The notes below the pieces were generated by a model, which ran no database searches, was not told the origin of the DNA, and saw nothing but the letters and a program-made list of their open reading frames with translations. This document shows, piece after piece, positions 1-64,000 of a DNA stretch of 64,000 nucleotides. Made by a program: the position numbers and the translations under genes. Each line of letters begins with the position of its first letter. Within the stretch, counting starts at the first letter, position 1. The DNA is taken from positions 140,632 to 204,631 of the forward strand of contig CAVUVW010000010.1 of NCBI GenBank assembly GCA_963745035.1, in the 5' to 3' direction. This stretch comes from an uncultured delta proteobacterium. GTDB lineage: Bacteria > Desulfobacterota > Binatia > UBA9968.

Positions 1-558
1 GCGCTTTTCGCGCCGCTGTACCTGCAAAATGTTTTGGGCGTTTCCGCGCTCGCGGCCGGGATCATTCTCGCGGTCCTGCCGCTGTCTACCGCGTTGGCGT
101 CGCCGCTCAGCGGCCGCCTGGCCGATCGCTACGCGGCGCCCGCGGTCGGCGCCGCGGGATTGGCGATGATCGTCGCGGGCATCGCCTTCTACGCTCTTTT
201 GGCCACGGACAGCTCTCTGTGGATGGCGGCCGCCGCGCTGGCGCTGCTCGGCGCCGGCATTGGATTTTTCACGCCGGCAAATCAGAAAAGCGCGTTTGCC
301 GCCATCGAGCGCGAGGACTACGGCATTCTCGCGGCGATGTTGAGCTCCTTCGCCACCGCCGCCGGCGCCATCGGCACCACGCTCACCGTCGCGGTGATGG
401 AAGCCGCCGCGGGAGGGCAGCTTTGGCTGCGCCCGGAGGTGTTCACCGGCGCGCAGCGCTTTGCGTTTGCTTGTCTGGCGCCCATCGGGGTGCTGGCTCT
501 GGTAATCACCGTCAGGCGGCGGCCAGACGCTACGACCGACGCGGCGCGACGGAAGTAA
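1..558 (+). CDS. MFS transporter, C-terminal part (truncated by window edge)
   Basis: Hydrophobic helices and MFS loop motif 'SGRLADRYAAP'; the frame is open from the window start. Confidence 0.85.
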   Translation, partial: ALFAPLYLQNVLGVSALAAGIILAVLPLSTALASPLSGRLADRYAAPAVGAAGLAMIVAGIAFYALLATDSSLWMAAAALALLGAGIGFFTPANQKSAFAAIEREDYGILAAMLSSFATAAGAIGTTLTVAVMEAAAGGQLWLRPEVFTGAQRFAFACLAPIGVLALVITVRRRPDATTDAARRK

Positions 559-595
559 TGTTCGGCGCGCGCTCGCGCGCGACGCGGGTGATACC

Positions 596-795
596 ATGGT
601 CATCGATTTTCAACATCATTACATGCCGGTGGAGTTGGCGAAAAAGCGCGGGCTTTACTCCGAGACTGGCAGGACCATGCTGCAAGAGAGGGCGGCTTGC
701 CGGCCACGATGCACCAGCGTCTGTACGATCTCGACTTGCAGCTCCGCGATAGTGGAAGATTCTCGGGGGCACTGCCGCGGAGCTGCCGCGCATCT
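596..795 (+). pseudogene. N-terminal remnant of an amidohydrolase_2-family gene
   Basis: 'MVIDFQHHYMP' fits the amidohydrolase metal-binding start. It continues in another frame ('TMHQRLYDLDLQLRD') and ends at a repeat-element fragment near 800. Confidence 0.55.
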
Positions 796-799
796 AGTT

Positions 800-835
800 G
801 GCTACTGAAAAAGATCCATATGCTTCATTGGGCTC
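800..835. repeat. Degenerate left-end copy of the MITE-like element at 63045-63172
   Basis: GGCTACTGAAAAAGATCCATATGCTTCATTGGGCTC matches GGCTGCTGAAAAAGACCCATAGGCTTCCTTGCGCTC (63048-63083) at about 31/36 positions. Confidence 0.6.
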
Positions 836-880
836 AGAGCGGCAGTGGACGTTCATCCGGTCCGGCGGCGACCGCGCCGG

Positions 881-1471
881 CTACTGCTTGGCGGGTTTGG
901 TGAGACTGGCCTCCACATAGCCGGGCTTGTTGCCGCGCTTGGATTGGACTTTGAGCCAGCCCTTGCTCTCTTCGACGACGTTGAGTTTTGTTCCCTTTGA
1001 GATATCCGCAATCACGGGATAGTGAAGTCCCGGGCCGCCTCTAACCTGGGTATCCGTCAACGCTTCGTACCGGCCGGCTACATCGGTGGCTCTTTTGTCT
1101 TTTTCCGCTCGCTCGTCCTTGCCGGGCTCAGGGTCGCTCTCGGCCGCCTCGCCGGTCCAAGGGTTGACCGAAGCCATTTCGATGTAGCCCGGCGCGTTGC
1201 CCTTTTTGGATACGATCAGCACCCATTCGCCGTCCCTTCCGACGACATTTACTTTTGCGTCGGCGCCGATTTCCGCGATGGCGCGAAATTGAGTCCCCGG
1301 TCCGCTCCGAACTTTCGTTTTTGAAGTGGTGACGTAGGCGCGAGTCTGTTCGTTGAGATCGGGGAGCTCCGCGGGGTCTGCCTTTTTTTCTGCGCGGTCG
1401 CAGGCGAAAACGCTCAGCGCGACCAAGAAGATCCCTATCCAACCTGCCGGCTTACCCTGGCATCGCTTCAT
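881..1471 (-). CDS. Lipoprotein with two bacterial SH3 domains
   Basis: Lipobox-like 'VFAC'; two repeats 'VRSGPGTQF...GEW...GYI' and 'VRGGPGLHY...GWL...GYV'. Confidence 0.85.
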   Translation of the reverse strand: MKRCQGKPAGWIGIFLVALSVFACDRAEKKADPAELPDLNEQTRAYVTTSKTKVRSGPGTQFRAIAEIGADAKVNVVGRDGEWVLIVSKKGNAPGYIEMASVNPWTGEAAESDPEPGKDERAEKDKRATDVAGRYEALTDTQVRGGPGLHYPVIADISKGTKLNVVEESKGWLKVQSKRGNKPGYVEASLTKPAKQ

Positions 1472-1633
1472 TACGGCCTCCTATTCTTGTTCTTGACGAT
1501 TGGGCAGGGATTATATCACGCGTTGCGGATTCTTTGGACTTTTCGCCGGAGTTCCAGCGGAGGACTTCGCATGGCATTGCAGTGATTTTGCGACACAATC
1601 CCGGCGCGCGAAGGAGCGCCAGCGCAACTTCGC

Positions 1634-2053
1634 TCAATGGATCTCTTTCCACACTTTGGCAAGGCTGTCGCCGTAGACGCGCAGGTCCCACGCGCAAAAA
1701 TAGCCGAAGGGCGTGGTCCACACCTGGTAGCCGCCTTCGCGCAGGCGGCCAGCGAGATCCTCGATGAACGAAGCGGCAAAGGCCGGTTCGGCGCTCGCGC
1801 CGCCAAGATGGGCGAAGGAGTGCAGCACGATGTTCTTCAACGACCGCTTGTTGGCGAGCCACTTGATATGCTTGACGGACTGGCGCAGGACCGCAGGCGA
1901 GCGCGCCGCGGCCGCGTCTCCAGCTTCGGCGTGGATAAAGGCGATCACCGCCTCCTCGACTTCCCGGTCGATCTCCTGATCGGCAACGTCGGGAAGAGTT
2001 TTGCTGTGGGCTTGCCAGCGAAAACGTTTGGCCTGGAAGCAGAGGAGCTTCAT
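1634..2053 (-). CDS. Stand-alone archaeal-type threonyl-tRNA synthetase editing domain protein
   Basis: 'LHSFAHL', 'PFGYFCAW' and 'GDSLAKVWKEI' correspond to the archaeal ThrRS editing-domain motifs (YPFAHL, PFGYYKAF, GHPLAELSR). Confidence 0.75.
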   Translation of the reverse strand: MKLLCFQAKRFRWQAHSKTLPDVADQEIDREVEEAVIAFIHAEAGDAAAARSPAVLRQSVKHIKWLANKRSLKNIVLHSFAHLGGASAEPAFAASFIEDLAGRLREGGYQVWTTPFGYFCAWDLRVYGDSLAKVWKEIH

Positions 2054-2063
2054 AGCCCGGGGA

Positions 2064-2630
2064 TCAATAATGAGTGAGGAAGTTTTTGAGTATCTTTTTG
2101 CCTTCTTCGTTGAGGATCGATTCGGGATGGAACTGCACGCCTTCCACCGCGAAGGTCTTGTGGCGCACCGCCATCACCACTCCGTCAGCGGTTTGGGCGC
2201 TCACGATCAGGTCCGCCGGCAAGCTCTTGGGATCGATCACCAGGGAGTGATAGCGCATGGCGCCGAAGGGATTTTTCACTTCGCGGAAAATCGTCTGCGC
2301 ATCGTGGGTTACGTTGGAGAGTTTGCCGTGCATGATCGACGGCGCGCGCACGATATTGGCGCCGAAGGCGGCGCCGATCGATTGGTGACCTAAACAGACG
2401 CCGAGGATGGGCAGGCGCGGCGCGAAGCGGCGGATGGCGTCGCACGAGATGCCGGCCTCTTTGGGCGTGCAGGGACCGGGCGAGATGACGATCCTTTCCG
2501 GCCCGAGCGCGTCAATCTCGTCCAAAGTGATCTTGTCGTTGCGATACACTTTCACTTCGGCGCCGAGCTCGCCGAGATAGTGAAAGAGGTTGTAGGTGAA
2601 AGAGTCGTAGTTGTCGATCAGCAGGATCAT
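2064..2630 (-). CDS. trpG: Anthranilate synthase component II (glutamine amidotransferase)
   Basis: 'LLIDNYDSFTYN', 'GVCLGHQ', 'QFHPES'; ATGA overlap with the trpE stop. Confidence 0.93.
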   Translation of the reverse strand: MILLIDNYDSFTYNLFHYLGELGAEVKVYRNDKITLDEIDALGPERIVISPGPCTPKEAGISCDAIRRFAPRLPILGVCLGHQSIGAAFGANIVRAPSIMHGKLSNVTHDAQTIFREVKNPFGAMRYHSLVIDPKSLPADLIVSAQTADGVVMAVRHKTFAVEGVQFHPESILNEEGKKILKNFLTHY

Positions 2631-4114
2631 CGTTTCCTCCACTGCTCGGCCAACTCGACCGCCTTCAGCATGGCGCGCGCCTTGTTCAGGGTCTCCTGGT
2701 ACTCCATCTTCGGGTCGGAATCGGCGACGATGCCAGCGCCGGCGGTGATGTAGACTTTCCTGCCTTTCATGATGATGGTGCGAATGACGATGCAGGTGTC
2801 GAGATTGCCGTTGTACCCGAAGTAGCCGATGGCCCCGGCGTAGAGCCCACGCTTGTGCGGTTCGAGCTCGGCGACGATCTGCATGGCGCGGATCTTCGGC
2901 GCGCCGGACACGGTGCCGGCGGGGAAGGCCGAGACGAAAAGATCCAAAGGCGACTTGTCCGGCGCGAGCTTGCCGCGGACGTTGGAGACGATGTGAATCA
3001 CGTGCGAGTAGCGCTCGATCGCCATCAATTCGTTGACCTCGACGGTGCCGATCTGCGCCACGCGGCCGACGTCGTTGCGCCCGAGATCCACGAGCATGAT
3101 GTGCTCGGCCCGCTCCTTGGGATCGGCGAGCAGGTCCGCTTCGAGCTCGCGCTCCTCTTCAGGCGTCGCGCCGCGCCGCCGCGTTCCCGCGATCGGCCGG
3201 AGCTCGATGGTATCGCCGGTGAGCCGCACCATGGTCTCGGGCGAAGAGCCGATGAGCCGTAGGTCTTCCAGTTCCAGGTAGAACATGTAGGGAGACGGGT
3301 TGATAAAGCGCAGGGCGCGGTAGATCTCGAAAGCATCGGTCGGTGTTTCGGTTTCGAGCCGCTGGGCGAGCACCACCTGAATAATATCGCCGGCCTCGAT
3401 GTATGCCTTGGCCCGATGGACGATCTTTTCGAAGCCCGCCTGGGTCAAATTCGAACGATATTTTCGCCGCCCTACGGCTTGGGCGAGATCGCGCGGCTCG
3501 ATCCCGCGCGGCTTTTTTTGCAGGGTCGAAATCACCGCGCGGATGCGCTTGACGGCCGCGTCGTAGGCGCGGCGCAAGTCGGTCCGGTCATCGAGGTGGA
3601 CGTTGTCGATCACTTTGATCGTGTGCTTGAAATTGTCGAAGGCGACCAGAGTCTGCACGAAAAGGAAGAATATTTCCGGCAAGCCGAGGGGGTCCGGCTG
3701 GCTGCCGGCGATATCGTGAAACTGCTCGACGGCGTTGTACGAAACGTAGCCGAGCGCGCCGCCGAAAAACGGCGGCACCCCCGGCACCGCCACCGGCCGA
3801 TATCCTTGGAGCAAGTTCTCCAGGATCTTGAGCGGCGCATCCGCGGTGAGCTTTTCTGACTTGCCGCGCTCGATGATCTCCACCTGCTTGCCGCGCGCCT
3901 TGAAAATCCGCTGTGGGCGCGTTCCGAGAAAGGAATAGCGCGCCCAGCGCTCGCTGCCTTCGACGCTTTCGAGCAGAAACGAATAGCGATCGCGCTCGAG
4001 ACGCTTGAAAAAAGACAACGGGGTTTCCAGATCCATCAGCAATTCCTGATACACCGGGATCAGATTTCCCTGCTTGGCCAAGCCGCGGAATTCTTCGTAG
4101 CTAGGTTGAATCAT
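2627..4114 (-). CDS. trpE: Anthranilate synthase component I
   Basis: 'LLES' feedback motif, 'NPSPYM', 'KERAEHIMLVDLGRND', 'PAGTVSGAPK'; preceded by a Trp attenuator. Confidence 0.95.
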   Translation of the reverse strand: MIQPSYEEFRGLAKQGNLIPVYQELLMDLETPLSFFKRLERDRYSFLLESVEGSERWARYSFLGTRPQRIFKARGKQVEIIERGKSEKLTADAPLKILENLLQGYRPVAVPGVPPFFGGALGYVSYNAVEQFHDIAGSQPDPLGLPEIFFLFVQTLVAFDNFKHTIKVIDNVHLDDRTDLRRAYDAAVKRIRAVISTLQKKPRGIEPRDLAQAVGRRKYRSNLTQAGFEKIVHRAKAYIEAGDIIQVVLAQRLETETPTDAFEIYRALRFINPSPYMFYLELEDLRLIGSSPETMVRLTGDTIELRPIAGTRRRGATPEEERELEADLLADPKERAEHIMLVDLGRNDVGRVAQIGTVEVNELMAIERYSHVIHIVSNVRGKLAPDKSPLDLFVSAFPAGTVSGAPKIRAMQIVAELEPHKRGLYAGAIGYFGYNGNLDTCIVIRTIIMKGRKVYITAGAGIVADSDPKMEYQETLNKARAMLKAVELAEQWRKR

Positions 4115-4118
4115 CTTG

Positions 4119-4157
4119 AAAAAATAAAAAAGGCCATAAGTTTATCACCTATGGCCT
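4119..4157 (-). terminator. Intrinsic terminator (attenuator) upstream of trpE
   Basis: Minus strand AGGCCATAGG-TGATAAA-CTTATGGCCT followed by TTTTTATTTTTT. Confidence 0.85.
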
Positions 4158-4183
4158 CGATCTTGTTGAAATTATGTGGATAA

Positions 4184-4264
4184 TTAGCCACGGTGAAGAC
4201 GCTGTTTGATGCGCCGCCACCGCCAGGCAAAGGAAAGAGGTGAAACCGTCACTCGTTCGGGCAT
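4184..4264 (-). CDS. trpL: trp leader peptide MPERVTVSPLSFAWRWRRIKQRLHRG
   Basis: 26-aa ORF with W-R-W just upstream of the terminator. Its 3' end TCACCGTGGCT can pair with GGCCATAGGTGA in the terminator 5' arm (antiterminator). Confidence 0.75.
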   Translation of the reverse strand: MPERVTVSPLSFAWRWRRIKQRLHRG

Positions 4265-4467
4265 GGCGGCATATTGCCGTATTGCGGTTTGGTGGTCAAG
4301 CGCGGTGCACGCTTCGCGGCCCGGGAAACGGCGCTTTGCTCGGCAAAGCGGGTTTTGATTTCGTTTTTCTTCATGGTTTTCGCCCATACAGTGCTGCGCT
4401 CTCGGCTGTCGAGAGTATTCCGCGCAAGCCTAAAGGCGGCGATTTCTCTTGATCTCGGCGCCTGCAT

Positions 4468-4496
4468 TTGACATGTAAATACCGCTGGGTTAGCTT
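4468..4496 (+). promoter_or_regulatory. Putative sigma70 promoter for the IclR gene
   Basis: TTGACA-N17-TAGCTT. Confidence 0.45.
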
Positions 4497-4570
4497 AAAA
4501 CGCTTTTTTGGAATTGTCCTCTACGATCCGGAAAGCGCGTTGATGCTTGTCCGACTACAGGGAGGAAAAC

Positions 4571-5350
4571 ATGGTTCGGCGCGAGAAGTCCAACTACGTC
4601 ATTCAGTCCGTTTCACATGCACTCGATGTGCTGGAACAGTTCTACGGCAACGTCGATGAGATCGGCGTGACCGAGTTGAGCAAGCGGCTGAAACTGCACA
4701 AGAACAACGTTTTTCGTTTGCTCGCGACGCTCGAAGCGCGGGGTTACATCGAGCAGAACAAAGTTACCGAAAACTATCGTTTGGGCCTGCGCTGCTTGCA
4801 GCTCGGGCAGACGTTTATTCATCAGATGGGCTTGTTGCTGCAGTCGCGCGCGGTGCTCGAGGAGCTGTCGAAGATGACCAACGAAAGCGCCTACGTCGCG
4901 ATTCGCAAAGGCAGCGCGATCATTCCCCTCGACTTCGTCGAGCCGGCGCGGGCGGTGCGCGTGGTTTCCTTTCTCGGCACCGTGCTGCCGCCGCACTGCA
5001 CGGCGGCGGGCAAAGCGCATCTGGTTTTCGAGGCCGAGGGAACTCCCGGCCAGAGCCTGCCGGAGCGCTTGGAACGGTTTACCGACCAGACGATCGTCGA
5101 GCGCAGCGCGCTGCGAGAGCAGATGAAGATGATCGGCGAAGCCGGCTATGCCGTCGAGCGCGGCGAGTTCGCCGAAGACGTCAACGCGGTAGCGGTGCCG
5201 GTGCGCGATTACACGCGAGCGCTCGTCGGCACTCTGGCCGTGGTCGGCCCGGCGCACCGGTTTAACGACGATGCGGTCAACAACGAGATCGCACCGGTGC
5301 TGCTGAAAGCAGGGACGGAGCTTTCCAAAAGGTTGGGCTTTCCGGGATAG
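4571..5350 (+). CDS. IclR-family transcriptional regulator
   Basis: N-terminal HTH ('IGVTELSKRLKLHKNNVFRLLATL') and 'HCTAAGKA' effector domain; GGAGG RBS. Confidence 0.95.
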   Translation: MVRREKSNYVIQSVSHALDVLEQFYGNVDEIGVTELSKRLKLHKNNVFRLLATLEARGYIEQNKVTENYRLGLRCLQLGQTFIHQMGLLLQSRAVLEELSKMTNESAYVAIRKGSAIIPLDFVEPARAVRVVSFLGTVLPPHCTAAGKAHLVFEAEGTPGQSLPERLERFTDQTIVERSALREQMKMIGEAGYAVERGEFAEDVNAVAVPVRDYTRALVGTLAVVGPAHRFNDDAVNNEIAPVLLKAGTELSKRLGFPG

Positions 5351-5482
5351 AACGTTAAGAACCTCGTTGCCGCGCAAGCTCCTTGCGAACCCCGCGGCGC
5401 GCCGTCGAGAATCGCTCACGACGGGCGATCAGGAACACGCAAACAGTCTTGAAAAGAGCGGGGGCGCTGACCTCGGCACCGG

Positions 5483-5505
5483 CCGGCGGCACGCCGCCGG
5501 TTTTT
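5483..5505 (+). terminator. Intrinsic terminator hairpin
   Basis: CCGGCGG-CACG-CCGCCGG followed by TTTTT. Confidence 0.65.
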
Positions 5506-5555
5506 GATAAGCGCTTTCTTTGCGCAGATAAGAAGGGAACGATGGGCGAGCCGCT

Positions 5556-7553
5556 ATGCTGACATTGGTCGAAAAGATCGCCTTTATCTTGCTTGCGTTC
5601 GGCTCTTTTTACTACGGCGGAACGAGATTCTACGCCGTCTATCGCGCGATTGCGCGCGGCAAACCCGACGCGCGTTTCGGCAATCTGGCCGAGCGGATTC
5701 GGCGGGCGATCTGGATCGTCCTCACGCACCAGTCGGTTTTTAAGGCCCGACCGATCGTCTCGTTCCTGCACGCGCTGATTTTCTACGGCTTCGTATTTTA
5801 TTTTCTCGTCAATCTGGTCGATGTTCTCGAAGGCTTTTTCGGCATTCACGCGCGCGGCGGAGCGTGGAATCTCTTCAACGTGCTCGCCGACCTTCTGACC
5901 GCCGGCGTGCTGATTGGCATCGTCGGCATGGTCATCCGCCGATTGATCGTCCGGCCCAAGGATTTCGAATTTCCCGCCAACGTGCCGGTCGAGCCCGAGG
6001 TGCGCGCCGGTATTTTTCGCGACTCCAGCGTCGTTGCCGGATTCATCATCTTTCACGTCGGCTGCAGGCTGCTGTTCAAGGCGACGCAGCTGGCCCAGGA
6101 AGGCGCCGATGCGTTCCAGCCGATGAGCTCGCTGTTCGCGCTGCTGTTCGCCGGGCTCGACGCCGATGGGCTGACGTTGCTGAACCATTTTTTCTGGTGG
6201 GGTGCGCTTGGCTCGATTCTCCTGTTCCTGCCGTATTTTCCGCGCTCCAAGCACATTCATCTGTTTCTCGCCCCGCTCAATTTGGCTCTAAAAAAGGACA
6301 ATCCGGGCGCGCTCCAGCCGATGGATTTCGAGAAGGAAGAAGTTTTCGGTGCCGCGAAGCTGGAAGATTTCACTTGGCCGCGCCTGCTCGATTCGTATAG
6401 CTGCATCATGTGCAACCGCTGCCAAGACGTCTGCCCCGCGACGGCCACCGGCAAGGCGCTCAGCCCGGCGGCGATCTTGATCAACGAGCGCTTCGAGCTG
6501 AACAAGATCTTTCCTTCCTTTGCCGGCGGCGCGGAGAGTCCGCGGCCGCTGCTCGACTTCGCGCTCAATGAAGAAGCGGCCTGGGCGTGCACTACGTGCA
6601 ACGCCTGCATCGAAGTCTGCCCCGTCGGCAACGAGCAGATGCTGCACATTATCGACGTGCGCCGCGAGCGCGTGCTCACGGCGGCGGAGTTTCCCAAAGG
6701 ATTGCAAAACACTTTCAATCACATGGAGCGCGCGGGCAATCCCTGGGGGATGGCGGCGGACGAGCGCATGGCTTGGGCAAAAGACCTGCCGTTTTCGGTC
6801 CCCACCTTGGCGCAAAAGCCCGACCCCGAGGTGCTCTATTGGGTCGGCTGCGCGGTGGCGTTCGATCCGCGGGCGCAAAAGATCGCCCGCAGCCTGGCCG
6901 CGATCTTCAATTCCGCCGGGGTTGATTGGGCCGTGCTCGGCAAGGACGAGAAATGCACCGGGGACACGGCACGCCGGGCCGGCAACGAATATTTGTTCGC
7001 GCAAATGGCCGAGGAAAACGTCGCCGCCTTGAACGAGGTCAAAGCCAAGACCATCGTGACCACCTGCCCGCACTGTTTTCATACGATCGCCAACGAGTAT
7101 CCGCAGTTCGGCGGCAACTACACAGTCAAGCACCACACCGACTATATCGACGAGCTGATGCGAAGCGGCAGGCTCAAGCTCGCCGCCCACGGCGCCGGCT
7201 CGGTGACCTATCACGATCCGTGCTACCTGGGGCGGCACAACGGTCTCTTCGAGCAGCCCCGTGCCTTGATTCGAAACAGCGGCGCGAAGCTGACCGAGCC
7301 CCGGCGCACTCAAAAGAACAGTTTTTGCTGCGGCGCGGGCGGCGGCCAGTTTTGGAAGGAGGAAGAGAAAGGCACCGAGCGGGTCAGCACCAATCGCTAT
7401 CGTGAGCTCAAGCAAACCGGCGCCAAGACGGTCGCCACCGGCTGTCCATTTTGCATGCGCATGATTACCGAAGAGGCTGCCAAAGAGGAGCCGGACGCCG
7501 CCATGGAAGTCCTGGATATCGCGGAAATCGTCGCCAAGCAGCTCGCCAAGTGA
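5556..7553 (+). CDS. Membrane-bound Fe-S oxidoreductase (HdrD/FadF-like: TM domain, 2x4Fe-4S, two CCG domains)
   Basis: CIMCNRCQDVCP, CTTCNACIEVCP, YWVGC, YHDPC, FCCGAGGG, CPFC. Confidence 0.9.
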   Translation: MLTLVEKIAFILLAFGSFYYGGTRFYAVYRAIARGKPDARFGNLAERIRRAIWIVLTHQSVFKARPIVSFLHALIFYGFVFYFLVNLVDVLEGFFGIHARGGAWNLFNVLADLLTAGVLIGIVGMVIRRLIVRPKDFEFPANVPVEPEVRAGIFRDSSVVAGFIIFHVGCRLLFKATQLAQEGADAFQPMSSLFALLFAGLDADGLTLLNHFFWWGALGSILLFLPYFPRSKHIHLFLAPLNLALKKDNPGALQPMDFEKEEVFGAAKLEDFTWPRLLDSYSCIMCNRCQDVCPATATGKALSPAAILINERFELNKIFPSFAGGAESPRPLLDFALNEEAAWACTTCNACIEVCPVGNEQMLHIIDVRRERVLTAAEFPKGLQNTFNHMERAGNPWGMAADERMAWAKDLPFSVPTLAQKPDPEVLYWVGCAVAFDPRAQKIARSLAAIFNSAGVDWAVLGKDEKCTGDTARRAGNEYLFAQMAEENVAALNEVKAKTIVTTCPHCFHTIANEYPQFGGNYTVKHHTDYIDELMRSGRLKLAAHGAGSVTYHDPCYLGRHNGLFEQPRALIRNSGAKLTEPRRTQKNSFCCGAGGGQFWKEEEKGTERVSTNRYRELKQTGAKTVATGCPFCMRMITEEAAKEEPDAAMEVLDIAEIVAKQLAK

Positions 7554-7555
7554 TT

Positions 7556-8020
7556 ATGTCGCGCCGTCCAGGTTTCATCTCGCTGGTGGCGGTCGCGGCC
7601 TTGGCCGCCGTTGCTTCCTGCGAAGCGCAGCCCAAGGTCACGATTGTTACTCAGGCGGGACGGTCGGTGGTTTTTCAGGTAGAGGTCGCCGATACACCGG
7701 CGAAAAGAACCCTGGGCCTGCAATACCGCAAAGAGCTGGCCGACGGTCGCGGCATGATTTTTCTGTTTCCCGCCGAAACGCAGCAGTCCTTTTGGATGAA
7801 GAACACGCCGCTTCCCCTGGACATGATTTTCATCAATGCGGAGCGAAAAATCGTCGGCATCGTCGAGCAGACGACGCCGTTCTCGTTGGATTCGCGTTCG
7901 GTTGCGGCGCCGAGCCAGTTTGTGCTCGAGATCAACGGCGGCCTGGCGAAGCGGCACGGCATTCGCCCCGGCGACAGCGTGCGCTTTGAAAACATTTCGA
8001 CGAACGGCGTCAGAGAATAA
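7556..8020 (+). CDS. DUF192 family protein
   Basis: 'EVADT..R..GL', 'GMIFLF', 'FWMKNTPLPLDMIF', 'VLEINGG'. Confidence 0.9.
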   Translation: MSRRPGFISLVAVAALAAVASCEAQPKVTIVTQAGRSVVFQVEVADTPAKRTLGLQYRKELADGRGMIFLFPAETQQSFWMKNTPLPLDMIFINAERKIVGIVEQTTPFSLDSRSVAAPSQFVLEINGGLAKRHGIRPGDSVRFENISTNGVRE

Positions 8021-8052
8021 AAAAGGGACCGGAGCGCTGGCCCCGATCCCTT
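8017..8052 (-). terminator. Intrinsic terminator between convergent genes
   Basis: Minus strand GGGATCGGGGC-CAGC-GCTCCGGTCCC followed by TTTTTTATT. Confidence 0.75.
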
Positions 8053-8073
8053 TGCATGACGCGCCTCGGCGCT

Positions 8074-9141
8074 TCAGATCTCGTGGAAGAAGTACGGCCT
8101 CACCGGCGCGAGCTTCTCCTCGTAGGAGTCCGGGTACATGAACCACAGCGACGCGGCGATGCTGCTCAGCAGCGAGTTGCCGTCCTGGGGCGTGAAGCAG
8201 GTGCCGACGATTTCTTTATCGCCGCGCATCGCCAGGCTCTGGGTCACGATCACGGTCTGATTCAAGATTCTCCCGAACATGCCGTGGTCGCGGCCGAACG
8301 AAAACACCGAAGCGGAGGATTTTTTGTGCGTGAGCGCTACCCGGGCGTTGCTCTGCAGACGGCGCATGAGCTCTTCTTTGGCGATGCCGCGGCGCAGCTT
8401 CAGGTTGAAGTGGATCGTGTGCATGTACTGCGTGTTCAGCTTCAGCGCCGAAGAATAGATGTCGAGATCCAAGCCTAGAGTCTTGAACAGGTAATGGGCG
8501 TCGCGTCCCTGGTGGGTGCCGAACTGCGGGTCGTCGTGCTTGCCCGCTTCGGGCGCCGGAATAAAATCGCCTTCCTGGCTCAGATCGTTGGCGCGGCGCA
8601 TGCACACGAAGCGGCTTTCGGCCAGATTGTCTTCTTTCTCCGGACCCAGGGCGATGGTGTCGATCAGCACCGCCAGGTTGTGCGTGTTGCAGCTCACGAC
8701 TTGGATGAATTGATCCTCGCCCTTTTGCAGCGCTCTGTCGTTGATGCCGCGCGCGTATTTTTTGCCGAAACCGTCTTCGCTGCCCTGGGCGATGAAGCCG
8801 CGGCCGTTGCCGGTGTATTTGTTGTAGAGCTTTTCCTTGTTTTCGTTGCCTACGGGAGTGCAGTCGATGATCACGCTGGCGCGTTCGATGGCTTCTTCGG
8901 CCTCGAAGCTCGGCTGCATGCCCATGTCGACGAATTTTTGCCAGCGCTCTTTGTCGACCGCGAGCCTCGCGCCTTTGCTGCACGAGGCGATGACCTTGGA
9001 GCGGTCGGCGAGCAGAGGCGTGCGTTTGTGGAAGGTCACCTCATCGATGCCGAAGGAGTCTTTGAACGTCGACAAGATGCCGACCAGCGGCTCGCCGATG
9101 GTTCCGGTGCCGACAATGTGAACGACTTTTTTTTGCGCCAT
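8074..9141 (-). CDS. Archaeal-type (type II) glyceraldehyde-3-phosphate dehydrogenase-like protein
   Basis: Rossmann 'GTGTIG', 'IIDCTP', catalytic 'VVSCNTH', 'RRAND', 'YMHTIH'. Confidence 0.7.
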   Translation of the reverse strand: MAQKKVVHIVGTGTIGEPLVGILSTFKDSFGIDEVTFHKRTPLLADRSKVIASCSKGARLAVDKERWQKFVDMGMQPSFEAEEAIERASVIIDCTPVGNENKEKLYNKYTGNGRGFIAQGSEDGFGKKYARGINDRALQKGEDQFIQVVSCNTHNLAVLIDTIALGPEKEDNLAESRFVCMRRANDLSQEGDFIPAPEAGKHDDPQFGTHQGRDAHYLFKTLGLDLDIYSSALKLNTQYMHTIHFNLKLRRGIAKEELMRRLQSNARVALTHKKSSASVFSFGRDHGMFGRILNQTVIVTQSLAMRGDKEIVGTCFTPQDGNSLLSSIAASLWFMYPDSYEEKLAPVRPYFFHEI

Positions 9142-9290
9142 GGCTACCCGCCTCAGGTTTAATAGGCGAATACTAGCCCAACAACATGCAGCGATCAACC
9201 GACTTTGCTTCGCGCAGTCGCCGCGATCCAAGGGCAAAACGCGATTACATTGACGATGGTTTAATGGTAAAAATGCACTACGGAGGCAAA

Positions 9291-10737
9291 ATGGCTGCGA
9301 CAAATCTGCCAGCGACTTTTTTCGATCAAAACTTTGCCATTCGCTCCGGAGACCTAGAAAAGGTGCTCGATCAAGCGTTGGGCAAAAAGGCGGACTACGC
9401 CGATCTCTACTTCGAATATCGGCGCAACGAAGGGGTGGGTCTGGAAGAAGGTCTGGTCAAAAACTGCTCGCAATCCACCGCCAACGGTGTCGGCGTGCGC
9501 GTGCTGGCCGAGACCAAAACCGGCTACGCCTATACCGACGATATCACCATCGAGAATCTCGAGATCGCCGCGCGCACGGCGCGCTACATCGCGCAGAATC
9601 GCGCCACCGACACTCCGGCGCCCGTCGGCGCTTCCGGGGGATCGCCGCGCGATCTCTATCCGGTCGCAACGCCGGTCAACGACGTCGCTTTGGAAAAGAA
9701 AGTGGAGCTGCTCTACGAGATCGACAAATTCGCGCGCGGTCTCGATGCGCGCGTGAAAAATGTCTTCGTTTCTCTCGGCAGCGAGTACAAGGTGATCTAC
9801 GTCGCAAGCTCGCAGGGAGTGAGAGTCGGCGATATTCAGCCGCTCACCCGGCTCAACGTGAGCTGCATCGTCGAAGAGAACGGCAACCGGCAGATCGGCA
9901 GCTTCGGCGGCGGCGGCCGGGTGGAGTACGGCTTTTTCGTCGATCATCAGGACTGGCAGCGCTATGCGCGCGAGGCGGTCCGCCAGGCGATTCTCAACCT
10001 CGACGCCATCGATGCTCCGGCGGGCACCATGGACGTGGTGCTGGGCCCGGGCTGGCCGGGAATCTTGCTCCACGAGGCGATCGGCCACGGGCTCGAGGGT
10101 GATTTTAATCGCAAGAAGACTTCGGCGTTCAGCGGTCGTATCGGCCAGAAAGTGGCGTCGGAGCTGTGCACGGTGGTCGACGACGGGACGATTCCTTCGC
10201 GCCGCGGTTCGATCAACATCGACGACGAAGGCACGCCGACCAACCGGACGGTGCTGATCGAGAAGGGCATTCTGAAAGGTTACTTGCAGGACAAACTCAA
10301 TGCCGGCTTGATGAAGATGCCGCTCACCGGCAACGGCCGGCGCGAAAGCTACGCGCATATTCCCATGCCGCGCATGACCAACACCTTCATGCTCGCCGGC
10401 GAGTCGGCGCCGGAGGATATCATCCGTTCGGTGGATAAGGGGCTCTACGCTGTGTCGTTCGGCGGCGGCCAGGTGGATATCACCAGCGGCAAGTTCGTTT
10501 TCTCGGCGAGCGAAGCCTATCTGATCGAAGGCGGCAAGGTGACTCGGCCGGTCAAGGGCGCCACGCTCGATTGGCAACGGGCCTGACGTGCTCACCCGGG
10601 TTTCGATGGTGGGTTCGGATCTAAAACTGGATGAAGGCGTCGGCACCTGCGGCAAGGACGGCCAATCGGTGCCGGTCGGCGTCGGGCTGCCGACCATCAA
10701 AATCGACGGCCTCACCGTCGGCGGGACGAGGGCCTGA
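9291..10737 (+). CDS. tldD: Metalloprotease TldD (indel near 10570)
   Basis: '[19 protein letters not shown]', 'MPRMTNT'; C-terminal '[16 protein letters not shown]' in a shifted frame. Confidence 0.95.
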
Positions 10738-10745
10738 AAAGCTAT

Positions 10746-10786
10746 CGTTCAAGCCGTTCAAATAGTTCAAAACGTTCAAGCAGTTT
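10746..10786. repeat. Short tandem GTTCAA repeat tract
   Basis: CGTTCAAGC-CGTTCAAAT-AGTTCAAAA-CGTTCAAGC; the same unit occurs at 45469-45566 and 55097-55159. Confidence 0.7.
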
Positions 10787-10831
10787 TCGGACGGACCTCC
10801 GAAAAACGTTTTGAACGAGCCGGGGAGTTGT

Positions 10832-12187
10832 ATGGAACGATTGGAATTGAGCCAGGAGCTGGGCCGGGAAATCCTGGCCATGGCCAAGGCCAGAGGTGCT
10901 TCGGAAGGCGACGTCGTGATGGCGGAGAGCGACTCGTTCTTCGTCACCGTGCGCATGGGTGAAGTGGAAAAAATCAGTCAGGCGGGCGAGAAGCGCCTGG
11001 GCCTGCGGCTCTTTTTCGGCAACAGCTCGGCAAGCGCATCGACGTCGGACATTTCCAAAAAGTCGATTGAAAAATTGGTCGACGACACGGCGCGGATGGC
11101 CAAGGTGACGGCGCAGGATCCGCACGGCGGCTTGCCGGCGCCCCGCGAGCTTGCGCGCGACTTGCCGCAGTTGGACCTGAGCGACGAAGCGGCGCGCGAC
11201 GTTTCCGTCGATGAAAAAATTCGGCTGGCTCTGGCGACCGAAAAGAGCGCGTTGGCGTACGACGAGCGCATCACTAACTCGGAAGGCGCGGAGTTTTCCA
11301 ACCAGTTCGGCCGCGTGATCTACGCCAGCAGCGGCGGCTTTGCCGGTGAATATTGCGGTTCTACTTTCGGCCACTCGGTCGCGCCGGTGGCGTCGCACAA
11401 CGGCGCCATGCAGCGCGATTACTGGTACTCGTCCAATCGCAAATTCGCCAGGCTCGATTCGCCGGCGCAGGTCGGCGAGCGCGCCGCGCAGCGGGTGCTG
11501 CGCCGGCTCGGCGCCCGCAAGGTGAAAACCTGCCAGGCGCCGGTCGTTTTCGATCCCGAGATGGCGGCCTCGCTGCTGCGCAATCTGGCCTCGGCCTTGT
11601 CCGGCTACTCGCTTTACAAAGGCGCATCGTTCTTGGCGGGCCGGTTGGAAACGGAGATCGGCTCCGAATTATTGACGGTGATCGACGACGGCACGATCCC
11701 CGGCGCGCTCGGCTCGCGGCCGTTCGACGGCGAGGGGCTGCCGGTCCGGAAAAAAACCGTGGTCGAAAAGGGGCGGCTGCAAAGTTATCTGCTCGATACC
11801 TACAGCGGCAAAAAATTGGGCATGCCGTCCACCGGCAACGCATCGCGCTCGGTCGGCGAGGCGCCCGGGGTGGCGCCGGCGAACTTTTATCTCGCGCCGG
11901 GCAACGAGTCTCCGGAGCAGATCATCGGCACGGTGCAAAACGGCTTCTACGTGACGGAAATGATCGGCTTTGGCGTCAACATGGTGACGGGAGATTACTC
12001 CCGCGGCGCCGCGGGCATCTGGATCGAGAACGGCGAGCTCGCGTATCCGGTGGAAGAGATCACGATTGCCGGCAATCTGAAAGAAATGTTGCGCAACATC
12101 GAAATGGTCGGCAGCGACCTTGAAATGCGCGGCCGCATCGCCGCGCCGACGATCAAAATCTCTCAAATGACGATTGCCGGTGACTAG
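10832..12187 (+). CDS. pmbA: TldE/PmbA protein
   Basis: Follows tldD; 'FDGEG', 'GVNMVTGDYSRGAAG', 'EEITIAGNL'. Confidence 0.93.
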   Translation: MERLELSQELGREILAMAKARGASEGDVVMAESDSFFVTVRMGEVEKISQAGEKRLGLRLFFGNSSASASTSDISKKSIEKLVDDTARMAKVTAQDPHGGLPAPRELARDLPQLDLSDEAARDVSVDEKIRLALATEKSALAYDERITNSEGAEFSNQFGRVIYASSGGFAGEYCGSTFGHSVAPVASHNGAMQRDYWYSSNRKFARLDSPAQVGERAAQRVLRRLGARKVKTCQAPVVFDPEMAASLLRNLASALSGYSLYKGASFLAGRLETEIGSELLTVIDDGTIPGALGSRPFDGEGLPVRKKTVVEKGRLQSYLLDTYSGKKLGMPSTGNASRSVGEAPGVAPANFYLAPGNESPEQIIGTVQNGFYVTEMIGFGVNMVTGDYSRGAAGIWIENGELAYPVEEITIAGNLKEMLRNIEMVGSDLEMRGRIAAPTIKISQMTIAGD

Positions 12188-12194
12188 CAATTCA

Positions 12195-12259
12195 CGAGGA
12201 TCGAAGATGGAGGATCGAGGATCGCTTTTCCATCTTCCATCATCGATCCTCTATCCTCG
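12195..12259. repeat. Palindromic heptamer-repeat element (GAGGATC/GAAGATG units and their reverse complements)
   Basis: CGAGGATCGAAGATGGAGGATCGAGGATCG ... CCATCTTCCATCATCGATCCTCTATCCTCG between convergent genes. Confidence 0.7.
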
Positions 12260-12268
12260 GCTTGTTCC

Positions 12269-12478
12269 CTACAAGACCTGAAAGCCCGCCTTGAGCGCCG
12301 CGCGCAGGAAGTCGTCGATATGCGATTGGCTCGGGTCAAAGTCGAGCACGGCGACGCTGCGCTCCAAGCTGAAATCGATCTTTTCGATGCCCGGAAGCGC
12401 TTGAAAGGCCGTCCGCAGCGCCGGTAGATCTTCCGCTTTGAGCTTAGCGATCGAGAGGATAGCTGTCTTAGTGCCCAT
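12269..12478 (-). CDS. Small HMA/CopZ-like ferredoxin-fold protein lacking CxxC
   Basis: 69 aa, 'LPGIEKIDFSLERSVAVLDFDP...KAGF'; AGGAGG RBS. Confidence 0.7.
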   Translation of the reverse strand: MGTKTAILSIAKLKAEDLPALRTAFQALPGIEKIDFSLERSVAVLDFDPSQSHIDDFLRAALKAGFQVL

Positions 12479-12704
12479 CGCGCCCTCCTTGTTTTGAATT
12501 TGCCAAAACTTCCTTCGATTCGCAATTCAGCATCTCGTTTCCCGCAACCCGTTTACGTTTGTACGTGCGCTCTCGCTTTGCGAAATTTTCTTGACGCGCA
12601 CGGACGACTTATGTGACAGTACTTTCGCCGATCGGCGCTGGTGTATCTTTCATGGGCGCTCTACTCAACGCATTCAAATCCACCAACATGATCAGGAGGG
12701 GAGC

Positions 12705-13136
12705 ATGGCTTACGATGTAGAAAAGCTCTTAACCCTATCCCAGGCGGATCTCGATGCTCTCTTTACCAAGAGCCCGGTAGGGGAAATTCCGGACGGAGAA
12801 GCCGATGGTACGGCGATCGTTGCGCCCGGGACAAAATTCAGCTCGACCATTGCTCATTTTGTCAGCCACTTCGCCTGGCAAGGAAAGGTGTTCGACGCCA
12901 AAAAGGGCCAGCTCAAAAACAAGATTCTTCCTTTCGGACTCAATGCAATTATCGCCAAGGTGTATAAGGCCCCGAGCTGGCTTGACGGTAAAGAATGTAT
13001 CGTATTGGATTACTCCGATACTTCGCTTGTCGCTCAATGGATTCGCGATGAGATTCGCCAGATCGAACCGAAGCTGTATTTAGGAAAAGTGTATTGGGAT
13101 AAAACGCGCCTGATCGATTTTGCGTTAAAATTCTAA
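12705..13136 (+). CDS. Hypothetical protein (143 aa), GXWXG/DUF4334-like
   Basis: AGGAGG RBS; 'LDALF', 'WQGKVF', 'SWLDGKECIVLDY', 'IRDEIRQI...YLGKVY'. Confidence 0.7.
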   Translation: MAYDVEKLLTLSQADLDALFTKSPVGEIPDGEADGTAIVAPGTKFSSTIAHFVSHFAWQGKVFDAKKGQLKNKILPFGLNAIIAKVYKAPSWLDGKECIVLDYSDTSLVAQWIRDEIRQIEPKLYLGKVYWDKTRLIDFALKF

Positions 13137-13355
13137 GCGTCTGAGAGCGTTCGGGATTTTTCCCGAGCGTCATTTTCCGGAAATCTGTTCATTGTGCTCG
13201 GAAAAGCTCTCTTCCCACCTCGCTCTCTGAGGGCGCGACGGTTTATCGCCGCTACGCGCGTGAATGGGTCCCCGCAAATTTCTTTGGCGCCGGGATTGGA
13301 CGATTGTCGGTCGACGATTTGCGCATGGGATTTGGCGCACAATGGATAAACGCGT

Positions 13356-14858
13356 ATGACGCGGATGCAACGTTTCTTTACCGGCTTGGGTTATTGTGCA
13401 GCGGCCCTCTTGCTCGTTGCCGTCATCGCGGGGGCGTGGTTAGTGGGACGCTTCGGCGCCGATATCCCCGTACCGTACAAGGACGATCTCGAACATTTCA
13501 AATACGGCTCCCTCGGCAGCGAGCACGAGTTCGGCGTGCCGTATTGGATCTGGCGAGCGCTGCCGGAGTTGTTTCAAGACAAGCTGCCACCGGGCGGCAA
13601 AGGCTGGCAGTCGGTCGGTTTTGTTTTCGAAAAGGGCAAAGATCTGCCGGTCGGGATGTCGCAGCGCCGCTATCTTGGCTTCGACGTTGTCTGGCTCAAC
13701 TGTGCCTTCTGCCACGCCGGCACCGTGCGCGAGACTCCCAAAAGTGAGCCCAAAGTTTATAGCGCCATGCCGGCCAACACCTTCGACTTCCGCGCGTTCA
13801 TGCGCTTTCTCTTCGCCACGGGCGAGGATCGGAGATTTACGCCGCAGGACATTTTGCGCCAGATCAAAATCATCCGCCAACGCGAGGGCCTCGACGATTT
13901 GCCGCTCATCGATCGTCTGGTGCTGCGTTTCTACGGCATCTACTACATGCGCGAGCGCATCCTTGCGCTGCGTGACCGCTTACAGTTCATCGCCGAGCAG
14001 CCCGAGTGGGGACCGGGGCGCGTCGACACCTTCAATCCGCTGAAAGCGTATTTCAACTTCCCGCCCGAGCAGCTTGCCAAAGAAGAGCGCATCGGCACCA
14101 CCGATTTTCCCTCGATCTGGAATCAGGGCCAGCGCGAAACGCTGAAAATGAATCTCCATTGGGACGGCAACAACGTTTCGCTGGAAGAGCGCAACCGCAG
14201 CGCAGCCATGGGCACCGGGATCACGCCGCCGACCGGTGATCGAAAAAGCTTAAAGCGCGTTGCCGATTGGCTACGCAATCTGCCGGCGCCGCCGTATCCG
14301 TTCGCCATCGACAAGAATCTCGCCGGCCAGGGCGCGCCGATCTACAAACAATATTGTTCCTCGTGCCACGGCGCCGACGGCAAAGATTTTCGCGGCGAGC
14401 AAGTCGGCAAAGTCGTGCCGATCGCCGATATTGCCACCGACCGTTGGCGTCTCGACTCGTACACGTACGACGTCACAGTGAATCAAAATCTCATTTTCGC
14501 CGGCTACGAGGGGGAGCGGTTCAGCCACTTCCGCAAAACCTTCGGCTACGCCAATAGCCCGCTCGACGGCGTCTGGTTGCGCGCGCCGTACCTTCACAAT
14601 GGCTCGGTGCCGACGTTACGCGACTTGCTCGAGCCAAGCGCACAGCGGCCTAAAACTTTTTACCGCGGCTACGACGTTTACGATCAAAAGAAGGCGGGCT
14701 TTATTTCGGACGTGAGCGAGGAAGGCGGGCGCAAATATTTTCTCTACGACACGGGACAGGACGGGAATTCCAACAGGGGCCATGAGGGAAAGCGCTACGG
14801 CACGGAGCTCACCATGGCGGAGAAGGATGCGCTGGTCGAATACCTCAAGACTTTCTGA
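13356..14858 (+). CDS. Di-heme c protein 1, RoxA/MauG-like, N-terminal membrane anchor
   Basis: CAFCH, CSSCH, 'PLDGVWLRAPYLHNGSVPTLRDLL', 'NRGHE', 'ALVEYLKTF'. Confidence 0.85.
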   Translation: MTRMQRFFTGLGYCAAALLLVAVIAGAWLVGRFGADIPVPYKDDLEHFKYGSLGSEHEFGVPYWIWRALPELFQDKLPPGGKGWQSVGFVFEKGKDLPVGMSQRRYLGFDVVWLNCAFCHAGTVRETPKSEPKVYSAMPANTFDFRAFMRFLFATGEDRRFTPQDILRQIKIIRQREGLDDLPLIDRLVLRFYGIYYMRERILALRDRLQFIAEQPEWGPGRVDTFNPLKAYFNFPPEQLAKEERIGTTDFPSIWNQGQRETLKMNLHWDGNNVSLEERNRSAAMGTGITPPTGDRKSLKRVADWLRNLPAPPYPFAIDKNLAGQGAPIYKQYCSSCHGADGKDFRGEQVGKVVPIADIATDRWRLDSYTYDVTVNQNLIFAGYEGERFSHFRKTFGYANSPLDGVWLRAPYLHNGSVPTLRDLLEPSAQRPKTFYRGYDVYDQKKAGFISDVSEEGGRKYFLYDTGQDGNSNRGHEGKRYGTELTMAEKDALVEYLKTF

Positions 14859-14894
14859 TTGATCCGATTGGCCTGGGGCGGCTGCGGAGGAACG

Positions 14895-16359
14895 ATGGCG
14901 GAACCGCAAAGGAAAAAATCCTGGTGGAAGATCGTGTTGCTGCTTGTCGTCGTTTTCGCGGCGGTGGGCGGCGCGATCGGTTGGTATAAGTTCTTTCGCG
15001 AAGAGCCGCAGCCGGATTGGATGACGGCCACGCCGGACATGCGCTTCAAGTATGGATCCATTGGCGCGGAGCATGACGCCGGCATTCCCTACTGGATCTT
15101 TTTCGTGCTGCCGCGCATGTTTCCGGAAAAACTGCCGGGCCCGGGCGGTTTGGCGTCCTTGGGCGTCGCCTGGGAACAGGGCCAGGAACTGCCGATCGGC
15201 TTCACGAAAAAAGTCATCGGTTTTGCGCGGGTGGCCAATAATTGCGCGTCGTGCCACACCGCGAGTTATCGAAAAAGTCCCGACGAGAATCCGACCTTTG
15301 TTCCCACCGGACCGAACCATACACTCAATCTGCAGGCGTTTTTCCGGTTCGTGGTCGATTGCGCCAAGGATCCCGCGCTTCAACGCTGACGAGATCATGC
15401 GCGAGATCGCGTTGGTCTACGATCTGCCGCTGCTCGATCGCATGATCTACCGCTATTTGCTGATCCCGATCACCAAGAAACGCCTGCTCGAGCGAGAAGC
15501 GCAATTCAAGTGGGTCTATCACAAGGAATTTCCGTTGTGGGGCCGGGGGCGCGACGACGCCATGAACCTCACCAAGTATTTTCTCCTCAATTGGCCGATG
15601 GACGATACGCTTGGCCCGACCGACATGCCGTCGGTATGGAATCTCAAGAAGTACCGGCCCGAGAAGGGCATGCTCATGAATCTCGCCGGCGACAGCCACG
15701 ACGCGCGCTCGGTGATCATCGATTCGGCCCTCGGCCTGCTCGCCGCCGCGCCCAATGACCGTGACGAGTTCATGGGAGAGATCGATTGGCTGGTGCAATA
15801 TCTCAGCGAGAAACAGGCGCCGCGATTCCCGTTTCCGATCAAAGAGGAGCAGGCGAAAGCCGGCAAGGCAGTCTTCGACGCTAACTGCGCGACGTGCCAT
15901 GCGAGCGAACGGACGGGCACGCGCGTGCCGGTGGAAGAAGTCGGCACCGACCGCGAGCGGCTCAAGTCCTGGAGCAAACAGGCCGCAATCGAATCGAACA
16001 AGGTGGTGCGCAATTTCGGCATTGAGCGGAAGGGTCTGGTCGAAAACGAGCCGAGCGGTTACATCGCGGCGTTTCTCGACGGCATCTGGCTGCGCGCGCC
16101 GTATCTGCATAACGGCTCGGTGCCGACGTTGCGCGATTTGCTCAATCCCGCCGCTGAGCGGCCGAAGATCTTTTACCGCGGCTATGACGTCTACGACCCG
16201 ATCAAAGTCGGTTTCGTGACCGAAGGCCCGGAAGCGCAGCGGATCGGCACGAAGTACGATGTGAGTGAACGGTCCAGCAGTAATCAAGGACATGAATTTG
16301 GCGTGCAGTTACCGGCGGCGGAAAAAGAAGCGCTGCTCGAATATCTCAAGACGCTGTGA
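14895..16359 (+). CDS. Di-heme c protein 2, RoxA/MauG-like (indel near 15372)
   Basis: CASCH, CATCH, 'LDGIWLRAPYLHNGSVPTL', 'NQGHEFG'; paralog of protein 1 ('FKYGSIG.E...GIPYWI'). Confidence 0.85.
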
Positions 16360-16438
16360 GGGTTTGTGTGCGATTGTGACGCGATGGCAGGGAAAGTCGC
16401 AGCCGACGCCGCGCCGTGCTGATGTCTGAGGGGAAAAA

Positions 16439-18836
16439 ATGAGAACACGAGGATGGACGAATTTCGCGATTGTTTTGTTTGCGGTGCTCGCTGCTGCAAG
16501 CTGCGGCAAAAAATCGCCTGAGCCCGGCACCGTCAAAGACGAGGCGCTCACCGTGGGGCGCACGGCGGAAAGCTTTCCGGCGGCCGATGAAGATTATTTC
16601 AAAGACATGGACGGCGCGGTGACTCTTACGGCCAACGAAGTCAAAGGCCGCAACAATTGGATCGTTTGGACCGGCGGTAATGACCGGTTTCTGGGATCAC
16701 CTCGTCAGCAAGAGCTTCGGTGCCGTGGATCTGCTCAAGATTCTTTCTTCCCATCCGAGCATCAAGCATCTGAGCCGGGACACGCGCTGGCAACAACTCG
16801 GTTTGGTCAATGAACCGTGCTTCGAAAAGGCCAAGGAGCCTCGCAAAGACCGCTTCGGGTTGTGGCTGGATACGCGCCGCGCCGATTGTCCCGGCGATCC
16901 TTTCGAGAACGAGCAGAAATATCCCGGCGTCAAGATCGGCGCGCGCGGGAAAAACATGCCCGTGGGCTCTTACTACGGATACGCTTCCGGAATCGTCGGC
17001 CTGCGGCTGTTTCCCAATCCGGACTTCGACGAACAAGCGGCCAAAAAATGGGACGCCGAGAAATTTTATACCGATCCGAAATACTACAACGACCGCAATC
17101 TGGTGCGGCCCTATCGGGTCGGCATGTCATGCGGATTTTGCCACATCGGGCCGAGTCCGGTGAAGCCGCCGGAAAACCCGGAAAATCCCAAATGGGAAAA
17201 TCTCAACTCCAATCCCGGCGCGCAGTATTTCTGGGTGGACCGAATTCTTTTCTGGGAGCGCGATCCGAGCAACTTCGTGTTTCAGTTGATCCACACGTCG
17301 CTTCCCGGAACTCTCGACACGTCCTTTATCTCCAGCGATTACATCAACAATCCGCGCACGATGAACGCGGTCTACAACGTCGGCGCGCGCTTGAAGATCG
17401 CCGAGCGCTGGGGTGAGGAAAAACTGGCCGGCGGCGGGCTCAAGAACAAGCAGTTTCAGAATTATCCCCAGACGGCAGTGCTGCCGCAATATTTCAAAGC
17501 GCCGGATACGGTGTTCACGCCGCGGGTATTGAAAGACGGCGCCGACTCGGTCGGCGTTCTCGGGGCGTTGAACCGGGTGTTTATCAACATCGGTCTTTTC
17601 AGCGAGGAGTGGCTGCTCCATTTCAATGCGCTCGTCGGCGGCCAAAAAGTTACGCCGATCAAAATCGAAGACGCCGAGAAAAATTCGAGCTACTGGAATG
17701 CCACGGCCGCGCAAACGGCCGACGTCGCGTTATTCTTTCTAAAAACCGCGAAGCCCGACCTGCTCAAGGACGCGCCCGGCGGGGAAAAGTATCTGAGCAC
17801 CGACAAGGCCAAGCTCAACCGCGGCAAAGTGGTATTCGCGGAGAATTGCGCGCGCTGTCATTCGAGCAAGATCCCCGAAGCGCCGCAGGGAGTCGATGAC
17901 AAGAATTGGGATCAATACTGGGCGTGGACGAAGACGGACGATTTCAAAAAGAAAATGACTGAAATGGTTTTGGCCGATGATTTTCTCAACGAGAACTATC
18001 TCTCCACCGAGCGCCGCATTCCCGTGACTCTGCTGCAGACCAACGCGTGCAGCCCGCTGGCGACCAACGCGATCGCGGGCAACATCTGGGATAATTTCTC
18101 CTCGCAAAGCTACAAGGATCTGCCTTCGGTCGGCAGCATCACCGTGCACAATCCGATCGACGGCAGCACGTCCACGTATCCAATGCCCGCCGGCGGGCGC
18201 GGCTATACGCGCGTGCCGTCCCTGATCAGCCTGTGGTCGACGGCGCCGTTCCTGTTGAACAACTCGGTGGGCAAGTTCAACTCGAGCCCATCGGTGGAAG
18301 CGCGCATGGATTCGTTCAACGACTCCATCGAAAAAATGCTTTGGCCAGAAAAGCGCGACAAGGATACGATTCTCGGCGATAAGGTTCCCGGATTCATCTA
18401 TCGAACCACCGAGACCAGCTACATCAAGCTCGCCCCGGGTTTTCTGCCGGATTCGCTGCGCAAGGTGCTCAGTTGGAACGATTGGCTGGCGAGCTGGTTC
18501 CCCTGGCTGTTGAGCGAAGAGGGAATCAGAATCGGACCAATCCCCAAAGGGACGCCGGTGAATCTGCTCACCAATATCGATCTGGATAGCAGCAAGCTCG
18601 ACCTCGCCAGGTTGGTGCTCAAAATGAAATCCGACTTGAAGGAGGTGGAAGGCAAGAGCGAAAAGGAGGCGGCCGAAGTTTTCAAGGGTCTGGTGCCGGA
18701 CCTCCTGGCAGTAAGCAAGTGTCCTGACTTCGTCGTCAACAAGGGCCACTACTTCGGCACAGGATTATCGAAGGAATCGACGCCGTTGAGCGACGACGAT
18801 AAGCGGGCGCTGATCGAATATCTGAAGACGTTCTGA
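16439..18836 (+). CDS. Large di-heme c lipoprotein 3, RoxA-like (indel near 16690)
   Basis: Lipobox 'AAASC', CGFCH, CARCH, 'PSLISLWSTAPFLLNNSVG', 'NKGHYFG', 'ALIEYLKTF'. Confidence 0.82.
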
Positions 18837-18852
18837 GCGCTTGGCAAGCAGA

Positions 18853-20709
18853 ATGAGCGAGCCAAGCGAGCCGCGCGCGGCGCATGACTATATTGTCGTC
18901 GGTTCGGGCGCAGGCGGCGGCACCTTGGCGGCGCGCCTTGCCGAAGCCGGCCGTTCGGTGCTGCTCCTCGAGGCCGGCGGCGACCCGCTTCATCTGACCG
19001 GCGACCGGCTCCCCGAAGACTATCAGGTTCCCGCCTTTCATGCGTTCGCGTCGGAGAATCCCGCCATGCGCTGGGATTTCTTCGTGCATCACTACCGCGA
19101 CGAAGTTCGGCGCGGCAAGGATTCCAAGTATACGGCGGACCGGCGCGGCGTCCTCTATCCGCGCGCCGGCACGCTCGGCGGTTGCACCGCGCACAATGCG
19201 ATGATTCTGATTTATCCGCACAATTCCGACTGGGACTACATTGCCGAGCTTACGGGCGATTCGTCGTGGCGCGCCGCCAACATGCGCAAATACTTCCAGC
19301 AGCTCGAAGAATGCCGGCACCGACCGCTGGCGCGCTGGTTTAAAAAAACGACCGGTCTCAATCCATCTCGCCACGGGTTTGACGGTTGGCTGACGACGGA
19401 GGTGGCGATTCCGATGGAGGCGCTGGAAAACCGCGGCCTGCGAAAAATGCTGGAGGAACTCGCGGTCGATGCCTCCGCCAAGCTTGGCAGCCGGCTCAAG
19501 CGGCTGCGCTGGTTTTTCAAAACGCGCGGCGATCCCAACGACTGGCTCTGCGTGAAAGCGAATTCGTACGGATTGCGCGTTCTGCCGCTGACCACGCGCG
19601 ATCATGTTCGGATCGGCGCCGCGGAACGGGTTCGTGAGGTCGCTGAAAAATATCCCGACAAGTTGACCGTCGAGTGCGATGCGCTGGCGGCGCGGGTAAT
19701 TTTCAATGATGACAATCGCGCCGTCGGCGTCGAGTACCTCAAGGGCGAACGGCTCTATCGCGCACATGCTCGTCCCAGCAGCGCCGAAGGAGAGAAGCGT
19801 CGCGCATTCGCTTCGAAGGAGGTTCTGCTGTGCGGCGGCGCGTTCAATACGCCGCAGCTCTTGATGCTTTCCGGAGTCGGACCGAAAGAAGAATTGGCAC
19901 GCCATGGTATCGAAACGAGGGTGGACCTGTCGGGCGTCGGCAAGAATCTGCAAGACCGCTACGAAGTCGGCGTCGTCAATCGTATGAAAGAGGATTGGCC
20001 GATGATGGCCGGGGCGCGCTTCGATAAGACTGACCCTCACTATCGAGATTGGCAGGCGAACAAACGCGGTATCTACGCGACCAACGGCGGCGTGCTCGCG
20101 ATCATCAAGGCATCCCGACAGGGCGATATTCCTGATCTGTTCTGCGCCGGTCTCGTGGGAAAATTTCAGGGGTACTTCCCGGGCTATTCGAAGCTGATCG
20201 CCGAGCACCGGAATTATTTGAGCTGGATTGTATTGAAAGCTCATACGTTGAACCATGCCGGCACGGTGACACTGGCATCGTCCGATCCGCGCGAGCCGCC
20301 CAAGATCGAGTTTCGCTACTTCGACGAAGGCAGCGATCACGAAGGAAAAGATCTGGACGCGGTCGTCGAAGGCGTCAAGTTTGTGCGGGCAATGACAAAA
20401 GATCTGAGAGAACGCGGCGTGATTGCCGAGGAGGAGCTGCCGGGCGATCGCTGTCGCACGGACGACGAGCTGAAGGAATTCGTCCGCGACAACGCCTGGG
20501 GCCATCATGCCTCTTGCACCTGTCCGATCGGCTCAAGAGAGCAAGGCGGCGTTCTGAGCGGTGACTTTCGCGTGCACGCCACGAAAGGATTACGGGTGGT
20601 CGATGCATCGGTATTTCCCCGCATCCCGGGATTTTTCATCGTCAGCGCGGTTTACATGATCGCCGAAAAGGCAGCGGAAGTGATTCTCGCCGACAAAAAA
20701 GATCCGTAG
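18853..20709 (+). CDS. GMC-family flavin oxidoreductase
   Basis: 'DYIVVGSGAGG', 'YPRAGTLGGCTAHN', 'TPQLLMLSGVGP', 'GHHASCTC', 'GLRVVDASVFP'. Confidence 0.93.
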   Translation: MSEPSEPRAAHDYIVVGSGAGGGTLAARLAEAGRSVLLLEAGGDPLHLTGDRLPEDYQVPAFHAFASENPAMRWDFFVHHYRDEVRRGKDSKYTADRRGVLYPRAGTLGGCTAHNAMILIYPHNSDWDYIAELTGDSSWRAANMRKYFQQLEECRHRPLARWFKKTTGLNPSRHGFDGWLTTEVAIPMEALENRGLRKMLEELAVDASAKLGSRLKRLRWFFKTRGDPNDWLCVKANSYGLRVLPLTTRDHVRIGAAERVREVAEKYPDKLTVECDALAARVIFNDDNRAVGVEYLKGERLYRAHARPSSAEGEKRRAFASKEVLLCGGAFNTPQLLMLSGVGPKEELARHGIETRVDLSGVGKNLQDRYEVGVVNRMKEDWPMMAGARFDKTDPHYRDWQANKRGIYATNGGVLAIIKASRQGDIPDLFCAGLVGKFQGYFPGYSKLIAEHRNYLSWIVLKAHTLNHAGTVTLASSDPREPPKIEFRYFDEGSDHEGKDLDAVVEGVKFVRAMTKDLRERGVIAEEELPGDRCRTDDELKEFVRDNAWGHHASCTCPIGSREQGGVLSGDFRVHATKGLRVVDASVFPRIPGFFIVSAVYMIAEKAAEVILADKKDP

Positions 20710-20796
20710 TTTAAGAATTCAGCCGAGTCCCGCTGCGCAGTTCGTTGCCGTTTCGCGCTAAAGCCGATATAGCTCGGGTTGCATCCAACCTCGAGC

Positions 20797-21675
20797 ATGA
20801 CTTCGATCCCGGCTGAACTCTATGCCTTGGTCAACGCGTTTCTCTTCGCGTTGCACAACCTGTTCACGAAAAAGGCGCTGCGCTACTCCAATCCCGCCAC
20901 CGGCGTGATCAGCAGCCTGCTGATCAACATCATTTTCCTCTGGACTTTGTCGATCTTGTTCGTGCCGCTGGAGTCGTTGACCGCCGCGGCGATTTGGATT
21001 TTCGTCGGCGTCGGTTTTTTTCAGCCGGGACTGACTCGTTTGCTTGCATACAAGGGAATCGACGCTTTGGGCGTGGCGATCACAGATCCGATCCGCGCCA
21101 CGACGCCGCTCTTCAGCGCGATGATGGCGATCATCTTTCTCGGCGAGCAAGTGACTGCGGGAATCGTCGTCGCGACTTTGATGATCATCGCCGGAATTAC
21201 TCTACTCTCGTGGCGCAGCGGCTCCATGAAGCTGACCGGCTCGGCGGTCTATCTCTGGTATCCGATCGCCGCCTCGGCGCTCGCCGGCGCCACGCAAGTC
21301 GTGCGCAAGTTCGGCATGGCCGCGGTGCCGCACCCGTTTCTCGCCGCGGCGGTGACCGCGTCATCGTCCTTTGTGATTTCGCTCGTGACGCTTTGGTACG
21401 TCGAGAAAAGCCAGGAAACCTGGAAGATGAACCGACAATGTTTCTGGTGGTTCCTGGCCGCCGGCGTGACCATCAGCGTCGGCATGGTCTGCATCTACTA
21501 TGCTCTCGACCTCGGCAAGGTCTCCGTGGTGATTCCGATCAGCAGTACCGGGCCGTTCTTCTCGCTGATCTTAACGGCGATTTTCCTCCGCGACGTGGAA
21601 AAAGTAACCCTCAGAATCGTCGTCAGCGCGGCGCTGATCGTCGGCGGTGTGGTGCTCCTGACACTGTGGAAGTAG
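20797..21675 (+). CDS. DMT/EamA-family transporter
   Basis: About 10 TM helices in two EamA repeats, 'FLGEQVT'. Confidence 0.88.
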   Translation: MTSIPAELYALVNAFLFALHNLFTKKALRYSNPATGVISSLLINIIFLWTLSILFVPLESLTAAAIWIFVGVGFFQPGLTRLLAYKGIDALGVAITDPIRATTPLFSAMMAIIFLGEQVTAGIVVATLMIIAGITLLSWRSGSMKLTGSAVYLWYPIAASALAGATQVVRKFGMAAVPHPFLAAAVTASSSFVISLVTLWYVEKSQETWKMNRQCFWWFLAAGVTISVGMVCIYYALDLGKVSVVIPISSTGPFFSLILTAIFLRDVEKVTLRIVVSAALIVGGVVLLTLWK

Positions 21676-21768
21676 AGGGTTGCCGCTGGAACGAGGCTCG
21701 CTCCGAGAATTCTTTCCAAACGGACCGAAACAGGCTATGAGAAATCAAGAAAAGCTGCGAGGTCGTTG

Positions 21769-24100
21769 ATGGCTAATTTTTCCGTGGTCGGCCAGTCGGT
21801 CCATCGGACCGACGCGAATCCGAAAGTGACCGGGCGGGCGCTGCACGTCGGCAATATCGAGATGCCGGGCATGCTGCACGTCGCGGTGCTGCGAAGCCCG
21901 TACGCGCATGCGCGGATTGTCCGCATCGATAAAACGAAGGCGGAAAAGCTGGACGGCGTCGCGGTCGTGCTGACCGGCGCCGAAATCGCCAAGATGCCGG
22001 GCATCGATCCGCACTTCGGTCCGGCGTTTCGCGATCAGCCGATCCTCGCCGTCGAGCGGGCCTGTTACATCGGCGACCCGGTGGTCGCAGTGGCGGCGGT
22101 CGACAAACGCGCGGCGGAAGACGCCTTGCAGCTCGTCGAAGTCGATTACGAAGCGCTGCCGGCGGTGCACGACGTGCTCGAAGCGGCCGCGCCGGGTTCG
22201 CCGCTCGTCCACGAGCAGCACCGGCCGGCCAAGGCGTTTGCCGACCTCGCGCATGTGAAAGCCGGGCAGCAGTCCAACGTCTGTTACCACTTCAAGCTGC
22301 GCACCGGCGACGTCGACAAAGCGTTTGCCGAGGCGGACAGGATCTTCGAAGACAGCTTCAGCTCGCCGCCGGCGCAGCATGTGCCGATGGAGCCGCATGT
22401 GACCCTGGCGTATTTCGACGAGCACGAGCGCTTGAATATCTGGACCGCGAGTCAATCGCCGTCCTACGTGCGGACCGAAATATCCGCGACCTTCGGCATC
22501 CCGATGAACCGCATCCGGGTGCGCGTGCCATATCTCGGCGGCGGCTACGGCGCCAAGCTTTACGCCAAGCTCGAGCCGCTGTGCACGGTGCTCGCGCTGA
22601 TCACCAAAAAGCCGGTGCGCTACGCGCTCACGCGCGAAGAAGAATTCTTGACGATCACCAAGCACAAGGTCGTCACCAAAATCAAAACCGCGATCAAAGA
22701 TGGCGCGATCAGCGCGCGCAAGTGCGAAGTCTATTGGGACACCGGCGCCTACGCGGAAATCGGCCCGCGCATCGGCCACAAGTCAGGCTACACGTCGGCG
22801 GGCCCGTATCGGATTCCCAACGTGTGGATCGATTCCTACTGCGTGTACACGAACAAAGTGCCCGCAGGCGCGTTTCGCGGCTTCGGCGTGCCGCAGGTGA
22901 TTTGGGCCTACGACTCGCAGACGGACATGATCGCGCGCGCCCTCGGCGCCGATCCGGTCGAGTTTCGGCTGCAGCCGGCGTTGGACGAAGGCGAGCGCTT
23001 CGCCACTGGCACGCCGGTGAAATCGTTCGGCGTCAAAGAAGCCATCCGCCAGGCGGCGCAGGCTATCGAATGGTCAAACCCGAAAGCTTCACAGCACGGA
23101 ACCAAGCGCCGCGGCAAAGGGATCGCGGCCGGCGTCAAGGCCGTGCTCACACCGTCGATCTCCGGCGCTATCGTCATCCTCAACGCCGACGGCAGCGCCA
23201 ACGTGCTGAGCAGCACGGTGGAAATGGGCCAGGGCTCGGAAACGACGATGGGGCAGATCGTCGCCGAAGAGTTGGGCATCTCGCCCGAACGCGTTCACAT
23301 CGTCCAGCCCGACACCGACGTTACGCCCTACGACACGATCACCGCCGGCAGCCGCTCGACGTATCACATGGGCAATGCCGTGCGCATGGCCGCCGGTAAA
23401 ATCAAAAAGGAGCTGTGCGACGTCGTCGCCTCGAAGCTGGAGGTCGATCCCGACGACCTGCTGGTGCGCAACGGCCGGGTCGTCGTGCGCGGCTTGGAAG
23501 AACGCGGCATGGCGATCGGTGAGATCTTTCTCGCCAAGTTCGGGAGCCTGGGTACGACACTCGCGGCCGAAGCGGTCTGCCAGCCGAGCGCAGCACACAT
23601 GGATCCGGAAACCGGCCAGTCGGAAAAGTGCACGGAGTACTGGTTCCCTTCGGCCACGTCCGCCGAAGTCGAAGTCGATACGGAAACAGGGCGGGTCAAG
23701 ATACTGCAGCTTTTCAGCGTCGGCGACACCGGCACGGCGATCAATCCGCGCCACTGCGAGCAGCAGCTCCAAGGCGCCGCGATCATGCACTTGGGACTCA
23801 CGATGTTCGAGGAAATGATTTTCGAGGAAGGCCAGCTCGTCAACGGCTCGCTGCTCGATTATCAGGTCGCCTCGTTCAAGGATATGCCGGAGTCGGTCAA
23901 GCCGATCGTCGTGCAGGTGCCGCACGAAGACGGCCCGTTCGGCGCCAAAGGCGCCGGCGAGACCGGCGCGTTGACGGTCGCGCCGGCGATCGCCAACGCG
24001 ATTCACGACGCTGTGCGGCGTGCGCATCCGCGACTTGCCGATCACGCCGGAAAAAGTTCTGCGGGCGCTGGAGGAAGCCGAAGGACAGCGTTCGCGATTG
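21769..24100 (+). CDS. Xanthine dehydrogenase-family molybdopterin-binding subunit (indel near 24017; end approximate)
   Basis: 'KVTG', 'LRSPYAHARI', 'GGGYGAK', 'AFRGFG', 'GAKGAGE'; 'RIRDLPITPEKV' in a shifted frame. Confidence 0.9.
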
Positions 24101-24164
24101 ATCCCATTCGCCTTGCAGCGAGCCGCGAGCGCCGCGCGGCTTGCAAAGACAGAATGGCCTGCGG

Positions 24165-24680
24165 CTACTTCGTCGGCGGCTTTTTCATCATCTCGTCCAT
24201 GTTGATGTTCGGCATATTCGGCATGCCGGGCATCGAAATGTCGCCGGGCTTTTGCCCGGCTTGGCACGGTCCCAGCCACTTTGCTTCGATCACTGAGGAC
24301 GATTCTTTCATGCCGCGAAGCGGCGGCTCATAGGTGGTTTTGATGTCGGCCTTGTAGGCGGAGTCGAAGCGGCCCGTGAATACGGCGCGCGTCGTCGCGG
24401 TGCTATTTTCCATTTTGCACACCGATTCGGCGACGATCTTTTCGCCTTCCTTGCGCATCTCGCTTTTGCTGCACTGCGTTTTCTGAGTTGCGCCCATCTC
24501 CTTGGTCATCAGATCGTCGGTCTTTTCGTCGATGCACTGTTGCAGCGCGGGCATGCCCTTGCTTTGCGCGCCCGACATTTTTATCTCCCAGAGGCCGGAC
24601 TTCCGTTTGGGCGCATCGAACGAAGCGGCTGCCACCGGACCGGCGACAAGCAGGGCGACGAACAAGGCAAGAACCTGCAT
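24165..24680 (-). CDS. DUF3617-family secreted protein
   Basis: Signal peptide, 'KSGLWEI', 'QQCID', 'AKWLGPC'. Confidence 0.8.
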   Translation of the reverse strand: MQVLALFVALLVAGPVAAASFDAPKRKSGLWEIKMSGAQSKGMPALQQCIDEKTDDLMTKEMGATQKTQCSKSEMRKEGEKIVAESVCKMENSTATTRAVFTGRFDSAYKADIKTTYEPPLRGMKESSSVIEAKWLGPCQAGQKPGDISMPGMPNMPNINMDEMMKKPPTK

Positions 24681-24731
24681 AGAGACCTCCATGAATCGAA
24701 AATTAAGGGAGTTTCGCTTCGGGCGGTGAAC

Positions 24732-25712
24732 TCAGATCGGCGCCGGCGAGTCGAGCTCGAAGCCGAGATCCGAGATCATCCGGTGAGCATCGGAGGCTTC
24801 CTGTCCGGGCGTGGTCAGGTAGCCGTTGACGAAGATCGAGTTCGCAGGATAGAGGCTTAGCGGCTGGAGCGAGCGCAGGTTCACTTCCCGGCCGCCGGCC
24901 ACGCGAATTTCCTTGTCAGGGTTGACGAAGCGAAAAAGACAAAGCGTTTTTAAGCAGCGCTGCGGAGTGAGCTCGCGTTTGCCTTCGAAGGGAGTGGCCG
25001 GAATCGAATTGAGAAAATTCACGGGAATCGAGTCGATGTCCATCGCGCGCAGGGTCAGCGCCAGGTCGATGATGTCTTCGTCGCTTTCGCCCATGCCGAT
25101 GATGCCGCCCGAGCAGGTGCCGATCCCGGCGTGCTTGACGTTTTCGATCGTGGCCACGCGGTCGTCGTAGGTGTGGGTGGTGACGATCTCCGGATGGTGC
25201 GCGCGGCTGGTGTTCAGATTATGATTCACGCGGCCAACGCCCGCATCCTTGAGCTTTTCGGTCTTGTCCTGATTCATGAGGCCGAGGGAGCAGCACACGT
25301 TCATACCGGTTTCTTTGCGGATCTCGCGCACGGCGTCGGCGATGTCGTCGATCTCTTTGTTGGTCGGGCCCCGGCCGCTGTTGACGATGCAAAAGCGCAC
25401 CGCGCCGGCGGCTTTCGCCTGCCTGGCGCTTTCGACCAGCTTTTCTTTGGCCATGAACGGGTAGCGGTCGATGGGCGCTTCGGACACCGAGGATTGCGAG
25501 CAATAGTGGCAATCTTCGGGGCAGAGGCCGCTCTTGGCATTTTGCAAAACGTGGATCTGCACGCGCTTGCCGTAATAGCGATGGCGCACTTTGAAGGCCG
25601 CGCTCAAAAGCTCCGGCAGCTCCTCGTCGCCCGCGTCGAGGACGGCTTGCAACTCCTCGCGTTCGGGGATGATGCCTTGAAGCGCTTTGTCGGCCAACTG
25701 CTGAAAATCCAT
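24732..25712 (-). CDS. bioB: Biotin synthase (radical SAM)
   Basis: 'NAKSGLCPEDCHYCSQS', 'NHNLNTS', 'CSGGIIGMGE', 'SIPVNFL', 'ANSIF..YLTT'. Confidence 0.95.
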   Translation of the reverse strand: MDFQQLADKALQGIIPEREELQAVLDAGDEELPELLSAAFKVRHRYYGKRVQIHVLQNAKSGLCPEDCHYCSQSSVSEAPIDRYPFMAKEKLVESARQAKAAGAVRFCIVNSGRGPTNKEIDDIADAVREIRKETGMNVCCSLGLMNQDKTEKLKDAGVGRVNHNLNTSRAHHPEIVTTHTYDDRVATIENVKHAGIGTCSGGIIGMGESDEDIIDLALTLRAMDIDSIPVNFLNSIPATPFEGKRELTPQRCLKTLCLFRFVNPDKEIRVAGGREVNLRSLQPLSLYPANSIFVNGYLTTPGQEASDAHRMISDLGFELDSPAPI

Positions 25713-25743
25713 TTCGATCCTCCAAAAAATCAGACGATTTTTA

Positions 25744-26208
25744 TCACGCGTGGTCGGGCCTTTGCAAATATGCGTCACGAGCGACGAATCTGCCCCAGAG
25801 GTACAAGAAAGCCGCCAAGACGAAGTGGAAAAAGATCGGTATAGCGCCGCCGAGCCAGCGCATCTCAGGAAGGAAGATCATCGTCAGCGCGTAGCGCAGC
25901 GCCATGCTGCCCGCGTAAGCAGCGCTGAAGCCGATAAGAAAACGCGACCAAGATGGTCGCGTAGCGGCGAAGAAGCCTGTGCCGCGCCAAATGTCCGACG
26001 CAATTTTGATCATCACCACGATCATAACGATCTGAATCGTTAGAAGGGCGGGATAGGGGATGAGACCGGAAGCCCATTCCTTGCTCGACGGCAGCCAATC
26101 GACTGAAAAGAATACGACGAGAGCTTGGCCCAACACTCGAAAGAGGAAAAGCAATGTCAGGAGCGCGAGAACATAGCCATACATCCCTGGCTTCAATGTG
26201 GGTTTCAC
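25744..26208 (-). CDS. Four-helix membrane protein of unknown function
   Basis: Hydrophobic segments, 'LFRVLGQ', 'SGLIPYPALL', 'IPIFFHFVLA'; GTGA overlap with the GH3 stop. Confidence 0.75.
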   Translation of the reverse strand: MKPTLKPGMYGYVLALLTLLFLFRVLGQALVVFFSVDWLPSSKEWASGLIPYPALLTIQIVMIVVMIKIASDIWRGTGFFAATRPSWSRFLIGFSAAYAGSMALRYALTMIFLPEMRWLGGAIPIFFHFVLAAFLYLWGRFVARDAYLQRPDHA

Positions 26209-27888
26209 GGCTGGGATTCGTCGGCGCACTGCACGATCAGTTGAATCTCGCTTGGATCTTCCGGCACGGCGGTCAAGAGCGCAGCTTTGAACTGGACGTC
26301 GCGCGCGCCGCTCTGGACGTTCGCGTCGGTTTTGCGCTCGAACCAGCCCGAGCTCATGACCCAAAGGACCGGCGCGGCTAGCCGGCGCGACTCGCGCTTT
26401 TGGGCATATTCGATATTGAGTTTGCGAAGGCACGCGTCGAACTCGCGCAGCAGCCGCGATAGTTGCTCTTGATCAGGCGAGGCACCGTGCAATTCCACGG
26501 CGAAGGCGTAGAGCGATCTTTCCACGTCGGCACAGGCGCGAAAGTGTCGCAAGGCGACGCCCGCGGCGCTCTGCGCCTGCGCCATGGCCTCAATGACTTG
26601 ATTGACGTGAAGCTTCTCGCCGGTGATGTTGGTTACATCGCGGCCTTTGCGCACGAACTCGATCAAGCGGGGTGCGGTTGTAAAAGCCGGCGACGCGAAC
26701 CACGTCGTTGATATCGTAGCGATAGAGCCCGCCGGGCGTCGTCAGGATCAAATAGTAGCTCGCGCCCTCCTCGAGCTCCGCGCAGGTGAGAACCGTCGGC
26801 ATGGGCTGCCGATTTCTGACTTCGGGAATGAACTCGTAGAAGTTTTCGTCGACGGCGAGAATGCCGGCGGAACCCGTATCGGAGATCGGCAGGGTTATTT
26901 GCGCTTCGCTCGCCATGTATCCGAGGTCGCGCACCGGGGTCTTGTCTGCCGAACCAGCGGGCGAATTCCTTCAAGCGCGTGCCCACCGTGCCGCCTTTCC
27001 AGCAGCCGATGAGCTGCAGTCGCGGCCAATATTCTCTCGGGCGGAGCGTGCCGTCGTACTTGATCAAAGACTCCAGTCGGCGCGCGCGCGCGGGGTTTTT
27101 GCCGAGACGGCTCGCCAGCGCTTTGCGCAATTCCGCCGGCAGGCTGCAACCGGGACGGATGGTGCCGTCGCGAATGTCTTTGAATGATGTCGTGCTTTAG
27201 TCTCGATTCGCGCGTCTCCACCAGCTTGAGAATCGTGCTCGGATTGGGCGTGCCGAAAAACGTAATGTCGCTGTTCCAACGCGAGGCGCATGGTGAGGTA
27301 GTATTTCGCTTCGAAGTCTTTGATCTCGGCGATTTCATAGGGAGCCGCGTAGGCATTCTGGATCCAGCTCGGACTGCTTTGGTAGATGAACCCCGAAGCG
27401 GCGCCGAAGGGGATGCCGCCCGGCGGTTCTTGCCTTCGACCGCGGGACTCACGACGCCGAGCAGCTTGCCGCTGAAAAGATCGGGATGGTCGAGCAGCGC
27501 GCGATGATACCAGAAGCGGGTGAGCTGGCGATGGTTGCGGCGCGACGCTTCGGTGACCGGGATCAGCTTGGGTTGGCCGGTGCTGCCGCTGGTCATCGCG
27601 AACATCAGCGCCGGCTCCGCGGTCAGCACGTTCGTTCTCGCCGTTCTGGGCGCGCTCGACGTAGGGACGCAGGCGCTCGTAGTCGCCGATGGCGACCTGC
27701 GCGCGATATTCGCGGAGAGAAGCGATGGCGTCGAAATGATGATCGCGGCCAAAGCTCGTGGCGCGATTGCGCGAGATCATTTTAAGCAGGAGCTTGTTCT
27801 GAACTTCTTCCGGTTTGGCGGTGAGGCTCTGCCAGCGTGCCCACTGGCGTTCGGTCAGGAATGCGGCGGCTTTCAGCAGAAGGGCCAT
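26205..27888 (-). CDS. GH3-family acyl-acid amido synthetase (several indels)
   Basis: 'TSGSTGQPKLIP', 'YMASE', 'GLYRYDINDVV', 'NITGEKL' across successive frames. Confidence 0.85.
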
Positions 27889-27894
27889 GACATC

Positions 27895-29768
27895 CTAGCG
27901 GTGTATTTCGTGCTTTGCGCCGGCGAGGCGTTCCAGGGCGTCGTCTCTGACGGTGACGCTGAGGCCGCGCGTTTTGAGCAAGCGGCGCGCGCCCGCCGAG
28001 TCCGAACGCGACGTTTTCGAAGGTGACGTCTTCGGCTAGCAGCCAGGTGCCGAAAGAACCTTCGGCGCATTGCGAGCTCGGGTAAATGCGCCGCGAACGT
28101 GCGTCCGGCGGCGGACAAGATTCCGGTTTCGCCCACCTGCGCGCCGACTTGGATCTTGATGCCGGCTTGCTGCGCCAATTGGGCGATCGCCAGACTGCCG
28201 CTGATGCCGCCGCATTTAGAAAGCCGGATATTGAACGAGTCGCAAGCGCCGAGCTCGATCAGTTGGCGCGCCTGCGCGACGGTGACGAGCGATTCGTCGG
28301 CCATGACCGGAATGCCGCAACGATCGCGCACCTGCTTCATGCCGGTGATATCGCCGGCGGCTACAGGCTGCTCGATGCATTGGAGCTGGAACCTGGCGAG
28401 GCGGTGGAGATGCTCCACCGCTTGTTCGGCAGTCCACGCGCCATTGGCGTCGGCACGCAGCTCGACCTCGGCGCCGACCGCTTTGCGCACGGCTTCCATG
28501 CGCGCAAAGTCATCGGCGCCGCCGACCTTGACTTTGATTTGCCGCAGTCCCAGGCGCGCCATCCGTCTTGCGAGAGCGGCCGCTTCCGCCGGTGCGTCGG
28601 CCGAGATCACGCCGCTGTAAACGACTTCGAGGCGGCTGGGGGGAAGTAAATCCGCCAGGGCGCAATGGTCGGCGCGCAGCGCCCAATCCAGAAGCGCCAG
28701 CTCGACGGCGCAAAAAGCGGCGTTCCACGCAACCACGCCGGAGCCGTTTTCCTGCTCCGTCCACTGCGGCATGACGCTCTCAAGATATTCCAGAGTTTCC
28801 CAGCCGGGCGTGAAAGACTCGGCGAAAATCTTCGGCGCCATTCGGTCTTGAATGTGCGCCACCATGGATGCCGTCGTCTCGCCGGTTACGTAGGAGCGGG
28901 GCAAGCTCTCGCCGTAGCCGCTCCGGCCGTCGGCTGCCGGTGACTTTGACGATCACCGAGTCGCTTTCTTCGCGGCTTTGCAGCGCATGGCGAAAGGCCT
29001 GATGAAACGGGATGCGGAGCTGATAGATCGTGATCGATTCGATGCGCCGCGCTTTTGCCGGCGCGGCTTTGCTGTGCGTTCGCCGCCGCGACGCCGCGGG
29101 AAAATAGTGGCGCACGAACAGGTCGTCGCCAAGAGTGAACGCGGCGATGTGGTCGAAGAGATCATCCGAGATTTCGATGAAAAGCCAGATAATCCCGCAC
29201 CACGCTCACGCCTTCCTCGGCATGGCGGATATCGACCTCGGAATGCAGCTCGAACCAGCGCAGCGCCGGCTTGGCGAAGCCGTACAGATTCATGAGGGCC
29301 GCGGCGATCTCGCTCGAACAGCGCGACAGCATGAATTCGAAGCTCATGGTTTCGAGCAACACCGACAAGCAAAGCTCGCGCAGGGTGGCGACCGGCACGC
29401 GCGTCGCGCAAAAAGTCGCGACCCGCCGGCGGGCGTCGACAATCAGCTCGTCGATCTCGCGTTCGGTCGAAGCCCAGCCCACGCGCCATTTCCAGGAGCA
29501 GGGCGGAATGAGGCTTCTCGTCGCTCCGAACCCATCTCTTCCAGGAGATTTTCTTTCAAAAGCGCGGCGGCGTCGGCAGGAAGCGCGGCGAAGCACAGCG
29601 CGACGATGTGCGACGACAGGTAATGGGTGCGAAAAACGTTGCCGATGAATTCGCGCGCGGCTTGCGGCGACGGCGTCGCCCGCGACGAGCCCGCGATACT
29701 CGGCGGAGCCGCGAAAATCGCGCGTGGCGTTGTCGAAAGCAAGATGTGATATGCTCGACCGAGATCAT
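27895..29768 (-). CDS. Probable fusion of a CADD/PqqC-like heme-oxygenase-like diiron domain (about 29100-29768) and an enolase-superfamily epimerase/lactonizing domain (27895 to about 29050); several indels
   Basis: Diiron motifs 'EEMGRSDEKPH', 'FEF', 'WFELHSEVDIRH'. Enolase motifs 'IKVKVG', 'DANGAW', 'IEQP', 'ADES', 'NIRLSKCGG'. The linker 'DDLFVRHYFPAASRRRTHSKAAPAKARRIESITIYQLRIPF' is a single open frame with no ATG. Confidence 0.72.
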
Positions 29769-29811
29769 TGCCCTTCCTCCGGCGCCGCCGATGCGGCCCC
29801 GTCTTCCATGC

Positions 29812-32800
29812 TTAGCGATTGGGTGTCTGCGATCGCTCCTGGGCCATGGCCTTGATTCGTCGCAAATCGACTTTTCCCGAGCCGAGGAGCGGCAGGGCTT
29901 CGACGACGTGGAGATTCTCGCGCTTGGGAATCCAGAGCTTGGGCAGATCGGAGCGATTCAGTTTGTCCCAAAGCTCGTCCCGGCTCATGCCGTTCTGCGC
30001 ATAGAATGCCACGAGTTTCTCGCCGCGCTGTTCGTCGGGCAGCGCGGTGACCGCGGCGGCGGGACTGCCGAGAACTTCGTTCATGGTTTCTTCGACCTTC
30101 ATGTGCGGCACCATCTCGCCGCCGATCTTGCTGAAACGCGAAATCCGATCGACGATGCGGATGAAGCCGTCGTCATCGACGGCGGCGATATCGCCGGTCA
30201 CGTACCAGCCGTGGCGCAGCGCCTGCTCGGTGAGCTGAGGCTGGCCGAGGTAGCCGAGCATCAGATTAGGCCCCTTCACGAGCAGCAGGCCTTCCTCGCC
30301 GGGCGGCAGCGGTCGCTCGCTGTCGCGGTCGACGACTTTGACCGCGACGCCGGGAATCGGATGGCCGACGGTTCCCGGCTTGTGGCCGATCTGTTTTTCC
30401 GCGCCGTCGAGCACGTCTTCGACGTTGACCGACACGACCGGCGCGAGCTCGGTGCAGCCGTAGCCTTCGAAGATGGTGATGCCGTATTTCTCTTGATAGC
30501 CCTTGGCCACCGGCTCGCGGAGCTTTTCGGCGCCGGCGATCACGTAACGCAGCGAGGCGAACTCTTCCTTGGTGCAGCGCCTGAGATAGCCGGCGAAGAA
30601 GGTCGAGGTGCTGATCAGCAAGGTGGCTTTGTATTTCTGCACGGTCTCGCCGATGGTCTTGGCGTCGGTGGGATTGGGATGATAGACGACGCCGAACTCC
30701 GCCAGGAGCGGCAGCCACAACGTGCCGGTGAACCCGAAGGAGTGAAACAGCGGCAGTACGCCCATGATACGATCGCTGGTTTTTAGCGCAATCGCTTGGT
30801 GGATGCCTTCGATATTGGCGACGATATTGTGGTGCGACAGCATCACGCCCTTGGGCGCGCCGGTGCTGCCGCTGGAAAAAATCACGGTCGCCAGGTCGCT
30901 CGCTTTTTGGCTTCTCCGGTGGCGGCGGCACAGCCAGGACGCGGGCAGTAAAAACGCTTTGAGAGCGGCGACTGCTTTTTGCGGCGACGAGAAGTCCTTG
31001 CGGAGCTCTTCGAGAAAAACCATGCCGGGGATATTTTCCAGACCGGCTTTGGACAAAAAGACGCGAGATGTGAGGATCGTCTCGATGCGGCACTGCTCGA
31101 TGGCCGAGGCCATCGCTTCGCGGCCGGCGGTAAAATTCAAATTCACCGGCACTTTGCCGGCGAGAAGGACGGCGATGTTTGCGAGCGCGCCGCCCACCGA
31201 GGCAGGCAGCAACACTCCCACCATCTGCTGTTGTCCGCAGCGCTTTTGGATCCAGCCGGACAACAAGAGGCTGCCGATCAGAGTCTTTCCGTAGCTCAGC
31301 TCGGTGCCGGTGGTGTCGGCCATACAAAAGGAAAACCAGCGCCGCTTCGCGCTTTCGATGAATCTCGTGTGCAGCAGATCGGCGGCGCTCGGACGATGGT
31401 CAAAGGCGTTGCTCTCGAGCACGGCAACGGCCCCCCGCACGTCCGCTGCGGTCGCATCGGAAGGAAGCGGCGATCCGAAGGAAACCGTGACGGGATCAAA
31501 CCAGCGCTTGGGCCATTTCCAAAAAAATTTCCCGTCCTTGAAGCTGAAGATGCTGCCCCACAATTGATCGAGGTGCACGGGGATGATCGGCACCGAGGTG
31601 CCTTCGACGATTTTTTCGAAGCCGCGTTTGAACGAGCGCAAACGGCCGTTTCGGCTGATCGCGCCTTCGGCGAAAATGCACACGACGTGGCCCTTGTCGA
31701 GCTCGTTGCGCGCGTGCTTGAGCGATTGCACGATATCGCGCCGATTGCTTGCCGACACCGGAATCGCGTGCATCAGGCGAAAAAGCCAGTTCAAGAATTT
31801 GATGTCGTAATAGTCGCGGTGCAGCATGAAGCGCACCAGCCGCGGCAGCGATCCACCGATCATGAACGCGTCGACGAAAGAAACGTGATTCGAAACCAGT
31901 AGCGCGGGGCCCTGGAGCGGCAGATTTTCCGCGCCGACGACCTTGATACGATACACCGTGTGCGTGAACAGCCAGAGGATCAGCCGGACGAAATAATCGG
32001 GGAGAAAATAGAGAATCGCCAGGGTGCCGGCCAAGGTCACCAAACCGGTCAGCAAAATGATCGTTTCCGGCGTGAAATCCAGCGGCGTCTTGAACAGCCA
32101 GTGGACCGCGGCGGCGAGCACGATGCCGAGGGTGTTCATGAAATTGTTGGTGGCGATCAATTGGCCTTTTTCCTCGCGTCCGGCTTTTTGCTGGAGAAAG
32201 GCGTTGAGCGGCACGGCGAATAGTCCCGCCGAGAAGCCGAGGCCGACGAGCGCGGCGGCGGTGTGCGCATAGGACGGCGCCGAGAGCGCCACCAAGCCGA
32301 GACAGATGCCCATGGCCACGGAGCCCAGCGGCACCAATCCCATTTCGATATGATCGCCGGACAGCCGTCCGGCGGCGAGGCTGCCCAAGCCGATGCCGAC
32401 CGCCAGGAACGTGCCGAGCAAGCCGATGTGAAACTCATCGAGTCCGAGCAGTTCCTTGCCGAAGAACAGCATATTGATCTGTACCAGCGCGCCGAGAAAC
32501 CAGAAATAAGAAATGCCGATCACGGTCAGCCAGAGAGGGCGATCGCGGCGCAGGCGGCGCAGGCCGTCGACGATTTCGCCGAACGGATTCAGCCGGAAGA
32601 GCTTCGCCGCGCCCGACGGCGCCACCCGGGCGATGCCCTGGCTGGTGAATACTCCTAGAATCGCAATGACCAGCATCAACAAACCGATCAACGGCAGGTT
32701 GTGCTTCCAAAGCGCAAAGATCGCGCTGCCCATGGACGTGCCGAGGATGATCGCCATGAACGTGCTCATCTCCAGGAGGCCGTTGCCGCGTGAGAGGTCC

Positions 32801-33213
32801 TTGTCGGGAAGCATCTCCGGTAAAATCCCGTACTTGGCGGGACTGAAAAACGCCGCGTGGAGGCCCATGAGAAACACCAGCACGAGCATGGACTCGAGAT
32901 GGCCGATATAAAATGCAGCGATCGCCAAAACCATGATCACGACTTCGAAAAATTTGACCGCGACCAGAATCGTCCGCTTGCTGTACACGTCGGCCAGATG
33001 GCCGGCGTAGCCGGAAACCAGCGCTGAGGGCAGAATGAACAAGAAAGCGATGATCTCGACGTAGCCGGGACCGCCGTGCACCGCGAGATTCAACGCGACG
33101 AAGGAAACGACGATCTTTAGGAAATTGTCGTTGAAAGCGCCGAGAAACTGCGTCCAGAAAAACGAGAAAAAACCAGGTTGTCTCAGGGTGTCGCTATATT
33201 TGCCGTTGCTCAT
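29812..33213 (-). CDS. aas: Aas-type MFS-acyltransferase-acyl-ACP synthetase fusion
   Basis: 'TQFLGAFNDN' MFS domain, 'NHVSFVD'/'IFAEG' PlsC domain, 'FSSGSTGAPKG'/'EGYGCTE' AMP-binding domain. Confidence 0.93.
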   Translation of the reverse strand: MSNGKYSDTLRQPGFFSFFWTQFLGAFNDNFLKIVVSFVALNLAVHGGPGYVEIIAFLFILPSALVSGYAGHLADVYSKRTILVAVKFFEVVIMVLAIAAFYIGHLESMLVLVFLMGLHAAFFSPAKYGILPEMLPDKDLSRGNGLLEMSTFMAIILGTSMGSAIFALWKHNLPLIGLLMLVIAILGVFTSQGIARVAPSGAAKLFRLNPFGEIVDGLRRLRRDRPLWLTVIGISYFWFLGALVQINMLFFGKELLGLDEFHIGLLGTFLAVGIGLGSLAAGRLSGDHIEMGLVPLGSVAMGICLGLVALSAPSYAHTAAALVGLGFSAGLFAVPLNAFLQQKAGREEKGQLIATNNFMNTLGIVLAAAVHWLFKTPLDFTPETIILLTGLVTLAGTLAILYFLPDYFVRLILWLFTHTVYRIKVVGAENLPLQGPALLVSNHVSFVDAFMIGGSLPRLVRFMLHRDYYDIKFLNWLFRLMHAIPVSASNRRDIVQSLKHARNELDKGHVVCIFAEGAISRNGRLRSFKRGFEKIVEGTSVPIIPVHLDQLWGSIFSFKDGKFFWKWPKRWFDPVTVSFGSPLPSDATAADVRGAVAVLESNAFDHRPSAADLLHTRFIESAKRRWFSFCMADTTGTELSYGKTLIGSLLLSGWIQKRCGQQQMVGVLLPASVGGALANIAVLLAGKVPVNLNFTAGREAMASAIEQCRIETILTSRVFLSKAGLENIPGMVFLEELRKDFSSPQKAVAALKAFLLPASWLCRRHRRSQKASDLATVIFSSGSTGAPKGVMLSHHNIVANIEGIHQAIALKTSDRIMGVLPLFHSFGFTGTLWLPLLAEFGVVYHPNPTDAKTIGETVQKYKATLLISTSTFFAGYLRRCTKEEFASLRYVIAGAEKLREPVAKGYQEKYGITIFEGYGCTELAPVVSVNVEDVLDGAEKQIGHKPGTVGHPIPGVAVKVVDRDSERPLPPGEEGLLLVKGPNLMLGYLGQPQLTEQALRHGWYVTGDIAAVDDDGFIRIVDRISRFSKIGGEMVPHMKVEETMNEVLGSPAAAVTALPDEQRGEKLVAFYAQNGMSRDELWDKLNRSDLPKLWIPKRENLHVVEALPLLGSGKVDLRRIKAMAQERSQTPNR

Positions 33214-33347
33214 AAAAATTCGCCGTAGAAGTCCCCTATTTGTTTCATTAAAAGGGGATTTAATTCAAGACTTTTTCCCGTCCGGCCGGTTGAGCGTGTA
33301 TCCGTGATTCTCTTGCAACCCGCAACGGACATCCACATAATCGGCGC

Positions 33348-34130
33348 ATGGAAATCACATGGTATCAGGTTCCCCGGTGGCAAGGATATCACGGTTTGCT
33401 GCACGGCTTTGCCGGCCGCGGGGGCGGAAAAAGCGCCGGGCCTTATGCCGGATTGAACACTTCGTATCGCGTCGGGGACGACCCGAAGATCGTCAGCCAG
33501 AACGTCTGCGATTTGAAGCTCGCCGCCGGCATTCACGACGGCAGGATCGTCACCATGCGCCAGGTCCACGGCGACGATATCGTCGAAGTCAAGGACAAAA
33601 AGCTCAAAGAAGCCGGCGAGGCCGACGGGATGATCACCGCCGAGCAGGATATTTTTCTTGCCGTGCTCACCGCCGATTGCGTGCCCATGCTGTTCGTTGC
33701 GCCGAAGCAGAGACTCGCCGCCGCCGTGCACGCCGGCTGGCGCGGCACCTTGGCGGGGATCGCGGAGAAGACCGTGCGGCTATTTCAAACGGAGCGCGGC
33801 ATCGAGCCGGCGGATTTGGAAGTCGCGCTCGGCCCCTCCATCGGTTCGTGCTGCTACGAAGTCAAAGACGATGTTGCCGGCCCGCTGATGAAAAGATGGG
33901 GCAAGCTGACGACGCCGAGCGTCTTTGTCCGGGAAGGCAAGTCCTATATCGATTTGCGACGCCTCAATCGGGACATTCTCCGCGCCGCCGGCGTGCCCGG
34001 AAGCCAGCTCTTTCAAGTGGGGCCGTGCACCCGCTGCGCCGCGGAAGAATTCTTCTCTTACCGCCGCGCGGGCGGCGAAACCGGCAGGCAGATGAGCCTG
34101 GTCGGTTGGCTGCCTGCCGCGTCGACTTAA
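33348..34130 (+). CDS. pgeF: PgeF/YfiH-family protein
   Basis: 'QVHG', 'LTADCVP', 'HAGWRG', 'GPSIG..CYEV', 'FFSYRR'. Confidence 0.93.
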   Translation: MEITWYQVPRWQGYHGLLHGFAGRGGGKSAGPYAGLNTSYRVGDDPKIVSQNVCDLKLAAGIHDGRIVTMRQVHGDDIVEVKDKKLKEAGEADGMITAEQDIFLAVLTADCVPMLFVAPKQRLAAAVHAGWRGTLAGIAEKTVRLFQTERGIEPADLEVALGPSIGSCCYEVKDDVAGPLMKRWGKLTTPSVFVREGKSYIDLRRLNRDILRAAGVPGSQLFQVGPCTRCAAEEFFSYRRAGGETGRQMSLVGWLPAAST

Positions 34131-34311
34131 GGTCGCGGGCGCCGCTCCGGATGCCAAATGTATTGCGAGCCGGTGAAAGCAAACCGGGACATTTCGGCCG
34201 AGCGTCTTTTCTTCTCGCGACAGTTGTATTAAGTAGGGTGCGCAAAGTCAGGATCTGCTTCGACGCTGAAGCAGAGCCGGTTGCATGAAGATTCGTTGCG
34301 GAGGCGAGGCA

Positions 34312-35275
34312 ATGAGAATCCATCGGGGGAGTTTTTTTATCTGGTTTGTCGTCGGCGTGGCGGTGCTGCCGCTGGCGCGCGAGGTGAGTTGGGCGCAGGC
34401 GAAAAGCAAGCTCGGCTACATGAAGATCGTCGACAACGCGGCGCTGTTTGTGGCGATGGAAAAGGGCTTCTTCAAGGCCGAAGGGTTGGAGATCGAAACC
34501 CTGCCGCTGGCGGGTGGCGCGCCGATCATCAACGGCGTGGTCTCGGGCGATCTGCAGTTCGGCTGGACCAACGTGATCTCGCTGTATCAGGCGCGCACGG
34601 AAGGGTTCGATTTCAAGCTCGTCGCCGGCGGCGCCACCAATGTGAAGGCGAAGAACGAGAGCCATGCCATCCAGGTCGCAAAGGCCTCGCCGATCAAGAC
34701 CGCCAAAGATCTGGAAGGCAAGACGGTGGCGGTAAATACGCTCAACAACATCGTCCATCTGATGGCGATGGCCTGGATCGATAAGAATGGCGGCAGCTCG
34801 ACCAAGGTGAAGTTCGTCGAGGTGCCGTTCCCGCAGATGGAAGCGACGTTGAGCGCCGGCAAAGTCGACGCGATCAGCGTTCACGAGCCCTTTGCCACCG
34901 CGGCGCTGGAGAAGGGCGGCGCCCGCGTGCTGGCGCAGCCGTGGGGCGAGGTGTTGCCCAAGTTTCTGATCGCGAGTTGGTTTGCTTCGGAAAAGTGGCT
35001 GGCGAAGAACAAGGAAACCGGCCAGGCGTTCGTGCGCGCCATCGGCCGCGGCATCGACGCGATCCAAGCCGATCCCGGAGGGGAGCCGCGCGGCGATGAT
35101 CAAGTGGGCGGGGTTGAATCCCGAGCTCGCCGGCAAGATCGGCTTGCCGGTGTTCGAGAAAGGCGTTTCGGAAAAGGATCTTCAAGCGACTATCGATCTC
35201 ACCCTCAAGTACAAGCTGATCCCGAAAGCGTTCAAGGCGCGGGAAGTGATCAGCGACCTCGCGCCGAAAAGTTAG
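34312..35275 (+). CDS. ABC substrate-binding protein, NMT1/SsuA family (indel near 35082)
   Basis: 'EKGFFKAEGL', 'DLEGKTVAV', 'GKVDA..EPF'. Confidence 0.88.
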
Positions 35276-35277
35276 GA

Positions 35278-35356
35278 TTGGAGTAACGGAGTATTGGAAT
35301 GGTGGAGTAATGATCTCTTGATCCAGCACCCCAATACTCCATCACTCCATCACCCC
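35278..35356. repeat. Palindromic octamer-repeat element (TGGAGTAA/TTACTCCA family)
   Basis: TTGGAGTAACGGAGTATTGGAATGGTGGAGTAATG ... CCAATACTCCATCACTCCATCACCCC. Confidence 0.8.
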
Positions 35357-35368
35357 GTTCTCTCTTCC

Positions 35369-36148
35369 GTGGCCATTCTTGAAGTTCAAGAATCTCGCGA
35401 AGAGCTACCGGCAAGCGGGCGGCGAAACTACCGCGGCGATAGGCAATATTTCCTGCCGCGTGGAACGGGGTGAATTCGTTTCCTTCGTTGGACCCTCCGG
35501 CTGCGGCAAAACCACACTGCTCATGACGATCGCGGGCCTGTTGGCGCCGAGCGACGGCCGAGTGGTGGTCAACGGCAAAGTGGTCAACGGTCCTCCCGCC
35601 GATCTGGTCCTGTTATTTCAGGAGTACAACAAATCTTTATTTGCCTGGCGCACCGTGCTCGGCAATGTCCGCTTCGGTCTGGAAGCGCGCGGCGATCATT
35701 CGCCTGATACCGCGAGCCGGGCGCGCGCGCTGATCGAGCTGGTCGGGCTCGCGCGGTTTTGAAGCTCATTATCCGTGGGAGCTTTCCGGCGGCATGCAGC
35801 AGCGGGTGGCGATCGCCCGCGCGCTCGCCTACGCGCCGGAAGTCTTGCTGATGGATGAACCTTTCGGCTCGCTCGATGCGCTGACGCGGCTGGAGCTGGA
35901 AGACACCTTGTTGCGGCTTTGGGCCGAGCTCAAGACCACCATCGTGTTCATCACCCACGATATCGAGGAAGCGATTTATCTCTCGGACCGGATCTGGGTG
36001 TTGAGCCGAAGGCCGTCCGCAGATTATCGAAGAATTGCCGGTCGCGCTTTCCCGGCCGCGCGATCAGGTGGCCACCCGCGCCGAAGCGCGCTTCATGGAA
36101 CTGAGAAATCACATTTACCGCAGGATCAGTAATCCGGCTACGGCGTGA
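35369..36148 (+). CDS. ABC transporter ATP-binding protein (TauB/SsuB-like; several indels)
   Basis: 'GPSGCGKTT', 'LSGGMQQR', 'LLMDEPF', 'THDIEEA'. Confidence 0.9.
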
Positions 36149-36926
36149 ACCGGCTGAAAAACGTCAACATGACCCGGCTGGTCGAGCTTCGCGCTCGTGC
36201 TGCTCCTCGTGGGAGCTCGGCGCGCGCGTCGCGCCGGCTTACCGGCTCTACCTGCCGCCGATCAGCGAGGTGCTGGCCGCGCTGGGTCGCGTGCTGTTCG
36301 ACGGCCCGGTGGCCGGCCATCTGCTGGTTACCTTGGAAAGATTTGCCGCCGGCTATTTGATTGCCGCGGCGCTCGGCGTGTCGCTCGGCGTTGCGCTCGG
36401 CTATTTTCCGTCCTGGCACCGGCTGTTCGGCACCGTGATCGAGTTTTTGCGCCCCATGCCGTCGGTGGCGATCATTCCGGTGGCGATTTTGCTGCTCGGC
36501 ATCGGCGACGCCATGATCGTCGCGGTGACGGCGTACGCGAGCGTCTGGTCGATTCTCGTCAACACCATCGACGGCGTCCGAAATATCGAAACCACGCTCG
36601 TCGCCACCGGCCGAACCTTCGGGCTCAGCCTGCGCGCGATCTTGTGGCGCATTATTCTCCCCGCCGCTTCGCCCTACATCGTCACCGGCTTGCGCATCGC
36701 GCTGTCGATCGCGCTGATTCTGGTGACGACCGCCGAAATGGTCGCCGGGAGCAAGGGCCTCGGCTTTTTTATTCTCGACGAGGAGCGCTCGATGAACAGC
36801 CGCAACATGTACGCCGGCATTATCCTCGTGGCGGCGTTCGGGTACGCGCTCAATCGGCTGTTTCTGGCCCTGGAAGGGCGTGTGATGAGATGGCGCCACG
36901 GCATGATGGCGCGGGAGATCGCGTAA
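36145..36926 (+). CDS. ABC transporter permease 1 (indels at the 5' end)
   Basis: 'EFLRPMP', 'ILPAASP', 'AEMV..SKGLG'. Confidence 0.87.
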
Positions 36927-36929
36927 GAA

Positions 36930-37703
36930 ATGTCACGCGCGGAAGCTCAGTGGCCCGTTATTTCTCCTCTGTCTCCTGATCCTCTGGGAAGCCGCGGCGC
37001 GCGCCGAGCTGACCAATCCGCTGCTTGTGCCGCCGGTGAGCCGGATTCTGACGATTTTCTGGGAGGCGGTTTCTTCAGGTCAGATTCCCATGCAAATTCT
37101 TCTCAGCATGAAGCGCGCGGCGGCGGGCTACCTGCTTGCCGCCGCGGTGTTCATTCCCTTGGGCATTTTCATGGGGTTGTCGCGGCGTGCCCACCGCGCC
37201 CTGGAAGTGATCGTCGAAATGCTGCGGCCGGTGCCGCCGCCGGCGATGATTCCCGTGGCGCTGCTGTTCTTCGGATTGGAAGACGAAATGAAGATCTTTG
37301 TGATCTTTTTTTCCTGCGCTTGGCCGATTCTGCTCAACACCATCGACGGCGTGCGCAGCATCGACTGCGGTGCTTTGGAATACGGCAAAAACATTCTCGT
37401 TTGTCGCGCGGTCAGACGATCTGGCGCGTCATCCTGCCCGCCGCATCGCCGCAGATCATGACCGGTTTGCGCGTGAGCCTGCCGATCATGTTGATTCTCG
37501 TCGTGATCTCGGAAATGGTCGGCAGCACCGATGGCATCGGCTACTTCATTCTCGACTCGCAGCGCAGATTCCGGGTCGCGCAGATGTACGCGGGCATGCT
37601 GGCGCTCGCGCTATTGGGTTATGCGCTCAATCAGCTTTTCAATCTACTGCACCGCCGGTTGCTGTGGTGGCACTGGGGGATGATGCGAAGAGAGCTGGAG
37701 TAA
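36930..37703 (+). CDS. ABC transporter permease 2 (indels)
   Basis: 'LRPVPP', 'WPILLNT', 'ILPAASPQIMTGLR', 'SEMVGSTDGIG'. Confidence 0.87.
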   Translation: MSRAEAQWPVISPLSPDPLGSRGARRADQSAACAAGEPDSDDFLGGGFFRSDSHANSSQHEARGGGLPACRRGVHSLGHFHGVVAACPPRPGSDRRNAAAGAAAGDDSRGAAVLRIGRRNEDLCDLFFLRLADSAQHHRRRAQHRLRCFGIRQKHSRLSRGQTIWRVILPAASPQIMTGLRVSLPIMLILVVISEMVGSTDGIGYFILDSQRRFRVAQMYAGMLALALLGYALNQLFNLLHRRLLWWHWGMMRRELE

Positions 37704-37760
37704 TGGAGTGTTGGAGTATTGGGGTTTGAATCCCATCACTCCATTACTCCAGACACTCCA
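37696..37760. repeat. Palindromic octamer-repeat element (TGGAGTAA family)
   Basis: TGGAGTAATGGAGTGTTGGAGTATTGG ... CCATCACTCCATTACTCCAGACACTCCA; supplies the permease TAA stop. Confidence 0.8.
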
Positions 37761-37765
37761 GTCTT

Positions 37766-38679
37766 CTAGACGATATGCATGCCGCCGCCGGGCGGGGGAG
37801 TCGGTTGGTTTTTGCCGGGGAGCCACTCGACCTCTTTGCGCGGGCTGTTGCCTTTTACGGCAAATTTGGCGCGGCCCATGTTCGCGAACTCGATCTCGAT
37901 CGTATCGCCTGAATTCACCGGCTTGAGGCCTTCGTGAAAGGTGCCGGTGGCGACGATGTCGCCGGGATTGAGCCGGACGAAGCGCGAGTCAGCCAGGCAA
38001 TCTGATTGGGAATCTTGTGCGCCATGGCGCCGGTGTTGTAGTTCTGTCTGGGCTCGCCGTTGGTCCATGATTTTACGTTGACGTTGTGCGGATCGGGGAT
38101 CTCATCCTTGGTGATGATCCACGGCCCGCAGCAGCCGTGGGAATCCTGGCCCTTGGGGACAAACTGCGTGCGCCGCACCATGCCGCGCGTGGAGATATCG
38201 AAGAACGGCACGTAGCCGAACACATAATCCAGCGCCTTATTCTCCGGCACATCTTTGGTGGCTTTGCCCATGACGAAGGCGAATTCCGCCTCGGGTTGAT
38301 AGACCACGCTGGCGGGGATGTCGCGCAATTCGACCGCGCCGTCCGGTCCGACCAGATCGGTGGATTTGTAGAAATACTCGTTGGGAAAATTGTCCGCGGT
38401 CCGTTCCGGGCGATCGATATAGTTACTGAAGGCGGCGATGCACTTGCTCGGACGCGGCAGCGGGCAGCGCAGTTGGACGCCGTCCAGCGGCACGCCGCTT
38501 TGTTCCGCCACGATTTTCTCAAACCGGCGGCGATATTTGCGCCAGCCTTCGATGATTTCTTCGATGACCCGCTGCGGCCCTTTGGCTTTGCGCGCGCTGA
38601 CGCTGTCGCTCACGTCGACGACCATGTTGCCGTCTTTGATCACGCCGATTCGGTCATCGTTGAATCGAAGAATCTTCAA
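37766..38679 (-). CDS. Fumarylacetoacetate hydrolase-family protein (indel near 37985)
   Basis: 'PEAEFAFVMG', 'DISTR', 'GPWIITKDE', 'LNPGDIVATGT'; TTG start with AGGAG RBS. Confidence 0.88.
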
Positions 38680-38824
38680 AGTGAACTCCTCCCTCGCGAA
38701 AATTGCGCTATCATTCCTACAAGCCGCCGGTAATGTCAAATCAGATCCGGCGCGCGTGGCGAGCTGATCGCCGCGCGCTTTGCAAACAATCCGGTTTGAT
38801 GTAAGCCAATGCCAGGAGGAGCGC

Positions 38825-39914
38825 ATGCTGCTGATCAATAACCTCGAAGTGGAAAAGTTGTTGTCCATGAAAGCCTGTCTGGAAGCGCTTGAAGAGGCCT
38901 ACGCCGATCTGCTGAAAGGCGACGCCGTGTATCGGCCGCGGCTGGATCTTTGGATGCCCTGCGATCGGCCGGACGGCTACTGGCGCTGGGGCACCATGGA
39001 AGGCGCGAGCCGCAAGATCGGCGTCTTCGCCATCCGCATGAAGTCCGACGTGGTATATTGGCCCAACGGCGATACCGAAGAAAAATACTGCATGCAGCCG
39101 GGCACGTGGTGCGGCCTGGTGATGGTCTTCAGCGTGCGCAACGGCGAGCCGTTGGCGATCATCAACGACGGTTTGATCCAGCACATGCGCGTCGGTGCTT
39201 GCGCCGGATTGGGCGCCAAGTATCTTGCACGCGACGATTCGTGCGATGTCGGCATTTTCGGCTCCGGCGGCATGGCGCGCAGTTATCTCGAGGCGTTTTA
39301 CGAAGTGCGCAAGCTCCGGCGCGCGCGGGTCTACAGTCCAACCAAGGCCAACCGCGAGCGCTTCGCCCGGGAGATGACCGGCAAATTGGACATCGAGGTG
39401 TTGGCGGTGGACGCAGCCGGAGAAAGTCGTGCGCGAAGCCGATATCGTCGCGACCTGCACGGATTCGACGCGGACGGTGTTCGACGAGCCGGAGTGGCTC
39501 AAGGAAGGCGCGCATATCACCTGCGTGCGCGCCTGCGAAGTCGGACCCAAAGTCGTCAAGCAATGCGATCTTTCCGTCAAGCTCGGCAAGAACACCATCG
39601 AGGCGATGGACGAAGGCATGATCCGCCTGCATGGCAATGTCGGCTACATCGCCGGCCAGCCGGAGGAGCGCGCACGCATTCCCAACCCCACGGTGGACAA
39701 CTACCGGGGCGACTACTTCAAATACTTCATGGATGTGAGAAGCGGCAAAGTTCCGGGACGCACCAGTGACAAGCAAGTCACATTTTTTATCAACGCCGGC
39801 ACCCAGGGACTGCAATTCGCCGCCTGTGCCGGCAAAGTCGTGCAGCTGGCGAAACAGCAAAAGGTCGGACGCGAGCTGCCGACCGAGTGGTTTTTGCAGG
39901 ATATAAGGGATTAG
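38825..39914 (+). CDS. Ornithine cyclodeaminase/mu-crystallin family protein (indel near 39420)
   Basis: 'GEPLAII', 'MRVGA', 'GSGGMA', 'ADIVATCT', 'GLQFAA'. Confidence 0.88.
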
Positions 39915-39968
39915 TTTCTAGTTGAGTCTCGTTGGCCGTCCGGCCGCTGGCCTGTAAACCAGAAACTC

Positions 39969-40337
39969 TTAGTAGCCGAGATCTTCGACCTCTTCCTCGT
40001 CCATGCCGAAGTAGTGAGCGATTTCGTGCAACACGGTGATGCGGATCTCCTCGCGCAACTCCTCGGGCTCGGGAAAATCTTCCAGCAGCGGCGCGGCGAA
40101 GATCGTGATCTTGTCGGGCAACAGCGGCGGATCGAGGCTCGAGCGATCGGGCAGCGGAATGCCCTGGTAAATGCCGTAGAGGGTGTCGCTGCGCGGATCG
40201 AGGCCTTCGGCGCGCAGCAGCTCCGCGGACGGCCGCTCCTCGACGACGAACTCCACGTTGCGCAATTGGGCGCGGAAGCGGCGCGGCAGCCGGTCGAGCA
40301 CCGCGGCCACTTCCTTTCTGATCTGATCGTGATTCAA
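39969..40337 (-). CDS. Zincin-like metallopeptidase (DUF1025)
   Basis: 'LYGIYQGIP', 'PDKITIF', 'VLHEIAHYFG'. Confidence 0.9.
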   Translation of the reverse strand: MNHDQIRKEVAAVLDRLPRRFRAQLRNVEFVVEERPSAELLRAEGLDPRSDTLYGIYQGIPLPDRSSLDPPLLPDKITIFAAPLLEDFPEPEELREEIRITVLHEIAHYFGMDEEEVEDLGY

Positions 40338-40357
40338 CGCTGACGAGTCTCGCGCAA

Positions 40358-41587
40358 ATGTCGTTTCGCTTCAAGCTTGGCGCGGGCGGTTGGTGCATGC
40401 TCGCGCTGCTGTTGATCGTCGGCTGTAGCTCGCTGCCGCGCTCGGTCCCGAAGAAATCCGATGGCGTACTCGCCGACGATCTCGACGCGCAGTCGTTGCG
40501 CCGAGCGCTTCATCACAGCCTTGCATATCTGCAAAAGCTCCCGGCAGATCGAGTCGTCGGTGTGGAGCCGCGCCGATTTACCGCCGGCGAGGTGCGCGAC
40601 TCGCTTTTGGCGTTCGACAAGCTGCTCGACCTTTGGAGCTGCCGGGAGTGCTTTGCGCGCGCGGTGAAGGCGCGATTCGAATTCTTGCCGTCGAGCGCCG
40701 ATCCGGAGCTCTCGCGGGTGTTGTTCACCGGCTACTATCAGCCGATCATGGACGGCAGCCTGACGCGCTCGGAAAAATTTCGCTACCCGATCTACGGCAA
40801 GCCCGCCGATCTCATCAGCGCCGAACTGGTCACCTTGCAGCCTGAATTGACCGTGCAGCGGATCGTCGGGCGCGCCCAGGGCGAGCAATTCCTCCCTTAC
40901 TATTCCCGGCGCGAAATCGACGAGGGCGGTGCGCTCGAAGGACGCGGTCTGGAGATCGCCTGGGTGGCGGATCCGATCGATCTGTTTTTTCTCCATATCC
41001 AAGGCTCGGGGATTGTCCGCCTGCCGGACCGCCGGGAAGTAAGCGTCGGCTACGCGGCGCAAAACGGCTGGCCCTATCGCAGCATCGGCCGGCTGCTCAT
41101 CGACCGCGGCAAAATTCCCAGAGAAGAAATGTCGATGCAGCGCCTGCGCCGCTACCTTGGCGAGAATCCGCGGGAGCAAGACGAAATCCTTGCTTACAAC
41201 GAGAGCTACGTGTTTTTTCGTGTGCTGGAAAACGAGCCGCTCGGCAGTCTCGAAGTGCCGGTCACCGCCGGGCGCTCCATCGCCACGGATGCGCGGCTCT
41301 TTCCCAAGGGCGCGCTCGCCTGGATCGAAACGGAAATTCCGGTGATCGACCGCGCGGGCGGATTGGCCGGGTGGCGCCCGCTCGCGCGCTTCGCGCTCAA
41401 TCAAGACACCGGCGGCGCGATCCGCGGCTTGCAGCGCGCCGATCTTTACTTCGGCACCGGCGAAGAGCCGGGCGCCTTGGCCGGCTACATGAACCGTCCG
41501 GGGAAAATTTATTTTCTGATGCTCAAGCAAGGTCCGTCCGGCGATCGTTTGCCCGACGGATCGCAAGGCGAGAGCTTGGAGCGATGA
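40358..41587 (+). CDS. mltA: Membrane-bound lytic murein transglycosylase A
   Basis: Lipobox, 'FTGYYQP', 'FFLHIQGSG', 'SYVFF', 'QDTGGAIRG..RADLYFG'. Confidence 0.92.
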   Translation: MSFRFKLGAGGWCMLALLLIVGCSSLPRSVPKKSDGVLADDLDAQSLRRALHHSLAYLQKLPADRVVGVEPRRFTAGEVRDSLLAFDKLLDLWSCRECFARAVKARFEFLPSSADPELSRVLFTGYYQPIMDGSLTRSEKFRYPIYGKPADLISAELVTLQPELTVQRIVGRAQGEQFLPYYSRREIDEGGALEGRGLEIAWVADPIDLFFLHIQGSGIVRLPDRREVSVGYAAQNGWPYRSIGRLLIDRGKIPREEMSMQRLRRYLGENPREQDEILAYNESYVFFRVLENEPLGSLEVPVTAGRSIATDARLFPKGALAWIETEIPVIDRAGGLAGWRPLARFALNQDTGGAIRGLQRADLYFGTGEEPGALAGYMNRPGKIYFLMLKQGPSGDRLPDGSQGESLER

Positions 41588-41669
41588 GCTTCGCCGGCGC
41601 GTTTTTCTTTCCTCACTTGAGCGAGGCTTGGCGGATAAGGTACGCTTGTCGTAATTCGCAGCGGCGATG

Positions 41670-42542
41670 ATGGAACGGCATACCGAAACACGGCGACTCA
41701 AATGGGCTCTTGCAATCAGCTCGTTGTATTTCTTCGCCGAGCTGATCGCGGGTTTTCTCACCAACAGCCTGGCGCTGCTGTCCGACGCCGGCCACATGCT
41801 GTCGGACGTCGGCGCGATGACGCTCAGCCTGTTCGCGTTTCGCATGGCGCGGCGGCCGGCGACGCACCAAAGCACCTACGGCTTTCACCGGGTGGAAATT
41901 CTCGCCGCGCTGTTCAACGGCCTCACGCTGTGGTTGATCGTCGGCATGATTTTCGCCGCCGCGTACGGCCGGTTTTTTCATCCGCCGGCGGTCGAGAGCT
42001 TCGGCATGATGATCGTGGCGATCGTCGGGCTGCTGGTGAATCTTACGGCCGCGGCCATTCTCCACGGCGGGCATCGCCACAATCTCAATCTGCGCGGCGC
42101 CTTCCTGCACGTGGTGAGCGACGCCATCGGTTCGGTGGGCGCGATCGTGGCGGGCGTCGTCATGGTGACCACCGGCTGGTATCTGGCCGACCCGCTGATC
42201 GGCATTTTCATCGGCGTCTTGATCCTCTTTTCGTCCTGGAGTCTGGTGAAAGAATCGCTCAGCGTGCTCATGCAGGCGGTGCCCAAGGGCATCCGGCTCG
42301 AAGAAGTGCGACAGACCATCGAGGCGGTGCATGGCGTGAGCAAAGTGCACGATCTGCACATCTGGGCGGTGACCTCGGACATTTTCACCTTGAGCGCCCA
42401 CGCGGTGGTGGAGAACGGCGGCGATTTTCACGAAGTGCTGAACGGCATCGAAGACACTCTCAGGGAGCGCTACAAGATCGAGCACACCACGATCCAGCTC
42501 GAAACCGAGAGCCGCGAGGAAAAAGAGTTCAAAGCATTTTGA
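41670..42542 (+). CDS. Cation diffusion facilitator (CzcD/ZitB-like)
   Basis: 'SLALLSDAGHMLSD', 'GAFLHVVSD', 'VHDLHIW'. Confidence 0.93.
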   Translation: MERHTETRRLKWALAISSLYFFAELIAGFLTNSLALLSDAGHMLSDVGAMTLSLFAFRMARRPATHQSTYGFHRVEILAALFNGLTLWLIVGMIFAAAYGRFFHPPAVESFGMMIVAIVGLLVNLTAAAILHGGHRHNLNLRGAFLHVVSDAIGSVGAIVAGVVMVTTGWYLADPLIGIFIGVLILFSSWSLVKESLSVLMQAVPKGIRLEEVRQTIEAVHGVSKVHDLHIWAVTSDIFTLSAHAVVENGGDFHEVLNGIEDTLRERYKIEHTTIQLETESREEKEFKAF

Positions 42543-42620
42543 TTTCTGCAGCGGCAACGCATTTCGCGTTATTGCCCAAATGATAGTCGAATTACGTTGC
42601 GAGTTTTGAGTCACTCGCGC

Positions 42621-43841
42621 CTAGGAAGCGCTTGTAGGCGACAGCGCCGGCCGGGAGCGAGGCAGCAGGCAGGCCATCAGAGCGACGCTTGCGAACGAAA
42701 GAATCCCGAGCATCCAGAAGATCGTCGGCAGCTCGGCGGTGACGAGGAGCAGTCCGACGATCGACGTCGAGGTAGTTTTGGAGACCTGCTGGATCAAGCG
42801 GTCGAAAGAGACGATGCCTCCGCGCAGCTCCGCTGGGGCATTTTGCGTGAGCAGGCTTTTCTGCATGGGCGAAATTACGCCGTTGGCCAATCCATAAAAG
42901 AACAGCGCACCGCCGACCAGCCATACGCCCGGGACGAACGGCACGGCGACCACCGCGGCGCCGCTGACGACAAAAGCGACAAAGAGAATATTCGCCTTAT
43001 CCCGGCCGGCGGCGATGCGGCCCGCCTGGCTCGAAGTCACCATCGCGCCGATCGAAAAAAAGACGTAGAGCAGTCCCGCGGCGGCGGTGGAGATGCCGTG
43101 GGTGCGCACCAGGAACAAGGGAAAATAAGTGAGAAAGCCGTAGTCGAGAAAAAACCGCAGAAAGCCGGCGGAGAACGCGATCATCAGGCGCGGATGGCGG
43201 GTGAGGCGCAAGATGTCGCCGAGGTACGCGGCGGCGCGGCCGTTATTTTTGCCTTTGGTCTCGGGCATCCAAAGCCAGGCCGCCAAACCCACCGGAATGG
43301 TCAGCAAATAAAAAACAAAAGGCCAGTACCAGGCAATCATCGCGAGCAGGCCGCCGAGCGGCGGAAAGACGAGATAGCCGATGCGGTCGAGGAAGACTTT
43401 GAGTCCCTGGCCGCTGATCTCGTTGTCGCCTTCGAGCAGATCGCCGATCAAAACGATCGTCAGGGGAATCACCGCGGCGAAGGCGACGCCTTGAAGAGTT
43501 CGAAAGAAAAGCAGCCAGCCGAAGCTCGGCGCAAACGCCATCGCGGCGCCGAAAATGCCGAACGCGATCATGCCGAGCGCCAGCAGCAAGCGGCGGCCGT
43601 GAAGATCAGCGATGACTCCGAAGATCGGCGAGAGCACGATCGCCGGCGCGGTGAACACCGTCATGATCCACGAGAGCTGAGCGTCGCTCACTTGAAAGGG
43701 CTCGGTGAGCGCCGGCAACGCCGGCTGAAGGAAATTGACGCCCATCATGAGCGCGATGCTCGCGGCGTACACGATGCTCAAGGCGCGCGCTTTGGCCGGC
43801 GCGAGTTTTTCCATGCCGAACAGAGCCGTGATCGACGCCAT
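42621..43841 (-). CDS. MFS transporter
   Basis: About 12 TM helices, 'GVIADLHGRR'. Confidence 0.9.
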   Translation of the reverse strand: MASITALFGMEKLAPAKARALSIVYAASIALMMGVNFLQPALPALTEPFQVSDAQLSWIMTVFTAPAIVLSPIFGVIADLHGRRLLLALGMIAFGIFGAAMAFAPSFGWLLFFRTLQGVAFAAVIPLTIVLIGDLLEGDNEISGQGLKVFLDRIGYLVFPPLGGLLAMIAWYWPFVFYLLTIPVGLAAWLWMPETKGKNNGRAAAYLGDILRLTRHPRLMIAFSAGFLRFFLDYGFLTYFPLFLVRTHGISTAAAGLLYVFFSIGAMVTSSQAGRIAAGRDKANILFVAFVVSGAAVVAVPFVPGVWLVGGALFFYGLANGVISPMQKSLLTQNAPAELRGGIVSFDRLIQQVSKTTSTSIVGLLLVTAELPTIFWMLGILSFASVALMACLLPRSRPALSPTSAS

Positions 43842-43889
43842 CGCCGCACCGTAGGAGAAGCGGCTCCGGCAGTCAAGCGGAGCAACGCA

Positions 43890-43954
43890 TTGGAGTGATG
43901 GAGCAATGGAGTAATGGGTTCCGATAGCAACACTCCATCACTCCAGTACTCCAA
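43890..43954. repeat. Palindromic octamer-repeat element (TGGAGTAA family)
   Basis: TTGGAGTGATGGAGCAATGGAGTAATGG ... CAACACTCCATCACTCCAGTACTCCAA. Confidence 0.8.
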
Positions 43955-44028
43955 CTCTCGGATTGGTGGCCGCGTTGCCCCATGATATGGATTAGCGCGA
44001 TATCTTTTCTTAACGCGGAGGAATTTCC

Positions 44029-45549
44029 ATGCCTCAGGATATGCGAACGTGGATCGATCAGTTGGAAAGAGCCGGACTGCTCGCCCGGATCGCCAAACCG
44101 GTGGACCCGCGCACCCAGATGGGCGCTTTGCTCTGGCAGGCGCGCGATCGCGGGCTCCTGTTTGAAAATCTACCGGGATATCCGGGCTGGCGCTGCCTCG
44201 GACAGGCGCCCGGAGACGTCGCGCTCGCGCCCGCGGCGTTCGGCGTGGCGCGCGATGAGATGATTCCCGAATTCGTGCGCCGGACTGAAAAGCTCGGAGC
44301 GACCCGCCTCGTCGAAGCCGGTCCGGTGCAGCAAAGAGTTCTACTCGGCGACGAGGTCGATATCACCAAAATGCCGATCCATCAGGCGGGCATCCGCGAC
44401 GGTGGTCCGTTCATCGGCTCGGGCTTGATGATCACCAAAAATCCGGAAACCGGCCGGCGCAACTTGAGCTTTCATCGCCTGCAGATGAAAGGCCCGAGGA
44501 AAACCGGCATCCTGCTCTACCCGCGCCACGCCTGGACCAACTATCAAATGCACGAGGCGCAGGATCAGCCGATGCCGGTGGCGATCATGATCGGACATCA
44601 TCCGATGTATTATTTCGCCGCCGCAACGACGACGCAGTATGGCGTAGACGAGTTCGAGATCGCCGCGGCGCTGCTCCAGGAAGACGTCGAGCTGGTCAAG
44701 TGCCGCACCGTCGATCTCGAAGTTCCGGCATGGGCGGAAATCATTCTCGAAGGCGAAATCCCTCCGAAGGTCAGGGAGCCCGAAGGACCGTTCAGCGAAT
44801 TTCAGGATTACTATCTCACCGGCTCGGGCATGAATCCCATCGTCAACATCAAGGCCGTAACGATGCGCGACGACGCGATCTTCAAGAACGTCCAGAACGG
44901 CACCGAAGTCGAAGGCTGCGTGTACCACAAAGTTCCCATGTCGGCGCAGATCCTGCGCCGCGCGCGCACCGTTGGCGGTTTGGCGGATGTGAAAAACGTC
45001 TTGGTGATGCCCGGCATCTTCGGCGTCGTCGTGCAGATGCGGCCGCGCTACTACGGCGAGGCGCGCAACGTGCTGATGTCGGTGTTGTCGAGCGAATACC
45101 AACACCCGAAAGTCGCCATCGCGGTGGACGAGGACGTGGACATTTTCAACTACGCGGAGATTCTCTGGGCGATCAACACGCGGGTCAATCCGGCCGAAGA
45201 CATCGTCGTCATCAACGGCGCCAAGATTCACGCCATGGACCCGTCATGCCCGGAATTCGGCCACCCGGGCGCGCCGGGATGGCACCGCATCGGCGGCAAA
45301 ATAATCATCGACGCGACCAAGCCGCCGGAATGCGACCCCAAGCGTAGAGACGAATTCGAGCGACTGCGTCCGGTGGGTTGGGAAACGGTGAAGTTGGAGG
45401 ATTATTTACCCGGCGGGCTCGCCGCCGTTGCGCATCAAGCCGAAGATTCCGGGAAGCTGAAAAGATTCGTTCAAGGTTCAATCGTTCAAAGGTTCACGTG
45501 TAGGAGCGCTTACCCAAGCAGTCGAGGTATTCCGACCTTGAACTTTTGA
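44029..45549 (+). CDS. UbiD-family (prFMN-dependent) decarboxylase; the true stop may be near 45460
   Basis: 'DGGPFI', 'NLSFHRLQ', 'EIILEG', 'EGPFSEF', 'VDEDVD', 'IIDATKP'. Confidence 0.9.
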   Translation: MPQDMRTWIDQLERAGLLARIAKPVDPRTQMGALLWQARDRGLLFENLPGYPGWRCLGQAPGDVALAPAAFGVARDEMIPEFVRRTEKLGATRLVEAGPVQQRVLLGDEVDITKMPIHQAGIRDGGPFIGSGLMITKNPETGRRNLSFHRLQMKGPRKTGILLYPRHAWTNYQMHEAQDQPMPVAIMIGHHPMYYFAAATTTQYGVDEFEIAAALLQEDVELVKCRTVDLEVPAWAEIILEGEIPPKVREPEGPFSEFQDYYLTGSGMNPIVNIKAVTMRDDAIFKNVQNGTEVEGCVYHKVPMSAQILRRARTVGGLADVKNVLVMPGIFGVVVQMRPRYYGEARNVLMSVLSSEYQHPKVAIAVDEDVDIFNYAEILWAINTRVNPAEDIVVINGAKIHAMDPSCPEFGHPGAPGWHRIGGKIIIDATKPPECDPKRRDEFERLRPVGWETVKLEDYLPGGLAAVAHQAEDSGKLKRFVQGSIVQRFTCRSAYPSSRGIPTLNF

Positions 45550-45566
45550 ACGGTTGAACGTTTGAA
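45469..45566. repeat. Palindromic GTTCAA/TTGAAC repeat element
   Basis: GTTCAAGGTTCAATCGTTCAAAGGTTCA ... TTGAACTTTTGAACGGTTGAACGTTTGAA. Confidence 0.75.
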
Positions 45567-45588
45567 TGGCTTCGCTGGCGCAAAGCCA

Positions 45589-45835
45589 TTACTCGTCCGA
45601 TTCGCCGAAATAATCTCTGACGATTCTTTCCTTGATATATTCGAGCGCGCCCAAGTCTTGGATGATATCGCCGCCGGTATCGTAGAAAGAAAATATCGCC
45701 CTTGTGGTTGCGCCCGATGGCCACGAGCCATTCTAGTTCGTCTCGGTCTTCGAGCAGATAATTGATCGCTTGATTGGCGCCTTTGCTGGCGATGATGGTG
45801 ACTTTGGGTTTGGCGGATTTCTTTGCCTGGGACAT
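45589..45835 (-). CDS. Small hypothetical protein (about 80 aa; indel near 45688)
   Basis: GAGGAGG RBS; 'MSQAKK...LEWLVAIGRNHKGDIFF' continues as 'YDTGGDIIQDLGALEYIKERIVRDYFGESDE*' after a 1-nt shift. Confidence 0.6.
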
Positions 45836-45967
45836 GCTTCGGCCTCCTCAATCGAGATCGAGTTTATAACAGAAGGAACCGCGGCACAACTTGCCGGACC
45901 GGAGTGAAAAGCGCGAATCAGTGCGAAGGGCACGGCGCAGCCACAAGGGAAGCGGCAAAGCGGGATC

Positions 45968-46052
45968 CACCGCAGAGGCGCAGAGCTCGCAGAGTCCGGA
46001 GTATTTCTCAAGAACAAACTCCTATCTCGGCGTACTCCGCGCCTCTGCGGTG
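45968..46052. repeat. REP-like inverted repeat
   Basis: CACCGCAGAGGCGCAGAG ... CTCCGCGCCTCTGCGGTG. Confidence 0.8.
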
Positions 46053-46097
46053 AATGCTCCTCGGACGACGAAAGCTGGACAGTTTGTCGGAGTGCCC

Positions 46098-49000
46098 CTA
46101 CTTCATGGAAAAATCGACGCGGTTGGGGCGCCCCTTGAGCTTGGCGCGCTCTTCGGCGCTGAATGGTTTGGCCGCGACGACGGAAAGCCGCTCACCGGTC
46201 ACCTGGTTGGTCGCCAGGAGCGCATCGCGCACGACTTGCGCGCGCTGGCTGGCGAGCTGGCGCATGTCGTCGTCGCTCGCTTTGGCGTGCTGCATCATGA
46301 ATTTTTCCATTTCGGGCGCTGGAAGGTCCTGAGCCAGGCCGATCACGTTTCTCGGTTTGGGAAAGCTTTCTTCACCATAGGCGGCTTTCAAATATTGCGG
46401 ATACTCGTTTGGCGCGATTTGAACGTCGTCCACCGAGCGCGGCGCTTCTCCTTTGCGCGCCAGTTCCTTGAGTTTTTGCGCTTTGACCTTACGTTCGATG
46501 CTCGACTCGTTTCAGACCGTCCAGATCGGTCAGCGGATCGACGCGGCCGATGACTTCCAGATTGAGCGCGGGCCGGTTGTTCAGCGCTTTCGCGAGGGTG
46601 GCGATCTTTGCCTGCGCTGCTTGATTCAGGTTGGCCTTACCGGTTTCGAACTCGATATAACTCAATTCATCGCCACCGCCGCCCCCGCCGCCGAAGGCCG
46701 ACGCCAACAACGAAAATGGCGCGGTGACCGCGCGCGTGATGAGGTTGATGACGATGCGCAGCACGATGCCGCCGACGCTGAATTGCGGATCGTCAAGCGA
46801 GCCGCTGATCGGCAGATCGACGTCGATGACGCCGTTGCTGTCTTTCATCAGAGCGACCGCGAGCAGCACCGGCAGCTTGGTGGCGGTCGGGCTCTCGATC
46901 TTCTCGCCAAAGGTGAGCTGGTTCAAAATGATCTTGTTCTGTGCGCTCAGCTTGCGATTTTCCACTCTGTATTTAACGTTGAACGAAAGCTTGCCGCGCT
47001 CGATGCCGTAGCCGACGTATTTGGCGGAGTAGGGCGTCATCGGGCTCAATTCGATGTCTTTGGCGTCGGCGACGATGTCGAGAAAAAGGTCCTTGGAAAG
47101 CGGATTGATCTTGCCTTTGATGTCGACCGGCGCGGCGTTGTCGAGCCGCGCTTGCAGATCGAGATCGCCCGGCGTCTCCGGCTTGAGCTCGGAAATGGCG
47201 CCCTGCACGCCTGTCAGATTCGCCGAATAATTCGGCTTGACGAAAAAATCGCTGAAATGGATATTCCCTTCCTTAAGATTGATTTTGCCGATGCTGATGG
47301 CTCTGGGCGGGTCTGCATCTGCCGGAACAGGAGGCGATTGTTCGACCGACTTCTGCTCGCCTGCCCTCGTCTCGACCGGTTTTGCTTCTGACGCGGCCGC
47401 GCCTTGTTTGTCGTCTTGCGCCGTCAAATTTTGCAGGTTCAGTTTGCCGTCGGCGCCGAGAACCAGCCGCGAATAGAACTCCGCGAGCGTGATCTCGCCG
47501 ATGCGCAACTGGAAGGGCTGCAAATCAAATTGCAATGCATCGAGCGCCAGTGTCTTCCAGCGGAGAAGATCCTGCTGACCGTTCTTCTCCACGGCGCCGA
47601 AGTCGGCGACCTGGACACCGCCGTGATAGTTGACTTTCGCGGGACCGCCGCCGCTTGCATTGAACGCAAGCTCGCCTTTGGTGCCGATGCGGCCGCCGGT
47701 CAGCATGAAATTGACCTGGTCGAGATAGGGCTGAAACGACACCAGGTCCACGTCGCGGGCGTCGACGACGAACTTGCCGTTGACGGGATTGGCCGTGGCC
47801 GTGCCGGCAAGTCGCAAGACGCCTTTGTCGTTGATACGCGCGCGCACGGTCGCCCTGCCGCGCTGGTTCGTCGCCGTCGAGAAGTTTTCGCCGCGCACGG
47901 CGAGGTCGGAAATGCTGAGCTTTGCCGGCGTGGCGTTGCTGCGGTCCTCGACGATGACCCGAAAGCGGTCCAGCATGATCTGCTTCGCGTCGACGCGCCA
48001 TTCTCCTTCGCCCGGTTTTGCCGGCGAGGTGGGCGCCGGAGACAGGGGCGAAGGTTTGGCAATGCGCGCTAAATTCAACGTGCCGTCGGCGTCGCGCTGG
48101 ATGTAGCCGTGGCCGTCCTTTCCCTCGAGCGCACCGATGACGATGGTCTTTTTTGCCAGATCGATCGCGCCGTCTTTGATCGCCAAGGAGCCGACGCGCC
48201 ACAGCGGTTCGGGCTGGCCGGCGAGCTCGAGACGGAGGCTCCGTAAATTGGCGGACAGCTCGCTCAGCTTGATGTCGGGCTGGCCTTCCTTGTCTTCGAA
48301 AACGTACTGGGTCGAGAGATCGAAAAAGCCGTCTTTGATCTCGCCGGCGATTGCGTCTTCATAATAAGGACGAAGCGCGCCGGGCTTGAGACCTTCGACG
48401 TCGAGCTTGCCTTCGGCGAGGAGCGGCGTGAGCCGCAGCGTTCCCGTGTGGGCGAATTTTTCTTTGGCTTCGGACTCGAATGAGATCTCGACGTTGGCCT
48501 TTTTGCCGGCCTCGTTGGTCAGGCCGGTAATTTTTAGAGTGACGTCGTCCAGGCGCGTCTTGTACGGCCGTTGCGCCTGCTCGTCGGTAAAATGAATGGT
48601 CGCGGAGCCGAGCGCGACCTCCTCGACGGCGTAGACGAACGGTTTGCCGGCGGGCTTTGTTTGCGGTTTGGTTTCCGGCTCCTTGGCAGTCGCCGCTACC
48701 AGGTTCTGCAGGTTGATTTTGCCGTCGCGACCGCGATGCACGTGCAGTTCGAGTCCTTCGGACTTGATCGATTTGAGCGATGTCTTGTTGGCGAAGACCT
48801 CCACCGCATCGATCAGCACGTCGAAAGACGGCAGCTTCATCAATTCCCCGCCGTCCGATTGCAGCAGCGCCAAATCTTTGAGGCCGAGATTGCCGGTAAT
48901 CACGAGAGTCGGCGGATTGTCCTTTGGAAGTTTTGAAAGCGGCGTTGAGCTTGCCCGCCAAGTAGTCCCGACGGCATGGTGAAATTCAGCGCGACCGGCG

Positions 49001-49739
49001 AGTATTCGAGATACTTGGCGATCTCGAGCTTTTCGATGTTGATGTCCGATCGCGCTGTCGCGCGAGTCCTTGAACGGATGGTATCGCCGGCGAGCTGAAA
49101 CGGCGCGCCGTTGATCACCGCGAAAAATTCCGGCTTGACCTTGATATCGACGTGGGTCGGCAGGCTCGAAATGAACGGCACGCCGATTCTGAGCTGGGTC
49201 ACGTTGTGTTTGGTCTTTTCCGGCCGATCGTCGAAGTCGATCTTGCCGTCGACGATCTCAATATTATTGAGCGAGAATCGCGGCGTCGGACCGGGAGGGC
49301 CGCCGGTGAATTCTTCGATGAGATCCTGAAAATTGTATTTGCGATCTTCATTGCGAATCACGCTCACGTAGGGCTTGATCAGCCGCAGTTCCTTGACCAC
49401 CGGCCCCAAGCGAAAGAGCGAGCGCATTTCCAGATTGACGAACAATTCATCGAAGGAAAGCGCGGGAGTGTCTCCCTGCCGCTCTTTCATCAGAAAACCG
49501 CGGATCGCCGCGCTCATGGCGAAAGGATTGATTGCGATCTGCTCGATCGAAACCGGACGGTGGAACTTATCGGACAGCGCGCTGGCGACTTTGCCCCGGA
49601 TCAGTGGCGGTGCGACCAGTCCGAGCAAAACTCCGATAGTGAACAGGATCGAAGCCAACCAGAGGACGATCTTTCGAGTGCGTGGATGCCAAGCGACGCC
49701 GAGGGTTTGCTGGCGGATTTGATGAACGTCTAACGCCAT
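46098..49739 (-). CDS. DUF748-repeat envelope protein with OmpA-like C-terminus (several indels)
   Basis: N-terminal TM, 'NPFAMS', 'YNFQDL', 'PYSAKYVGY.IERGKL', 'IDVDLPISGSLDDPQFS', 'LASQRA..VR'. Confidence 0.85.
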
Positions 49740-49840
49740 GGCCGATGCGCGTAAGATTTCTTAGGCAAATAGTATCGAACCAGATGTCCCTTGTCCACAA
49801 TGATTGAGGCAATTCGTGATCCCGAAATGCGCGGCGCTGA

Positions 49841-50293
49841 TCAGAGTGTTTTCTCCGCTTCGACTTGGATGGCTTCGAGGAGGGCGAGATACGCCGCCGG
49901 CAGTTTCCAGTGTTTGGCGCCTTCGACGATCAACCGGCGGTATTCGACATTGGGACGCGGGACGTTTTCTTCGACGGCGGCGACGTAGACGAGCGCGTCG
50001 AGCGGAAGCTTGTCTTGCTCAAATGGATAAACCGAGAGAATCTCGCGGCGATAGCCGTCCTCGAAGCCGTCGAGAATCAAAAGATCCTCCTCGGTAATGT
50101 CGTAAACGATGCCCCAGACTTCCTTGCCGGGAACGGGGTACACGTTGGCTGTGCCGCAATCGCGCAGGCGCGAGTGGCGGGTGATGCCGAAGTGGTAGCC
50201 GGCGAGGCGGCCGACGCACACAAACCGGGACGATGGACAACGGCGCTGCATTTGCGGCCAGTTCATGTTCGAGCCATAGGCGAAATAATGCAC
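49841..50293 (-). CDS. Gamma-glutamylcyclotransferase (AIG2-like)
   Basis: 'YFAYGSNM', 'VWGIVY', 'LDGFE'; GGAGG RBS before GTG. Confidence 0.9.
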   Translation of the reverse strand: MHYFAYGSNMNWPQMQRRCPSSRFVCVGRLAGYHFGITRHSRLRDCGTANVYPVPGKEVWGIVYDITEEDLLILDGFEDGYRREILSVYPFEQDKLPLDALVYVAAVEENVPRPNVEYRRLIVEGAKHWKLPAAYLALLEAIQVEAEKTL

Positions 50294-50510
50294 GGCGATG
50301 AAACCTCCAATGCGGTTTGGCGATTCATAGTAGCAAAGAGCCGGCGAGGAACAAGCGCAGTGGCTCCGTTTCGGACCATAAGGAGGAGAAGATTCCACGC
50401 ATTCGCTCTGAATGAAAACAAAATAAGCGGATCTCTCACTCGAACCCTATGACGGTGCTCAGGATAAACTCCGTGAGAGACCTTGTCACCCGGTGCATCG
50501 CCGTTTGCCG

Positions 50511-51800
50511 TCACTGCCTTTTCGGCGGCTTTGCCAAAAGGATCAAGAAAGCCGAGGTGAACAAGGCGCAGGAGAAGATCGTGAACGAGAGATTGTAACT
50601 GCCCGTGCGATCGTGCAGGAAGCCGAAGAACGGCGCGCCGCTGGCGGCGAACAGATGAGAAAAGAAGAGCGACAAGCCGCGCACCGTGCCCAACGAGGTC
50701 CTGCCGAAGAAATTCGCCCAAATTACCTCGCGCAGCACGAAGCTCCCCGCCAAGCCGGTGCCGTAGAGAAAAAAGCCGCCGTAGACAAGGCGGATATCGG
50801 CGCTGGATACCATGAGCACGAGTCCCGCTCCTTGGATCGCAAACTGTATGAAAGAAACCTTCCGGATGTCGAATTTGTCGGCGAAGGCGCCCCACACGAG
50901 AGTCGAGGCAAGCTGGGTGAGAGCGATCGTGCTCATGAACGATGCGGCGATCAGCGGCGAGTAGCCGATGTCGGTGACGAAGGAGAAGATGTGTAGATTC
51001 AGACCGGCGATGCCGACGCTGGCGATGCCGAAGGTCATCACGAGCAGCCAGAATGTCGGATCGCGCAACACTTCCGCGCGGGTCCATGATACGTCGGGAC
51101 TATTTCCTCTTGTCGTGGCAGTCGCGACAGCGGACCGGGCCGTCTCGGCATGAGACGGGCTTTCGCCGTCGGGCAGAAGACCCATATCTTCGGGCCGTCT
51201 GCGGATAAAGATCAGCGCCGGCAGCACTACAATTGCCGGCGCTATCAGGCCGAATACCGCCCACGTACCCCGCCAGCCGATGAGCACAAACAGATACGCG
51301 GCGACAAGTGGTATGCTCAGTTTCGCAACGCCGGTGCCCAGGTTGGCAATAGCCATGGCGCGACCGCGTTTGCGCACGAACCATTGTGCGATGGTGACAT
51401 TGATGACCAACGATCCGAGGAGCGCTTCGCCGGCAATGACGAGCGAGCAACGGACCACCACGAACTGCCAGAAATTCTGCACCAGGCTGGAAAGCAACAA
51501 GCCCGCGCCTTCCATCAGAACGCCGAGCACGAGGATGCCGCGGCCGCCATAGCGGTCGATCCACGAGCCGAGCAACGGCACGATCAGCGCGGCGACGCCG
51601 ATCTCGAAAGTGCGAATGAGCGAAAACGCGCCGCGCGTGACGCCAAGCTCTTCCGTAATCGGCTTTAAAAAAATGCTCAGCGTGCTGGAAAAGGCGAACG
51701 TGCTGGCCGCATGGACGAGGATGCCGACGCCGACGATGTACCAGCCGTAGAAAAGTTTTGACTGCGCGACGGCATCGCCCGCTTTATTCGCATCGTTCAT
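50511..51800 (-). CDS. MFS transporter
   Basis: 'FYGWYIV', 'GSWIDRYGGR', 'WFVRKRGRA', 'PEDMGLLPDG'. Confidence 0.9.
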   Translation of the reverse strand: MNDANKAGDAVAQSKLFYGWYIVGVGILVHAASTFAFSSTLSIFLKPITEELGVTRGAFSLIRTFEIGVAALIVPLLGSWIDRYGGRGILVLGVLMEGAGLLLSSLVQNFWQFVVVRCSLVIAGEALLGSLVINVTIAQWFVRKRGRAMAIANLGTGVAKLSIPLVAAYLFVLIGWRGTWAVFGLIAPAIVVLPALIFIRRRPEDMGLLPDGESPSHAETARSAVATATTRGNSPDVSWTRAEVLRDPTFWLLVMTFGIASVGIAGLNLHIFSFVTDIGYSPLIAASFMSTIALTQLASTLVWGAFADKFDIRKVSFIQFAIQGAGLVLMVSSADIRLVYGGFFLYGTGLAGSFVLREVIWANFFGRTSLGTVRGLSLFFSHLFAASGAPFFGFLHDRTGSYNLSFTIFSCALFTSAFLILLAKPPKRQ

Positions 51801-51843
51801 CGGAAGAGAATTGTTGTGAGGCGGATGCCGTCGACCGGCAGAA

Positions 51844-52684
51844 TCAATCTTTGTGCAGGATTTCCCACCAATTGCCGTTCAAGTCGGCCAATTGAAAGGA
51901 GACGCTTTCGTTCGATTCGGTGACGTCTTCGAGTGCGCGAAGTCGCCAGTTTTCTCGGTGGGATGCGAATTGTCGATGCGCCGCATGAACTTCCGACGTG
52001 CGACGCGAGCGCGATCGTGAAGCGCTGGTAGCGCGAGAGCATCCGGCGGTTGGGGTTCTGCGCTTTGATGCAGACCACATACCAAGGCGTGTCGGTATGC
52101 TTGACGTAACATGAGCTTGGCCAGAGCTTCACAACTTCGAGTCCCAGCGCTTCACGGTAAAAACGCTCGGATGCTTCGAGGTCGTCGTTCTCCAGGGTGC
52201 CGTGGGTGAGCGCCTGGGGTACGTAACCACGGCCGCTGAAGGCTTCCACGGAGAGAGGCTTCGACCAGTGCGGGTTGGTCGTTTTGCCCATGCCGTGCTC
52301 GACCGCGTGCTCGTATGATTCGATCTCCCAATAGTTGCCGCCCGGTTCGTAGAAATGGACGGAATAAGCGTTATGATTTTCGCGCGGCTTGATGGTCTTG
52401 ATGCCGTACTGATCTTTCTTGCTTTCCAGATATTCCGTCGCGCGATCGACTTCGGCGTTTGTCGCCACGCGCACGCCGTAATGGTTGCGCATGGATTTGA
52501 TTGGGGCGTCGGCGCCATGAGCATGCACGACCAACTCCCAGCCGGTGTTCGGGTGCCGGACGATTTTTTGCCCGTCGCGCTCGGCGACGACTTTGAAAGC
52601 GAGAAACTCCTCGAGGATCGGCAACGATTCATCGAACGAGCGGCATTCGTAGTGGCCGTTTACCAAGCCGATTGGGTTGAGCAT
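51844..52684 (-). CDS. VOC/glyoxalase-family protein, two domains (indel near 51997)
   Basis: 'NGHYEC', 'NHYGVRV', 'EPGGNYWEI', 'THGTLE', 'DLNGNWWEI'. Confidence 0.8.
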
Positions 52685-52716
52685 ATTCCCTCCGAAGGCG
52701 AACAAGTTCTCTCTGA

Positions 52717-52814
52717 GTCATCCTGAGCGGACCGCGAAGGATCTGCTTTTGCTCAGCGTGATTTGCCGTCGCAACCAAAAGCAGATTCTTTGTCGCTGCG
52801 CCCCTCAGAATGAC
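52717..52814. repeat. REP/MITE-like nested inverted repeat
   Basis: GTCATCCTGAG...CTCAGAATGAC enclosing GAAGGATCTGCTTTTG...CAAAAGCAGATTCTTT. Confidence 0.8.
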
Positions 52815-52848
52815 ACTCGTCAACGGAAATGTCGAAAGACTGCAGCGG

Positions 52849-53889
52849 TTACGGAATCTTGTTCCCCCAAAGCTCTTTCAAAAATCCGCTTTTCTCCAAG
52901 TTCTCGGCGAAGCTGTTGTCGACGATCTCATTGGCCTTCTTCGTGACCTTGATGCCGGATTCGCGCGCCACGTCGATGGAATCGGCGACGGCGTCGAGCG
53001 GCACGATCACGCGCCGGTTGACGTGTTTTTTCGCGTAGGCCTCGAAAGAAGCCTGGAGGGCGTCTTCGTCCTTGACGCGCAGGATTCTTGCCACCGACGC
53101 TTTGGCCTTTTCCGGGTTGTCTTCGACGAACTTGACCGCCTCGGCCAAAGCGGCGACAAAGCGCTGCACGATCGGGCGGCGCTCGCGCAGGGACTTGGCG
53201 TTGGTGTGAAGCGAGCTGTAGATCGCCGGCAAGCCCAGATCATTCATATGATAGATCAGGTTGAAGCCGTCCTTTTTTCCTCGCGCATCCATCGGCGGCG
53301 TAAACGGCCCGGCATCGATAACGCCCTGCATCATCGCGTTATAGCGTTCCGGCTGGCTGCCGCCCACGGGCCGAATCTGTGTATCGCTCAGGCCGAATTT
53401 CTTGACGAAAATGCGCAGCAAGCGATAGGGGAGACCTGCGACGCTGCCGACACCGATCGATTTCCCCTTGAGATCTTGGACCGTGCGAATTTCCTTGCGC
53501 GCGATGATCACATAGGGAAGCCCGACGAGCGGCGACGCGATCAGTGTCGCGTCCCGGCCCGCCGCCATGCCGGGTAAAGTCGAATCGGCAGCGCAATAAA
53601 GAAACTGGACCTCATCCGTCCCCAATGCCGCCAAGTTGATGTTCGTGCCGCCGCGAATGACCACGTGTTTGATGGCGATGCCGTACTTGTCGAAAATGTT
53701 GTTGTCGATGGCCGTGTACAGTTGAACGAACCCGCCGGAAACGGCGCAGGTGGCGACATAGATAGTGGTGATGGGTTCCCCCGGCTTGGCGACGTAGGGA
53801 TTGGCGCTGCTTGATGACGGCGAAGCGAGAGCGGCCATCCCGATCAAAACAGCGCGTATGAATCGCGTAGCGCGGTTGTCCAATCGCAT
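52849..53889 (-). CDS. ABC substrate-binding protein, NMT1/SsuA-like
   Basis: Signal peptide, 'FDKYGI', 'DLKGKSIGV', 'VDNSF...LEKSGF'. Confidence 0.85.
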   Translation of the reverse strand: MRLDNRATRFIRAVLIGMAALASPSSSSANPYVAKPGEPITTIYVATCAVSGGFVQLYTAIDNNIFDKYGIAIKHVVIRGGTNINLAALGTDEVQFLYCAADSTLPGMAAGRDATLIASPLVGLPYVIIARKEIRTVQDLKGKSIGVGSVAGLPYRLLRIFVKKFGLSDTQIRPVGGSQPERYNAMMQGVIDAGPFTPPMDARGKKDGFNLIYHMNDLGLPAIYSSLHTNAKSLRERRPIVQRFVAALAEAVKFVEDNPEKAKASVARILRVKDEDALQASFEAYAKKHVNRRVIVPLDAVADSIDVARESGIKVTKKANEIVDNSFAENLEKSGFLKELWGNKIP

Positions 53890-54014
53890 GATCAAATTCC
53901 TGCGCACGATAAAACACCATAGTTCGCGTTGCTGTCAACCAACCTGTGCTTGAAAAAGCAGAGTGGTGGCCGTATGACTGGCTCGAATCATCGGGCAGAA
54001 GTTGGGAGATTTGC

Positions 54015-55090
54015 ATGCTGATACTTTCGAACGAGGACATCGAGAAAATCTTACCCGTGGGCACTTGCATCGAGGTGCTCGAAGAAGCTTATCGCGATCT
54101 CGGCAACGGCATGGCCGCGACCGTGCCGCGTTACGATGTTTTCAGTCCCACCAAGCCCGGCGAATTCTATGAGTACAAGACCATGAGCGGCGTTTTGCCG
54201 GGCCGCAACATCGCCGCGCTCAGACTCAATTCCAGCGTCGTCAAATGGTACGAGAAAGCCGGCGGCATTCGCAAAGACAAACTACCGGTGGCCGGAGGAG
54301 ATAAGTACGTTGGCCTCGTGATGCTGTTCAGCACCGAGACCGGTGAGCCGCTGGCGATTTTTCCCGACGGTTATGTGCAGAAGCTGCGCGTCGCGGGCGC
54401 CAGCGCCATCGCGGCGCGCCATCTGGCCCGAAAGGATTCGAAAGTAATGGCGCTGCTCGGCGCGGGCTGGCAGGCGAGCGCGCATCTGGTGACGATGTCC
54501 ATGATACGCGATTTGCAAGAGGTCAGAGTTTTTAGTCCCACGCCCGCATCGCGCCGGCGCTTCGTCGAAGAATGGTCGGGAAAAGTATCGGCGCGGTTGA
54601 TCGACAGCGCCAGCGCCGGAGACGCGATCGCCGGAGCCGATATGGTGATCTGCACGACCAATTCGCTCTCCGCTCTGTTCGACGGCAAGATTCTCGAGCC
54701 GGGAATGCACGTCTCCTGCGTCAAGCCGTGCGAGCTCGATGCGACGACCTACCGGCGCGCCGAGCCCTTGATCATTCACTGGCGCGAAGCCAAGCCTTTT
54801 CAAATCGCCATCGGCGTTGACCGCCAAGCGATTCCCGACGTATCAGACGGTTGGCAGCACCCGCTCACTCGGGAAGACGCGGCGATCTGGGACTTTCCGA
54901 CTCTTTCAGAGCTGGTCAACGACAAGCATCCCGGACGGACGAAGCAAGATTCGATTAGCTGCTTCTGCAACAACGTCGGACTGGGTTGCAGTTCGCGGCC
55001 GTCGGCAGCGAAGTACTGGCGCGCGCGCGGGAGGCGCGAGTCGGGCGGGAGATTCCTACTGATTGGTTTCTCGAGGATGTGCATCCTTAG
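54015..55090 (+). CDS. Ornithine cyclodeaminase/mu-crystallin family protein 2 (indel near 54987)
   Basis: 'GEPLAIF', 'LRVAG', 'GAGWQA', 'ADMVICTTNS'; 'QFAAVG...IPTDWF' in a shifted frame. Confidence 0.88.
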
Positions 55091-55096
55091 ATTGCT

Positions 55097-55159
55097 GGTT
55101 CAAGGTTCAAACGTTCAAAGTTTCAACGTTGGAAGATGACTTGAATCTTAAAGTTCAAT
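55097..55159. repeat. GTTCAA repeat tract
   Basis: GGTTCAAGGTTCAAACGTTCAAAGTTTCAACG...TTGAA; lies between convergent genes. Confidence 0.6.
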
Positions 55160-56201
55160 TTCCCAGAAGCTTCTTTGCCTGATCGACGACCTCGGGCGGT
55201 TGATCGAGAACGTCTTTGATCAATGCTTCGAGCTCTTCGCCGGGAGTATGATCGACTTCCATTCTCGCTTTCTTCGCTTCGGCCAGCAGCTCGGGATCTT
55301 TCAAGACTCTTACGAATGATTCACGCAAGGCTTTGATGCGATCGGGCGGCGTTCCCGGAGTGGCGAGAAACGGCCGGCCGAATTCGCCGCCGGAAAGCAT
55401 TGCCTGGACGACTTTGCGATTATTAGCCGAGACTTTGAACTCGTCGAGAATCTCGTAGATCGTCGGTGCTTCTGCGGCGCGGGAATCCCGTTTGCGACCG
55501 CTCTGCAGCAGGTGGCGGTCGAAGCCTTGCTTGTGCCAGGAGTTGAATGGCTCGCGGCCGAAGTGGGAGGCGAGCGTGTGCGCGCGGCAAACGATCTCGC
55601 CTTTTTCCACCGCCAAGTCGGCTTCGGCGCCGCCGGGATAGCCCAGGACCGGATTGATCTTGGCGCCGAGCGCGAGGTCGAGAATTTTCGCGACGAGGTA
55701 GTCGGAGCTTGTCGTTCCGGAGCCACCGCAGCTTGGCGGTTGTTTAGCCTTGATGATATCGCCGACGGTTTTGAACGGCGTGTCGGCGCGCATGTAAAAG
55801 ATGATCGAATCCTGCGACGCCGAACCGATCCAATGAAATTTTCGCAAATCGAATTGCGCTTCTTTGCGGCCAACCAGTTGCTCGATATAGATGCTGTTGT
55901 TCGGCAGCACCACGGTCAAGCCGTCCGGCTTCGCCACGCCGTAAACGTAGTTGGCTGCCGTCACGGATCCCGCGCCGGGCATATTCTGCACGATGATCTC
56001 AGGATTGCCAGGGATGTACCTGCCCCAGTGGCGCGCGATGAGCCGGCCCCAGGAGTCGTAGAAGTTGCCGGTTGTCGAGCCGACCACGAGCCGGATGGTT
56101 TTTCCCTTGTAAAACGCCTCCACCTGAGCTCGGACGGTTTTCGGCAGCATGGTAAGGGCGAGTAACACGCAGACAAGAGAGAAGATCAATGAGCGTTTCA
56201 C
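55155..56201 (-). CDS. Tripartite tricarboxylate transporter-type (Bug/TctC-like) substrate-binding protein
   Basis: 'FYKGKTIRLVVG', 'IPGNP.IIVQNMPGAGS', 'AKPDGLT', 'PGTPPDR'. Confidence 0.88.
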   Translation of the reverse strand: MKRSLIFSLVCVLLALTMLPKTVRAQVEAFYKGKTIRLVVGSTTGNFYDSWGRLIARHWGRYIPGNPEIIVQNMPGAGSVTAANYVYGVAKPDGLTVVLPNNSIYIEQLVGRKEAQFDLRKFHWIGSASQDSIIFYMRADTPFKTVGDIIKAKQPPSCGGSGTTSSDYLVAKILDLALGAKINPVLGYPGGAEADLAVEKGEIVCRAHTLASHFGREPFNSWHKQGFDRHLLQSGRKRDSRAAEAPTIYEILDEFKVSANNRKVVQAMLSGGEFGRPFLATPGTPPDRIKALRESFVRVLKDPELLAEAKKARMEVDHTPGEELEALIKDVLDQPPEVVDQAKKLLGN

Positions 56202-56379
56202 TGGAGCCTCCTGTTCGTGGATTGCCGCGTGAGACTAGTCGAAGCCACCGCGCGCTGTCAAATTCGCATGGCGGCGCTTGGCTTACCTCGTTTGCTTGGC
56301 GCTGTAATCGGCGAGCCGTAATCGGAAGACAGATCAAAAAGTTTTTTCGCGACACTCCATCAAAATGAGAGCTATTCAA

Positions 56380-56408
56380 TTGACACGCGAATTTCACTTT
56401 CGTAAACT
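56380..56408 (+). promoter_or_regulatory. sigma70-type promoter
   Basis: TTGACA (56380-85), 17-bp spacer, TAAACT (56403-08). Confidence 0.75.
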
Positions 56409-56414
56409 GGAGTC

Positions 56415-56547
56415 AGCAGAGAAAGGAGGTGGTCCAGACATGATTGATAAATGTACTGTCTGCGAGGTGGCTGAGACTTAGGCTCTAGGCGGAATCTTTG
56501 ACGGGGATTCAGGCCTGGAGCCTGGGAATCCCCCTCAGTCCACCTAG
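56415..56547 (+). ncRNA. Candidate small RNA / mini-mRNA with an 18-nt anti-16S 3'-end sequence
   Basis: AGAAAGGAGGTGGTCCAG (56420-37), then a short ORF and the hairpin GGGGATTC-AGGC...GCCT-GG-GAATCCCC (56503-34). Confidence 0.5.
56440..56481 (+). CDS. 13-aa small ORF MIDKCTVCEVAET
   Basis: ATG...TAG directly after an exceptionally long Shine-Dalgarno; contains CxxC. Confidence 0.5.
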   Translation: MIDKCTVCEVAET

Positions 56548-56557
56548 TGGGCCCGCT

Positions 56558-57298
56558 TCAACGGTCGCTTTGGCCGCCGCTTGAAGCGGGCCTTCTTTTT
56601 TTTAGGAGTTCCAAGGCGGCAGCCGCCGCCTTTTTGACCTGCTCGTCTTCGATCCGAGAGTTTTTCTCTAAAGCCGCCACGAACTCCGCGGCAGGATCGC
56701 CGAGGGTCGCGAGAGCGATCGCCGCGGCGTGCCGCACCTTCAATTCCGGATCGTTCAGATAAATATCCAGCAAAATTTTCTTGCCCTCCACGGCCAGTTC
56801 GGATCTTGACTTGAGACAGATCGCTGCGGCGACACGGACGCTGGGCTCGGGGTCGGCCAGCGCGTCGAGCATGGCGGCGGCGCTCGCCGGATCGGACAGC
56901 GCCAGATCGCGCAGGCAATACAGCGCCATGCGCTTCTGATTGTCCGAGCCGGACGCGCAAAGGCGAACCAGCGAGGAGACGAGATCGGCGTTATTCTTGG
57001 CGACGCGGGCGAGCAGCAAGGAAACCGCCCAGCGGATATCCGGCTCGCGATGATCGAGCGCTTCGAGAAGGCCGAGCGCGGCGGCGCGGGAGAGATTTGG
57101 GAGACTTCCCAGAATGTAGGCGACCGGCCAGTAGTTTCTATGACCGGCTTCGGTGAGGCGCCGTTGCAAGCGCTCGCGCAGTCCCGGGGAATCGGCGGCC
57201 AGCGCGATCAGCGCGTCGACGGCGGCGCGTATCGCCGGCTTGTCGGACTGATCGAGCTCGGCGATCAGCGCGGTGGTGCGATCGTCCTCGAACTCCAT
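56558..57298 (-). CDS. HEAT-repeat protein
   Basis: Repeated 'L.D....VR.AAA..L' units. Confidence 0.85.
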   Translation of the reverse strand: MEFEDDRTTALIAELDQSDKPAIRAAVDALIALAADSPGLRERLQRRLTEAGHRNYWPVAYILGSLPNLSRAAALGLLEALDHREPDIRWAVSLLLARVAKNNADLVSSLVRLCASGSDNQKRMALYCLRDLALSDPASAAAMLDALADPEPSVRVAAAICLKSRSELAVEGKKILLDIYLNDPELKVRHAAAIALATLGDPAAEFVAALEKNSRIEDEQVKKAAAAALELLKKRRPASSGGQSDR

Positions 57299-57322
57299 GC
57301 TTCGCTTGTCTCGATGGGCCGA

Positions 57323-58516
57323 TCAAATTTCCAGGAACTGGGGACACTCTGTCAGGTTGCGATTTCCCTTCGCCGTCACCACCACAACGTCTTCCAGGCG
57401 CACGCCGCCGACGCCGAGATAATACAATCCGGGCTCGACGGTGACGACATGGCCGGTTCGCAGGGTAGCGTCGACCGGCGCAATGCGCGGCGCCTCGTGA
57501 ATGTCGAGTCCCAGGCCGTGCCCCGTGCCGTGAAAAAATCCCTGCATGCGGCCGTTGATTCTGCCGGTGCGAAAGCCGCGGGCTGCGAACAGATCGAGAA
57601 TGTTCTGGTGCACTTCTTTGCCGTTAACGCCGTCGCGGATCTGGTCGAAGCCGACTTTCTGCCCGGCCTGCACGGTCGCATAGATCTCCTTGAGCTTTTC
57701 CGAAGCGCGGCCGCGCACCACGGTGCGGCTCAAGTCGCCGAAGTAGCCGTTCTCCTGGGAACGCGGGAAGATATCGAAGATGATCGACGTGTTGGCCTTG
57801 ACCGGACCGCTGCCCTCGTGGTGCGGATCGACGCATTGATTGCCGGAAGAAATGATCGTGTGGCTCGGCAGCCAGCCCTGCGCCATGATCGTAGTGTTCA
57901 CCGCGGTCTTGAGCATCTCGGAGGTGAGTCGCGCGCCGTTCAAATAAAGATAGCCGTCGCGCTTGGTCCGGGTGCGCTTGAGCATGCGGATGCCCGCCTC
58001 CAGCCCGCGCCGCGCCACGCGCAACGATTCGGTGATTTGTTTCACCTCGCGGTTGCTCTTGGTCTCGCGCTCCGGCCAGAAGGGATCGCGCTGGATGTGG
58101 AGCTTGTACCCTTTGGCGCGCAATTGATCGGCGAGCAGCGCGGAAAAATTCGCCGGCACGACCAGCGCACGTATGCCGCGCTCGCGAAACAGCATATCGA
58201 GAATATCGATCATCGTCGGCTGTTTGCCGAGCTTGCGCAGTTTTTTCTGATACAGCGACAGCGAAAGCACCCGATCCACCCGCGCCTGCTTCTTGGCGCG
58301 ATCGACCTCCAGATCGCTCAAGACCGCGTACTTGACGTTTTTGTGCTGAAAAAAAATAAATGGATCGGGCACAAAGAAGGCAACGGCGTAGAGCATGTTG
58401 GCGTCGCCCTCGCTTGGCGCGACCATCAAGATCGCTTCGTGGTCTTTTGAGACGCGCGAGATCGAGCGCGCGCGGGGCTGTATCTGCGGCAGCGGGACGA
58501 TTGCGCTTTGCTTCAA
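57323..58516 (-). CDS. Xaa-Pro aminopeptidase family (M24); start uncertain
   Basis: 'DIFP', 'GYFGDLSRT', 'HGTGHGLGLDIHE', 'TVEPGLY', 'GVRLED'. Confidence 0.92.
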   Translation of the reverse strand: MKQSAIVPLPQIQPRARSISRVSKDHEAILMVAPSEGDANMLYAVAFFVPDPFIFFQHKNVKYAVLSDLEVDRAKKQARVDRVLSLSLYQKKLRKLGKQPTMIDILDMLFRERGIRALVVPANFSALLADQLRAKGYKLHIQRDPFWPERETKSNREVKQITESLRVARRGLEAGIRMLKRTRTKRDGYLYLNGARLTSEMLKTAVNTTIMAQGWLPSHTIISSGNQCVDPHHEGSGPVKANTSIIFDIFPRSQENGYFGDLSRTVVRGRASEKLKEIYATVQAGQKVGFDQIRDGVNGKEVHQNILDLFAARGFRTGRINGRMQGFFHGTGHGLGLDIHEAPRIAPVDATLRTGHVVTVEPGLYYLGVGGVRLEDVVVVTAKGNRNLTECPQFLEI

Positions 58517-58632
58517 ACATGCATGTTTTCCGCTCGTGGAAGTGAAATTGAAATCGCTTGGAGAATAGTAACGCGCGCGCGCGCCGGGCGCAACTTTGCC
58601 GCGCTCGTGCCCGCGCGCCGGGGCAAATTTGG

Positions 58633-58660
58633 TTGACAGGTAGACGGCGTTTGTTATGAT
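58633..58660 (+). promoter_or_regulatory. Putative sigma70 promoter for the carboxylase genes
   Basis: TTGACA-N16-TATGAT with an extended -10 TG. Confidence 0.55.
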
Positions 58661-58713
58661 TCACCGAATTTTCGCTGAAGCGCATCGATAACGCACCCAA
58701 GGACCTCTTTCCC

Positions 58714-60266
58714 ATGGCCACGATCGACAACTTCAACAAGCTGCGCGAGCTCAATCAAAGGGCGGAAGCGGGCGGCGGCGAAGAGCGCGCTCGGCGCCAG
58801 CACGAACAAGGAAAGCTTTTGGCGCGCGAGCGCCTCGATATCCTGCTCGACAGCGGCAGCTTCGTCGAGCTCGATCGCCTGCGCACGCACGATTGCGTCG
58901 ATTTCGGCTTGGACAAGCAAAAATTTTTCGGCGACGCGGTGGTCACCGGCTACGGCGCCATCGACGGCCGCCTGGCGTACGTCTACTCGCAGGACTTCAC
59001 CGTGTTCGGCGGCAGCTTGAGCCGGGTGGTCGCGGACAAGATCTGCAAAGTGATGGATATGGCGATCAAGAACGGCGCGCCGCTGATCGGCATCAACGAT
59101 TCCGGCGGCGCGCGCATTCAAGAGGGCGTCGACAGCCTGGCCGGCTACGGCGATATTTTTCAGAAGAATGTGATGGCGTCGGGCGTCGTGCCGCAGATCA
59201 CCGCGATCATGGGGCCGTGCGCCGGCGGCGCGGTGTATTCGCCGGCGATCACCGATTTCATCTTCATGGTGAAGACCAACAGCTACATGTTCATCACCGG
59301 GCCGGACGTGATCAAGACCGTCACCCACGAGGAAGTGACCAAGGAGGCGTTGGGCGGCGCCGAAACCCACGGCGCCAAGAGCGGGGTGGCGCATTTTACC
59401 GCCAACACGCGAGAAAGATTGCCTGCTGATGATCCGCGAGCTGATCGGATTTCTGCCTCGCCAACAATCAAGAAGACCCGCCGTTTCGCACCACCACCGA
59501 CGATCCGCTGCGGCGCGACAAACGGCTCAAGGATCTCGTGCCGGACAACCCCAACCGCCCCTACGACATGAAGGATCTGATCGCGCTGGTGGTCGACGAG
59601 GGTTATTTTTTCGAGGTGCAGCGCGAGTTCGCGCGCAATATTCTCATCGGCTTCGCGCATCTCGGCGGCCGCTCGGTCGGCATCGTCGCCAACCAGCCGG
59701 CACACCTGGCCGGCTGCCTTGACATCAACGCGTCCGTGAAAGCGGCGCGCTTCATCCGCTTTTGCGATTGCTTCAATATTCCCGTGGTGACGTTCGTCGA
59801 CGTGCCGGGATTTTTGCCCGGCACCGAGCAGGAGTACCACGGCATCATCCGCCACGGCGCCAAGCTGCTCTACGCCTACGCCGAGGCGACGGTGCCGAAG
59901 GTGACGGTCGTGACGCGCAAGGCTTACGGCGGCGGTTACATCGTGATGGCGAGCAAGCATCTGCGCGGCGACATCAATCTCGCTTATCCCACCGGGGAAA
60001 TCGCCGTCATGGGTCCGGAAGGGGCGATCAACATCGTTTTCCGCGAAGCTTTGCAGAAGGCCTCCGATCCGACCAAGGCGCGCGACGAAATGGTCGATCA
60101 TTACCGGCAGACTTTTGCCAATCCATTCAAAGCCGCCGAATCGGGATACGTCGATGCGGTGATCTATCCCGAGGACACCCGTCCGACTTTGATCCGCGCG
60201 CTCGAAATGCTGAAAAACAAACAGGACCACAATCCGCCGAAGAAGCATGGAAATATTCCGCTCTAA
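58714..60266 (+). CDS. pccB: Acyl-CoA (propionyl/methylmalonyl-type) carboxylase carboxyltransferase subunit (indels at about 59410-59460)
   Basis: 'QDFTVFGGS', '[10 protein letters not shown]', '[12 protein letters not shown]', 'VDVPGFLPG', 'KKHGNIPL'. Confidence 0.9.
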
Positions 60267-60269
60267 TTT

Positions 60270-60361
60270 AGGCAGCAGGCAACGAGGCAACAGGCAAAAG
60301 TAGGAGCCCGTCGGACTCTCCACTTCACCCTCATGCCTCATGCCTCCCGCCTGCCCTCGCC
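60270..60361. repeat. Palindromic heptamer-repeat element (AGGCAAC/TGCCTCA units)
   Basis: AGGCAGCAGGCAACGAGGCAACAGGCAA ... CCTCATGCCTCATGCCTCCCGCCTGCC. Confidence 0.6.
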
Positions 60362-60362
60362 A

Positions 60363-61906
60363 ATGTTTAAACGCATTCTCATCGCCAACCGGGGCGAGAT
60401 CGCCATCCGCATCGCGCGCGCCTGCCGCGAGCTCGATATCGAGACCGTCGCGGTGTACTCCGATGCCGATCGGGAGTCGCTGCACGTAAAGTACGCGGAC
60501 CACGCCTATCGGATCGGCCCGCCGCCGTCGGCGCAGAGTTATCTGGCGATCGATCGCATTATCGAAGTGTGCAAGCAGAGCCGGGCGGAAGCGGTGCATC
60601 CGGGCTATGGATTTCTGGCGGAGAACGCGGCGTTTGCCGCAGCGCTGCAAGCAGGAAGGCATCGTTTTCATCGGGCCGTCGCCGCAAGTGATCGATCAGA
60701 TGGGCGACAAGGTAAAGGCGCGCCAGATCATGAAGGCGGCGGGCGTGCCCGTGGTGCCGGGCTCGGACGGCATTTTGACCTCCGAAGAAGAGGTTTTGAA
60801 GACCATCGAGTCGATCGGTTATCCCTGCATGCTCAAGGCCGTGGCGGGCGGCGGCGGCAAGGGGTTGCGGCTGGTGCGCTCGCGACGCGAGGTGTCGTCG
60901 GCTTTTCGTGCCGTCGGCTCCGAAGCGTCGTCGTCCTTCGGCGATGCGCGACTCTACGTCGAGAAGTTTATCGAGAAGCCGCGCCATGTAGAAATTCAGA
61001 TGCTCGCCGACAGTTACGGTCATGTCATTCATCTTTACGACCGCGAATGCTCGATCCAGCGACGCCATCAAAAAGTCATCGAAGAATCGCCGGCGCCGGG
61101 AATGGATGACCGCACTCGGCGGCGCATCGGCCGGATCGCCATTCAGGGCGCGCGCGCGGTCGGCTACGTCGGCGCCGGAACGCTCGAGTTTCTTCTCGAC
61201 CAGGAGCAGAATTTCTATTTTCTCGAAATGAACACGCGGCTGCAGGTCGAGCATGCGGTGACCGAGCGGGTGGTCGGCATCGATCTGGTCAAAGCGCAGA
61301 TCGAAGTGGCCGCCGGCGGCTATCTGCCGTGGCGCCAGCGCCATATCACCCAGACCGGCCATGCCATCGAGTGCCGCATCTACGCCGAGGATCCGGAGCG
61401 GGATTTCATGCCTTGTCCGGGCAAGATCGAAGGCTTGCGCCTGCCCGAAGGGCTCGGCTTGCGAAACGACTGCGGCGTTTACGAAGGCGCCGAGGTGCCG
61501 ATTTATTACGATCCGATGATCGCCAAGCTGATTACTTGGGGCGAAAATCGCGTCGAAGCGATCCTGCGCATGCGCCGCGCCTTGCGCGAATATCAGGTGC
61601 GCGGCATCAAAACCAATATTTCATTCAATCAGTGGATTTTGCGCCATCCGCGCTTTATGTCGGGCGACGTCAATACCGGTTTCATCGACGAGGAGTACCG
61701 CGCGATCGAACAGCGAGGAAGTGCTGCCGCACAAGGAAATTGCGCTGGCGTCGGCGGCGATCGCCGCGCTGCACCGCGAGCAGGAACAGACCTTGGGTTT
61801 GCTCGCCAAAGGCGCCGCCGAACAGTCGCGATGGCGCGAGCAAGGCAAGCGCAATGCGCTGCGGCGCGAAACGCCGACGCTCCGCCGCGGCTGGCGCCGT
61901 TCCTAG
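60363..61906 (+). CDS. accC: Biotin carboxylase subunit (indels near 60648 and 61712)
   Basis: '[10 protein letters not shown]', '[10 protein letters not shown]', 'GGGGKG', '[10 protein letters not shown]', '[12 protein letters not shown]', 'YYDPMIAKL'. Confidence 0.9.
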
Positions 61907-61917
61907 AAATTTGTCCC

Positions 61918-62422
61918 ATGGCATTCATCGCCAAGCTCGGAGAGCAGAGTTACACCGTCGAGATCGAAGAAACCGGCAAGTCGGTTTATCGGGTCTCGGT
62001 GGACGGCAACGAATTTCTCGTCGACGGCAAGAAGACCGGGCGAACCAATTTTTCCCTGATCGTCGATAACCGCTCCTTCGAGATCGAGGTCGACAACACC
62101 GACGACGAGTATCGGGTGCTCGTCGATGGACGCAATTACCGCATTCATCTAGTCGACGAGCGGCGCGTGCGCATCGGGGGCGCCCAAGCGGGGCTGGAGC
62201 TTCAGGGGCGGCAAAATGTTTCGGTGCCCATGCCCGGCAAGATTATCGCGGTGCTGGTCGGCGAAGGCGACGCCGTCGAGAAGGGCCAGGGGCTGGTGAT
62301 CGTCGAGGCGATGAAAATGGAAAACGAAGTGCGCAGCCCGATTGCCGGCGAAGTAAAGGAGATCAAGGTCAAGCCTGGCGACACTGTCGAAGGCGGCGCG
62401 GTGCTGCTCGATCGTCGAATGA
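61918..62422 (+). CDS. Biotin carboxyl carrier protein (indel near the 3' end)
   Basis: 'PMPGKI', 'EAMKMENE' biotinylation motif. Confidence 0.9.
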
Positions 62423-62493
62423 ATGAGAATTAACGAAAATTTCTCTACCGAATTCTTGTCACCCCATTTCATTCATGTTATAGCACCGCAAGC

Positions 62494-63042
62494 ATGATTC
62501 CCAAGAAGTGTTTTTTCACCAAAGGGGTCGGCGTCCACAAAGAAAAATTGGCGTCGTTCGAGTTGGCTTTGCGTTCGGCAGGCTTGGCGTATTGCAATCT
62601 GGTCCTGGTTTCGAGTATCTATCCGCCAGGCTGCAAGCGCATCTCCAAGGAAGAAGGCATCAAGCTCCTGCGCCCCGGCGAAATCGTTTTTTGCGTGTAC
62701 GATCGCGAGAGCACCAACGAGCCCAACCGGTTGGTAGCTGCCTCGGTGGGCGTCGCGATCCCGGCGGATCAGGAGCAGCACGGCTACCTTTCCGAACATC
62801 ATTCCTTCGGCGAGACCGAAGAAAAGGCCGGCGAATACGCGGAAGATCTCGCCGCCAGCATGTTGGCGACCACCCTGGGCATCGAGTTCGACCCGGACAC
62901 CGCCTGGGACGAGCGCGAAAACCTTTTCAAAATGTCCGGCAAGATCGTCCGCACCTCGAACATCACCCAATCCGCCATCGGCAACAAAGACGGGCTGTGG
63001 ACCACCGTGTTTGCCGCGTGTGCCTTCGTCAACGACGACTAG
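62494..63042 (+). CDS. Pyruvoyl-dependent arginine decarboxylase
   Basis: 'SFELALR.AG', '[11 protein letters not shown]' (Ser-Ser self-cleavage site), 'GYLSEHH'. Confidence 0.92.
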
Positions 63043-63044
63043 AA

Positions 63045-63172
63045 GCAGGCTGCTGAAAAAGACCCATAGGCTTCCTTGCGCTCGATTGCCTCGCGTCGAC
63101 GTACCGCCGATGTACGCCTCCGCTCAGCGATTTATCGCGCGCCTCGCCTCTGGATCTTTTTGAGCAGCCTGC
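63045..63172. mobile_element. MITE-like element, about 128 bp, with 17-bp terminal inverted repeats
   Basis: GCAGGCTGCTGAAAAAG ... CTTTTTGAGCAGCCTGC (1 mismatch); no ORF; partial second copy at 800-835. Confidence 0.65.
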
Positions 63173-63207
63173 AAGAGGCTATTTTGCCAGCCTGTTGGGG
63201 CGTGAAC

Positions 63208-63256
63208 TGGAGTAATCGGGTTCGTATCCAACAGTCCATCACTCCAATTACTCCAT
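63208..63256. repeat. Degenerate TGGAGTAA-family element
   Basis: TGGAGTAATCGG ... CCATCACTCCAATTACTCCAT; includes the tatC stop. Confidence 0.6.
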
Positions 63257-63993
63257 TCTGTTTTCCGCCCGATCCATGCGCCAGCGAGCCAGATAGGCGA
63301 CCCCGATGCTGAGCGCGTAAAGAAACGCGAGAGGCACCATCAAAAGAATCTGAGAGATCAGGTCCGGCGGCGTCAGCACGGCGGCCAGGAGCGCGATGGC
63401 GATCACCGCATAGCGGCTGTGGCGGAGCAAGAACCTGTGATCGATGACTCCCACCCGGGCGAGAAAAAACGCGAGCACCGGCAATTCGAACATCACGCCG
63501 AAAGCGAGCACGAGACGCGAGACCAGGGAGAGATAGTCGCCGATCTGCAGCAGGGGCTGGATGTCGATAACCTCATAGCGGTGGAGCAAAAATCCCAAGC
63601 CTTCCTGGATGACAACGAAATAGCAGAACGCCGACCCGGCGATAAAGAAAAACGAGCCGAACAGGACAAAGCTCCGGGTGTAGCGCTTTTCATGCTCGTA
63701 AAGTCCCGGCGCGATAAATTGCCAGAGCTGCCAGAGCAGCACCGGCGAGGAGACGATCACCGCCGCCGCAAAAGAGACTTTCATCTTCGTAAAGAAAGCC
63801 TCGGTGACCGCCGTGCCGATCAGTGTGAGCCCGTGGATCTGCAGCCGGCGGAGCGGGCGGCGAGCACGGCGAAGATCTGTTCGGCGACCGAAAAGCACGC
63901 CGCGAACGCGACGGCGAGCGCGAGAACGCTTTTGAGCAGGCGCGAACGGAGCTCGGCCAGATGGGACGTGAAGGGCATCTGGACGTCAGACAA
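63248..63993 (-). CDS. tatC: Twin-arginine translocase subunit TatC (indels at the 5' end)
   Basis: 'MPFTSHLAELRSRL', 'QLWQFIAPGLYEHEK', 'FELP', 'LTPPD'. Confidence 0.93.
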
Positions 63994-64000
63994 TTGCCCG

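Follow-up and report, generated by a model that had tools for sequence, protein, structure and literature searches.

Amide formation by a bacterial GH3-family enzyme has been described for OlsH which, in the OlsH/OlsI pathway of Singulisphaera acidiphila, forms N-acyl ornithine from a free fatty acid and ATP (PMC12493201). Bacterial GH3 homologues outside the planctomycetes may, in the authors' opinion, make other N-acyl amino acids (PMC12493201; review, PMC12971839). The ligase encoded at the locus described here is likewise a bacterial GH3-family enzyme, predicted to link a carboxylic acid to an amino acid through an amide bond at the expense of ATP. Its cassette has no conserved OlsI-type alpha/beta-hydrolase, nor was an OlsI-like O-acyltransferase conserved among the neighbors of the cassette loci, and the OlsHI pathway, as described, has no heme-oxygenase-like diiron oxidase (HDO), enolase-type enzyme or four-helix membrane protein, which are the partners of the ligase here.

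Two other groups of characterized proteins come close to single domains of the cassette. The HDOs CADD, HrmI, RohS, UndA, and FlcD have the same fold as the cassette HDO, which, unlike them, is fused to, or adjoins, an enolase-type enzyme. The best solved sequence matches of the enolase-type domain are the L-Ala-D/L-Glu epimerase YkfB (1jpm/1tkk), the dipeptide epimerase 3jva, and 2p88, which we take to be an N-succinyl-Arg/Lys racemase (E values of 1e-39 to 2e-37); the fusion to an HDO, found in many lineages, sets the cassette domain apart from these enzymes. No paper found in a literature search described an HDO together with an enolase-type enzyme, either as a pair or with a GH3 enzyme.

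The original prediction joined these genes with the flanking aas and bioB into one pathway, either the salvage of dethiobiotin or its synthesis by a non-canonical route, or the formation of a biotin-like or N-acyl amino acid metabolite. We found that a fused HDO-enolase gene, a GH3 gene, and the gene of a four-helix membrane protein form a separable, movable cassette, which in this genus lies between aas and a housekeeping bioB. Its product is most likely a modified fatty-acid/amino-acid conjugate rather than biotin.

Layout of the locus

The window, that is, the whole stretch of 64,000 nucleotides analyzed, carries on its minus strand a run in the order aas, HDO-enolase, GH3, membrane gene, and bioB. 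All four junctions, re-read on that strand, agreed with the earlier description. The aas gene (29812..33213) ends with TAA at 29814-29812, and after a gap of 43 bases, which includes a GGAGG at 29780-29776, the HDO part opens with ATG at 29768-29766. The enolase frame stops with TAG at 27897-27895, 6 bases ahead of the GH3 ATG (27888-27886), while the GH3 stop (TGA, 26207-26205) and the membrane gene start (GTG, 26208-26206) overlap in a GTGA. The membrane gene ends with TGA at 25746-25744 and is separated by 31 bases, with a GGAGG at 25723-25719, from the bioB ATG at 25712-25710; the bioB start, previously placed at 25778, was corrected accordingly to 25712. A sixth and last gene of the same-strand run, encoding a DUF3617 protein (24165..24692; PF12276, 50.5 bits), follows bioB. 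The spacing suggests that the run from aas to bioB is co-transcribed; this suggestion comes from spacing only, because a scan for promoters and terminators gave none above chance (3 versus 2.0 expected and 16 versus 12.0 expected).

The gene identities proposed earlier were borne out by Pfam, which assigned MFS_1, Acyltransferase, and AMP-binding to aas, Haem_oxygenas_2 and MR_MLE_C to the two parts of HDO-enolase, the N, M, and C domains of GH3 to the ligase, and Radical_SAM plus BATS to bioB. As also stated originally, no bioF, bioA, bioD, bioC, or bioH was seen among the window open reading frames (ORFs) scanned. The HDO domain (29076..29768, minus strand; its end at about 29076 is an estimate from tblastn pieces) and the enolase-superfamily domain of the muconate-lactonizing subgroup (27895..29075, minus strand) belong to a single fused gene, which is intact, at 632 amino acids, in a same-genus relative.

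Origin of the frame breaks

In the window, HDO-enolase and GH3 were each split by tblastn into five pieces in different frames, with the GH3, GH3_M, and GH3_C domains on successive pieces, whereas same-genus relatives carry the genes unbroken, at 632, 557, 162, and 332 amino acids. Near-identical contigs from four runs of four studies do not have the frame breaks of the window, and at 11 of the 12 indel positions listed (out of 23) the contigs of the four runs agreed on the single-base difference. The breaks are therefore single-base assembly errors only, and the cassette does exist in nature with its genes whole.

That the cassette is instead a dead relic of truly frameshifted pseudogenes in this organism is very unlikely. 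Such a reading could draw on the concentration of about 23 indel differences in 4.1 kb, compared with none in the flanking aas (3.4 kb) and bioB, on the observation that the indel sites are not long homopolymers, and on the existence of a truly decayed cassette in a relative (G015). However, all four runs showed the same one-base differences within sequence that was approximately 98 to 99% identical, and genes of an essential pathway, bioA (four pieces) and bioF (two pieces), were broken likewise on another contig of the same genome, as were an ABC ATPase gene and a DUF748 gene in the window. Moreover, the window pieces span residues 20 to 632 of the intact HDO-enolase (P0001; 20 to 287 for the HDO, in two frames, and 283 to 632 for the enolase domain) and 14 to 557 of the intact 557-residue GH3 (P0002), with no large deletion. 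Most pieces were 64 to 79% identical to these relatives, and three, in the N-terminal parts of both genes, only 48 to 53%.

aas and bioB as neighbors of the cassette

Both flanking genes turned out to be members of known families. The intact 1,133-amino-acid ORF of aas encodes a lysophospholipid transporter (MFS) fused to an acyltransferase and an acyl-ACP synthetase. With 1,382.9 bits versus a cut-off of 1,221, the product scores as a full member of NF006386 (acyl-[ACP]--phospholipid O-acyltransferase), and its closest known counterpart is the Aas/LplT lysophospholipid recycling system. The gene adjoins the cassette in the organism's own group only, lies about 1.5 kb away in G303, and is absent at the other distant cassette loci. 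The bioB product (24732..25712, minus strand) is a canonical biotin synthase, being the only match in the genome over the cut-off of the equivalog TIGR00433 (400.8 bits versus 225), and belongs to the canonical BioF, BioA, BioD, and BioB pathway. The cassette genes fall into none of the families of that pathway or of the pimelate routes (BioC/BioH, BioW, and BioI).

A non-canonical pimelate, dethiobiotin, or biotin route made up of aas, HDO-enolase, GH3, the membrane protein, and bioB is highly improbable, and this reading is already largely refuted. A complete bioF, bioA, and bioD set elsewhere had been named in the original prediction as a refuting result; in this genome the three genes lie together on another contig (C15). 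Three relatives without a cassette-type HDO (G027, G025, and G028; best match, 32 bits) and G015, with a 70-residue HDO remnant only, nevertheless keep bioB and bioD, so the presence of the cassette is uncoupled from both genes. Furthermore, aas directly adjoins bioB without a cassette in G027 and at one further locus (L055). In favor of the biotin route, 13 of the 17 informative loci of the own group have bioB downstream of the cassette; the gene is, however, within the flanks of none of the seven distant cassettes. BioC, BioH, and BioW also remained below cut-off in the genome (64.6 versus 184.95, 69.2 versus 206.95, and no hit, respectively), which for BioC and BioH is weak evidence because their models are narrow: of 14 control genomes, only two had a BioC and only one a BioH over the cut-off. 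Finally, GH3 enzymes yield amides and not the thioester that BioF requires. aas and bioB are thus neighbors of the cassette by local history and not members of its pathway.

Conservation of the cassette

The order HDO, enolase, GH3 on one strand was found in all 25 loci holding the three, in the organism's own group and under the titles Sericytochromatia, Actinomycetota, Binatia, Rokuibacteriota, and "uncultured bacterium." At loci under the titles Myxococcota and "uncultured proteobacterium," only HDO and enolase were present. The membrane gene accompanied five of the seven distant full cassettes, and G303 had the same four genes in a different order and without bioB. Of the synteny predicted originally, the HDO-enolase/GH3 core is thus kept across phyla, while the link to bioB is confined to the own-group loci.

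The GH3 ligase and the proposed product

The cassette ligase (26205..27888, minus strand) is the only GH3 protein of the genome. All three GH3 domains were found, and it aligned over its full length to the jasmonate ligase JAR1, including the TSGSTGxPK, YxASE, and YRYxxxD stretches. Its only NCBIfam match was OlsH, the lyso-ornithine lipid/N-acyl-ornithine synthetase (126.5 bits versus a cut-off of 620, with only part of the protein matched), and since this score is far below the cut-off, the ligase is not an OlsH orthologue. Taken together, the domains, the JAR1 alignment, and the OlsH match point to amide formation as the predicted activity.

We consider it about an even chance that the cassette makes an N-acyl amino acid, probably membrane associated, and modifies it by oxidation. 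The ligase would adenylate a carboxylic acid, in all likelihood a fatty acid, before coupling it to an amino acid, as OlsH does with ornithine, and the pathway would end in a lipoamino acid that carries an oxidative modification. The part of the original prediction that proposed an N-acyl amino acid cluster is accordingly the best-supported reading for the HDO-enolase/GH3/membrane protein core, but not for aas and bioB. Lipid-handling genes are neighbors in several contexts: aas in the own group and in G303, an MprF-like LPG_synthase_TM protein and PAP2 at L079, MMPL and PEMT/ICMT at L081, and a thioesterase with acyl-CoA dehydrogenases at L082. The membrane protein of the cassette and one HDO fused to a crotonase (P0309) also speak for a lipid context. 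Against the lipoamino acid reading, the OlsH match is weak, an OlsI-like O-acyltransferase is not conserved among the neighbors, several distant cassettes have neighbors unrelated to lipids (a Mur ligase and proteases at L074, regulators at L075, and a binding protein at L077), and at L081 HDO and enolase have no GH3 within about 5 kb downstream.

A tentative, less probable alternative to a membrane lipid is a small soluble specialized metabolite, for example a signaling molecule, a compound resembling a siderophore, or an amino-acid conjugate that is N-oxygenated. GH3 would then attach a non-lipid acid to the amino acid, with the HDO responsible for N-oxygenation or C-C cleavage. GH3 enzymes do conjugate non-lipid acids too, and the solved structures that the cassette GH3 matches best are those of plant hormone ligases, JAR1 first. 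The N-oxygenases HrmI and RohS are among the top HDO fold matches, the flanks of distant cassettes are variable, with some regulatory or peptidase genes, and the cassette has the patchy, mobile distribution of accessory metabolism (of 401 genomes sampled from the phylum, 2 had HDO-domain matches at an E value of ≤1e-20). On the other hand, a conserved membrane protein is part of the cassette, the only curated bacterial GH3 relative is a lipid enzyme, four or five contexts have lipid-handling neighbors, and no exporter or NRPS/PKS genes were conserved among the neighbors of the cassette loci.

The enolase domain

The MR_MLE_C match to the window enolase scored 164.1 bits. The domain retains KxK and all three metal ligands of its solved relatives (D in RADANG, E in IEQPV, and D in MADES), which, together with the Ala-Glu and dipeptide epimerases and 2p88 as its best solved matches, suggests an acyl-amino-acid substrate. 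However, the usual β-6 lysine (K268 of YkfB, counted in the alignment) is replaced within N-I-R-L-S-K, visible both in the window translation and in the family alignment: the site is arginine in all 19 family sequences covering it and lysine in all five best solved matches. Since the second catalytic lysine is arginine, one-base chemistry is probable rather than two-base racemization. For the lipoamino acid, the domain would take the alpha-proton from the amino-acid carboxylate, for instance in a beta-elimination or dehydration. The Arg-for-Lys motif is not cassette specific, because it also occurs in stand-alone enolases that have neither a GH3 nor an HDO gene within 1.5 kb, which counts against this reading.

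It is unlikely that the cassette serves to salvage or break down D- or N-acylated amino acids in the manner of DgcN/DgcA, a route in which acylation would let an enolase-type racemase invert the alpha-carbon and the HDO would degrade the product. The domain does match the N-acetyl-D-Glu racemase DgcA (115.4 bits) and Ala-Glu epimerase models, yet all these NCBIfam matches are far below cut-off, and the arginine occupies the site of the lysine needed for two-base racemization. Similarly, own-group alternative contexts hold class IV aminotransferase genes (L055, L060, and L067) and a D-glutamate-cyclase-like gene (L060), but such D-amino-acid neighbors were seen in one genus only, and no deacylase was conserved among the neighbors of the cassette loci.

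The membrane protein and the HDO domain

The small membrane protein (25744..26208, minus strand) matched no Pfam or NCBIfam family. It is 65% identical to its relative P0003 over residues 1 to 161, has conserved polar residues, and was modeled (pLDDT, 82) with four long helices; it would place or export the lipoamino acid product.

The HDO fragment of the window matched PF14518 with 27.1 bits. The HDO model (pLDDT, 94) gave fold matches to CADD (TM scores of 0.68/0.75), HrmI, PqqC, RohS, and UndA; for CADD, HrmI, RohS, UndA, and FlcD, TM scores were 0.61 to 0.68 when normalized to the query and reached 0.75 when normalized to the target, and identity to any solved HDO was only 12 to 17%. E85, E86, H96, E148, E153, H184, E186, D188, and H191 are invariant in all 15 cassette HDOs; these three histidines and several carboxylates include the spacing H-x3-D-x2-H, which CADD has too. 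The model, the fold, and the full His/carboxylate metal set argue that the HDO is active, and the fused domain would use O2 to oxidize the same intermediate as the enolase domain, by head-group hydroxylation, desaturation, or oxidative decarboxylation. A further point against the lipoamino acid reading is that the nearest structural HDOs, CADD and HrmI, act on amino-acid-type substrates; at only 14 to 17% identity, these matches do not indicate the reaction. Cassette HDOs form a small separate clade, with 113 representatives at an E value of ≤0.001 among 1.84 billion.

A same-strand run of six genes in the window

The cassette, which comprises a gene for a fused heme-oxygenase-like two-metal oxidase (HDO) and enolase, a GH3 gene, and a gene for a small four-helix membrane protein, lies within a run of genes on the minus strand: aas (29812-33213), HDO-enolase as one gene (27895-29768), GH3 (26205-27888), the membrane-protein gene (25744-26208), bioB (24732-25712), and a DUF3617 gene (24165-24692). 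The run was counted as six genes because the next gene upstream of aas, a Cu-oxidase_4 gene (33348-34130), is on the opposite strand. The gene identities given in the original prediction were borne out by Pfam, with tblastn additionally supporting HDO-enolase. The aas product exceeded the curated cut-off of NF006386, acyl-[ACP]--phospholipid O-acyltransferase (1382.9 bits over residues 9-1128; cut-off, 1221), and that of bioB scored 400.8 bits against TIGR00433 (cut-off, 225) and carried Radical_SAM and BATS domains. The GH3, GH3_M, and GH3_C domains were found in that order on successive pieces of the GH3 gene, and the membrane protein matched no family. A reading of the sequence also agreed with the junctions as first described: a gap of 43 bases between aas and HDO with GGAGG ahead of the HDO ATG, 6 bases from the enolase TAG to the GH3 ATG, an overlap (GTGA) where the GH3 gene meets the membrane-protein gene, and 31 bases between the latter and bioB, with GGAGG ahead of the bioB ATG. 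A consensus scan of the window for promoters and terminators gave counts at the chance level.

Unlike aas and bioB, whose frames are unbroken, HDO-enolase and GH3 were each recovered by tblastn as five pieces in differing frames. Such breaks could be taken to mean that the cassette in this organism is a true pseudogene relic, a reading that we consider very improbable. The frameshifts are assembly errors and the apparent decay is an artefact, because same-genus relatives carry intact genes, public sequencing runs agree on the differences, and other genes are broken likewise. The intact same-genus products are an HDO-enolase fusion of 632 aa, a GH3 protein of 557 aa, a membrane protein of 162 aa, and a BioB of 332 aa. 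In four public runs, each from a different study (not all independent: one may be the window's own source), the matching contigs were mostly 90 to 99% identical to the window, and every covering run agreed on a single-base difference from it in 11 of the 12 indel rows listed (12 of 23). On contig C15 of the same genome, the bioA frame is broken into four pieces and that of bioF into two. In the window, an ABC ATPase gene (35379-36132) is split into two open reading frames (ORFs) and a DUF748/AsmA-like gene (46489-49739) into ORFs that align with positions 10-257 and 373-930 of the profile, which is consistent with indel errors throughout the window. Homopolymers were rejected as the cause at the 11 listed sites, none of which is within a long one.

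Elsewhere in the window, a stand-alone archaeal-type ThrRS editing domain (PF08915; 1634-2053) adjoins anthranilate synthase genes, and two RoxA-like cytochrome c proteins are encoded side by side (13356-16359).

The cassette is conserved independently of bioB and aas

A scan with the HDO-domain alignment against one genome per species, with six proteins mapped by tblastn, gave 33 loci, 22 of them in the window's own group (hereafter, the own group), which are titled Deltaproteobacteria, Candidatus Binatia, Syntrophobacter or Syntrophobacteraceae, Thermodesulfobacteriota, and, in one case, Verrucomicrobiia. The remaining 11 carry the titles Sericytochromatia (2), Actinomycetota (2), Candidatus Binatia (2, including the distant genome G303), Myxococcota, Rokuibacteriota, Gammaproteobacteria, "uncultured proteobacterium," and "uncultured bacterium." The order HDO, enolase, GH3 on one strand was found at all 25 loci that hold all three, and the membrane-protein gene accompanied five of the seven distant full cassettes, either upstream or downstream. 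Among 401 sampled genomes of the phylum, the HDO part was detected at an E value of ≤1e-20 in the window's genome and G303 only. The relatives listed for HDO-enolase, for GH3, and for the stand-alone HDO came from metagenomes or metagenome-assembled genomes, with no cultured organism among the 120 matches listed per search, and bore generic names, such as "muconate cycloisomerase," "GH3 auxin-responsive promoter family protein," and "PQQ biosynthesis protein C."

The tight spacing beside bioB had hinted at a new vitamin pathway, and the original prediction proposed, as one of its alternatives, that aas, the cassette, and bioB form a non-canonical route to, or salvage of, dethiobiotin. Within the own group, bioB does lie downstream of the cassette at 13 of the 17 informative loci (five further loci end too early to show it); it does not at L059, L060, and L067, nor at L055, in which bioB comes immediately after aas and the cassette is 4.3 kb beyond them. 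The conserved linkage and co-occurrence with bio genes expected of such a route were not found: bioB is present at none of the seven distant loci with several kilobases of flank, and bioF, bioA, and bioD are on another contig of the window's genome. A canonical bioF-bioA-bioD run, named beforehand as a result that would speak against the route, is present on contig C15 (347953-351039), with bioD scoring 179.9 bits (cut-off, 83.3), and the genome has one bioB over the cut-off. None of bioC, bioH, and bioW lies beside this run, which is flanked by genes for an SsuA-like binding protein and a UdgX-type uracil-DNA binding protein. In a profile search of the window's genome, BioC, BioH, and BioW did not reach the cut-off either; this is weak evidence, because, among 14 control genomes, the respective cut-offs were reached in no more than 2, 1, and 2.

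Genomes without an intact cassette point the same way. Three genomes from other families of the same order (G027, G025, and G028; 97 to 98% complete) have bioB and bioD and lack a cassette-type HDO (best score, 32 bits). A same-genus genome, G015 (98% complete), has kept bioB and bioD, and beside its bioB no more than 70 residues of the HDO and a fragment of GH3 remain (contig C2, 671734-674009). In G027, aas directly adjoins bioB with nothing between them (locus L090), while in G025 a truncated homologue of the membrane-protein gene and a 62-residue remnant of the aas N terminus precede bioB (L089). The states in G027, G025, and G015 show that the aas-bioB neighbourhood exists without the cassette and that gain or loss of the latter has occurred repeatedly. 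With the cassette, aas occurs in the own group and in G303 only, in the latter about 1.5 kb from the membrane-protein gene. Thus, aas and bioB are incidental neighbours of which the cassette is independent, and we regard a biotin route made up of all of them as extremely unlikely; comparative genomics here cautions against reading a pathway from spacing.

Predicted properties of the cassette proteins

The HDO domain exceeded the PF14518 cut-off (28.9 bits) in G303 (62.1) and in two fusions (65.1 and 68.0), with the window fragment scoring 27.1. Its model (pLDDT 94) has the seven-helix heme-oxygenase-like fold, matching CADD in Foldseek with TM scores of 0.68/0.75 and a probability of 1.00, and the fold matches CADD, HrmI, PqqC, RohS, and UndA at 12 to 17% identity. 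Nine residues, E85, E86, H96, E148, E153, H184, E186, D188, and H191, are invariant in all 15 cassette HDOs. These three histidines and six carboxylates, among which we take the CADD metal ligands to have their counterparts, would supply a complete metal-binding set of six. The clade is small (113 representatives at an E value of ≤0.001 among 1.84 billion) and consists mostly of stand-alone proteins of about 230 aa, with some enolase fusions and one crotonase fusion; the last, P0309 (572 aa), joins an enoyl-CoA hydratase to an HDO of the cassette clade. A further candidate, P0318 (510 aa), in which the HDO is joined to the C-terminal two-thirds of GH3, was rejected as a functional HDO-GH3 fusion: the enolase is absent, as are the first ~190 positions of the GH3 profile, and the protein, which is similar to the remnant left by deletion in G015, probably arose by deletion.

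The enolase domain belongs to the muconate-lactonizing subgroup of the enolase superfamily (MR_MLE_C, 164.1 bits), its closest solved relatives being the L-Ala-D/L-Glu epimerase YkfB (1jpm), the dipeptide epimerase 3jva, and 2p88. The K-x-K motif at strand 2 is kept in all 20 aligned sequences, and there is conservation of the three metal-ligand carboxylates, namely D in DAN, E in EQP/EEP, and D in ADES/LDES. The two-base racemases and epimerases of the subgroup, acting on dipeptides or N-succinyl/N-acyl amino acids, have a second catalytic lysine that the cassette enolase lacks: the terminal lysine of strand 6 is replaced by arginine, in the motif N-[ILV]-R-[LVI]-S-K, in 19 of 19 sequences covering it (13 cassette linked and 6 stand-alone), including the window's own (N-I-R-L-S-K), while this residue is lysine in the five best solved matches and also in 1jpm, 3jva, and 2p88. 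This substitution argues against a classical two-lysine racemase and for one-base chemistry. The free ammonium group is bound in dipeptide epimerases by a DxD motif that follows strand 8. Of the HMMER alignments, the one to YkfB stops short of this region, and the one to 2p88, a sequence alignment rather than a structural superposition, sets A-E-G-S-F-G opposite V-E-L-T-G-P.

Stand-alone enolases of about 375 to 385 aa, 34 to 41% identical to the cassette domain, are common in the phylum sample (29 loci, L019-L046). The six that were aligned share N-I-R-L-S-K, and at 28 loci neither GH3 nor HDO was found within 1.5 kb. Judged by these sequences, they look like an uncharacterised enolase subfamily.

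The GH3 protein is the sole one in the window's genome. All three domains (PF03321, PF23571, and PF23572) are annotated in Pfam for the intact same-genus protein P0002, and the intact G303 protein scored 219.3, 74.1, and 52.6 bits for GH3, GH3_M, and GH3_C, respectively. The alignment to the jasmonate ligase JAR1 (4epl) was full length (residues 6-532) and paired TSGSTGEPK with SSGTSQGRPK, YMASE with YGSSE, and YRYDINDIV with YRYRLGDVV, presumably the GH3 nucleotide-binding/adenylation motifs. These assignments are consistent with PMC12493201. Bacterial GH3 enzymes were first assigned a function in 2025, with OlsH (PMC12493201). This lyso-ornithine lipid synthetase forms N-acyl ornithine from free fatty acid with the use of ATP, and the authors who described it anticipate that N-acyl amino acids of other kinds are products of further bacterial GH3s (PMC12493201; PMC12971839). 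OlsH (NF052613, an equivalog) was the only NCBIfam match of the cassette GH3, which, however, stayed below the curated cut-off (126.5 bits against 620; best stretch, residues 283-514); in the genome search, the broken gene scored 34.9 bits. The cassette differs from the OlsH/OlsI pathway also in that the latter has an OlsI-type alpha/beta-hydrolase O-acyltransferase in its operon, none of which was found in the window's same-strand run or conserved across the cassette loci; the two alpha/beta hydrolase genes near the G303 cassette are on the opposite strand or 3.7 kb away.

The membrane protein is modelled as four long helices (pLDDT 82), and R31, Q35, Y59, Q66, R82, Y105, R112, and H135 are invariant or nearly so. 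No family was matched in Pfam or NCBIfam, and the Atlas clusters are all unnamed ("hypothetical protein"). Foldseek against the PDB gave nothing at an E value of ≤0.001, and a wide VIA-align search gave generic helical hairpins only (Z ≤ 9.0 over ~68 residues, below the tool's meaningful level for helical bundles); this lack of a match is not evidence of a new fold.

Proposed function and genomic context

HDOs, which activate O2, and enolases, which abstract protons, are enzyme types of unusual chemistry. We propose that GH3 would make an N-acyl amino acid, a fatty acyl group being favoured, that the enolase domain would take the alpha-proton for an elimination-type step, that the fused HDO would oxidise the same molecule using O2, and that the membrane protein would handle the product. 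As a whole, this lipoamino-acid mechanism seems to us about evenly poised between right and wrong. The further claim, that the product represents a new class of bacterial amino lipids (an N-acyl amino acid with an oxidised and then dehydrated or decarboxylated head group of the dehydro- or enamide type) and, jointly, that a new bifunctional enzyme combining an HDO with a Lys-to-Arg enolase subfamily, together with a four-helix membrane partner, was spread by horizontal transfer through uncultured soil and water bacteria, at loci with at least six high-level taxon labels, is tentative and unlikely to hold in all its parts. Each of the superfamilies is known. Their combination (heme-oxygenase-like diiron with enolase superfamily, or with GH3) was not found in the non-subscription literature searched, where a broader search brought up papers on glycoside-hydrolase GH3 enzymes alone, and the arginine-bearing enolase subfamily and the membrane partner have no description there. 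Because a GH3 ligase is paired with an HDO and an enolase, and because phyla far apart share the same gene order, the cassette is a concrete, testable lead to a new metabolite, either a lipoamino acid or an amide, and to a reaction new to each of the two superfamilies.

The contexts of the distant cassettes are lipid related in about half. Directly upstream of the cassette in L079 (1800-7941) are genes for a protein of 1814 aa that ends in an MprF-like LPG_synthase_TM region and then a PAP2 phosphatase; L081 has an MMPL transporter and a PEMT/ICMT methyltransferase, and L082 has a thioesterase, a sigma-54 activator, and acyl-CoA dehydrogenases. Elsewhere, the neighbours are a Mur ligase and proteases (L074), regulators (L075), or a binding protein (L077), and a soluble metabolite as the product is a minor but real possibility beside the lipoamino acid that we favour. 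In the Rokuibacteriota-titled L082 (11543-12793), the homologue of the membrane protein forms the N-terminal part of a longer ORF (416 aa), the remainder of which had no Pfam match.

The own group also has an alternative context, a class IV aminotransferase gene near the cassette in L055, L060, and L067, with L060 additionally holding a D-glutamate-cyclase-like gene, an amidohydrolase, and an ABC transporter. Salvage of D- or N-acyl amino acids might be read from such neighbours; given the strand-6 arginine, the enolase domain would not be the classical racemase, and we consider salvage improbable. In L060 and L067, aas is missing.

Follow-up and report, generated by a model that had tools for sequence, protein, structure and literature searches.

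A heme-oxygenase-like dimetal domain fused to an Arg-type enolase domain, in a recurring gene cassette with a GH3 acyl-amido synthetase

The sole characterised bacterial GH3 enzyme that we found, OlsH, makes N-acyl-ornithine from a free fatty acid with ATP and Mg2+ (PMC12493201). Among heme-oxygenase-like dimetal oxidases (HDOs), only about a dozen have a validated function, and CADD uses a sacrificial Tyr27 and Lys152 (PMC13108848). Within the enolase superfamily's MLE subgroup, racemases use two lysines (PMC8142540), and in the one-base members OSBS and MLE the beta-6 Lys merely stabilises the intermediate (PMC12006748, bioRxiv 2022.03.03.481873). The known N-acyl dehydrotyrosine clusters combine a NAS synthase with a nitroreductase, and the accessible part of the paper mentions neither GH3 nor enolase (PMC12479983).

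The locus described here lies on the minus strand of the window, as we call the whole 64,000-nucleotide stretch of Binatia DNA that was analysed. It resembles the OlsH–OlsG–OlsI pathway of Singulisphaera acidiphila in having a bacterial GH3 with three nucleotide-binding motifs in a small operon and, in some variants, alpha/beta-hydrolase partners. It differs in that OlsH has no enolase or HDO partner, the accessible text of that paper containing no mention of enolase, epimerase or redox (PMC12493201), and in that no OlsG- or OlsI-like genes were seen in Binatia-type loci. Searches of an incomplete literature collection returned no description of the fusion or the cassette. The HDO–enolase fusion is a real, undescribed architecture in an uncharacterised cassette of known superfamilies.

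A single reading frame for the fusion gene

The fusion gene (27895..29768, minus strand) sits between an intact Aas-like gene (29812–33213) and a GH3 gene (27888–26205). The assembled window copy is broken into fragmented frames, and alignment to intact relatives located eight extra single bases, at about 29745, 29670, 29525, 29467, 29175, 28933, 28070 and 27980. The first-pass annotation had proposed five single-base shifts; these are real, and the three further ones (about 28933, 28070 and 27980) fall in the enolase part. When the extra bases are dropped, an ORF of 621 aa without internal stops runs from ATG 29768, preceded by AGGAAGG, to TAG 27897–27895. Intact homologs measure 621–623 aa, and the corrected protein is identical to that of an intact relative (L017) at 492 of 623 positions. 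The same annotation had read both domains in one frame without a separate start, naming as the counter-case a real TGA at 29162 with use of GTG 29115. In the corrected sequence the TGA (29164–29162) falls out of frame, and GTG 29115 is the in-frame codon 217, which lies in the final HDO helix and is not preceded by anything like an RBS; the one-frame fusion holds, as a single ORF with homologs that carry both domains.

The junction was also followed in contigs of short reads that came from two other studies and are about 98% identical to the window (four of 24 listed runs were compared). Specifically, contig 21 of run X4 spans 27556–29268 (1713 bases) with 1708 letters and five gaps, and contig 26 of run X9 spans 27450–29630 (2181 bases) with 2174 letters and seven gaps; both cross 29175, and their total gaps equal the extra bases expected for those spans. 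The fusion was matched in 14 of 24 same-genus genomes and, weakly, in one of 16 genomes of other families, and the junction is read through in one frame in 13 of the 14 matching same-genus genomes. The exception, L015 (G015:C2), has just an HDO remnant after Aas, and the cassette seems to be decaying there. With the HDO part as query, 272 proteins of 342–1091 aa were retrieved, with source names including Candidatus Binatia. Full-length homologs with both domains, by which the fusion had been proposed to be judged, do exist, PF14518 and PF13378 occurring together in 115 of the 120 homologs listed, nearly all of 620–640 aa.

Between 26000 and 29800 the window holds about 20 single-base errors, nearly all insertions, within 3.6 kb, the adjoining 3.4-kb Aas gene having none; further shifts lie near 24017, 35080, 35750, 36050 and 37405. 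Since the indels are concentrated in the fusion (8) and the GH3 gene (about 12), with none in the Aas, membrane or BioB genes, and since L015 retains a remnant alone, the cassette might truly be pseudogenised in the strain that the window comes from, though intact in relatives. We regard this as improbable, because the changes are nearly all +1 insertions with no in-frame stop and with all catalytic residues intact. Moreover, synonymous codon differences exceed non-synonymous ones (198 versus 129) in a ratio like that between intact genes (150 versus 102), the extra bases are absent from strains about 98% identical, and shifts also hit other window genes. The fusion itself is real.

The HDO and enolase domains compared with described relatives

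The N-terminal domain (29101..29768, minus strand) has the heme-oxygenase-like helical fold and is predicted to be a two-iron oxidase of the HDO superfamily. Its predicted ligands are E77 (29538), H86 (29510), E143 (29338), H174 (29245), D178 (29233) and H181 (29224), all retained in the corrected window gene. In homolog numbering (E77, H87, E144, H175, D179, H182) this 3His/3carboxylate motif aligns with CADD, and each residue is kept in 40 of 40 rows of alignment A3. Of the earlier proposal of a CADD-type diiron domain, the six-ligand set stands and CADD proper does not, TIGR04305 giving 25 bits against a cut-off of 200. The E-x7-H spacing reported with it needs correcting: the window has E-x8-H, and 116 of 120 listed homologs have E-x9-H. 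Identity as a CADD pABA synthase is likewise contradicted by the column aligned to Lys152, which is I in 25, M in 13 and L in 2 of 40 rows and never Lys. The column aligned to Tyr27 is Tyr in 3 of 40 rows, including Binatia rows and the window; the mapping of both columns rests on weak sequence alignments.

The HDO domain is 18–19% identical to the CADD/CT610 pABA synthase (PDB 1rcw, 8va9) and has Phe and Trp at the positions of its Tyr141 and Tyr170. Unlike CADD and the HDOs HrmI, FlcD, SznF and UndA, it is fused or coupled to an enolase, a partner that the accessible part of the review does not name (PMC13108848). Stand-alone HDO relatives occur at 35–58% identity, two of them named from Cyanobacteria and Pyrinomonadaceae. 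In a quick tree without bootstrap, fused and stand-alone forms are intermixed in one clade, and fusion or fission has therefore happened more than once. One locus (L145:4438-5352) has an additional, more divergent copy of HDO between the cassette and Aas. Several distant HDO relatives (P0275, P0277, P0294, P0303) are without the His ligands at the C-terminus, which could make them mononuclear or non-catalytic.

The C-terminal domain (27895..29049, minus strand) shows the cap and barrel fold of the enolase superfamily's MLE subgroup, with KxK on beta-2 (K410-x-K412, at 28535 and 28529) and the metal ligands D438/E464/D489. It has R513 (28226) for the beta-6 Lys, E567-G (28063) for DxD, and the family-specific H259 and R289 in the cap. 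The KxK, the D/E/D set and the Arg of NIRLSK in place of the second Lys are as first described. The domain matches PF13378 (182 bits) and PF02746 (26.5 bits), with a Foldseek E of 1e-20. Among 163 enolase domains, the beta-6 residue is Arg in 105 of 105 family rows and Lys in 58 of 58 distant controls; L247, one further weak match, has Lys. On beta-8, HDO-linked rows have E-G, and all 58 controls have Asp at both compared columns. In 623-aa numbering, the family-specific residues are H260, R290, Y384, G546 and E569-G570.

Every named enolase family scores below its NCBIfam cut-off. Muconate cycloisomerase, the best match, reaches 153 against 334.95 (TIGR02534), and the MenC models for o-succinylbenzoate synthase reach 110.9 against 200.65 (TIGR01928), 97.9 against 288 and 52.8 against 130.55; the match to MAAL_C is weak (23.7 against 27). 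Dipeptide epimerases carry a DxD motif on beta-8, which is missing here, E-G standing in its place in the HDO-linked rows. The second catalytic beta-6 Lys of dipeptide epimerases and N-acyl amino acid racemases is missing too, which speaks against both identities.

In the PDB, the enolase profile matches best 2p88, the N-succinyl-Arg/Lys racemase of Bacillus cereus (E 1e-63), which takes second rank when the full model (pLDDT 81.9) is compared by Foldseek. At 27–29% identity, the domain shares the MLE-subgroup fold, KxK and D/E/D with 2p88 and with the L-Ala-D/L-Glu epimerases 1jpm and 3jva, whereas it has Arg for the second Lys, E-G for DxD, and a His and an Arg in the cap loops, the cap Arg standing where 2p88 has Asp. 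The beta-8 Glu is common to both our domain and 2p88, so this residue does not mark a lyase. The C-terminal domain is a member of an unnamed MLE-subgroup subfamily with Arg for the second catalytic Lys. In an enolase tree, again a quick one without bootstrap, the fused forms group (99) and the hydroxylase-linked L181 nests among HDO-linked rows (97).

The first-pass annotation had proposed that the fusion oxidises a substrate and then epimerises, dehydrates or lactonises it. Epimerisation is disfavoured, because racemases use two lysines (PMC8142540) and the subfamily has an invariant Arg. The Arg points instead to one-base elimination or addition, and by analogy it could fill the intermediate-stabilising role known from one-base members. 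Muconate cycloisomerase and o-succinylbenzoate synthase would be alike in their one-base chemistry with a beta-6 cation as stabiliser, but no catechol or menaquinone genes occur among the cassette's recurring neighbours. For the fusion, oxidation followed by dehydration or lactonisation is plausible.

The three-enzyme cassette and its neighbours

Whether the first two are fused or split, HDO > Arg-enolase > GH3 is a recurring order that forms a three-enzyme cassette. The fusion makes up two-thirds of it, with GH3 downstream, and in most other lineages the two domains are adjacent separate genes. Among the best 80 of 270 metagenome matches, where related loci are not independent and counts are overstated, all 78 parsed loci encode HDO and enolase separately, the enolase comes directly after HDO in 66 of the 68 with room, 46 of the 48 with room carry GH3, and the membrane gene occurs in 21 of 80. 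The exceptions are L165 and L168, with HDO and enolase without GH3, and L107 and L146, with HDO without enolase. In the 21 genome loci with the fusion, several of which end early, GH3 occurs in 18, the membrane gene in 16, Aas in 15 and BioB in 14. No GH3, HDO, hydroxylase or acyltransferase gene was found in 58 Lys-type control loci.

Searches from the enolase side matched 5/351, 1/401, 27/251 and 7/301 sampled genomes, and gene context was taken for 5, 1, 23 of 26 and 6 of the matches, respectively. GH3 is present in all five loci of the Acidobacteriota sample (a phylum name that we infer), in the one Pseudomonadota-sample locus and in all six of the Chloroflexota sample, two of which (L241, L242) also have HDO and enolase fused. 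The upstream slot in these GH3-bearing loci holds a fatty-acid hydroxylase, an alpha/beta-hydrolase, a patatin or an HDO. In L181 and L233 it is a fatty-acid-hydroxylase-family gene that takes the place of HDO, and the L181 protein matches a single NCBIfam family, that of the ornithine lipid hydroxylase OlsE, at 185 bits where the cut-off is 475. Longer fusions join enolase–GH3, hydrolase–enolase, hydroxylase–GH3–enolase and enolase–condensation domain, the last, P0362, with an NRPS condensation domain. P0300, a 572-aa protein from one Logan contig and a single sequence on a long branch, has an RpfF-like crotonase (PRK08788, 290 bits against 177) fused N-terminally to an HDO of this family. 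An Arg-type enolase also lies within a 1087-aa protein of a eukaryotic collection (P0359; possibly contamination or a chimeric model). In L243–L246 the order is alpha/beta-hydrolase > Arg-enolase > GH3 > small cNMP-binding protein (the last in three of four), near adenylate cyclases, a CRP-type regulator or a cNMP-patatin. In L098, L106, L109 and L110 an LCM-family SAM methyltransferase directly follows GH3, a possible carboxyl-methylation step.

In the window, the GH3 acyl-amido synthetase gene (26205..27888, minus strand) begins 6 bases past the fusion stop and contains about 12 single-base errors like those in the fusion. Its product has the three GH3 Pfam domains and all three nucleotide-binding motifs (27593, 26919, 26730) as defined in PMC12493201, and no second GH3 locus was found in the genome. 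It is not the lyso-ornithine lipid synthetase OlsH (NF052613, 128.4 against 620), and the closest PDB GH3s are plant amino-acid-conjugating enzymes. A 154-aa membrane protein (25744..26208, minus strand), whose start overlaps the GH3 stop (GTGA), has three hydrophobic stretches; it gave no Pfam or NCBIfam family, and its Atlas matches are unnamed clusters (0.95–0.96). Its gene is an optional cassette member coupled to GH3 in many phyla. In L102, L104, L153 and L182 it adjoins a CocE/NonD hydrolase that could cleave the amide.

The intact Aas-like gene (29812..33213, minus strand; MFS + acyltransferase + acyl-ACP ligase) lies 43 bases upstream of the fusion and is a frequent neighbour, not core, occurring in 15/21 Binatia-type and 3/80 distant loci; its L017 ortholog scores 1383 bits against 1221 with PRK08633. 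The BioB-like radical SAM gene (24732..25778, minus strand; BATS domain) is a lineage-specific neighbour (14/21 Binatia-type, 0/80 distant loci) and probably lies outside the pathway; in L025 it comes after Aas, with the cassette 4 kb away. A PgeF-like laccase-domain gene (33348–34130), divergent from aas, is kept in 11 of 21 Binatia-type loci.

A further context was met in 23 same-phylum Arg-enolase loci, of which 19 have an LpxL-like acyltransferase, one GH3 and three neither; the two never occur together beside the Arg-enolase. These loci also include a sensor with a shared V4R-like N-terminal domain (16, an assignment below cut-off: E 7e-4 to 3e-3, Atlas 0.83–0.85), FadL (9) and a B12 radical SAM protein (8), and some V4R-like sensors carry an HD-type output. 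The combination of LpxL-like gene, Arg-enolase, FadL, B12 radical SAM and kinases or HD proteins with a V4R-like N-terminus was seen in L214–L226, L229–L232, L249 and L250. From its gene content, the GH3-free cluster looks like a self-contained lipid signalling module.

What the cassette may make

The recurring enzyme partners of the cassette all handle acyl chains, and its product is probably a modified acyl lipid of some kind. With less than even confidence, we favour an order of acylation, head-group hydroxylation and elimination, giving an N-acyl dehydro-amino acid, because the nearest solved relative, 2p88, acts on N-acyl amino acids, an OlsE-like hydroxylase can fill the oxidase slot, and GH3 and LpxL-like genes exclude each other. 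Specifically, GH3 would couple a free fatty acid to an amino acid with ATP, as OlsH does, and the HDO dimetal site with O2 would put a beta-hydroxyl on the amino-acid head group. In the enolase domain, Mg2+ would bind the carboxylate, K412 would take the alpha-proton and R513 would only stabilise the enediolate; E567 may protonate the leaving group as water is eliminated. The product may serve as a membrane amino-lipid or be exported as a lipid signal, and the invariant cap residues H259 and R289 faintly hint that the head group is polar or anionic, for instance Asp or Glu.

The mutual exclusion of GH3 and LpxL-like genes fits two routes to the acylated substrate. LpxL-family enzymes are known as O-acyltransferases, so N-acylation by the LpxL-like ones would be new. 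Against the N-acyl order, the crotonase–HDO fusion P0300 points to a fatty-acid substrate, and the gene order HDO > enolase > GH3 suits a route starting from the fatty acid equally well. The different genes of the known N-acyl dehydrotyrosine clusters, the GH3 score far under the OlsH cut-off, and the loci in which GH3 or the enolase is missing beside HDO also count against it.

Along such a route, the main rival, which we hold to be rather unlikely, the HDO would oxidise a carboxylate-bound free fatty acid like UndA. The Arg-enolase would then turn a 3-hydroxy acid into a DSF-like 2-enoic acid, or give a ring-acetic acid by MLE-type ring closure, and GH3 would carry out the amidation, as plants do with jasmonate. 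Besides P0300 and the gene order, the GH3-free clusters with LpxL-like, FadL and V4R-like genes, the recurring lipase-like partners (Hydrolase_4, patatin) and the muconate cycloisomerase match of the enolase domain agree with this scheme. However, P0300 is one long-branch sequence, the V4R assignment is below cut-off, the alpha-proton of an unactivated fatty acid would be hard for an enolase, and the closest solved relative works on N-acyl amino acids.

It is improbable that the HDO is instead an HrmI-like N-oxygenase that oxidises the side-chain amine in N-acyl-ornithine or N-acyl-lysine, with the enolase cyclising or epimerising the product. Racemisation requires two Lys acid/bases where Arg is invariant here, the cap has Arg against Asp in 2p88, the +3 Lys is found in MLEs too, and the membrane fatty-acid hydroxylase that can occupy the slot better suits C-hydroxylation. 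Least probable of all is that GH3 makes N-acyl-Asp, the enolase splits it into a primary amide and fumarate in the manner of methylaspartate ammonia-lyase, and oxidation of either the amide or the acyl chain falls to the HDO: the cationic family-specific H260, R290 and R515 would suit a dicarboxylate, and the weak MAAL_C match and the plant amino-acid-conjugating GH3s agree, but that match is under its cut-off, GH3-free LpxL-like clusters are left unexplained and no precedent was found.

Beyond the favoured N-acyl dehydro-amino acid order, a broader reading, which we consider doubtful as a whole, would make the Arg-enolase the core of an undescribed, multi-phylum bacterial lipid-signal system with a jasmonate-like logic. 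In aerobes, an O2-dependent diiron enzyme would work with the enolase and GH3 towards a fatty-acyl amino acid that is unsaturated or cyclised. In other lineages a related molecule would arise through the LpxL-like acyltransferase, pass through FadL and be perceived by V4R-like kinases or HD-domain proteins. If true, this would mean a new reaction for both the enolase and the HDO superfamilies.

In one three-gene unit of about 3.5 kb, the cassette brings two unassigned groups, an HDO clade and an Arg-type enolase subfamily, together with a GH3 clade, and assigning its product could give a function to three orphan families at once. It is found in 14 of the 24 genomes of the genus, in Chloroflexota and, judging from protein names, in cyanobacteria and Pyrinomonadaceae; given this wide occurrence, the compound may be a lipid or signal that is common in soils and waters.

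What the first reader, a model, noticed from the sequence alone, without database searches (positions are those of the whole stretch)
56380..56547. Mini transcription unit whose 5' end is an 18-nt complement of the 16S rRNA 3' end
Seen: a near-consensus promoter (TTGACA-N17-TAAACT) puts the start near 56415. Immediately after it, AGAAAGGAGGTGGTCCAG (56420-37) can pair along its full length with the typical 16S terminus 5'-CUGGAUCACCUCCUUUCU-3' (17 Watson-Crick pairs plus 1 G:U). A normal SD pairs only 4-8 nt. Next come a 13-codon ORF, a second SD-like GAGGTGG inside it (56464-70), and a long hairpin (56485-56547). No long gene lies downstream on this strand. Inference: a dedicated small RNA that binds or sequesters 30S subunits, or affects 16S 3'-end maturation, possibly by invading helix 45. 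Alternatively it is a very highly translated micro-peptide mRNA. Standard annotation would miss it.
Basis: partly seen in the sequence, partly recalled or inferred. Interest (0 to 1): 0.8.

Follow-up and report, generated by a model that had tools for sequence, protein, structure and literature searches.

The report
Small mRNA with giant Shine-Dalgarno
A conserved transcript of about 185 bases carries an 18-base match to the tail of the ribosome's 16S RNA and a 13-codon mini-gene; it is a relative of known but still unexplained small RNAs that dock onto the small ribosomal subunit.

Summary
Confirmed. Window 56380-56603 (+) is a self-contained unit. It has a conserved sigma-70-type promoter and an 18-nt stretch (56420-56437) that pairs along its full length with this genome's own 16S 3' end (17 Watson-Crick + 1 G:U). 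Among 10,518 GGAGG sites in the genome, only this site and the rRNA gene's own antisense do so. Then come a 13-codon ORF (56440-56481), a covariation-supported multi-helix domain that sequesters the second SD-like motif, and an intrinsic terminator.

It is a distant homologue of the Rfam sRNA Ms_IGR-5 (35.4 bits, below the 45-bit cut-off; E 4.5e-6). It is the same kind of gene as rreB/rreR of alpha-proteobacteria, small mRNAs with 16-17-nt SDs; rreB was shown to bind 30S tightly and to be translated weakly (PMC5711450).

Copies occur in 56 of 61 genomes of its order, and in Actinomycetota, Leptospiraceae, Ignavibacteria-class and Dehalococcoidia genomes.

Function is unknown. Best reading: a ribosome-docking, weakly translated small mRNA whose fold and decay depend on ribosome engagement. 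Sequestration, helix-45 invasion and 'very high translation' are not.

This scan had already noted a sister element on other DNA (e1-755541). New member of a known kind.

The parts
56380..56408 (+). Sigma-70-type promoter: TTGACA (56380-85), 17 nt, TAAACT (56403-08). The predicted start is near A56415.
   Evidence: 10 of 12 consensus positions; the only site in 1.4 kb. Both hexamers are kept in the alignment of 50 related loci. The start itself is inferred, not mapped.
56416..56419 (+). P1, 5' strand (GCAG). It pairs with CUGC at 56460-63 and closes a loop of about 40 nt that holds the 16S complement, the start codon and the N-terminal codons.
   Evidence: 116 of 116 cells paired (4 pairs, 29 sequences). 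One search shows cross-phylum covariation with the wobble base of the codon before GAG: CACA+TGT 82, CACA+TGC 0, CGCA+TGC 12, CGCA+TGT 1, GCAG+TGC 42, GCAG+TGT 11, ACAG+TGT 2, ACAG+TGC 0, and 11 unclassified, out of 161.
56420..56437 (+). 18-nt complement of the 16S rRNA 3' end (extended Shine-Dalgarno, SD1).
   Evidence: Predicted duplex energy is -32.0 kcal/mol, against -8.7 for GGAGG alone. The contiguous pairable run is 15-18 nt in all 47 unique sequences from blastn-found relatives.
56440..56481 (+). Micro-ORF: ATG, 13 sense codons (MIDKCTVCEVAET), TAG.
   Evidence: An in-frame start 3-16 nt after GGAGG, open up to the GAG GTG anchor, is present in 159 of 161 unique family sequences (frame +1: 0; frame +2: 79). 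The stop lies exactly 5 codons from GAG in 159 of 161 (TAG 153, TAA 6, TGA 1 among the 160 sequences with a frame-0 stop; 1 truncated). All indels within the ORF among relatives are multiples of 3.
56460..56463 (+). P1, 3' strand (CUGC; it overlaps the second Cys codon).
56465..56475 (+). H2, 5' strand AGGUGGCUGAG. It contains the second SD-like motif (GAGGUGG, 56464-70) and lies inside the ORF.
   Evidence: helix 2: 90.3% of cells paired; the variable base N of GGUGNCUG tracks its partner (G with C or U, A with U, U with A or G).
56477..56526 (+). H3 (56477-90 with 56513-26; it includes the stop codon), enclosing hairpin H4 (56492-99 with 56503-10).
   Evidence: H3: 14 pairs, 3 with changes on both sides, 94.7% paired. 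H4: 8 pairs, 1 with changes on both sides, 94.0% paired.
56526..56534 (+). C-rich motif GAAUCCCCC ('Z'). It is unpaired in the best-supported fold and can alternatively pair with GGGGAUUC (56503-10).
   Evidence: a related motif (AAUYCC, then CAG, then ACC) precedes the 3' strand of H2 in Binatia-labelled, actinobacterial and Ignavibacteriales copies; the alternative helix is 92.4% paired, with 1 compensatory pair; this fold scores -68.7 against -83.9 kcal/mol.
56534..56545 (+). H2, 3' strand: CUCAG, a bulged U, then CCACCU (an anti-SD-like sequence).
56550..56603 (+). Intrinsic terminator: stem-loop 56550-56592 and U-rich tract 56593-56603.
   Evidence: -32.1 kcal/mol for the hairpin. helix 5: 7 of 10 pairs show changes on both sides, 97.2% paired.

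Best explanation
This is a free-standing gene for a small mRNA of about 185 nt, which may equally be called a translated sRNA. It is a distant homologue of Ms_IGR-5 and is built like rreB/rreR. Proposed mechanism: its 5' part offers free, mature 30S subunits a 15-18-bp partner for the 16S 3' tail, so the RNA docks on 30S far more tightly than an ordinary mRNA. The duplex runs to within 2 nt of the ATG, so placing the start codon in the P site should need partial unzipping, and the 13-codon ORF is therefore translated only weakly. The last codons and the stop codon lie inside helices H2 and H3. A ribosome that does translate must open these helices. That frees the C-rich CCACCU segment and allows the alternative Y:Z hairpin to form. 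Ribosome engagement would thus decide the RNA's fold and probably its decay. Shown here: the anatomy, its conservation, the reading frame and the covariation. Shown elsewhere for analogues or homologues: 30S binding, weak translation and start-codon-dependent decay for rreB, and ribosome footprints for Ms_IGR-5. Inferred only: the unzipping step, the fold switch, and any physiological output, which remains unknown.
For: Anatomy and uniqueness.

Homology: RF02471 aligns over positions 1-184 of 184 at 56415-56599, E 4.5e-6. This is the only site in the genome that matches it (E 5.6e-6).

Conservation: blastn matches in 56 of 61 genomes of the order, and in 36 of 37 of the high-quality ones. Promoter, complement, ORF and terminator are all kept.

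Selection for pairing with 16S: positions that face a U vary only between A and G. Position 1 is A or G in 46 of 47 unique sequences from relatives. Position 3 is A or G in 114 of 114 pattern-scan sequences. Position 17 is A or G in 102 of 114. Leptospiraceae copies read GGTTTAG, which keeps the pairing through G:U.

Reading frame: start in frame in 159 of 161, stop at a fixed place in 159 of 161, and the 7 non-TAG stop variants are all stop codons.

Structure: z-score -5.76, with 0 of 200 shuffles folding as well. 94.5% of cells are paired, 12 pairs change on both sides, and 0 of 500 shuffles reach this. P1 and H2 covary across phyla.

Constrained folds: blocking 56464-56495, as a ribosome at the stop codon would, gives the Y:Z hairpin and pairs CCACCU with SD1.

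Expression hint: a 176-nt contig of a soil metatranscriptome lies wholly within 56424-56599, with 2 differences.

Literature: rreB has a 17-nt complement and a 14-codon sORF. It co-sediments with 30S. The 5' extension of its SD is needed for that. It is translated weakly. A GUG-to-UAG change raises its half-life from 10 to 37 min (PMC5711450). MS_IGR-5 homologues of M. abscessus and M. smegmatis show significant ribosomal reads (PMC4974804, passage).
Against: The Rfam match is below the curated cut-off (35.4 against 45 bits).

There is no experiment on this organism. The RNA-library contigs cannot show strand, ends or level, and DNA may be present in such libraries.

In the full-length fold the first 8 nt of the complement are predicted to be mostly paired (P unpaired 0.01-0.11), to the U-rich 3' tail. 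The opening cost is 9.6 kcal/mol. That pairing is not clearly conserved.

The peptide is not conserved as such in the wider family. Cys is replaced by Arg, Gly, Pro or Leu in actinobacterial and Leptospira copies, and 4 genomes show no canonical in-frame start at the usual spacing. Translation may therefore not be universal, and the conserved 'EVA' codons coincide with helix H2.

rreB overproduction had no growth phenotype (PMC5711450), so the physiological role of the whole class is unknown.

rreB and this family share design, not demonstrable sequence homology beyond the SD (RF01867: 22.9 bits, E 0.02).
Confidence: 0.6

Rival explanations
1. The 13-residue peptide is the functional product. 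The giant SD would only serve to secure (high or conditional) translation of a micro-protein.
For: Frame, start and stop are strongly conserved. Indels occur in multiples of three. The C-terminal C-E-V-[ATSP] is shared from Binatia-labelled to actinobacterial copies.
Against: The conserved codons lie exactly in P1 and H2, and their wobble bases covary with RNA partners, so the amino-acid conservation can be a by-product. In a search that required only GAGGTGNCTG, the residue before E varies: C, R, G, P, L. No synonymous variant of GAG GTG is seen in the 47 unique sequences from relatives found without the pattern. Some copies lack a canonical start. For rreB the long SD lowered translation, and the synthetic peptides were unstructured (PMC5711450). 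No conserved neighbouring gene exists that could act on, or with, a peptide.
Confidence: 0.15
2. A classical trans-acting base-pairing sRNA. Its C-rich segments (GAAUCCCCC, CCACCU) would mask the SDs of target mRNAs. The SD-plus-ORF part would only tune its stability.
For: The C-rich motif ahead of the 3' strand of H2 recurs across phyla. It is unpaired in the best-supported fold. The family was first catalogued as an sRNA (Rfam; PMC8079986 and PMC8780764, passages).
Against: No target search was done here. This does not explain why 15-18 nt of exact 16S complementarity, with purine-only variation opposite U, is kept. CCACCU is held in an 11-bp helix.
Confidence: 0.1
3. A factor acting on 16S 3'-end maturation or protection, or a true ribosome sponge. 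It would invade helix 45, shield the tail from nucleases or toxins, or take 30S out of the pool.
For: The complement ends at about the mature 3' terminus: the leader bases before it (GCAG) do not match the precursor sequence AAGGAG that follows in the gene. The predicted duplex is very stable (-32 kcal/mol).
Against: The bases that would enter helix 45 (positions 16-18) are the least conserved. The f3 genus keeps only 15 nt. Each genome examined holds a single copy, and for rreB ribosomes far outnumber the RNA and 20-fold overproduction had no growth effect (PMC5711450). A conserved reading frame would not be needed.
Confidence: 0.05
4. A leader peptide or attenuator that controls a downstream gene in cis.
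For: A short ORF followed by alternative hairpins and a terminator resembles an attenuator.
Against: No + strand gene follows. The next genes (HEAT-repeat protein, M24 peptidase) are convergent. Neighbours differ completely between phyla. The terminator hairpin takes no part in the alternative pairing.
Confidence: 0.03

Closest known systems
rreB / rreR small mRNAs of alpha-proteobacteria (Hahn et al., RNA Biol 2017, PMC5711450)
   Same: Free-standing transcript of about 165-190 nt with its own promoter and terminator. 16-18 nt complementary to the 16S 3' end directly before a 13-18-codon ORF. The SD region is partly enclosed in secondary structure. The ORF is conserved within the clade. Genomic context is not conserved between clades. 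Some relatives of the window's element (L045, L156) even have the rre arrangement CCAGTG, in which the G of a GTG start is the last base of the complement.
   Different: The phyla differ: Binatia-labelled lineage, Actinomycetota and others, whereas the paper reports only alpha-proteobacteria. Here the start is ATG, 2 nt after the complement. There is no detectable sequence homology beyond the SD. This family has a second SD-like motif locked in a long-range helix. 30S binding, weak translation and decay were measured for rreB, not for this family.
Rfam RF02471, Ms_IGR-5 (actinobacterial sRNA of unknown function)
   Same: Full-length alignment (model positions 1-184) at E 4.5e-6. The 5' GGAAGGAGGUGGUCC is shared. 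The consensus carries an ORF in the same place that reads MIDLWTCEVAAR, against MIDKCTVCEVAET here. The GAGGUGGCUG motif, the AAUUCCCC...CAGUCACC motif and the terminator are shared. It is expressed in Streptomyces (PMC8079986, PMC8780764) and carries ribosome footprints in mycobacteria (PMC4974804).
   Different: The score is below the gathering cut-off (35.4 against 45 bits). The host is not an actinobacterium. The central domain (H3/H4) is built differently. In the papers found here, Ms_IGR-5 is treated as a non-coding sRNA, and neither its 16S complementarity nor its ORF is discussed.
Rfam RF01867, CC2171 (Caulobacter sRNA; also seen on Northern blots in Methylorubrum, bioRxiv 10.1101/2022.01.24.477521)
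   Same: The 5' GAAAGGAGGUGAUCCAGUG is shared. A segment just after the start pairs with a segment just before the terminator. Function is unknown (passages).
   Different: Only 22.9 bits against a cut-off of 75 (E 0.02). The similarity is confined to the SD and the terminator. There is no EV[AT] ORF motif. It probably corresponds to the Caulobacterales rre genes mentioned by Hahn et al.; that is my inference and was not checked.

Membership tests
Rfam RF02471 Ms_IGR-5 | Score at or above the curated gathering cut-off (45 bits) | tested here: not met
   35.4 bits. No family reaches its gathering score in the window.
Rfam RF02471 Ms_IGR-5 | Significant end-to-end alignment to the covariance model | tested here: met
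   Model positions 1-184 of 184 at 56415-56599. E 4.5e-6 in 1.4 kb and E 5.6e-6 for the whole genome, where it is the only hit.
Rfam RF02471 Ms_IGR-5 | Shared sequence blocks: AAGGAGGUGRUCC, UGYGAGGUGNCUG, stop two codons later, AAUYCC..CAG.CACC, terminator | tested here: met
   For the loci the first two blocks were imposed by the search pattern. For the window and the blastn-found relatives they were not.
Rfam RF02471 Ms_IGR-5 | Actinobacterial host | tested here: not met
   Public records with near-identical copies are titled Candidatus Binatia, 'Deltaproteobacteria bacterium' or Syntrophobacter(ales) MAGs.
rre-type small mRNA (rreB/rreR) | At least 16 nt of complementarity to the 3' end of the host's 16S rRNA directly upstream of a small ORF | tested here: met
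   18 nt against the genome's own 16S.
rre-type small mRNA (rreB/rreR) | Free-standing small transcript with its own promoter and terminator | tested here: met
   The predicted promoter and terminator are conserved. A 176-nt RNA-library contig is confined to 56424-56599. Transcript ends were not mapped.
rre-type small mRNA (rreB/rreR) | Small ORF (14-18 codons) conserved within the clade | tested here: met
   13 codons here. The frame is conserved in 159 of 161 unique sequences.
rre-type small mRNA (rreB/rreR) | GTG start whose first base is the last base of the complement | tested here: not met
   The window has ATG 2 nt after the complement. The rre arrangement is seen in relatives L045 and L156.
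rre-type small mRNA (rreB/rreR) | Tight binding to 30S, weak translation, start-codon-dependent decay | not testable with these tools
   Known only for rreB (PMC5711450). Indirect support: ribosome footprints on Ms_IGR-5 homologues (PMC4974804).
Rfam RF01867 CC2171 | Score at or above the gathering cut-off (75 bits) | tested here: not met
   22.9 bits, E 0.02.
Leader-peptide transcription attenuator | Co-oriented regulated gene downstream of the terminator | tested here: not met
   The next genes are convergent. Context differs between phyla.

The most novel reading that the evidence does not exclude
Ms_IGR-5, the element found here, and the alpha-proteobacterial rre/CC2171 genes are one widespread, ancient class of 'ribosome-docking' RNAs. 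Each would be a bistable small mRNA that reads out the supply of free 30S subunits with an intact, mature 16S 3' tail. Docking and a rare round of translation would flip it between two conserved folds, and this would set its own lifetime and expose an anti-SD-like segment. In effect the cell would be using a decoy mRNA as a sensor of translational capacity or of damage to the 16S tail.
Probability: 0.2. Interest if true: 0.8.

Novelty: new member of a known kind. Interest (0 to 1): 0.55.

Why it matters
An SD of 15-18 nt, kept under visible selection for pairing with 16S in several phyla, is far outside what translation initiation needs. The function of the only studied examples (rre genes) is still called elusive by their discoverers.

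This work shows four things. The actinobacterial 'non-coding' sRNA Ms_IGR-5 carries the same design. The family reaches well beyond Actinobacteria: 56 of 61 genomes of the window's order, 34 of 121 sampled Actinomycetota, and 26 of 41 sampled Leptospiraceae. The family has a conserved reading frame. Its last codons are locked in covarying helices.

This turns a curiosity of one alpha-proteobacterial family into a broadly distributed class. It also points to tractable hosts (M. smegmatis, Streptomyces) in which the open question of what these RNAs do at the ribosome can be tested. For annotation, the element is missed by Rfam at curated thresholds and by gene callers.

Tried and rejected
(1) RNAalifold on a MAFFT alignment of 35 sequences that mixed families f1 and f3 gave an almost empty consensus (-14.6). 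Only the f1-type subset gave a usable structure.

(2) An energy test of H2 against mononucleotide shuffles of the downstream region was not discriminating in these G+C-rich sequences. Mean energy was -12.8 against -10.6 kcal/mol, and only 27 of 160 sequences beat all 30 shuffles. I rely instead on the recurring position and sequence of the partner.

(3) The MFE pairing between the 5' AGAGAAAGGA and the U-rich 3' tail looks generic for any terminator tail. The tail sequence varies among relatives. I did not adopt it.

(4) The alternative fold B (Y:Z hairpin) is compatible with the alignment (92.4% paired, 1 compensatory pair) but 15 kcal/mol less stable. I keep it only as a possible translation-induced state.

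(5) A shared genomic context across phyla was sought. Ten flanking ORFs were taken from 5 lineages. Six had Pfam hits, all to unrelated families, and the four actinobacterial ORFs had none and may be spurious.

(6) In the rest of the window's phylum, 6 of 200 sampled genomes matched the loose pattern. The matches look like chance, and the reversed-pattern control gave 7 hits. The element was not found there at this sensitivity.

(7) The peptide strings CEVAAR, CEVAAS and CEVAET have no occurrence in the searched paper library. The search for 'rreB' (237 papers hold the term, 25 listed) and the search turned up no functional follow-up.

(8) Sequencing runs: shares of 0.15-0.38 of a 401-nt query. 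Parts without cover, and the contigs over 56544-56697 whose strand is unknown, are not used as evidence.

(9) No tRNA or tmRNA lies in the window.

(10) I did not build a covariance model of my own or run a target prediction.
Full report
1. OBSERVATION

The sequence is as described. TTGACA (56380-85), 17 nt, TAAACT (56403-08) is the only promoter-like site in 55800-57200 (10 of 12 consensus positions; shuffles give a mean of 0.4). AGAAAGGAGGTGGTCCAG lies at 56420-37.

The genome holds one detectable 16S gene. Its 3' end reads ...GCGGCTGGATCACCTCCTTTCT, followed by AAGGAGC. The 18-mer therefore pairs with the host's own 16S tail through 17 Watson-Crick pairs and one G:U.

The wobble-tolerant pattern occurs once in the window, and 0 of 100 shuffles give a match. 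With two mismatches allowed the expectation is 0.39. Of 10,518 GGAGG sites in the 7.43-Mb assembly, two pair over 18 contiguous positions: the antisense of the 16S gene itself and this site. The next best pairs over 15, only 9 of them Watson-Crick. The predicted duplex energy is -32.0 kcal/mol, against -8.7 for GGAGG alone and -11.6 for an 8-nt SD.

The ORF is 56440-56481 (MIDKCTVCEVAET). The second GAGGTGG is at 56464-70. No tRNA or tmRNA lies in the window. No Rfam family reaches its gathering score.

2. WHAT IT IS RELATED TO

A permissive Rfam scan of 1.4 kb gave a full-length match (model positions 1-184 of 184; 56415-56599) to RF02471, Ms_IGR-5. The score is 35.4 bits against a cut-off of 45, with E 4.5e-6. 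A weak match to RF01867, CC2171, scored 22.9 against 75 bits (E 0.02). In the whole genome this is the only RF02471 hit (E 5.6e-6).

The Ms_IGR-5 consensus printed carries GGAAGGAGGUGGUCC followed by an ORF that reads MIDLWTCEVAAR. It then has GAGGUGGCUG, AAUUCCCC...CAGUC-ACC and a terminator. These are the same blocks in the same order as in the window.

Both Rfam families are sRNAs seen experimentally but without a known function. This rests on passages in PMC8079986 and PMC8780764 (Streptomyces, RNA-seq validated), PMC10454040 (M. smegmatis, ncMSMEG15794c) and bioRxiv 10.1101/2022.01.24.477521 (CC2171 Northern blot in Methylorubrum). PMC4974804 (passage) reports significant ribosome-protected reads on MS_IGR-5 homologues in M. 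abscessus and M. smegmatis.

The decisive paper for the kind of element is Hahn et al. (PMC5711450; abstract, Results and Discussion read). It describes rreB of Bradyrhizobiaceae:
- It is a 165-nt free-standing mRNA with a 17-nt perfect complement to the 16S 3' end and a 14-codon ORF.
- It co-sediments with 30S.
- The 5' extension of the SD is needed for that localisation.
[quoted passage not shown] - A 20-fold overproducer grows normally.

Analogues with 16-17-nt complements (rreR and others) were reported only in alpha-proteobacteria, and the function is called elusive.

My searches found no paper that links Ms_IGR-5 to this design or extends rre genes beyond alpha-proteobacteria. 'Ms_IGR-5' occurs in 3 papers. 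Searches found nothing further. The peptide strings have no occurrence. The library does not hold most subscription journals, and supplements were closed.

An earlier agent of this scan reached the same identification for a sister element in another genome (e1-755541). I had reached the Rfam link independently.

3. CONSERVATION

blastn with 56400-56610 found a match in 56 of 61 genomes of the same order, the window's own genome included. Among genomes at least 90% complete the figure is 36 of 37. By family it is f1 31/36, f2 5/5, f3 19/19. The five genomes without a match are 84-94% complete. Two of the 56 (G005, G035) are unpublished genomes; without them the count is 54 of 59.

Between families the conserved block is query positions 13-87, that is window 56412-56486. 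In 50 aligned loci (two of them, L004 and L030, from the unpublished genomes G005 and G035) the promoter hexamers, CAGCAG[AG]GAAAGGAGGTGGTC, the ORF and TG[CT]GAGGTG[GAC]CTGAGAC[TC]TAGGCT are all kept.

Of these, 80 were listed with record titles. They come from Mycobacterium/Mycolicibacterium, Streptomyces, Kitasatospora, Saccharopolyspora and Streptosporangiaceae. They also come from MAGs titled Candidatus Binatia, 'Deltaproteobacteria' or Syntrophobacter(ales), and from Dehalococcoidia, Ignavibacteriales and Leptospira weilii.

With a looser pattern (GGAGGTGRT, 12-45 nt, GAGGTGNCTG) I found one copy in each of five such genomes. The wider samples gave these counts:
- Actinomycetota: 34 of 121 sampled genomes, with 2 control hits. 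One match is in the unpublished G347, so 33 of 120 without it.
- Leptospiraceae: 26 of 41, with 0 control hits.
- The class around an Ignavibacteriales genome: 6 of 41, of which 5 are credible.
- The rest of the window's own phylum: only chance-like hits in 6 of 200, with 7 control hits.

The distribution is therefore wide but patchy. These are samples and exact-pattern searches, so they are lower bounds.

4. IS THE LONG COMPLEMENT SELECTED FOR PAIRING?

Among the 47 unique sequences found by blastn, where no motif was imposed, the contiguous pairable run to the 16S tail is 15 nt in 14, 16 in 1, 17 in 4 and 18 in 28. This assumes the same 16S tail in all of them.

Variation at positions that face a U is confined to purines. 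Position 1 is A 16, G 30, C 1. Position 13 is always G.

In the 114 unique pattern-scan sequences only positions 1-3 and 16-18 were free to vary:
- Position 1 is A or G in 105.
- Position 2 is G in 112.
- Position 3 is A or G in 114.
- Position 16 is C or T in 108.
- Position 17 is A or G in 102.
- Position 18 is G in only 28.

Some Leptospiraceae copies read GGTTTAG, which keeps all pairs through G:U. The core of 15-17 nt is therefore under selection consistent with pairing. The last base or bases, which would enter helix 45, are not.

5. IS THE ORF REAL?

I examined 161 unique family sequences, drawn from 168 of 169 loci that carry the motif. For the loci the pattern fixed TGY GAG GTG NCTG. 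Two of the 161 are represented by L004 and L030, from the unpublished genomes G005 and G035.
- A start codon 3-16 nt after GGAGG, open to the anchor, exists in frame 0 in 159, in frame +1 in 0 and in frame +2 in 79.
- The stop lies exactly five codons after GAG in 159 of the 161. One lies at four codons and one sequence is truncated.
- Of the 160 frame-0 stop codons, 153 are TAG, 6 are TAA and 1 is TGA. Thus every departure from TAG at that position is still a stop codon.
- Starts are ATG 73, TTG 76 and GTG 9.
- Peptides are 11-16 residues long.

Among relatives, ORF length differences are +3, +3, +3, -3 and -6 nt. This argues that ribosomes read the frame.

The peptide itself is poorly constrained. 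The N-terminal half varies freely, and with the looser pattern the residue before E is C, R, G, P or L. In four actinobacterial genomes the only in-frame candidate at the usual spacing is CTG. The invariant 'EV[AT]' codons coincide with RNA helix H2 (section 6). I conclude that the act of translation, or at least initiation and termination at fixed places, is more likely to be conserved than a peptide function.

6. RNA STRUCTURE

The 189-nt RNA folds at -95.7 kcal/mol, with z = -5.76 and 0 of 200 shuffles folding as well. I tested a structure on an alignment of 29 f1/f2-type sequences (A1), which excludes the unpublished genomes. The structure comprises:
- P1: 56416-19 with 56460-63.
- H2: 56465-75 with 56534-45, with one bulge.
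- H3: 56477-90 with 56513-26.
- H4: 56492-99 with 56503-10.
- The terminator.

It has 94.5% of cells paired and 12 pairs with changes on both sides. All five measures exceed all 500 shuffles, and the slid controls are far lower at 30-50% paired. The terminator (7 compensatory pairs) and H3 (3) carry most of the covariation. H2 and P1 vary little within this set. The usual caveat applies: related sequences can exceed shuffles without any structure.

P1 and H2 gain support across phyla. The leader tetramer covaries with the wobble base of the codon before GAG:
- CACA with TGT 82, with TGC 0.
- CGCA with TGC 12, with TGT 1.
- GCAG with TGC 42, with TGT 11.
- ACAG with TGT 2, with TGC 0.
- Unclassified 11.

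There is thus no A-C mismatch among the 150 classified sequences. The variable base of GGUGNCUG is matched in the downstream CAG.CACC-like partner: G with C or U, A with U, U with A or G. The two N=C sequences are mismatched.

The anatomy is therefore as follows. A short helix closes a loop that presents the 16S complement and the start codon. The ORF's last five codons and its stop codon are locked in H2 and H3. The 3' strand of H2 is an anti-SD-like CCACCU, preceded by a C-rich GAAUCCCCC.

An alternative hairpin (GGGGAUU with AAUCCCC) is compatible with the alignment (92.4% paired, 1 compensatory pair). It resembles the arrangement in f3, actinobacterial and Ignavibacteriales copies. In the free RNA it is 15 kcal/mol less stable (-68.7 against -83.9).

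Constrained folding suggests how the two folds relate. Blocking 56420-55, as a 30S at the start would, leaves the main fold intact. Blocking 56464-95, as a ribosome at the stop would, yields the alternative hairpin and lets CCACCU pair with the first SD. This switch is a prediction only.

7. CONTEXT AND EXPRESSION

The element lies in a 356-nt gap. Upstream is a divergent TctC-family gene (55155-56201, minus strand). Downstream is a convergent HEAT-repeat gene (56558-57298, minus strand), whose last codons overlap the terminator stem. An M24 peptidase gene follows.

The HEAT neighbour is found in 44 of 168 searched loci, including 29 of 29 loci of the same genus or family (the 29 include L004 and L030; 27 of 27 without them). 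M24 is found in 34 (26 of those 29; 25 of 27 without L004 and L030), an upstream OCD-family gene in 18, and TctC in 0. Many loci are only about 3 kb long, so absences are weak evidence. Flanks in Leptospira, Ignavibacteriales and Dehalococcoidia copies are unrelated. As with rre genes, context is not conserved between clades.

Soil and rhizosphere RNA libraries hold parts of the stretch. In one metatranscriptome a 176-nt contig lies entirely within 56424-56599, with 2 differences. Two other runs hold shorter pieces or a relative's copy. Contigs show presence in an RNA library, not strand, ends or level.

8. MECHANISM AND VERDICT

Best reading (confidence about 0.6): a ribosome-docking small mRNA of the rre/Ms_IGR-5 kind. 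The steps are as follows, with the basis for each in brackets:
- 30S binds through a 15-18-bp SD helix (inferred from sequence; shown for rreB).
- The duplex reaches to within 2 nt of the ATG and so hinders P-site placement, which makes translation weak (inferred; shown for rreB).
- Ribosomes that do translate melt H2 and H3 and remodel the RNA (predicted).
- Ribosome engagement controls decay (shown for rreB only).

The physiological output is unknown. The rivals are a functional peptide (0.15), a trans-acting C-rich sRNA (0.10), a 16S maturation/protection factor or sponge (0.05) and a cis attenuator (0.03).

Novelty: a new member of a known kind, namely a distant, sub-threshold member of Ms_IGR-5 in a new lineage, with the rre design. 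Three points appear not to be in print in the library searched: the link between Ms_IGR-5 and the rre design, the multi-phylum range, and the covarying helices over the ORF end. Interest 0.55.

Noticed in passing
window 56544-56700 (minus-strand HEAT-repeat gene 56558-57298): The stop codon and last codons of the convergent HEAT-repeat gene lie inside the sRNA's terminator stem. RNA-library contigs from three runs cover 56544-56697, so the two transcripts may overlap tail to tail. The arrangement sRNA, then HEAT gene, then M24 peptidase is kept in 29 of 29 (HEAT) and 26 of 29 (M24) loci of the same genus or family.
   Followed up: partly
window 55155-56201 (minus strand): The TctC-family receptor gene directly upstream of the element has no counterpart next to the element in any of the 168 other loci. 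In 18 of them the upstream neighbour is instead the OCD/mu-crystallin gene, which lies at 53946-55139 here. TctC looks like an insertion specific to this genome.
   Followed up: partly
own genome, C24 near 10895 (-) and C19 near 284648 (+); outside the window: Two near-identical copies of a stretch contain a 13-nt perfect complement of the 16S tail (GGAGGTGATCCAG) followed directly by TTG. They agree in 49 of the 50 bases printed. This may be a repeated or mobile gene with a long SD.
   Followed up: no
G286, G301, G345, G373 (Actinomycetota): In these family members the only in-frame candidate start at the usual spacing is CTG (…GGTCCAG CTG TCA…). This is either a non-canonical start or a copy that is no longer translated.
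   Followed up: no
window 56415-56424 with 56592-56603: The purine-rich 5' end (AGAGAAAGGA) is predicted to pair with the CCUUCUUUU tail of the terminator. That tail itself resembles the 16S 3' end. The pairing lowers the predicted accessibility of the first 8 nt of the complement to 0.01-0.11. The tail sequence varies among relatives.
   Followed up: partly
L053, L088 and other loci: Public MAGs titled Syntrophobacter or Syntrophobacterales carry copies that are identical, or nearly so, to those of genomes the tool places in the window's genus or order. Other such records are titled Candidatus Binatia. The record titles are taxonomically inconsistent.
   Followed up: no
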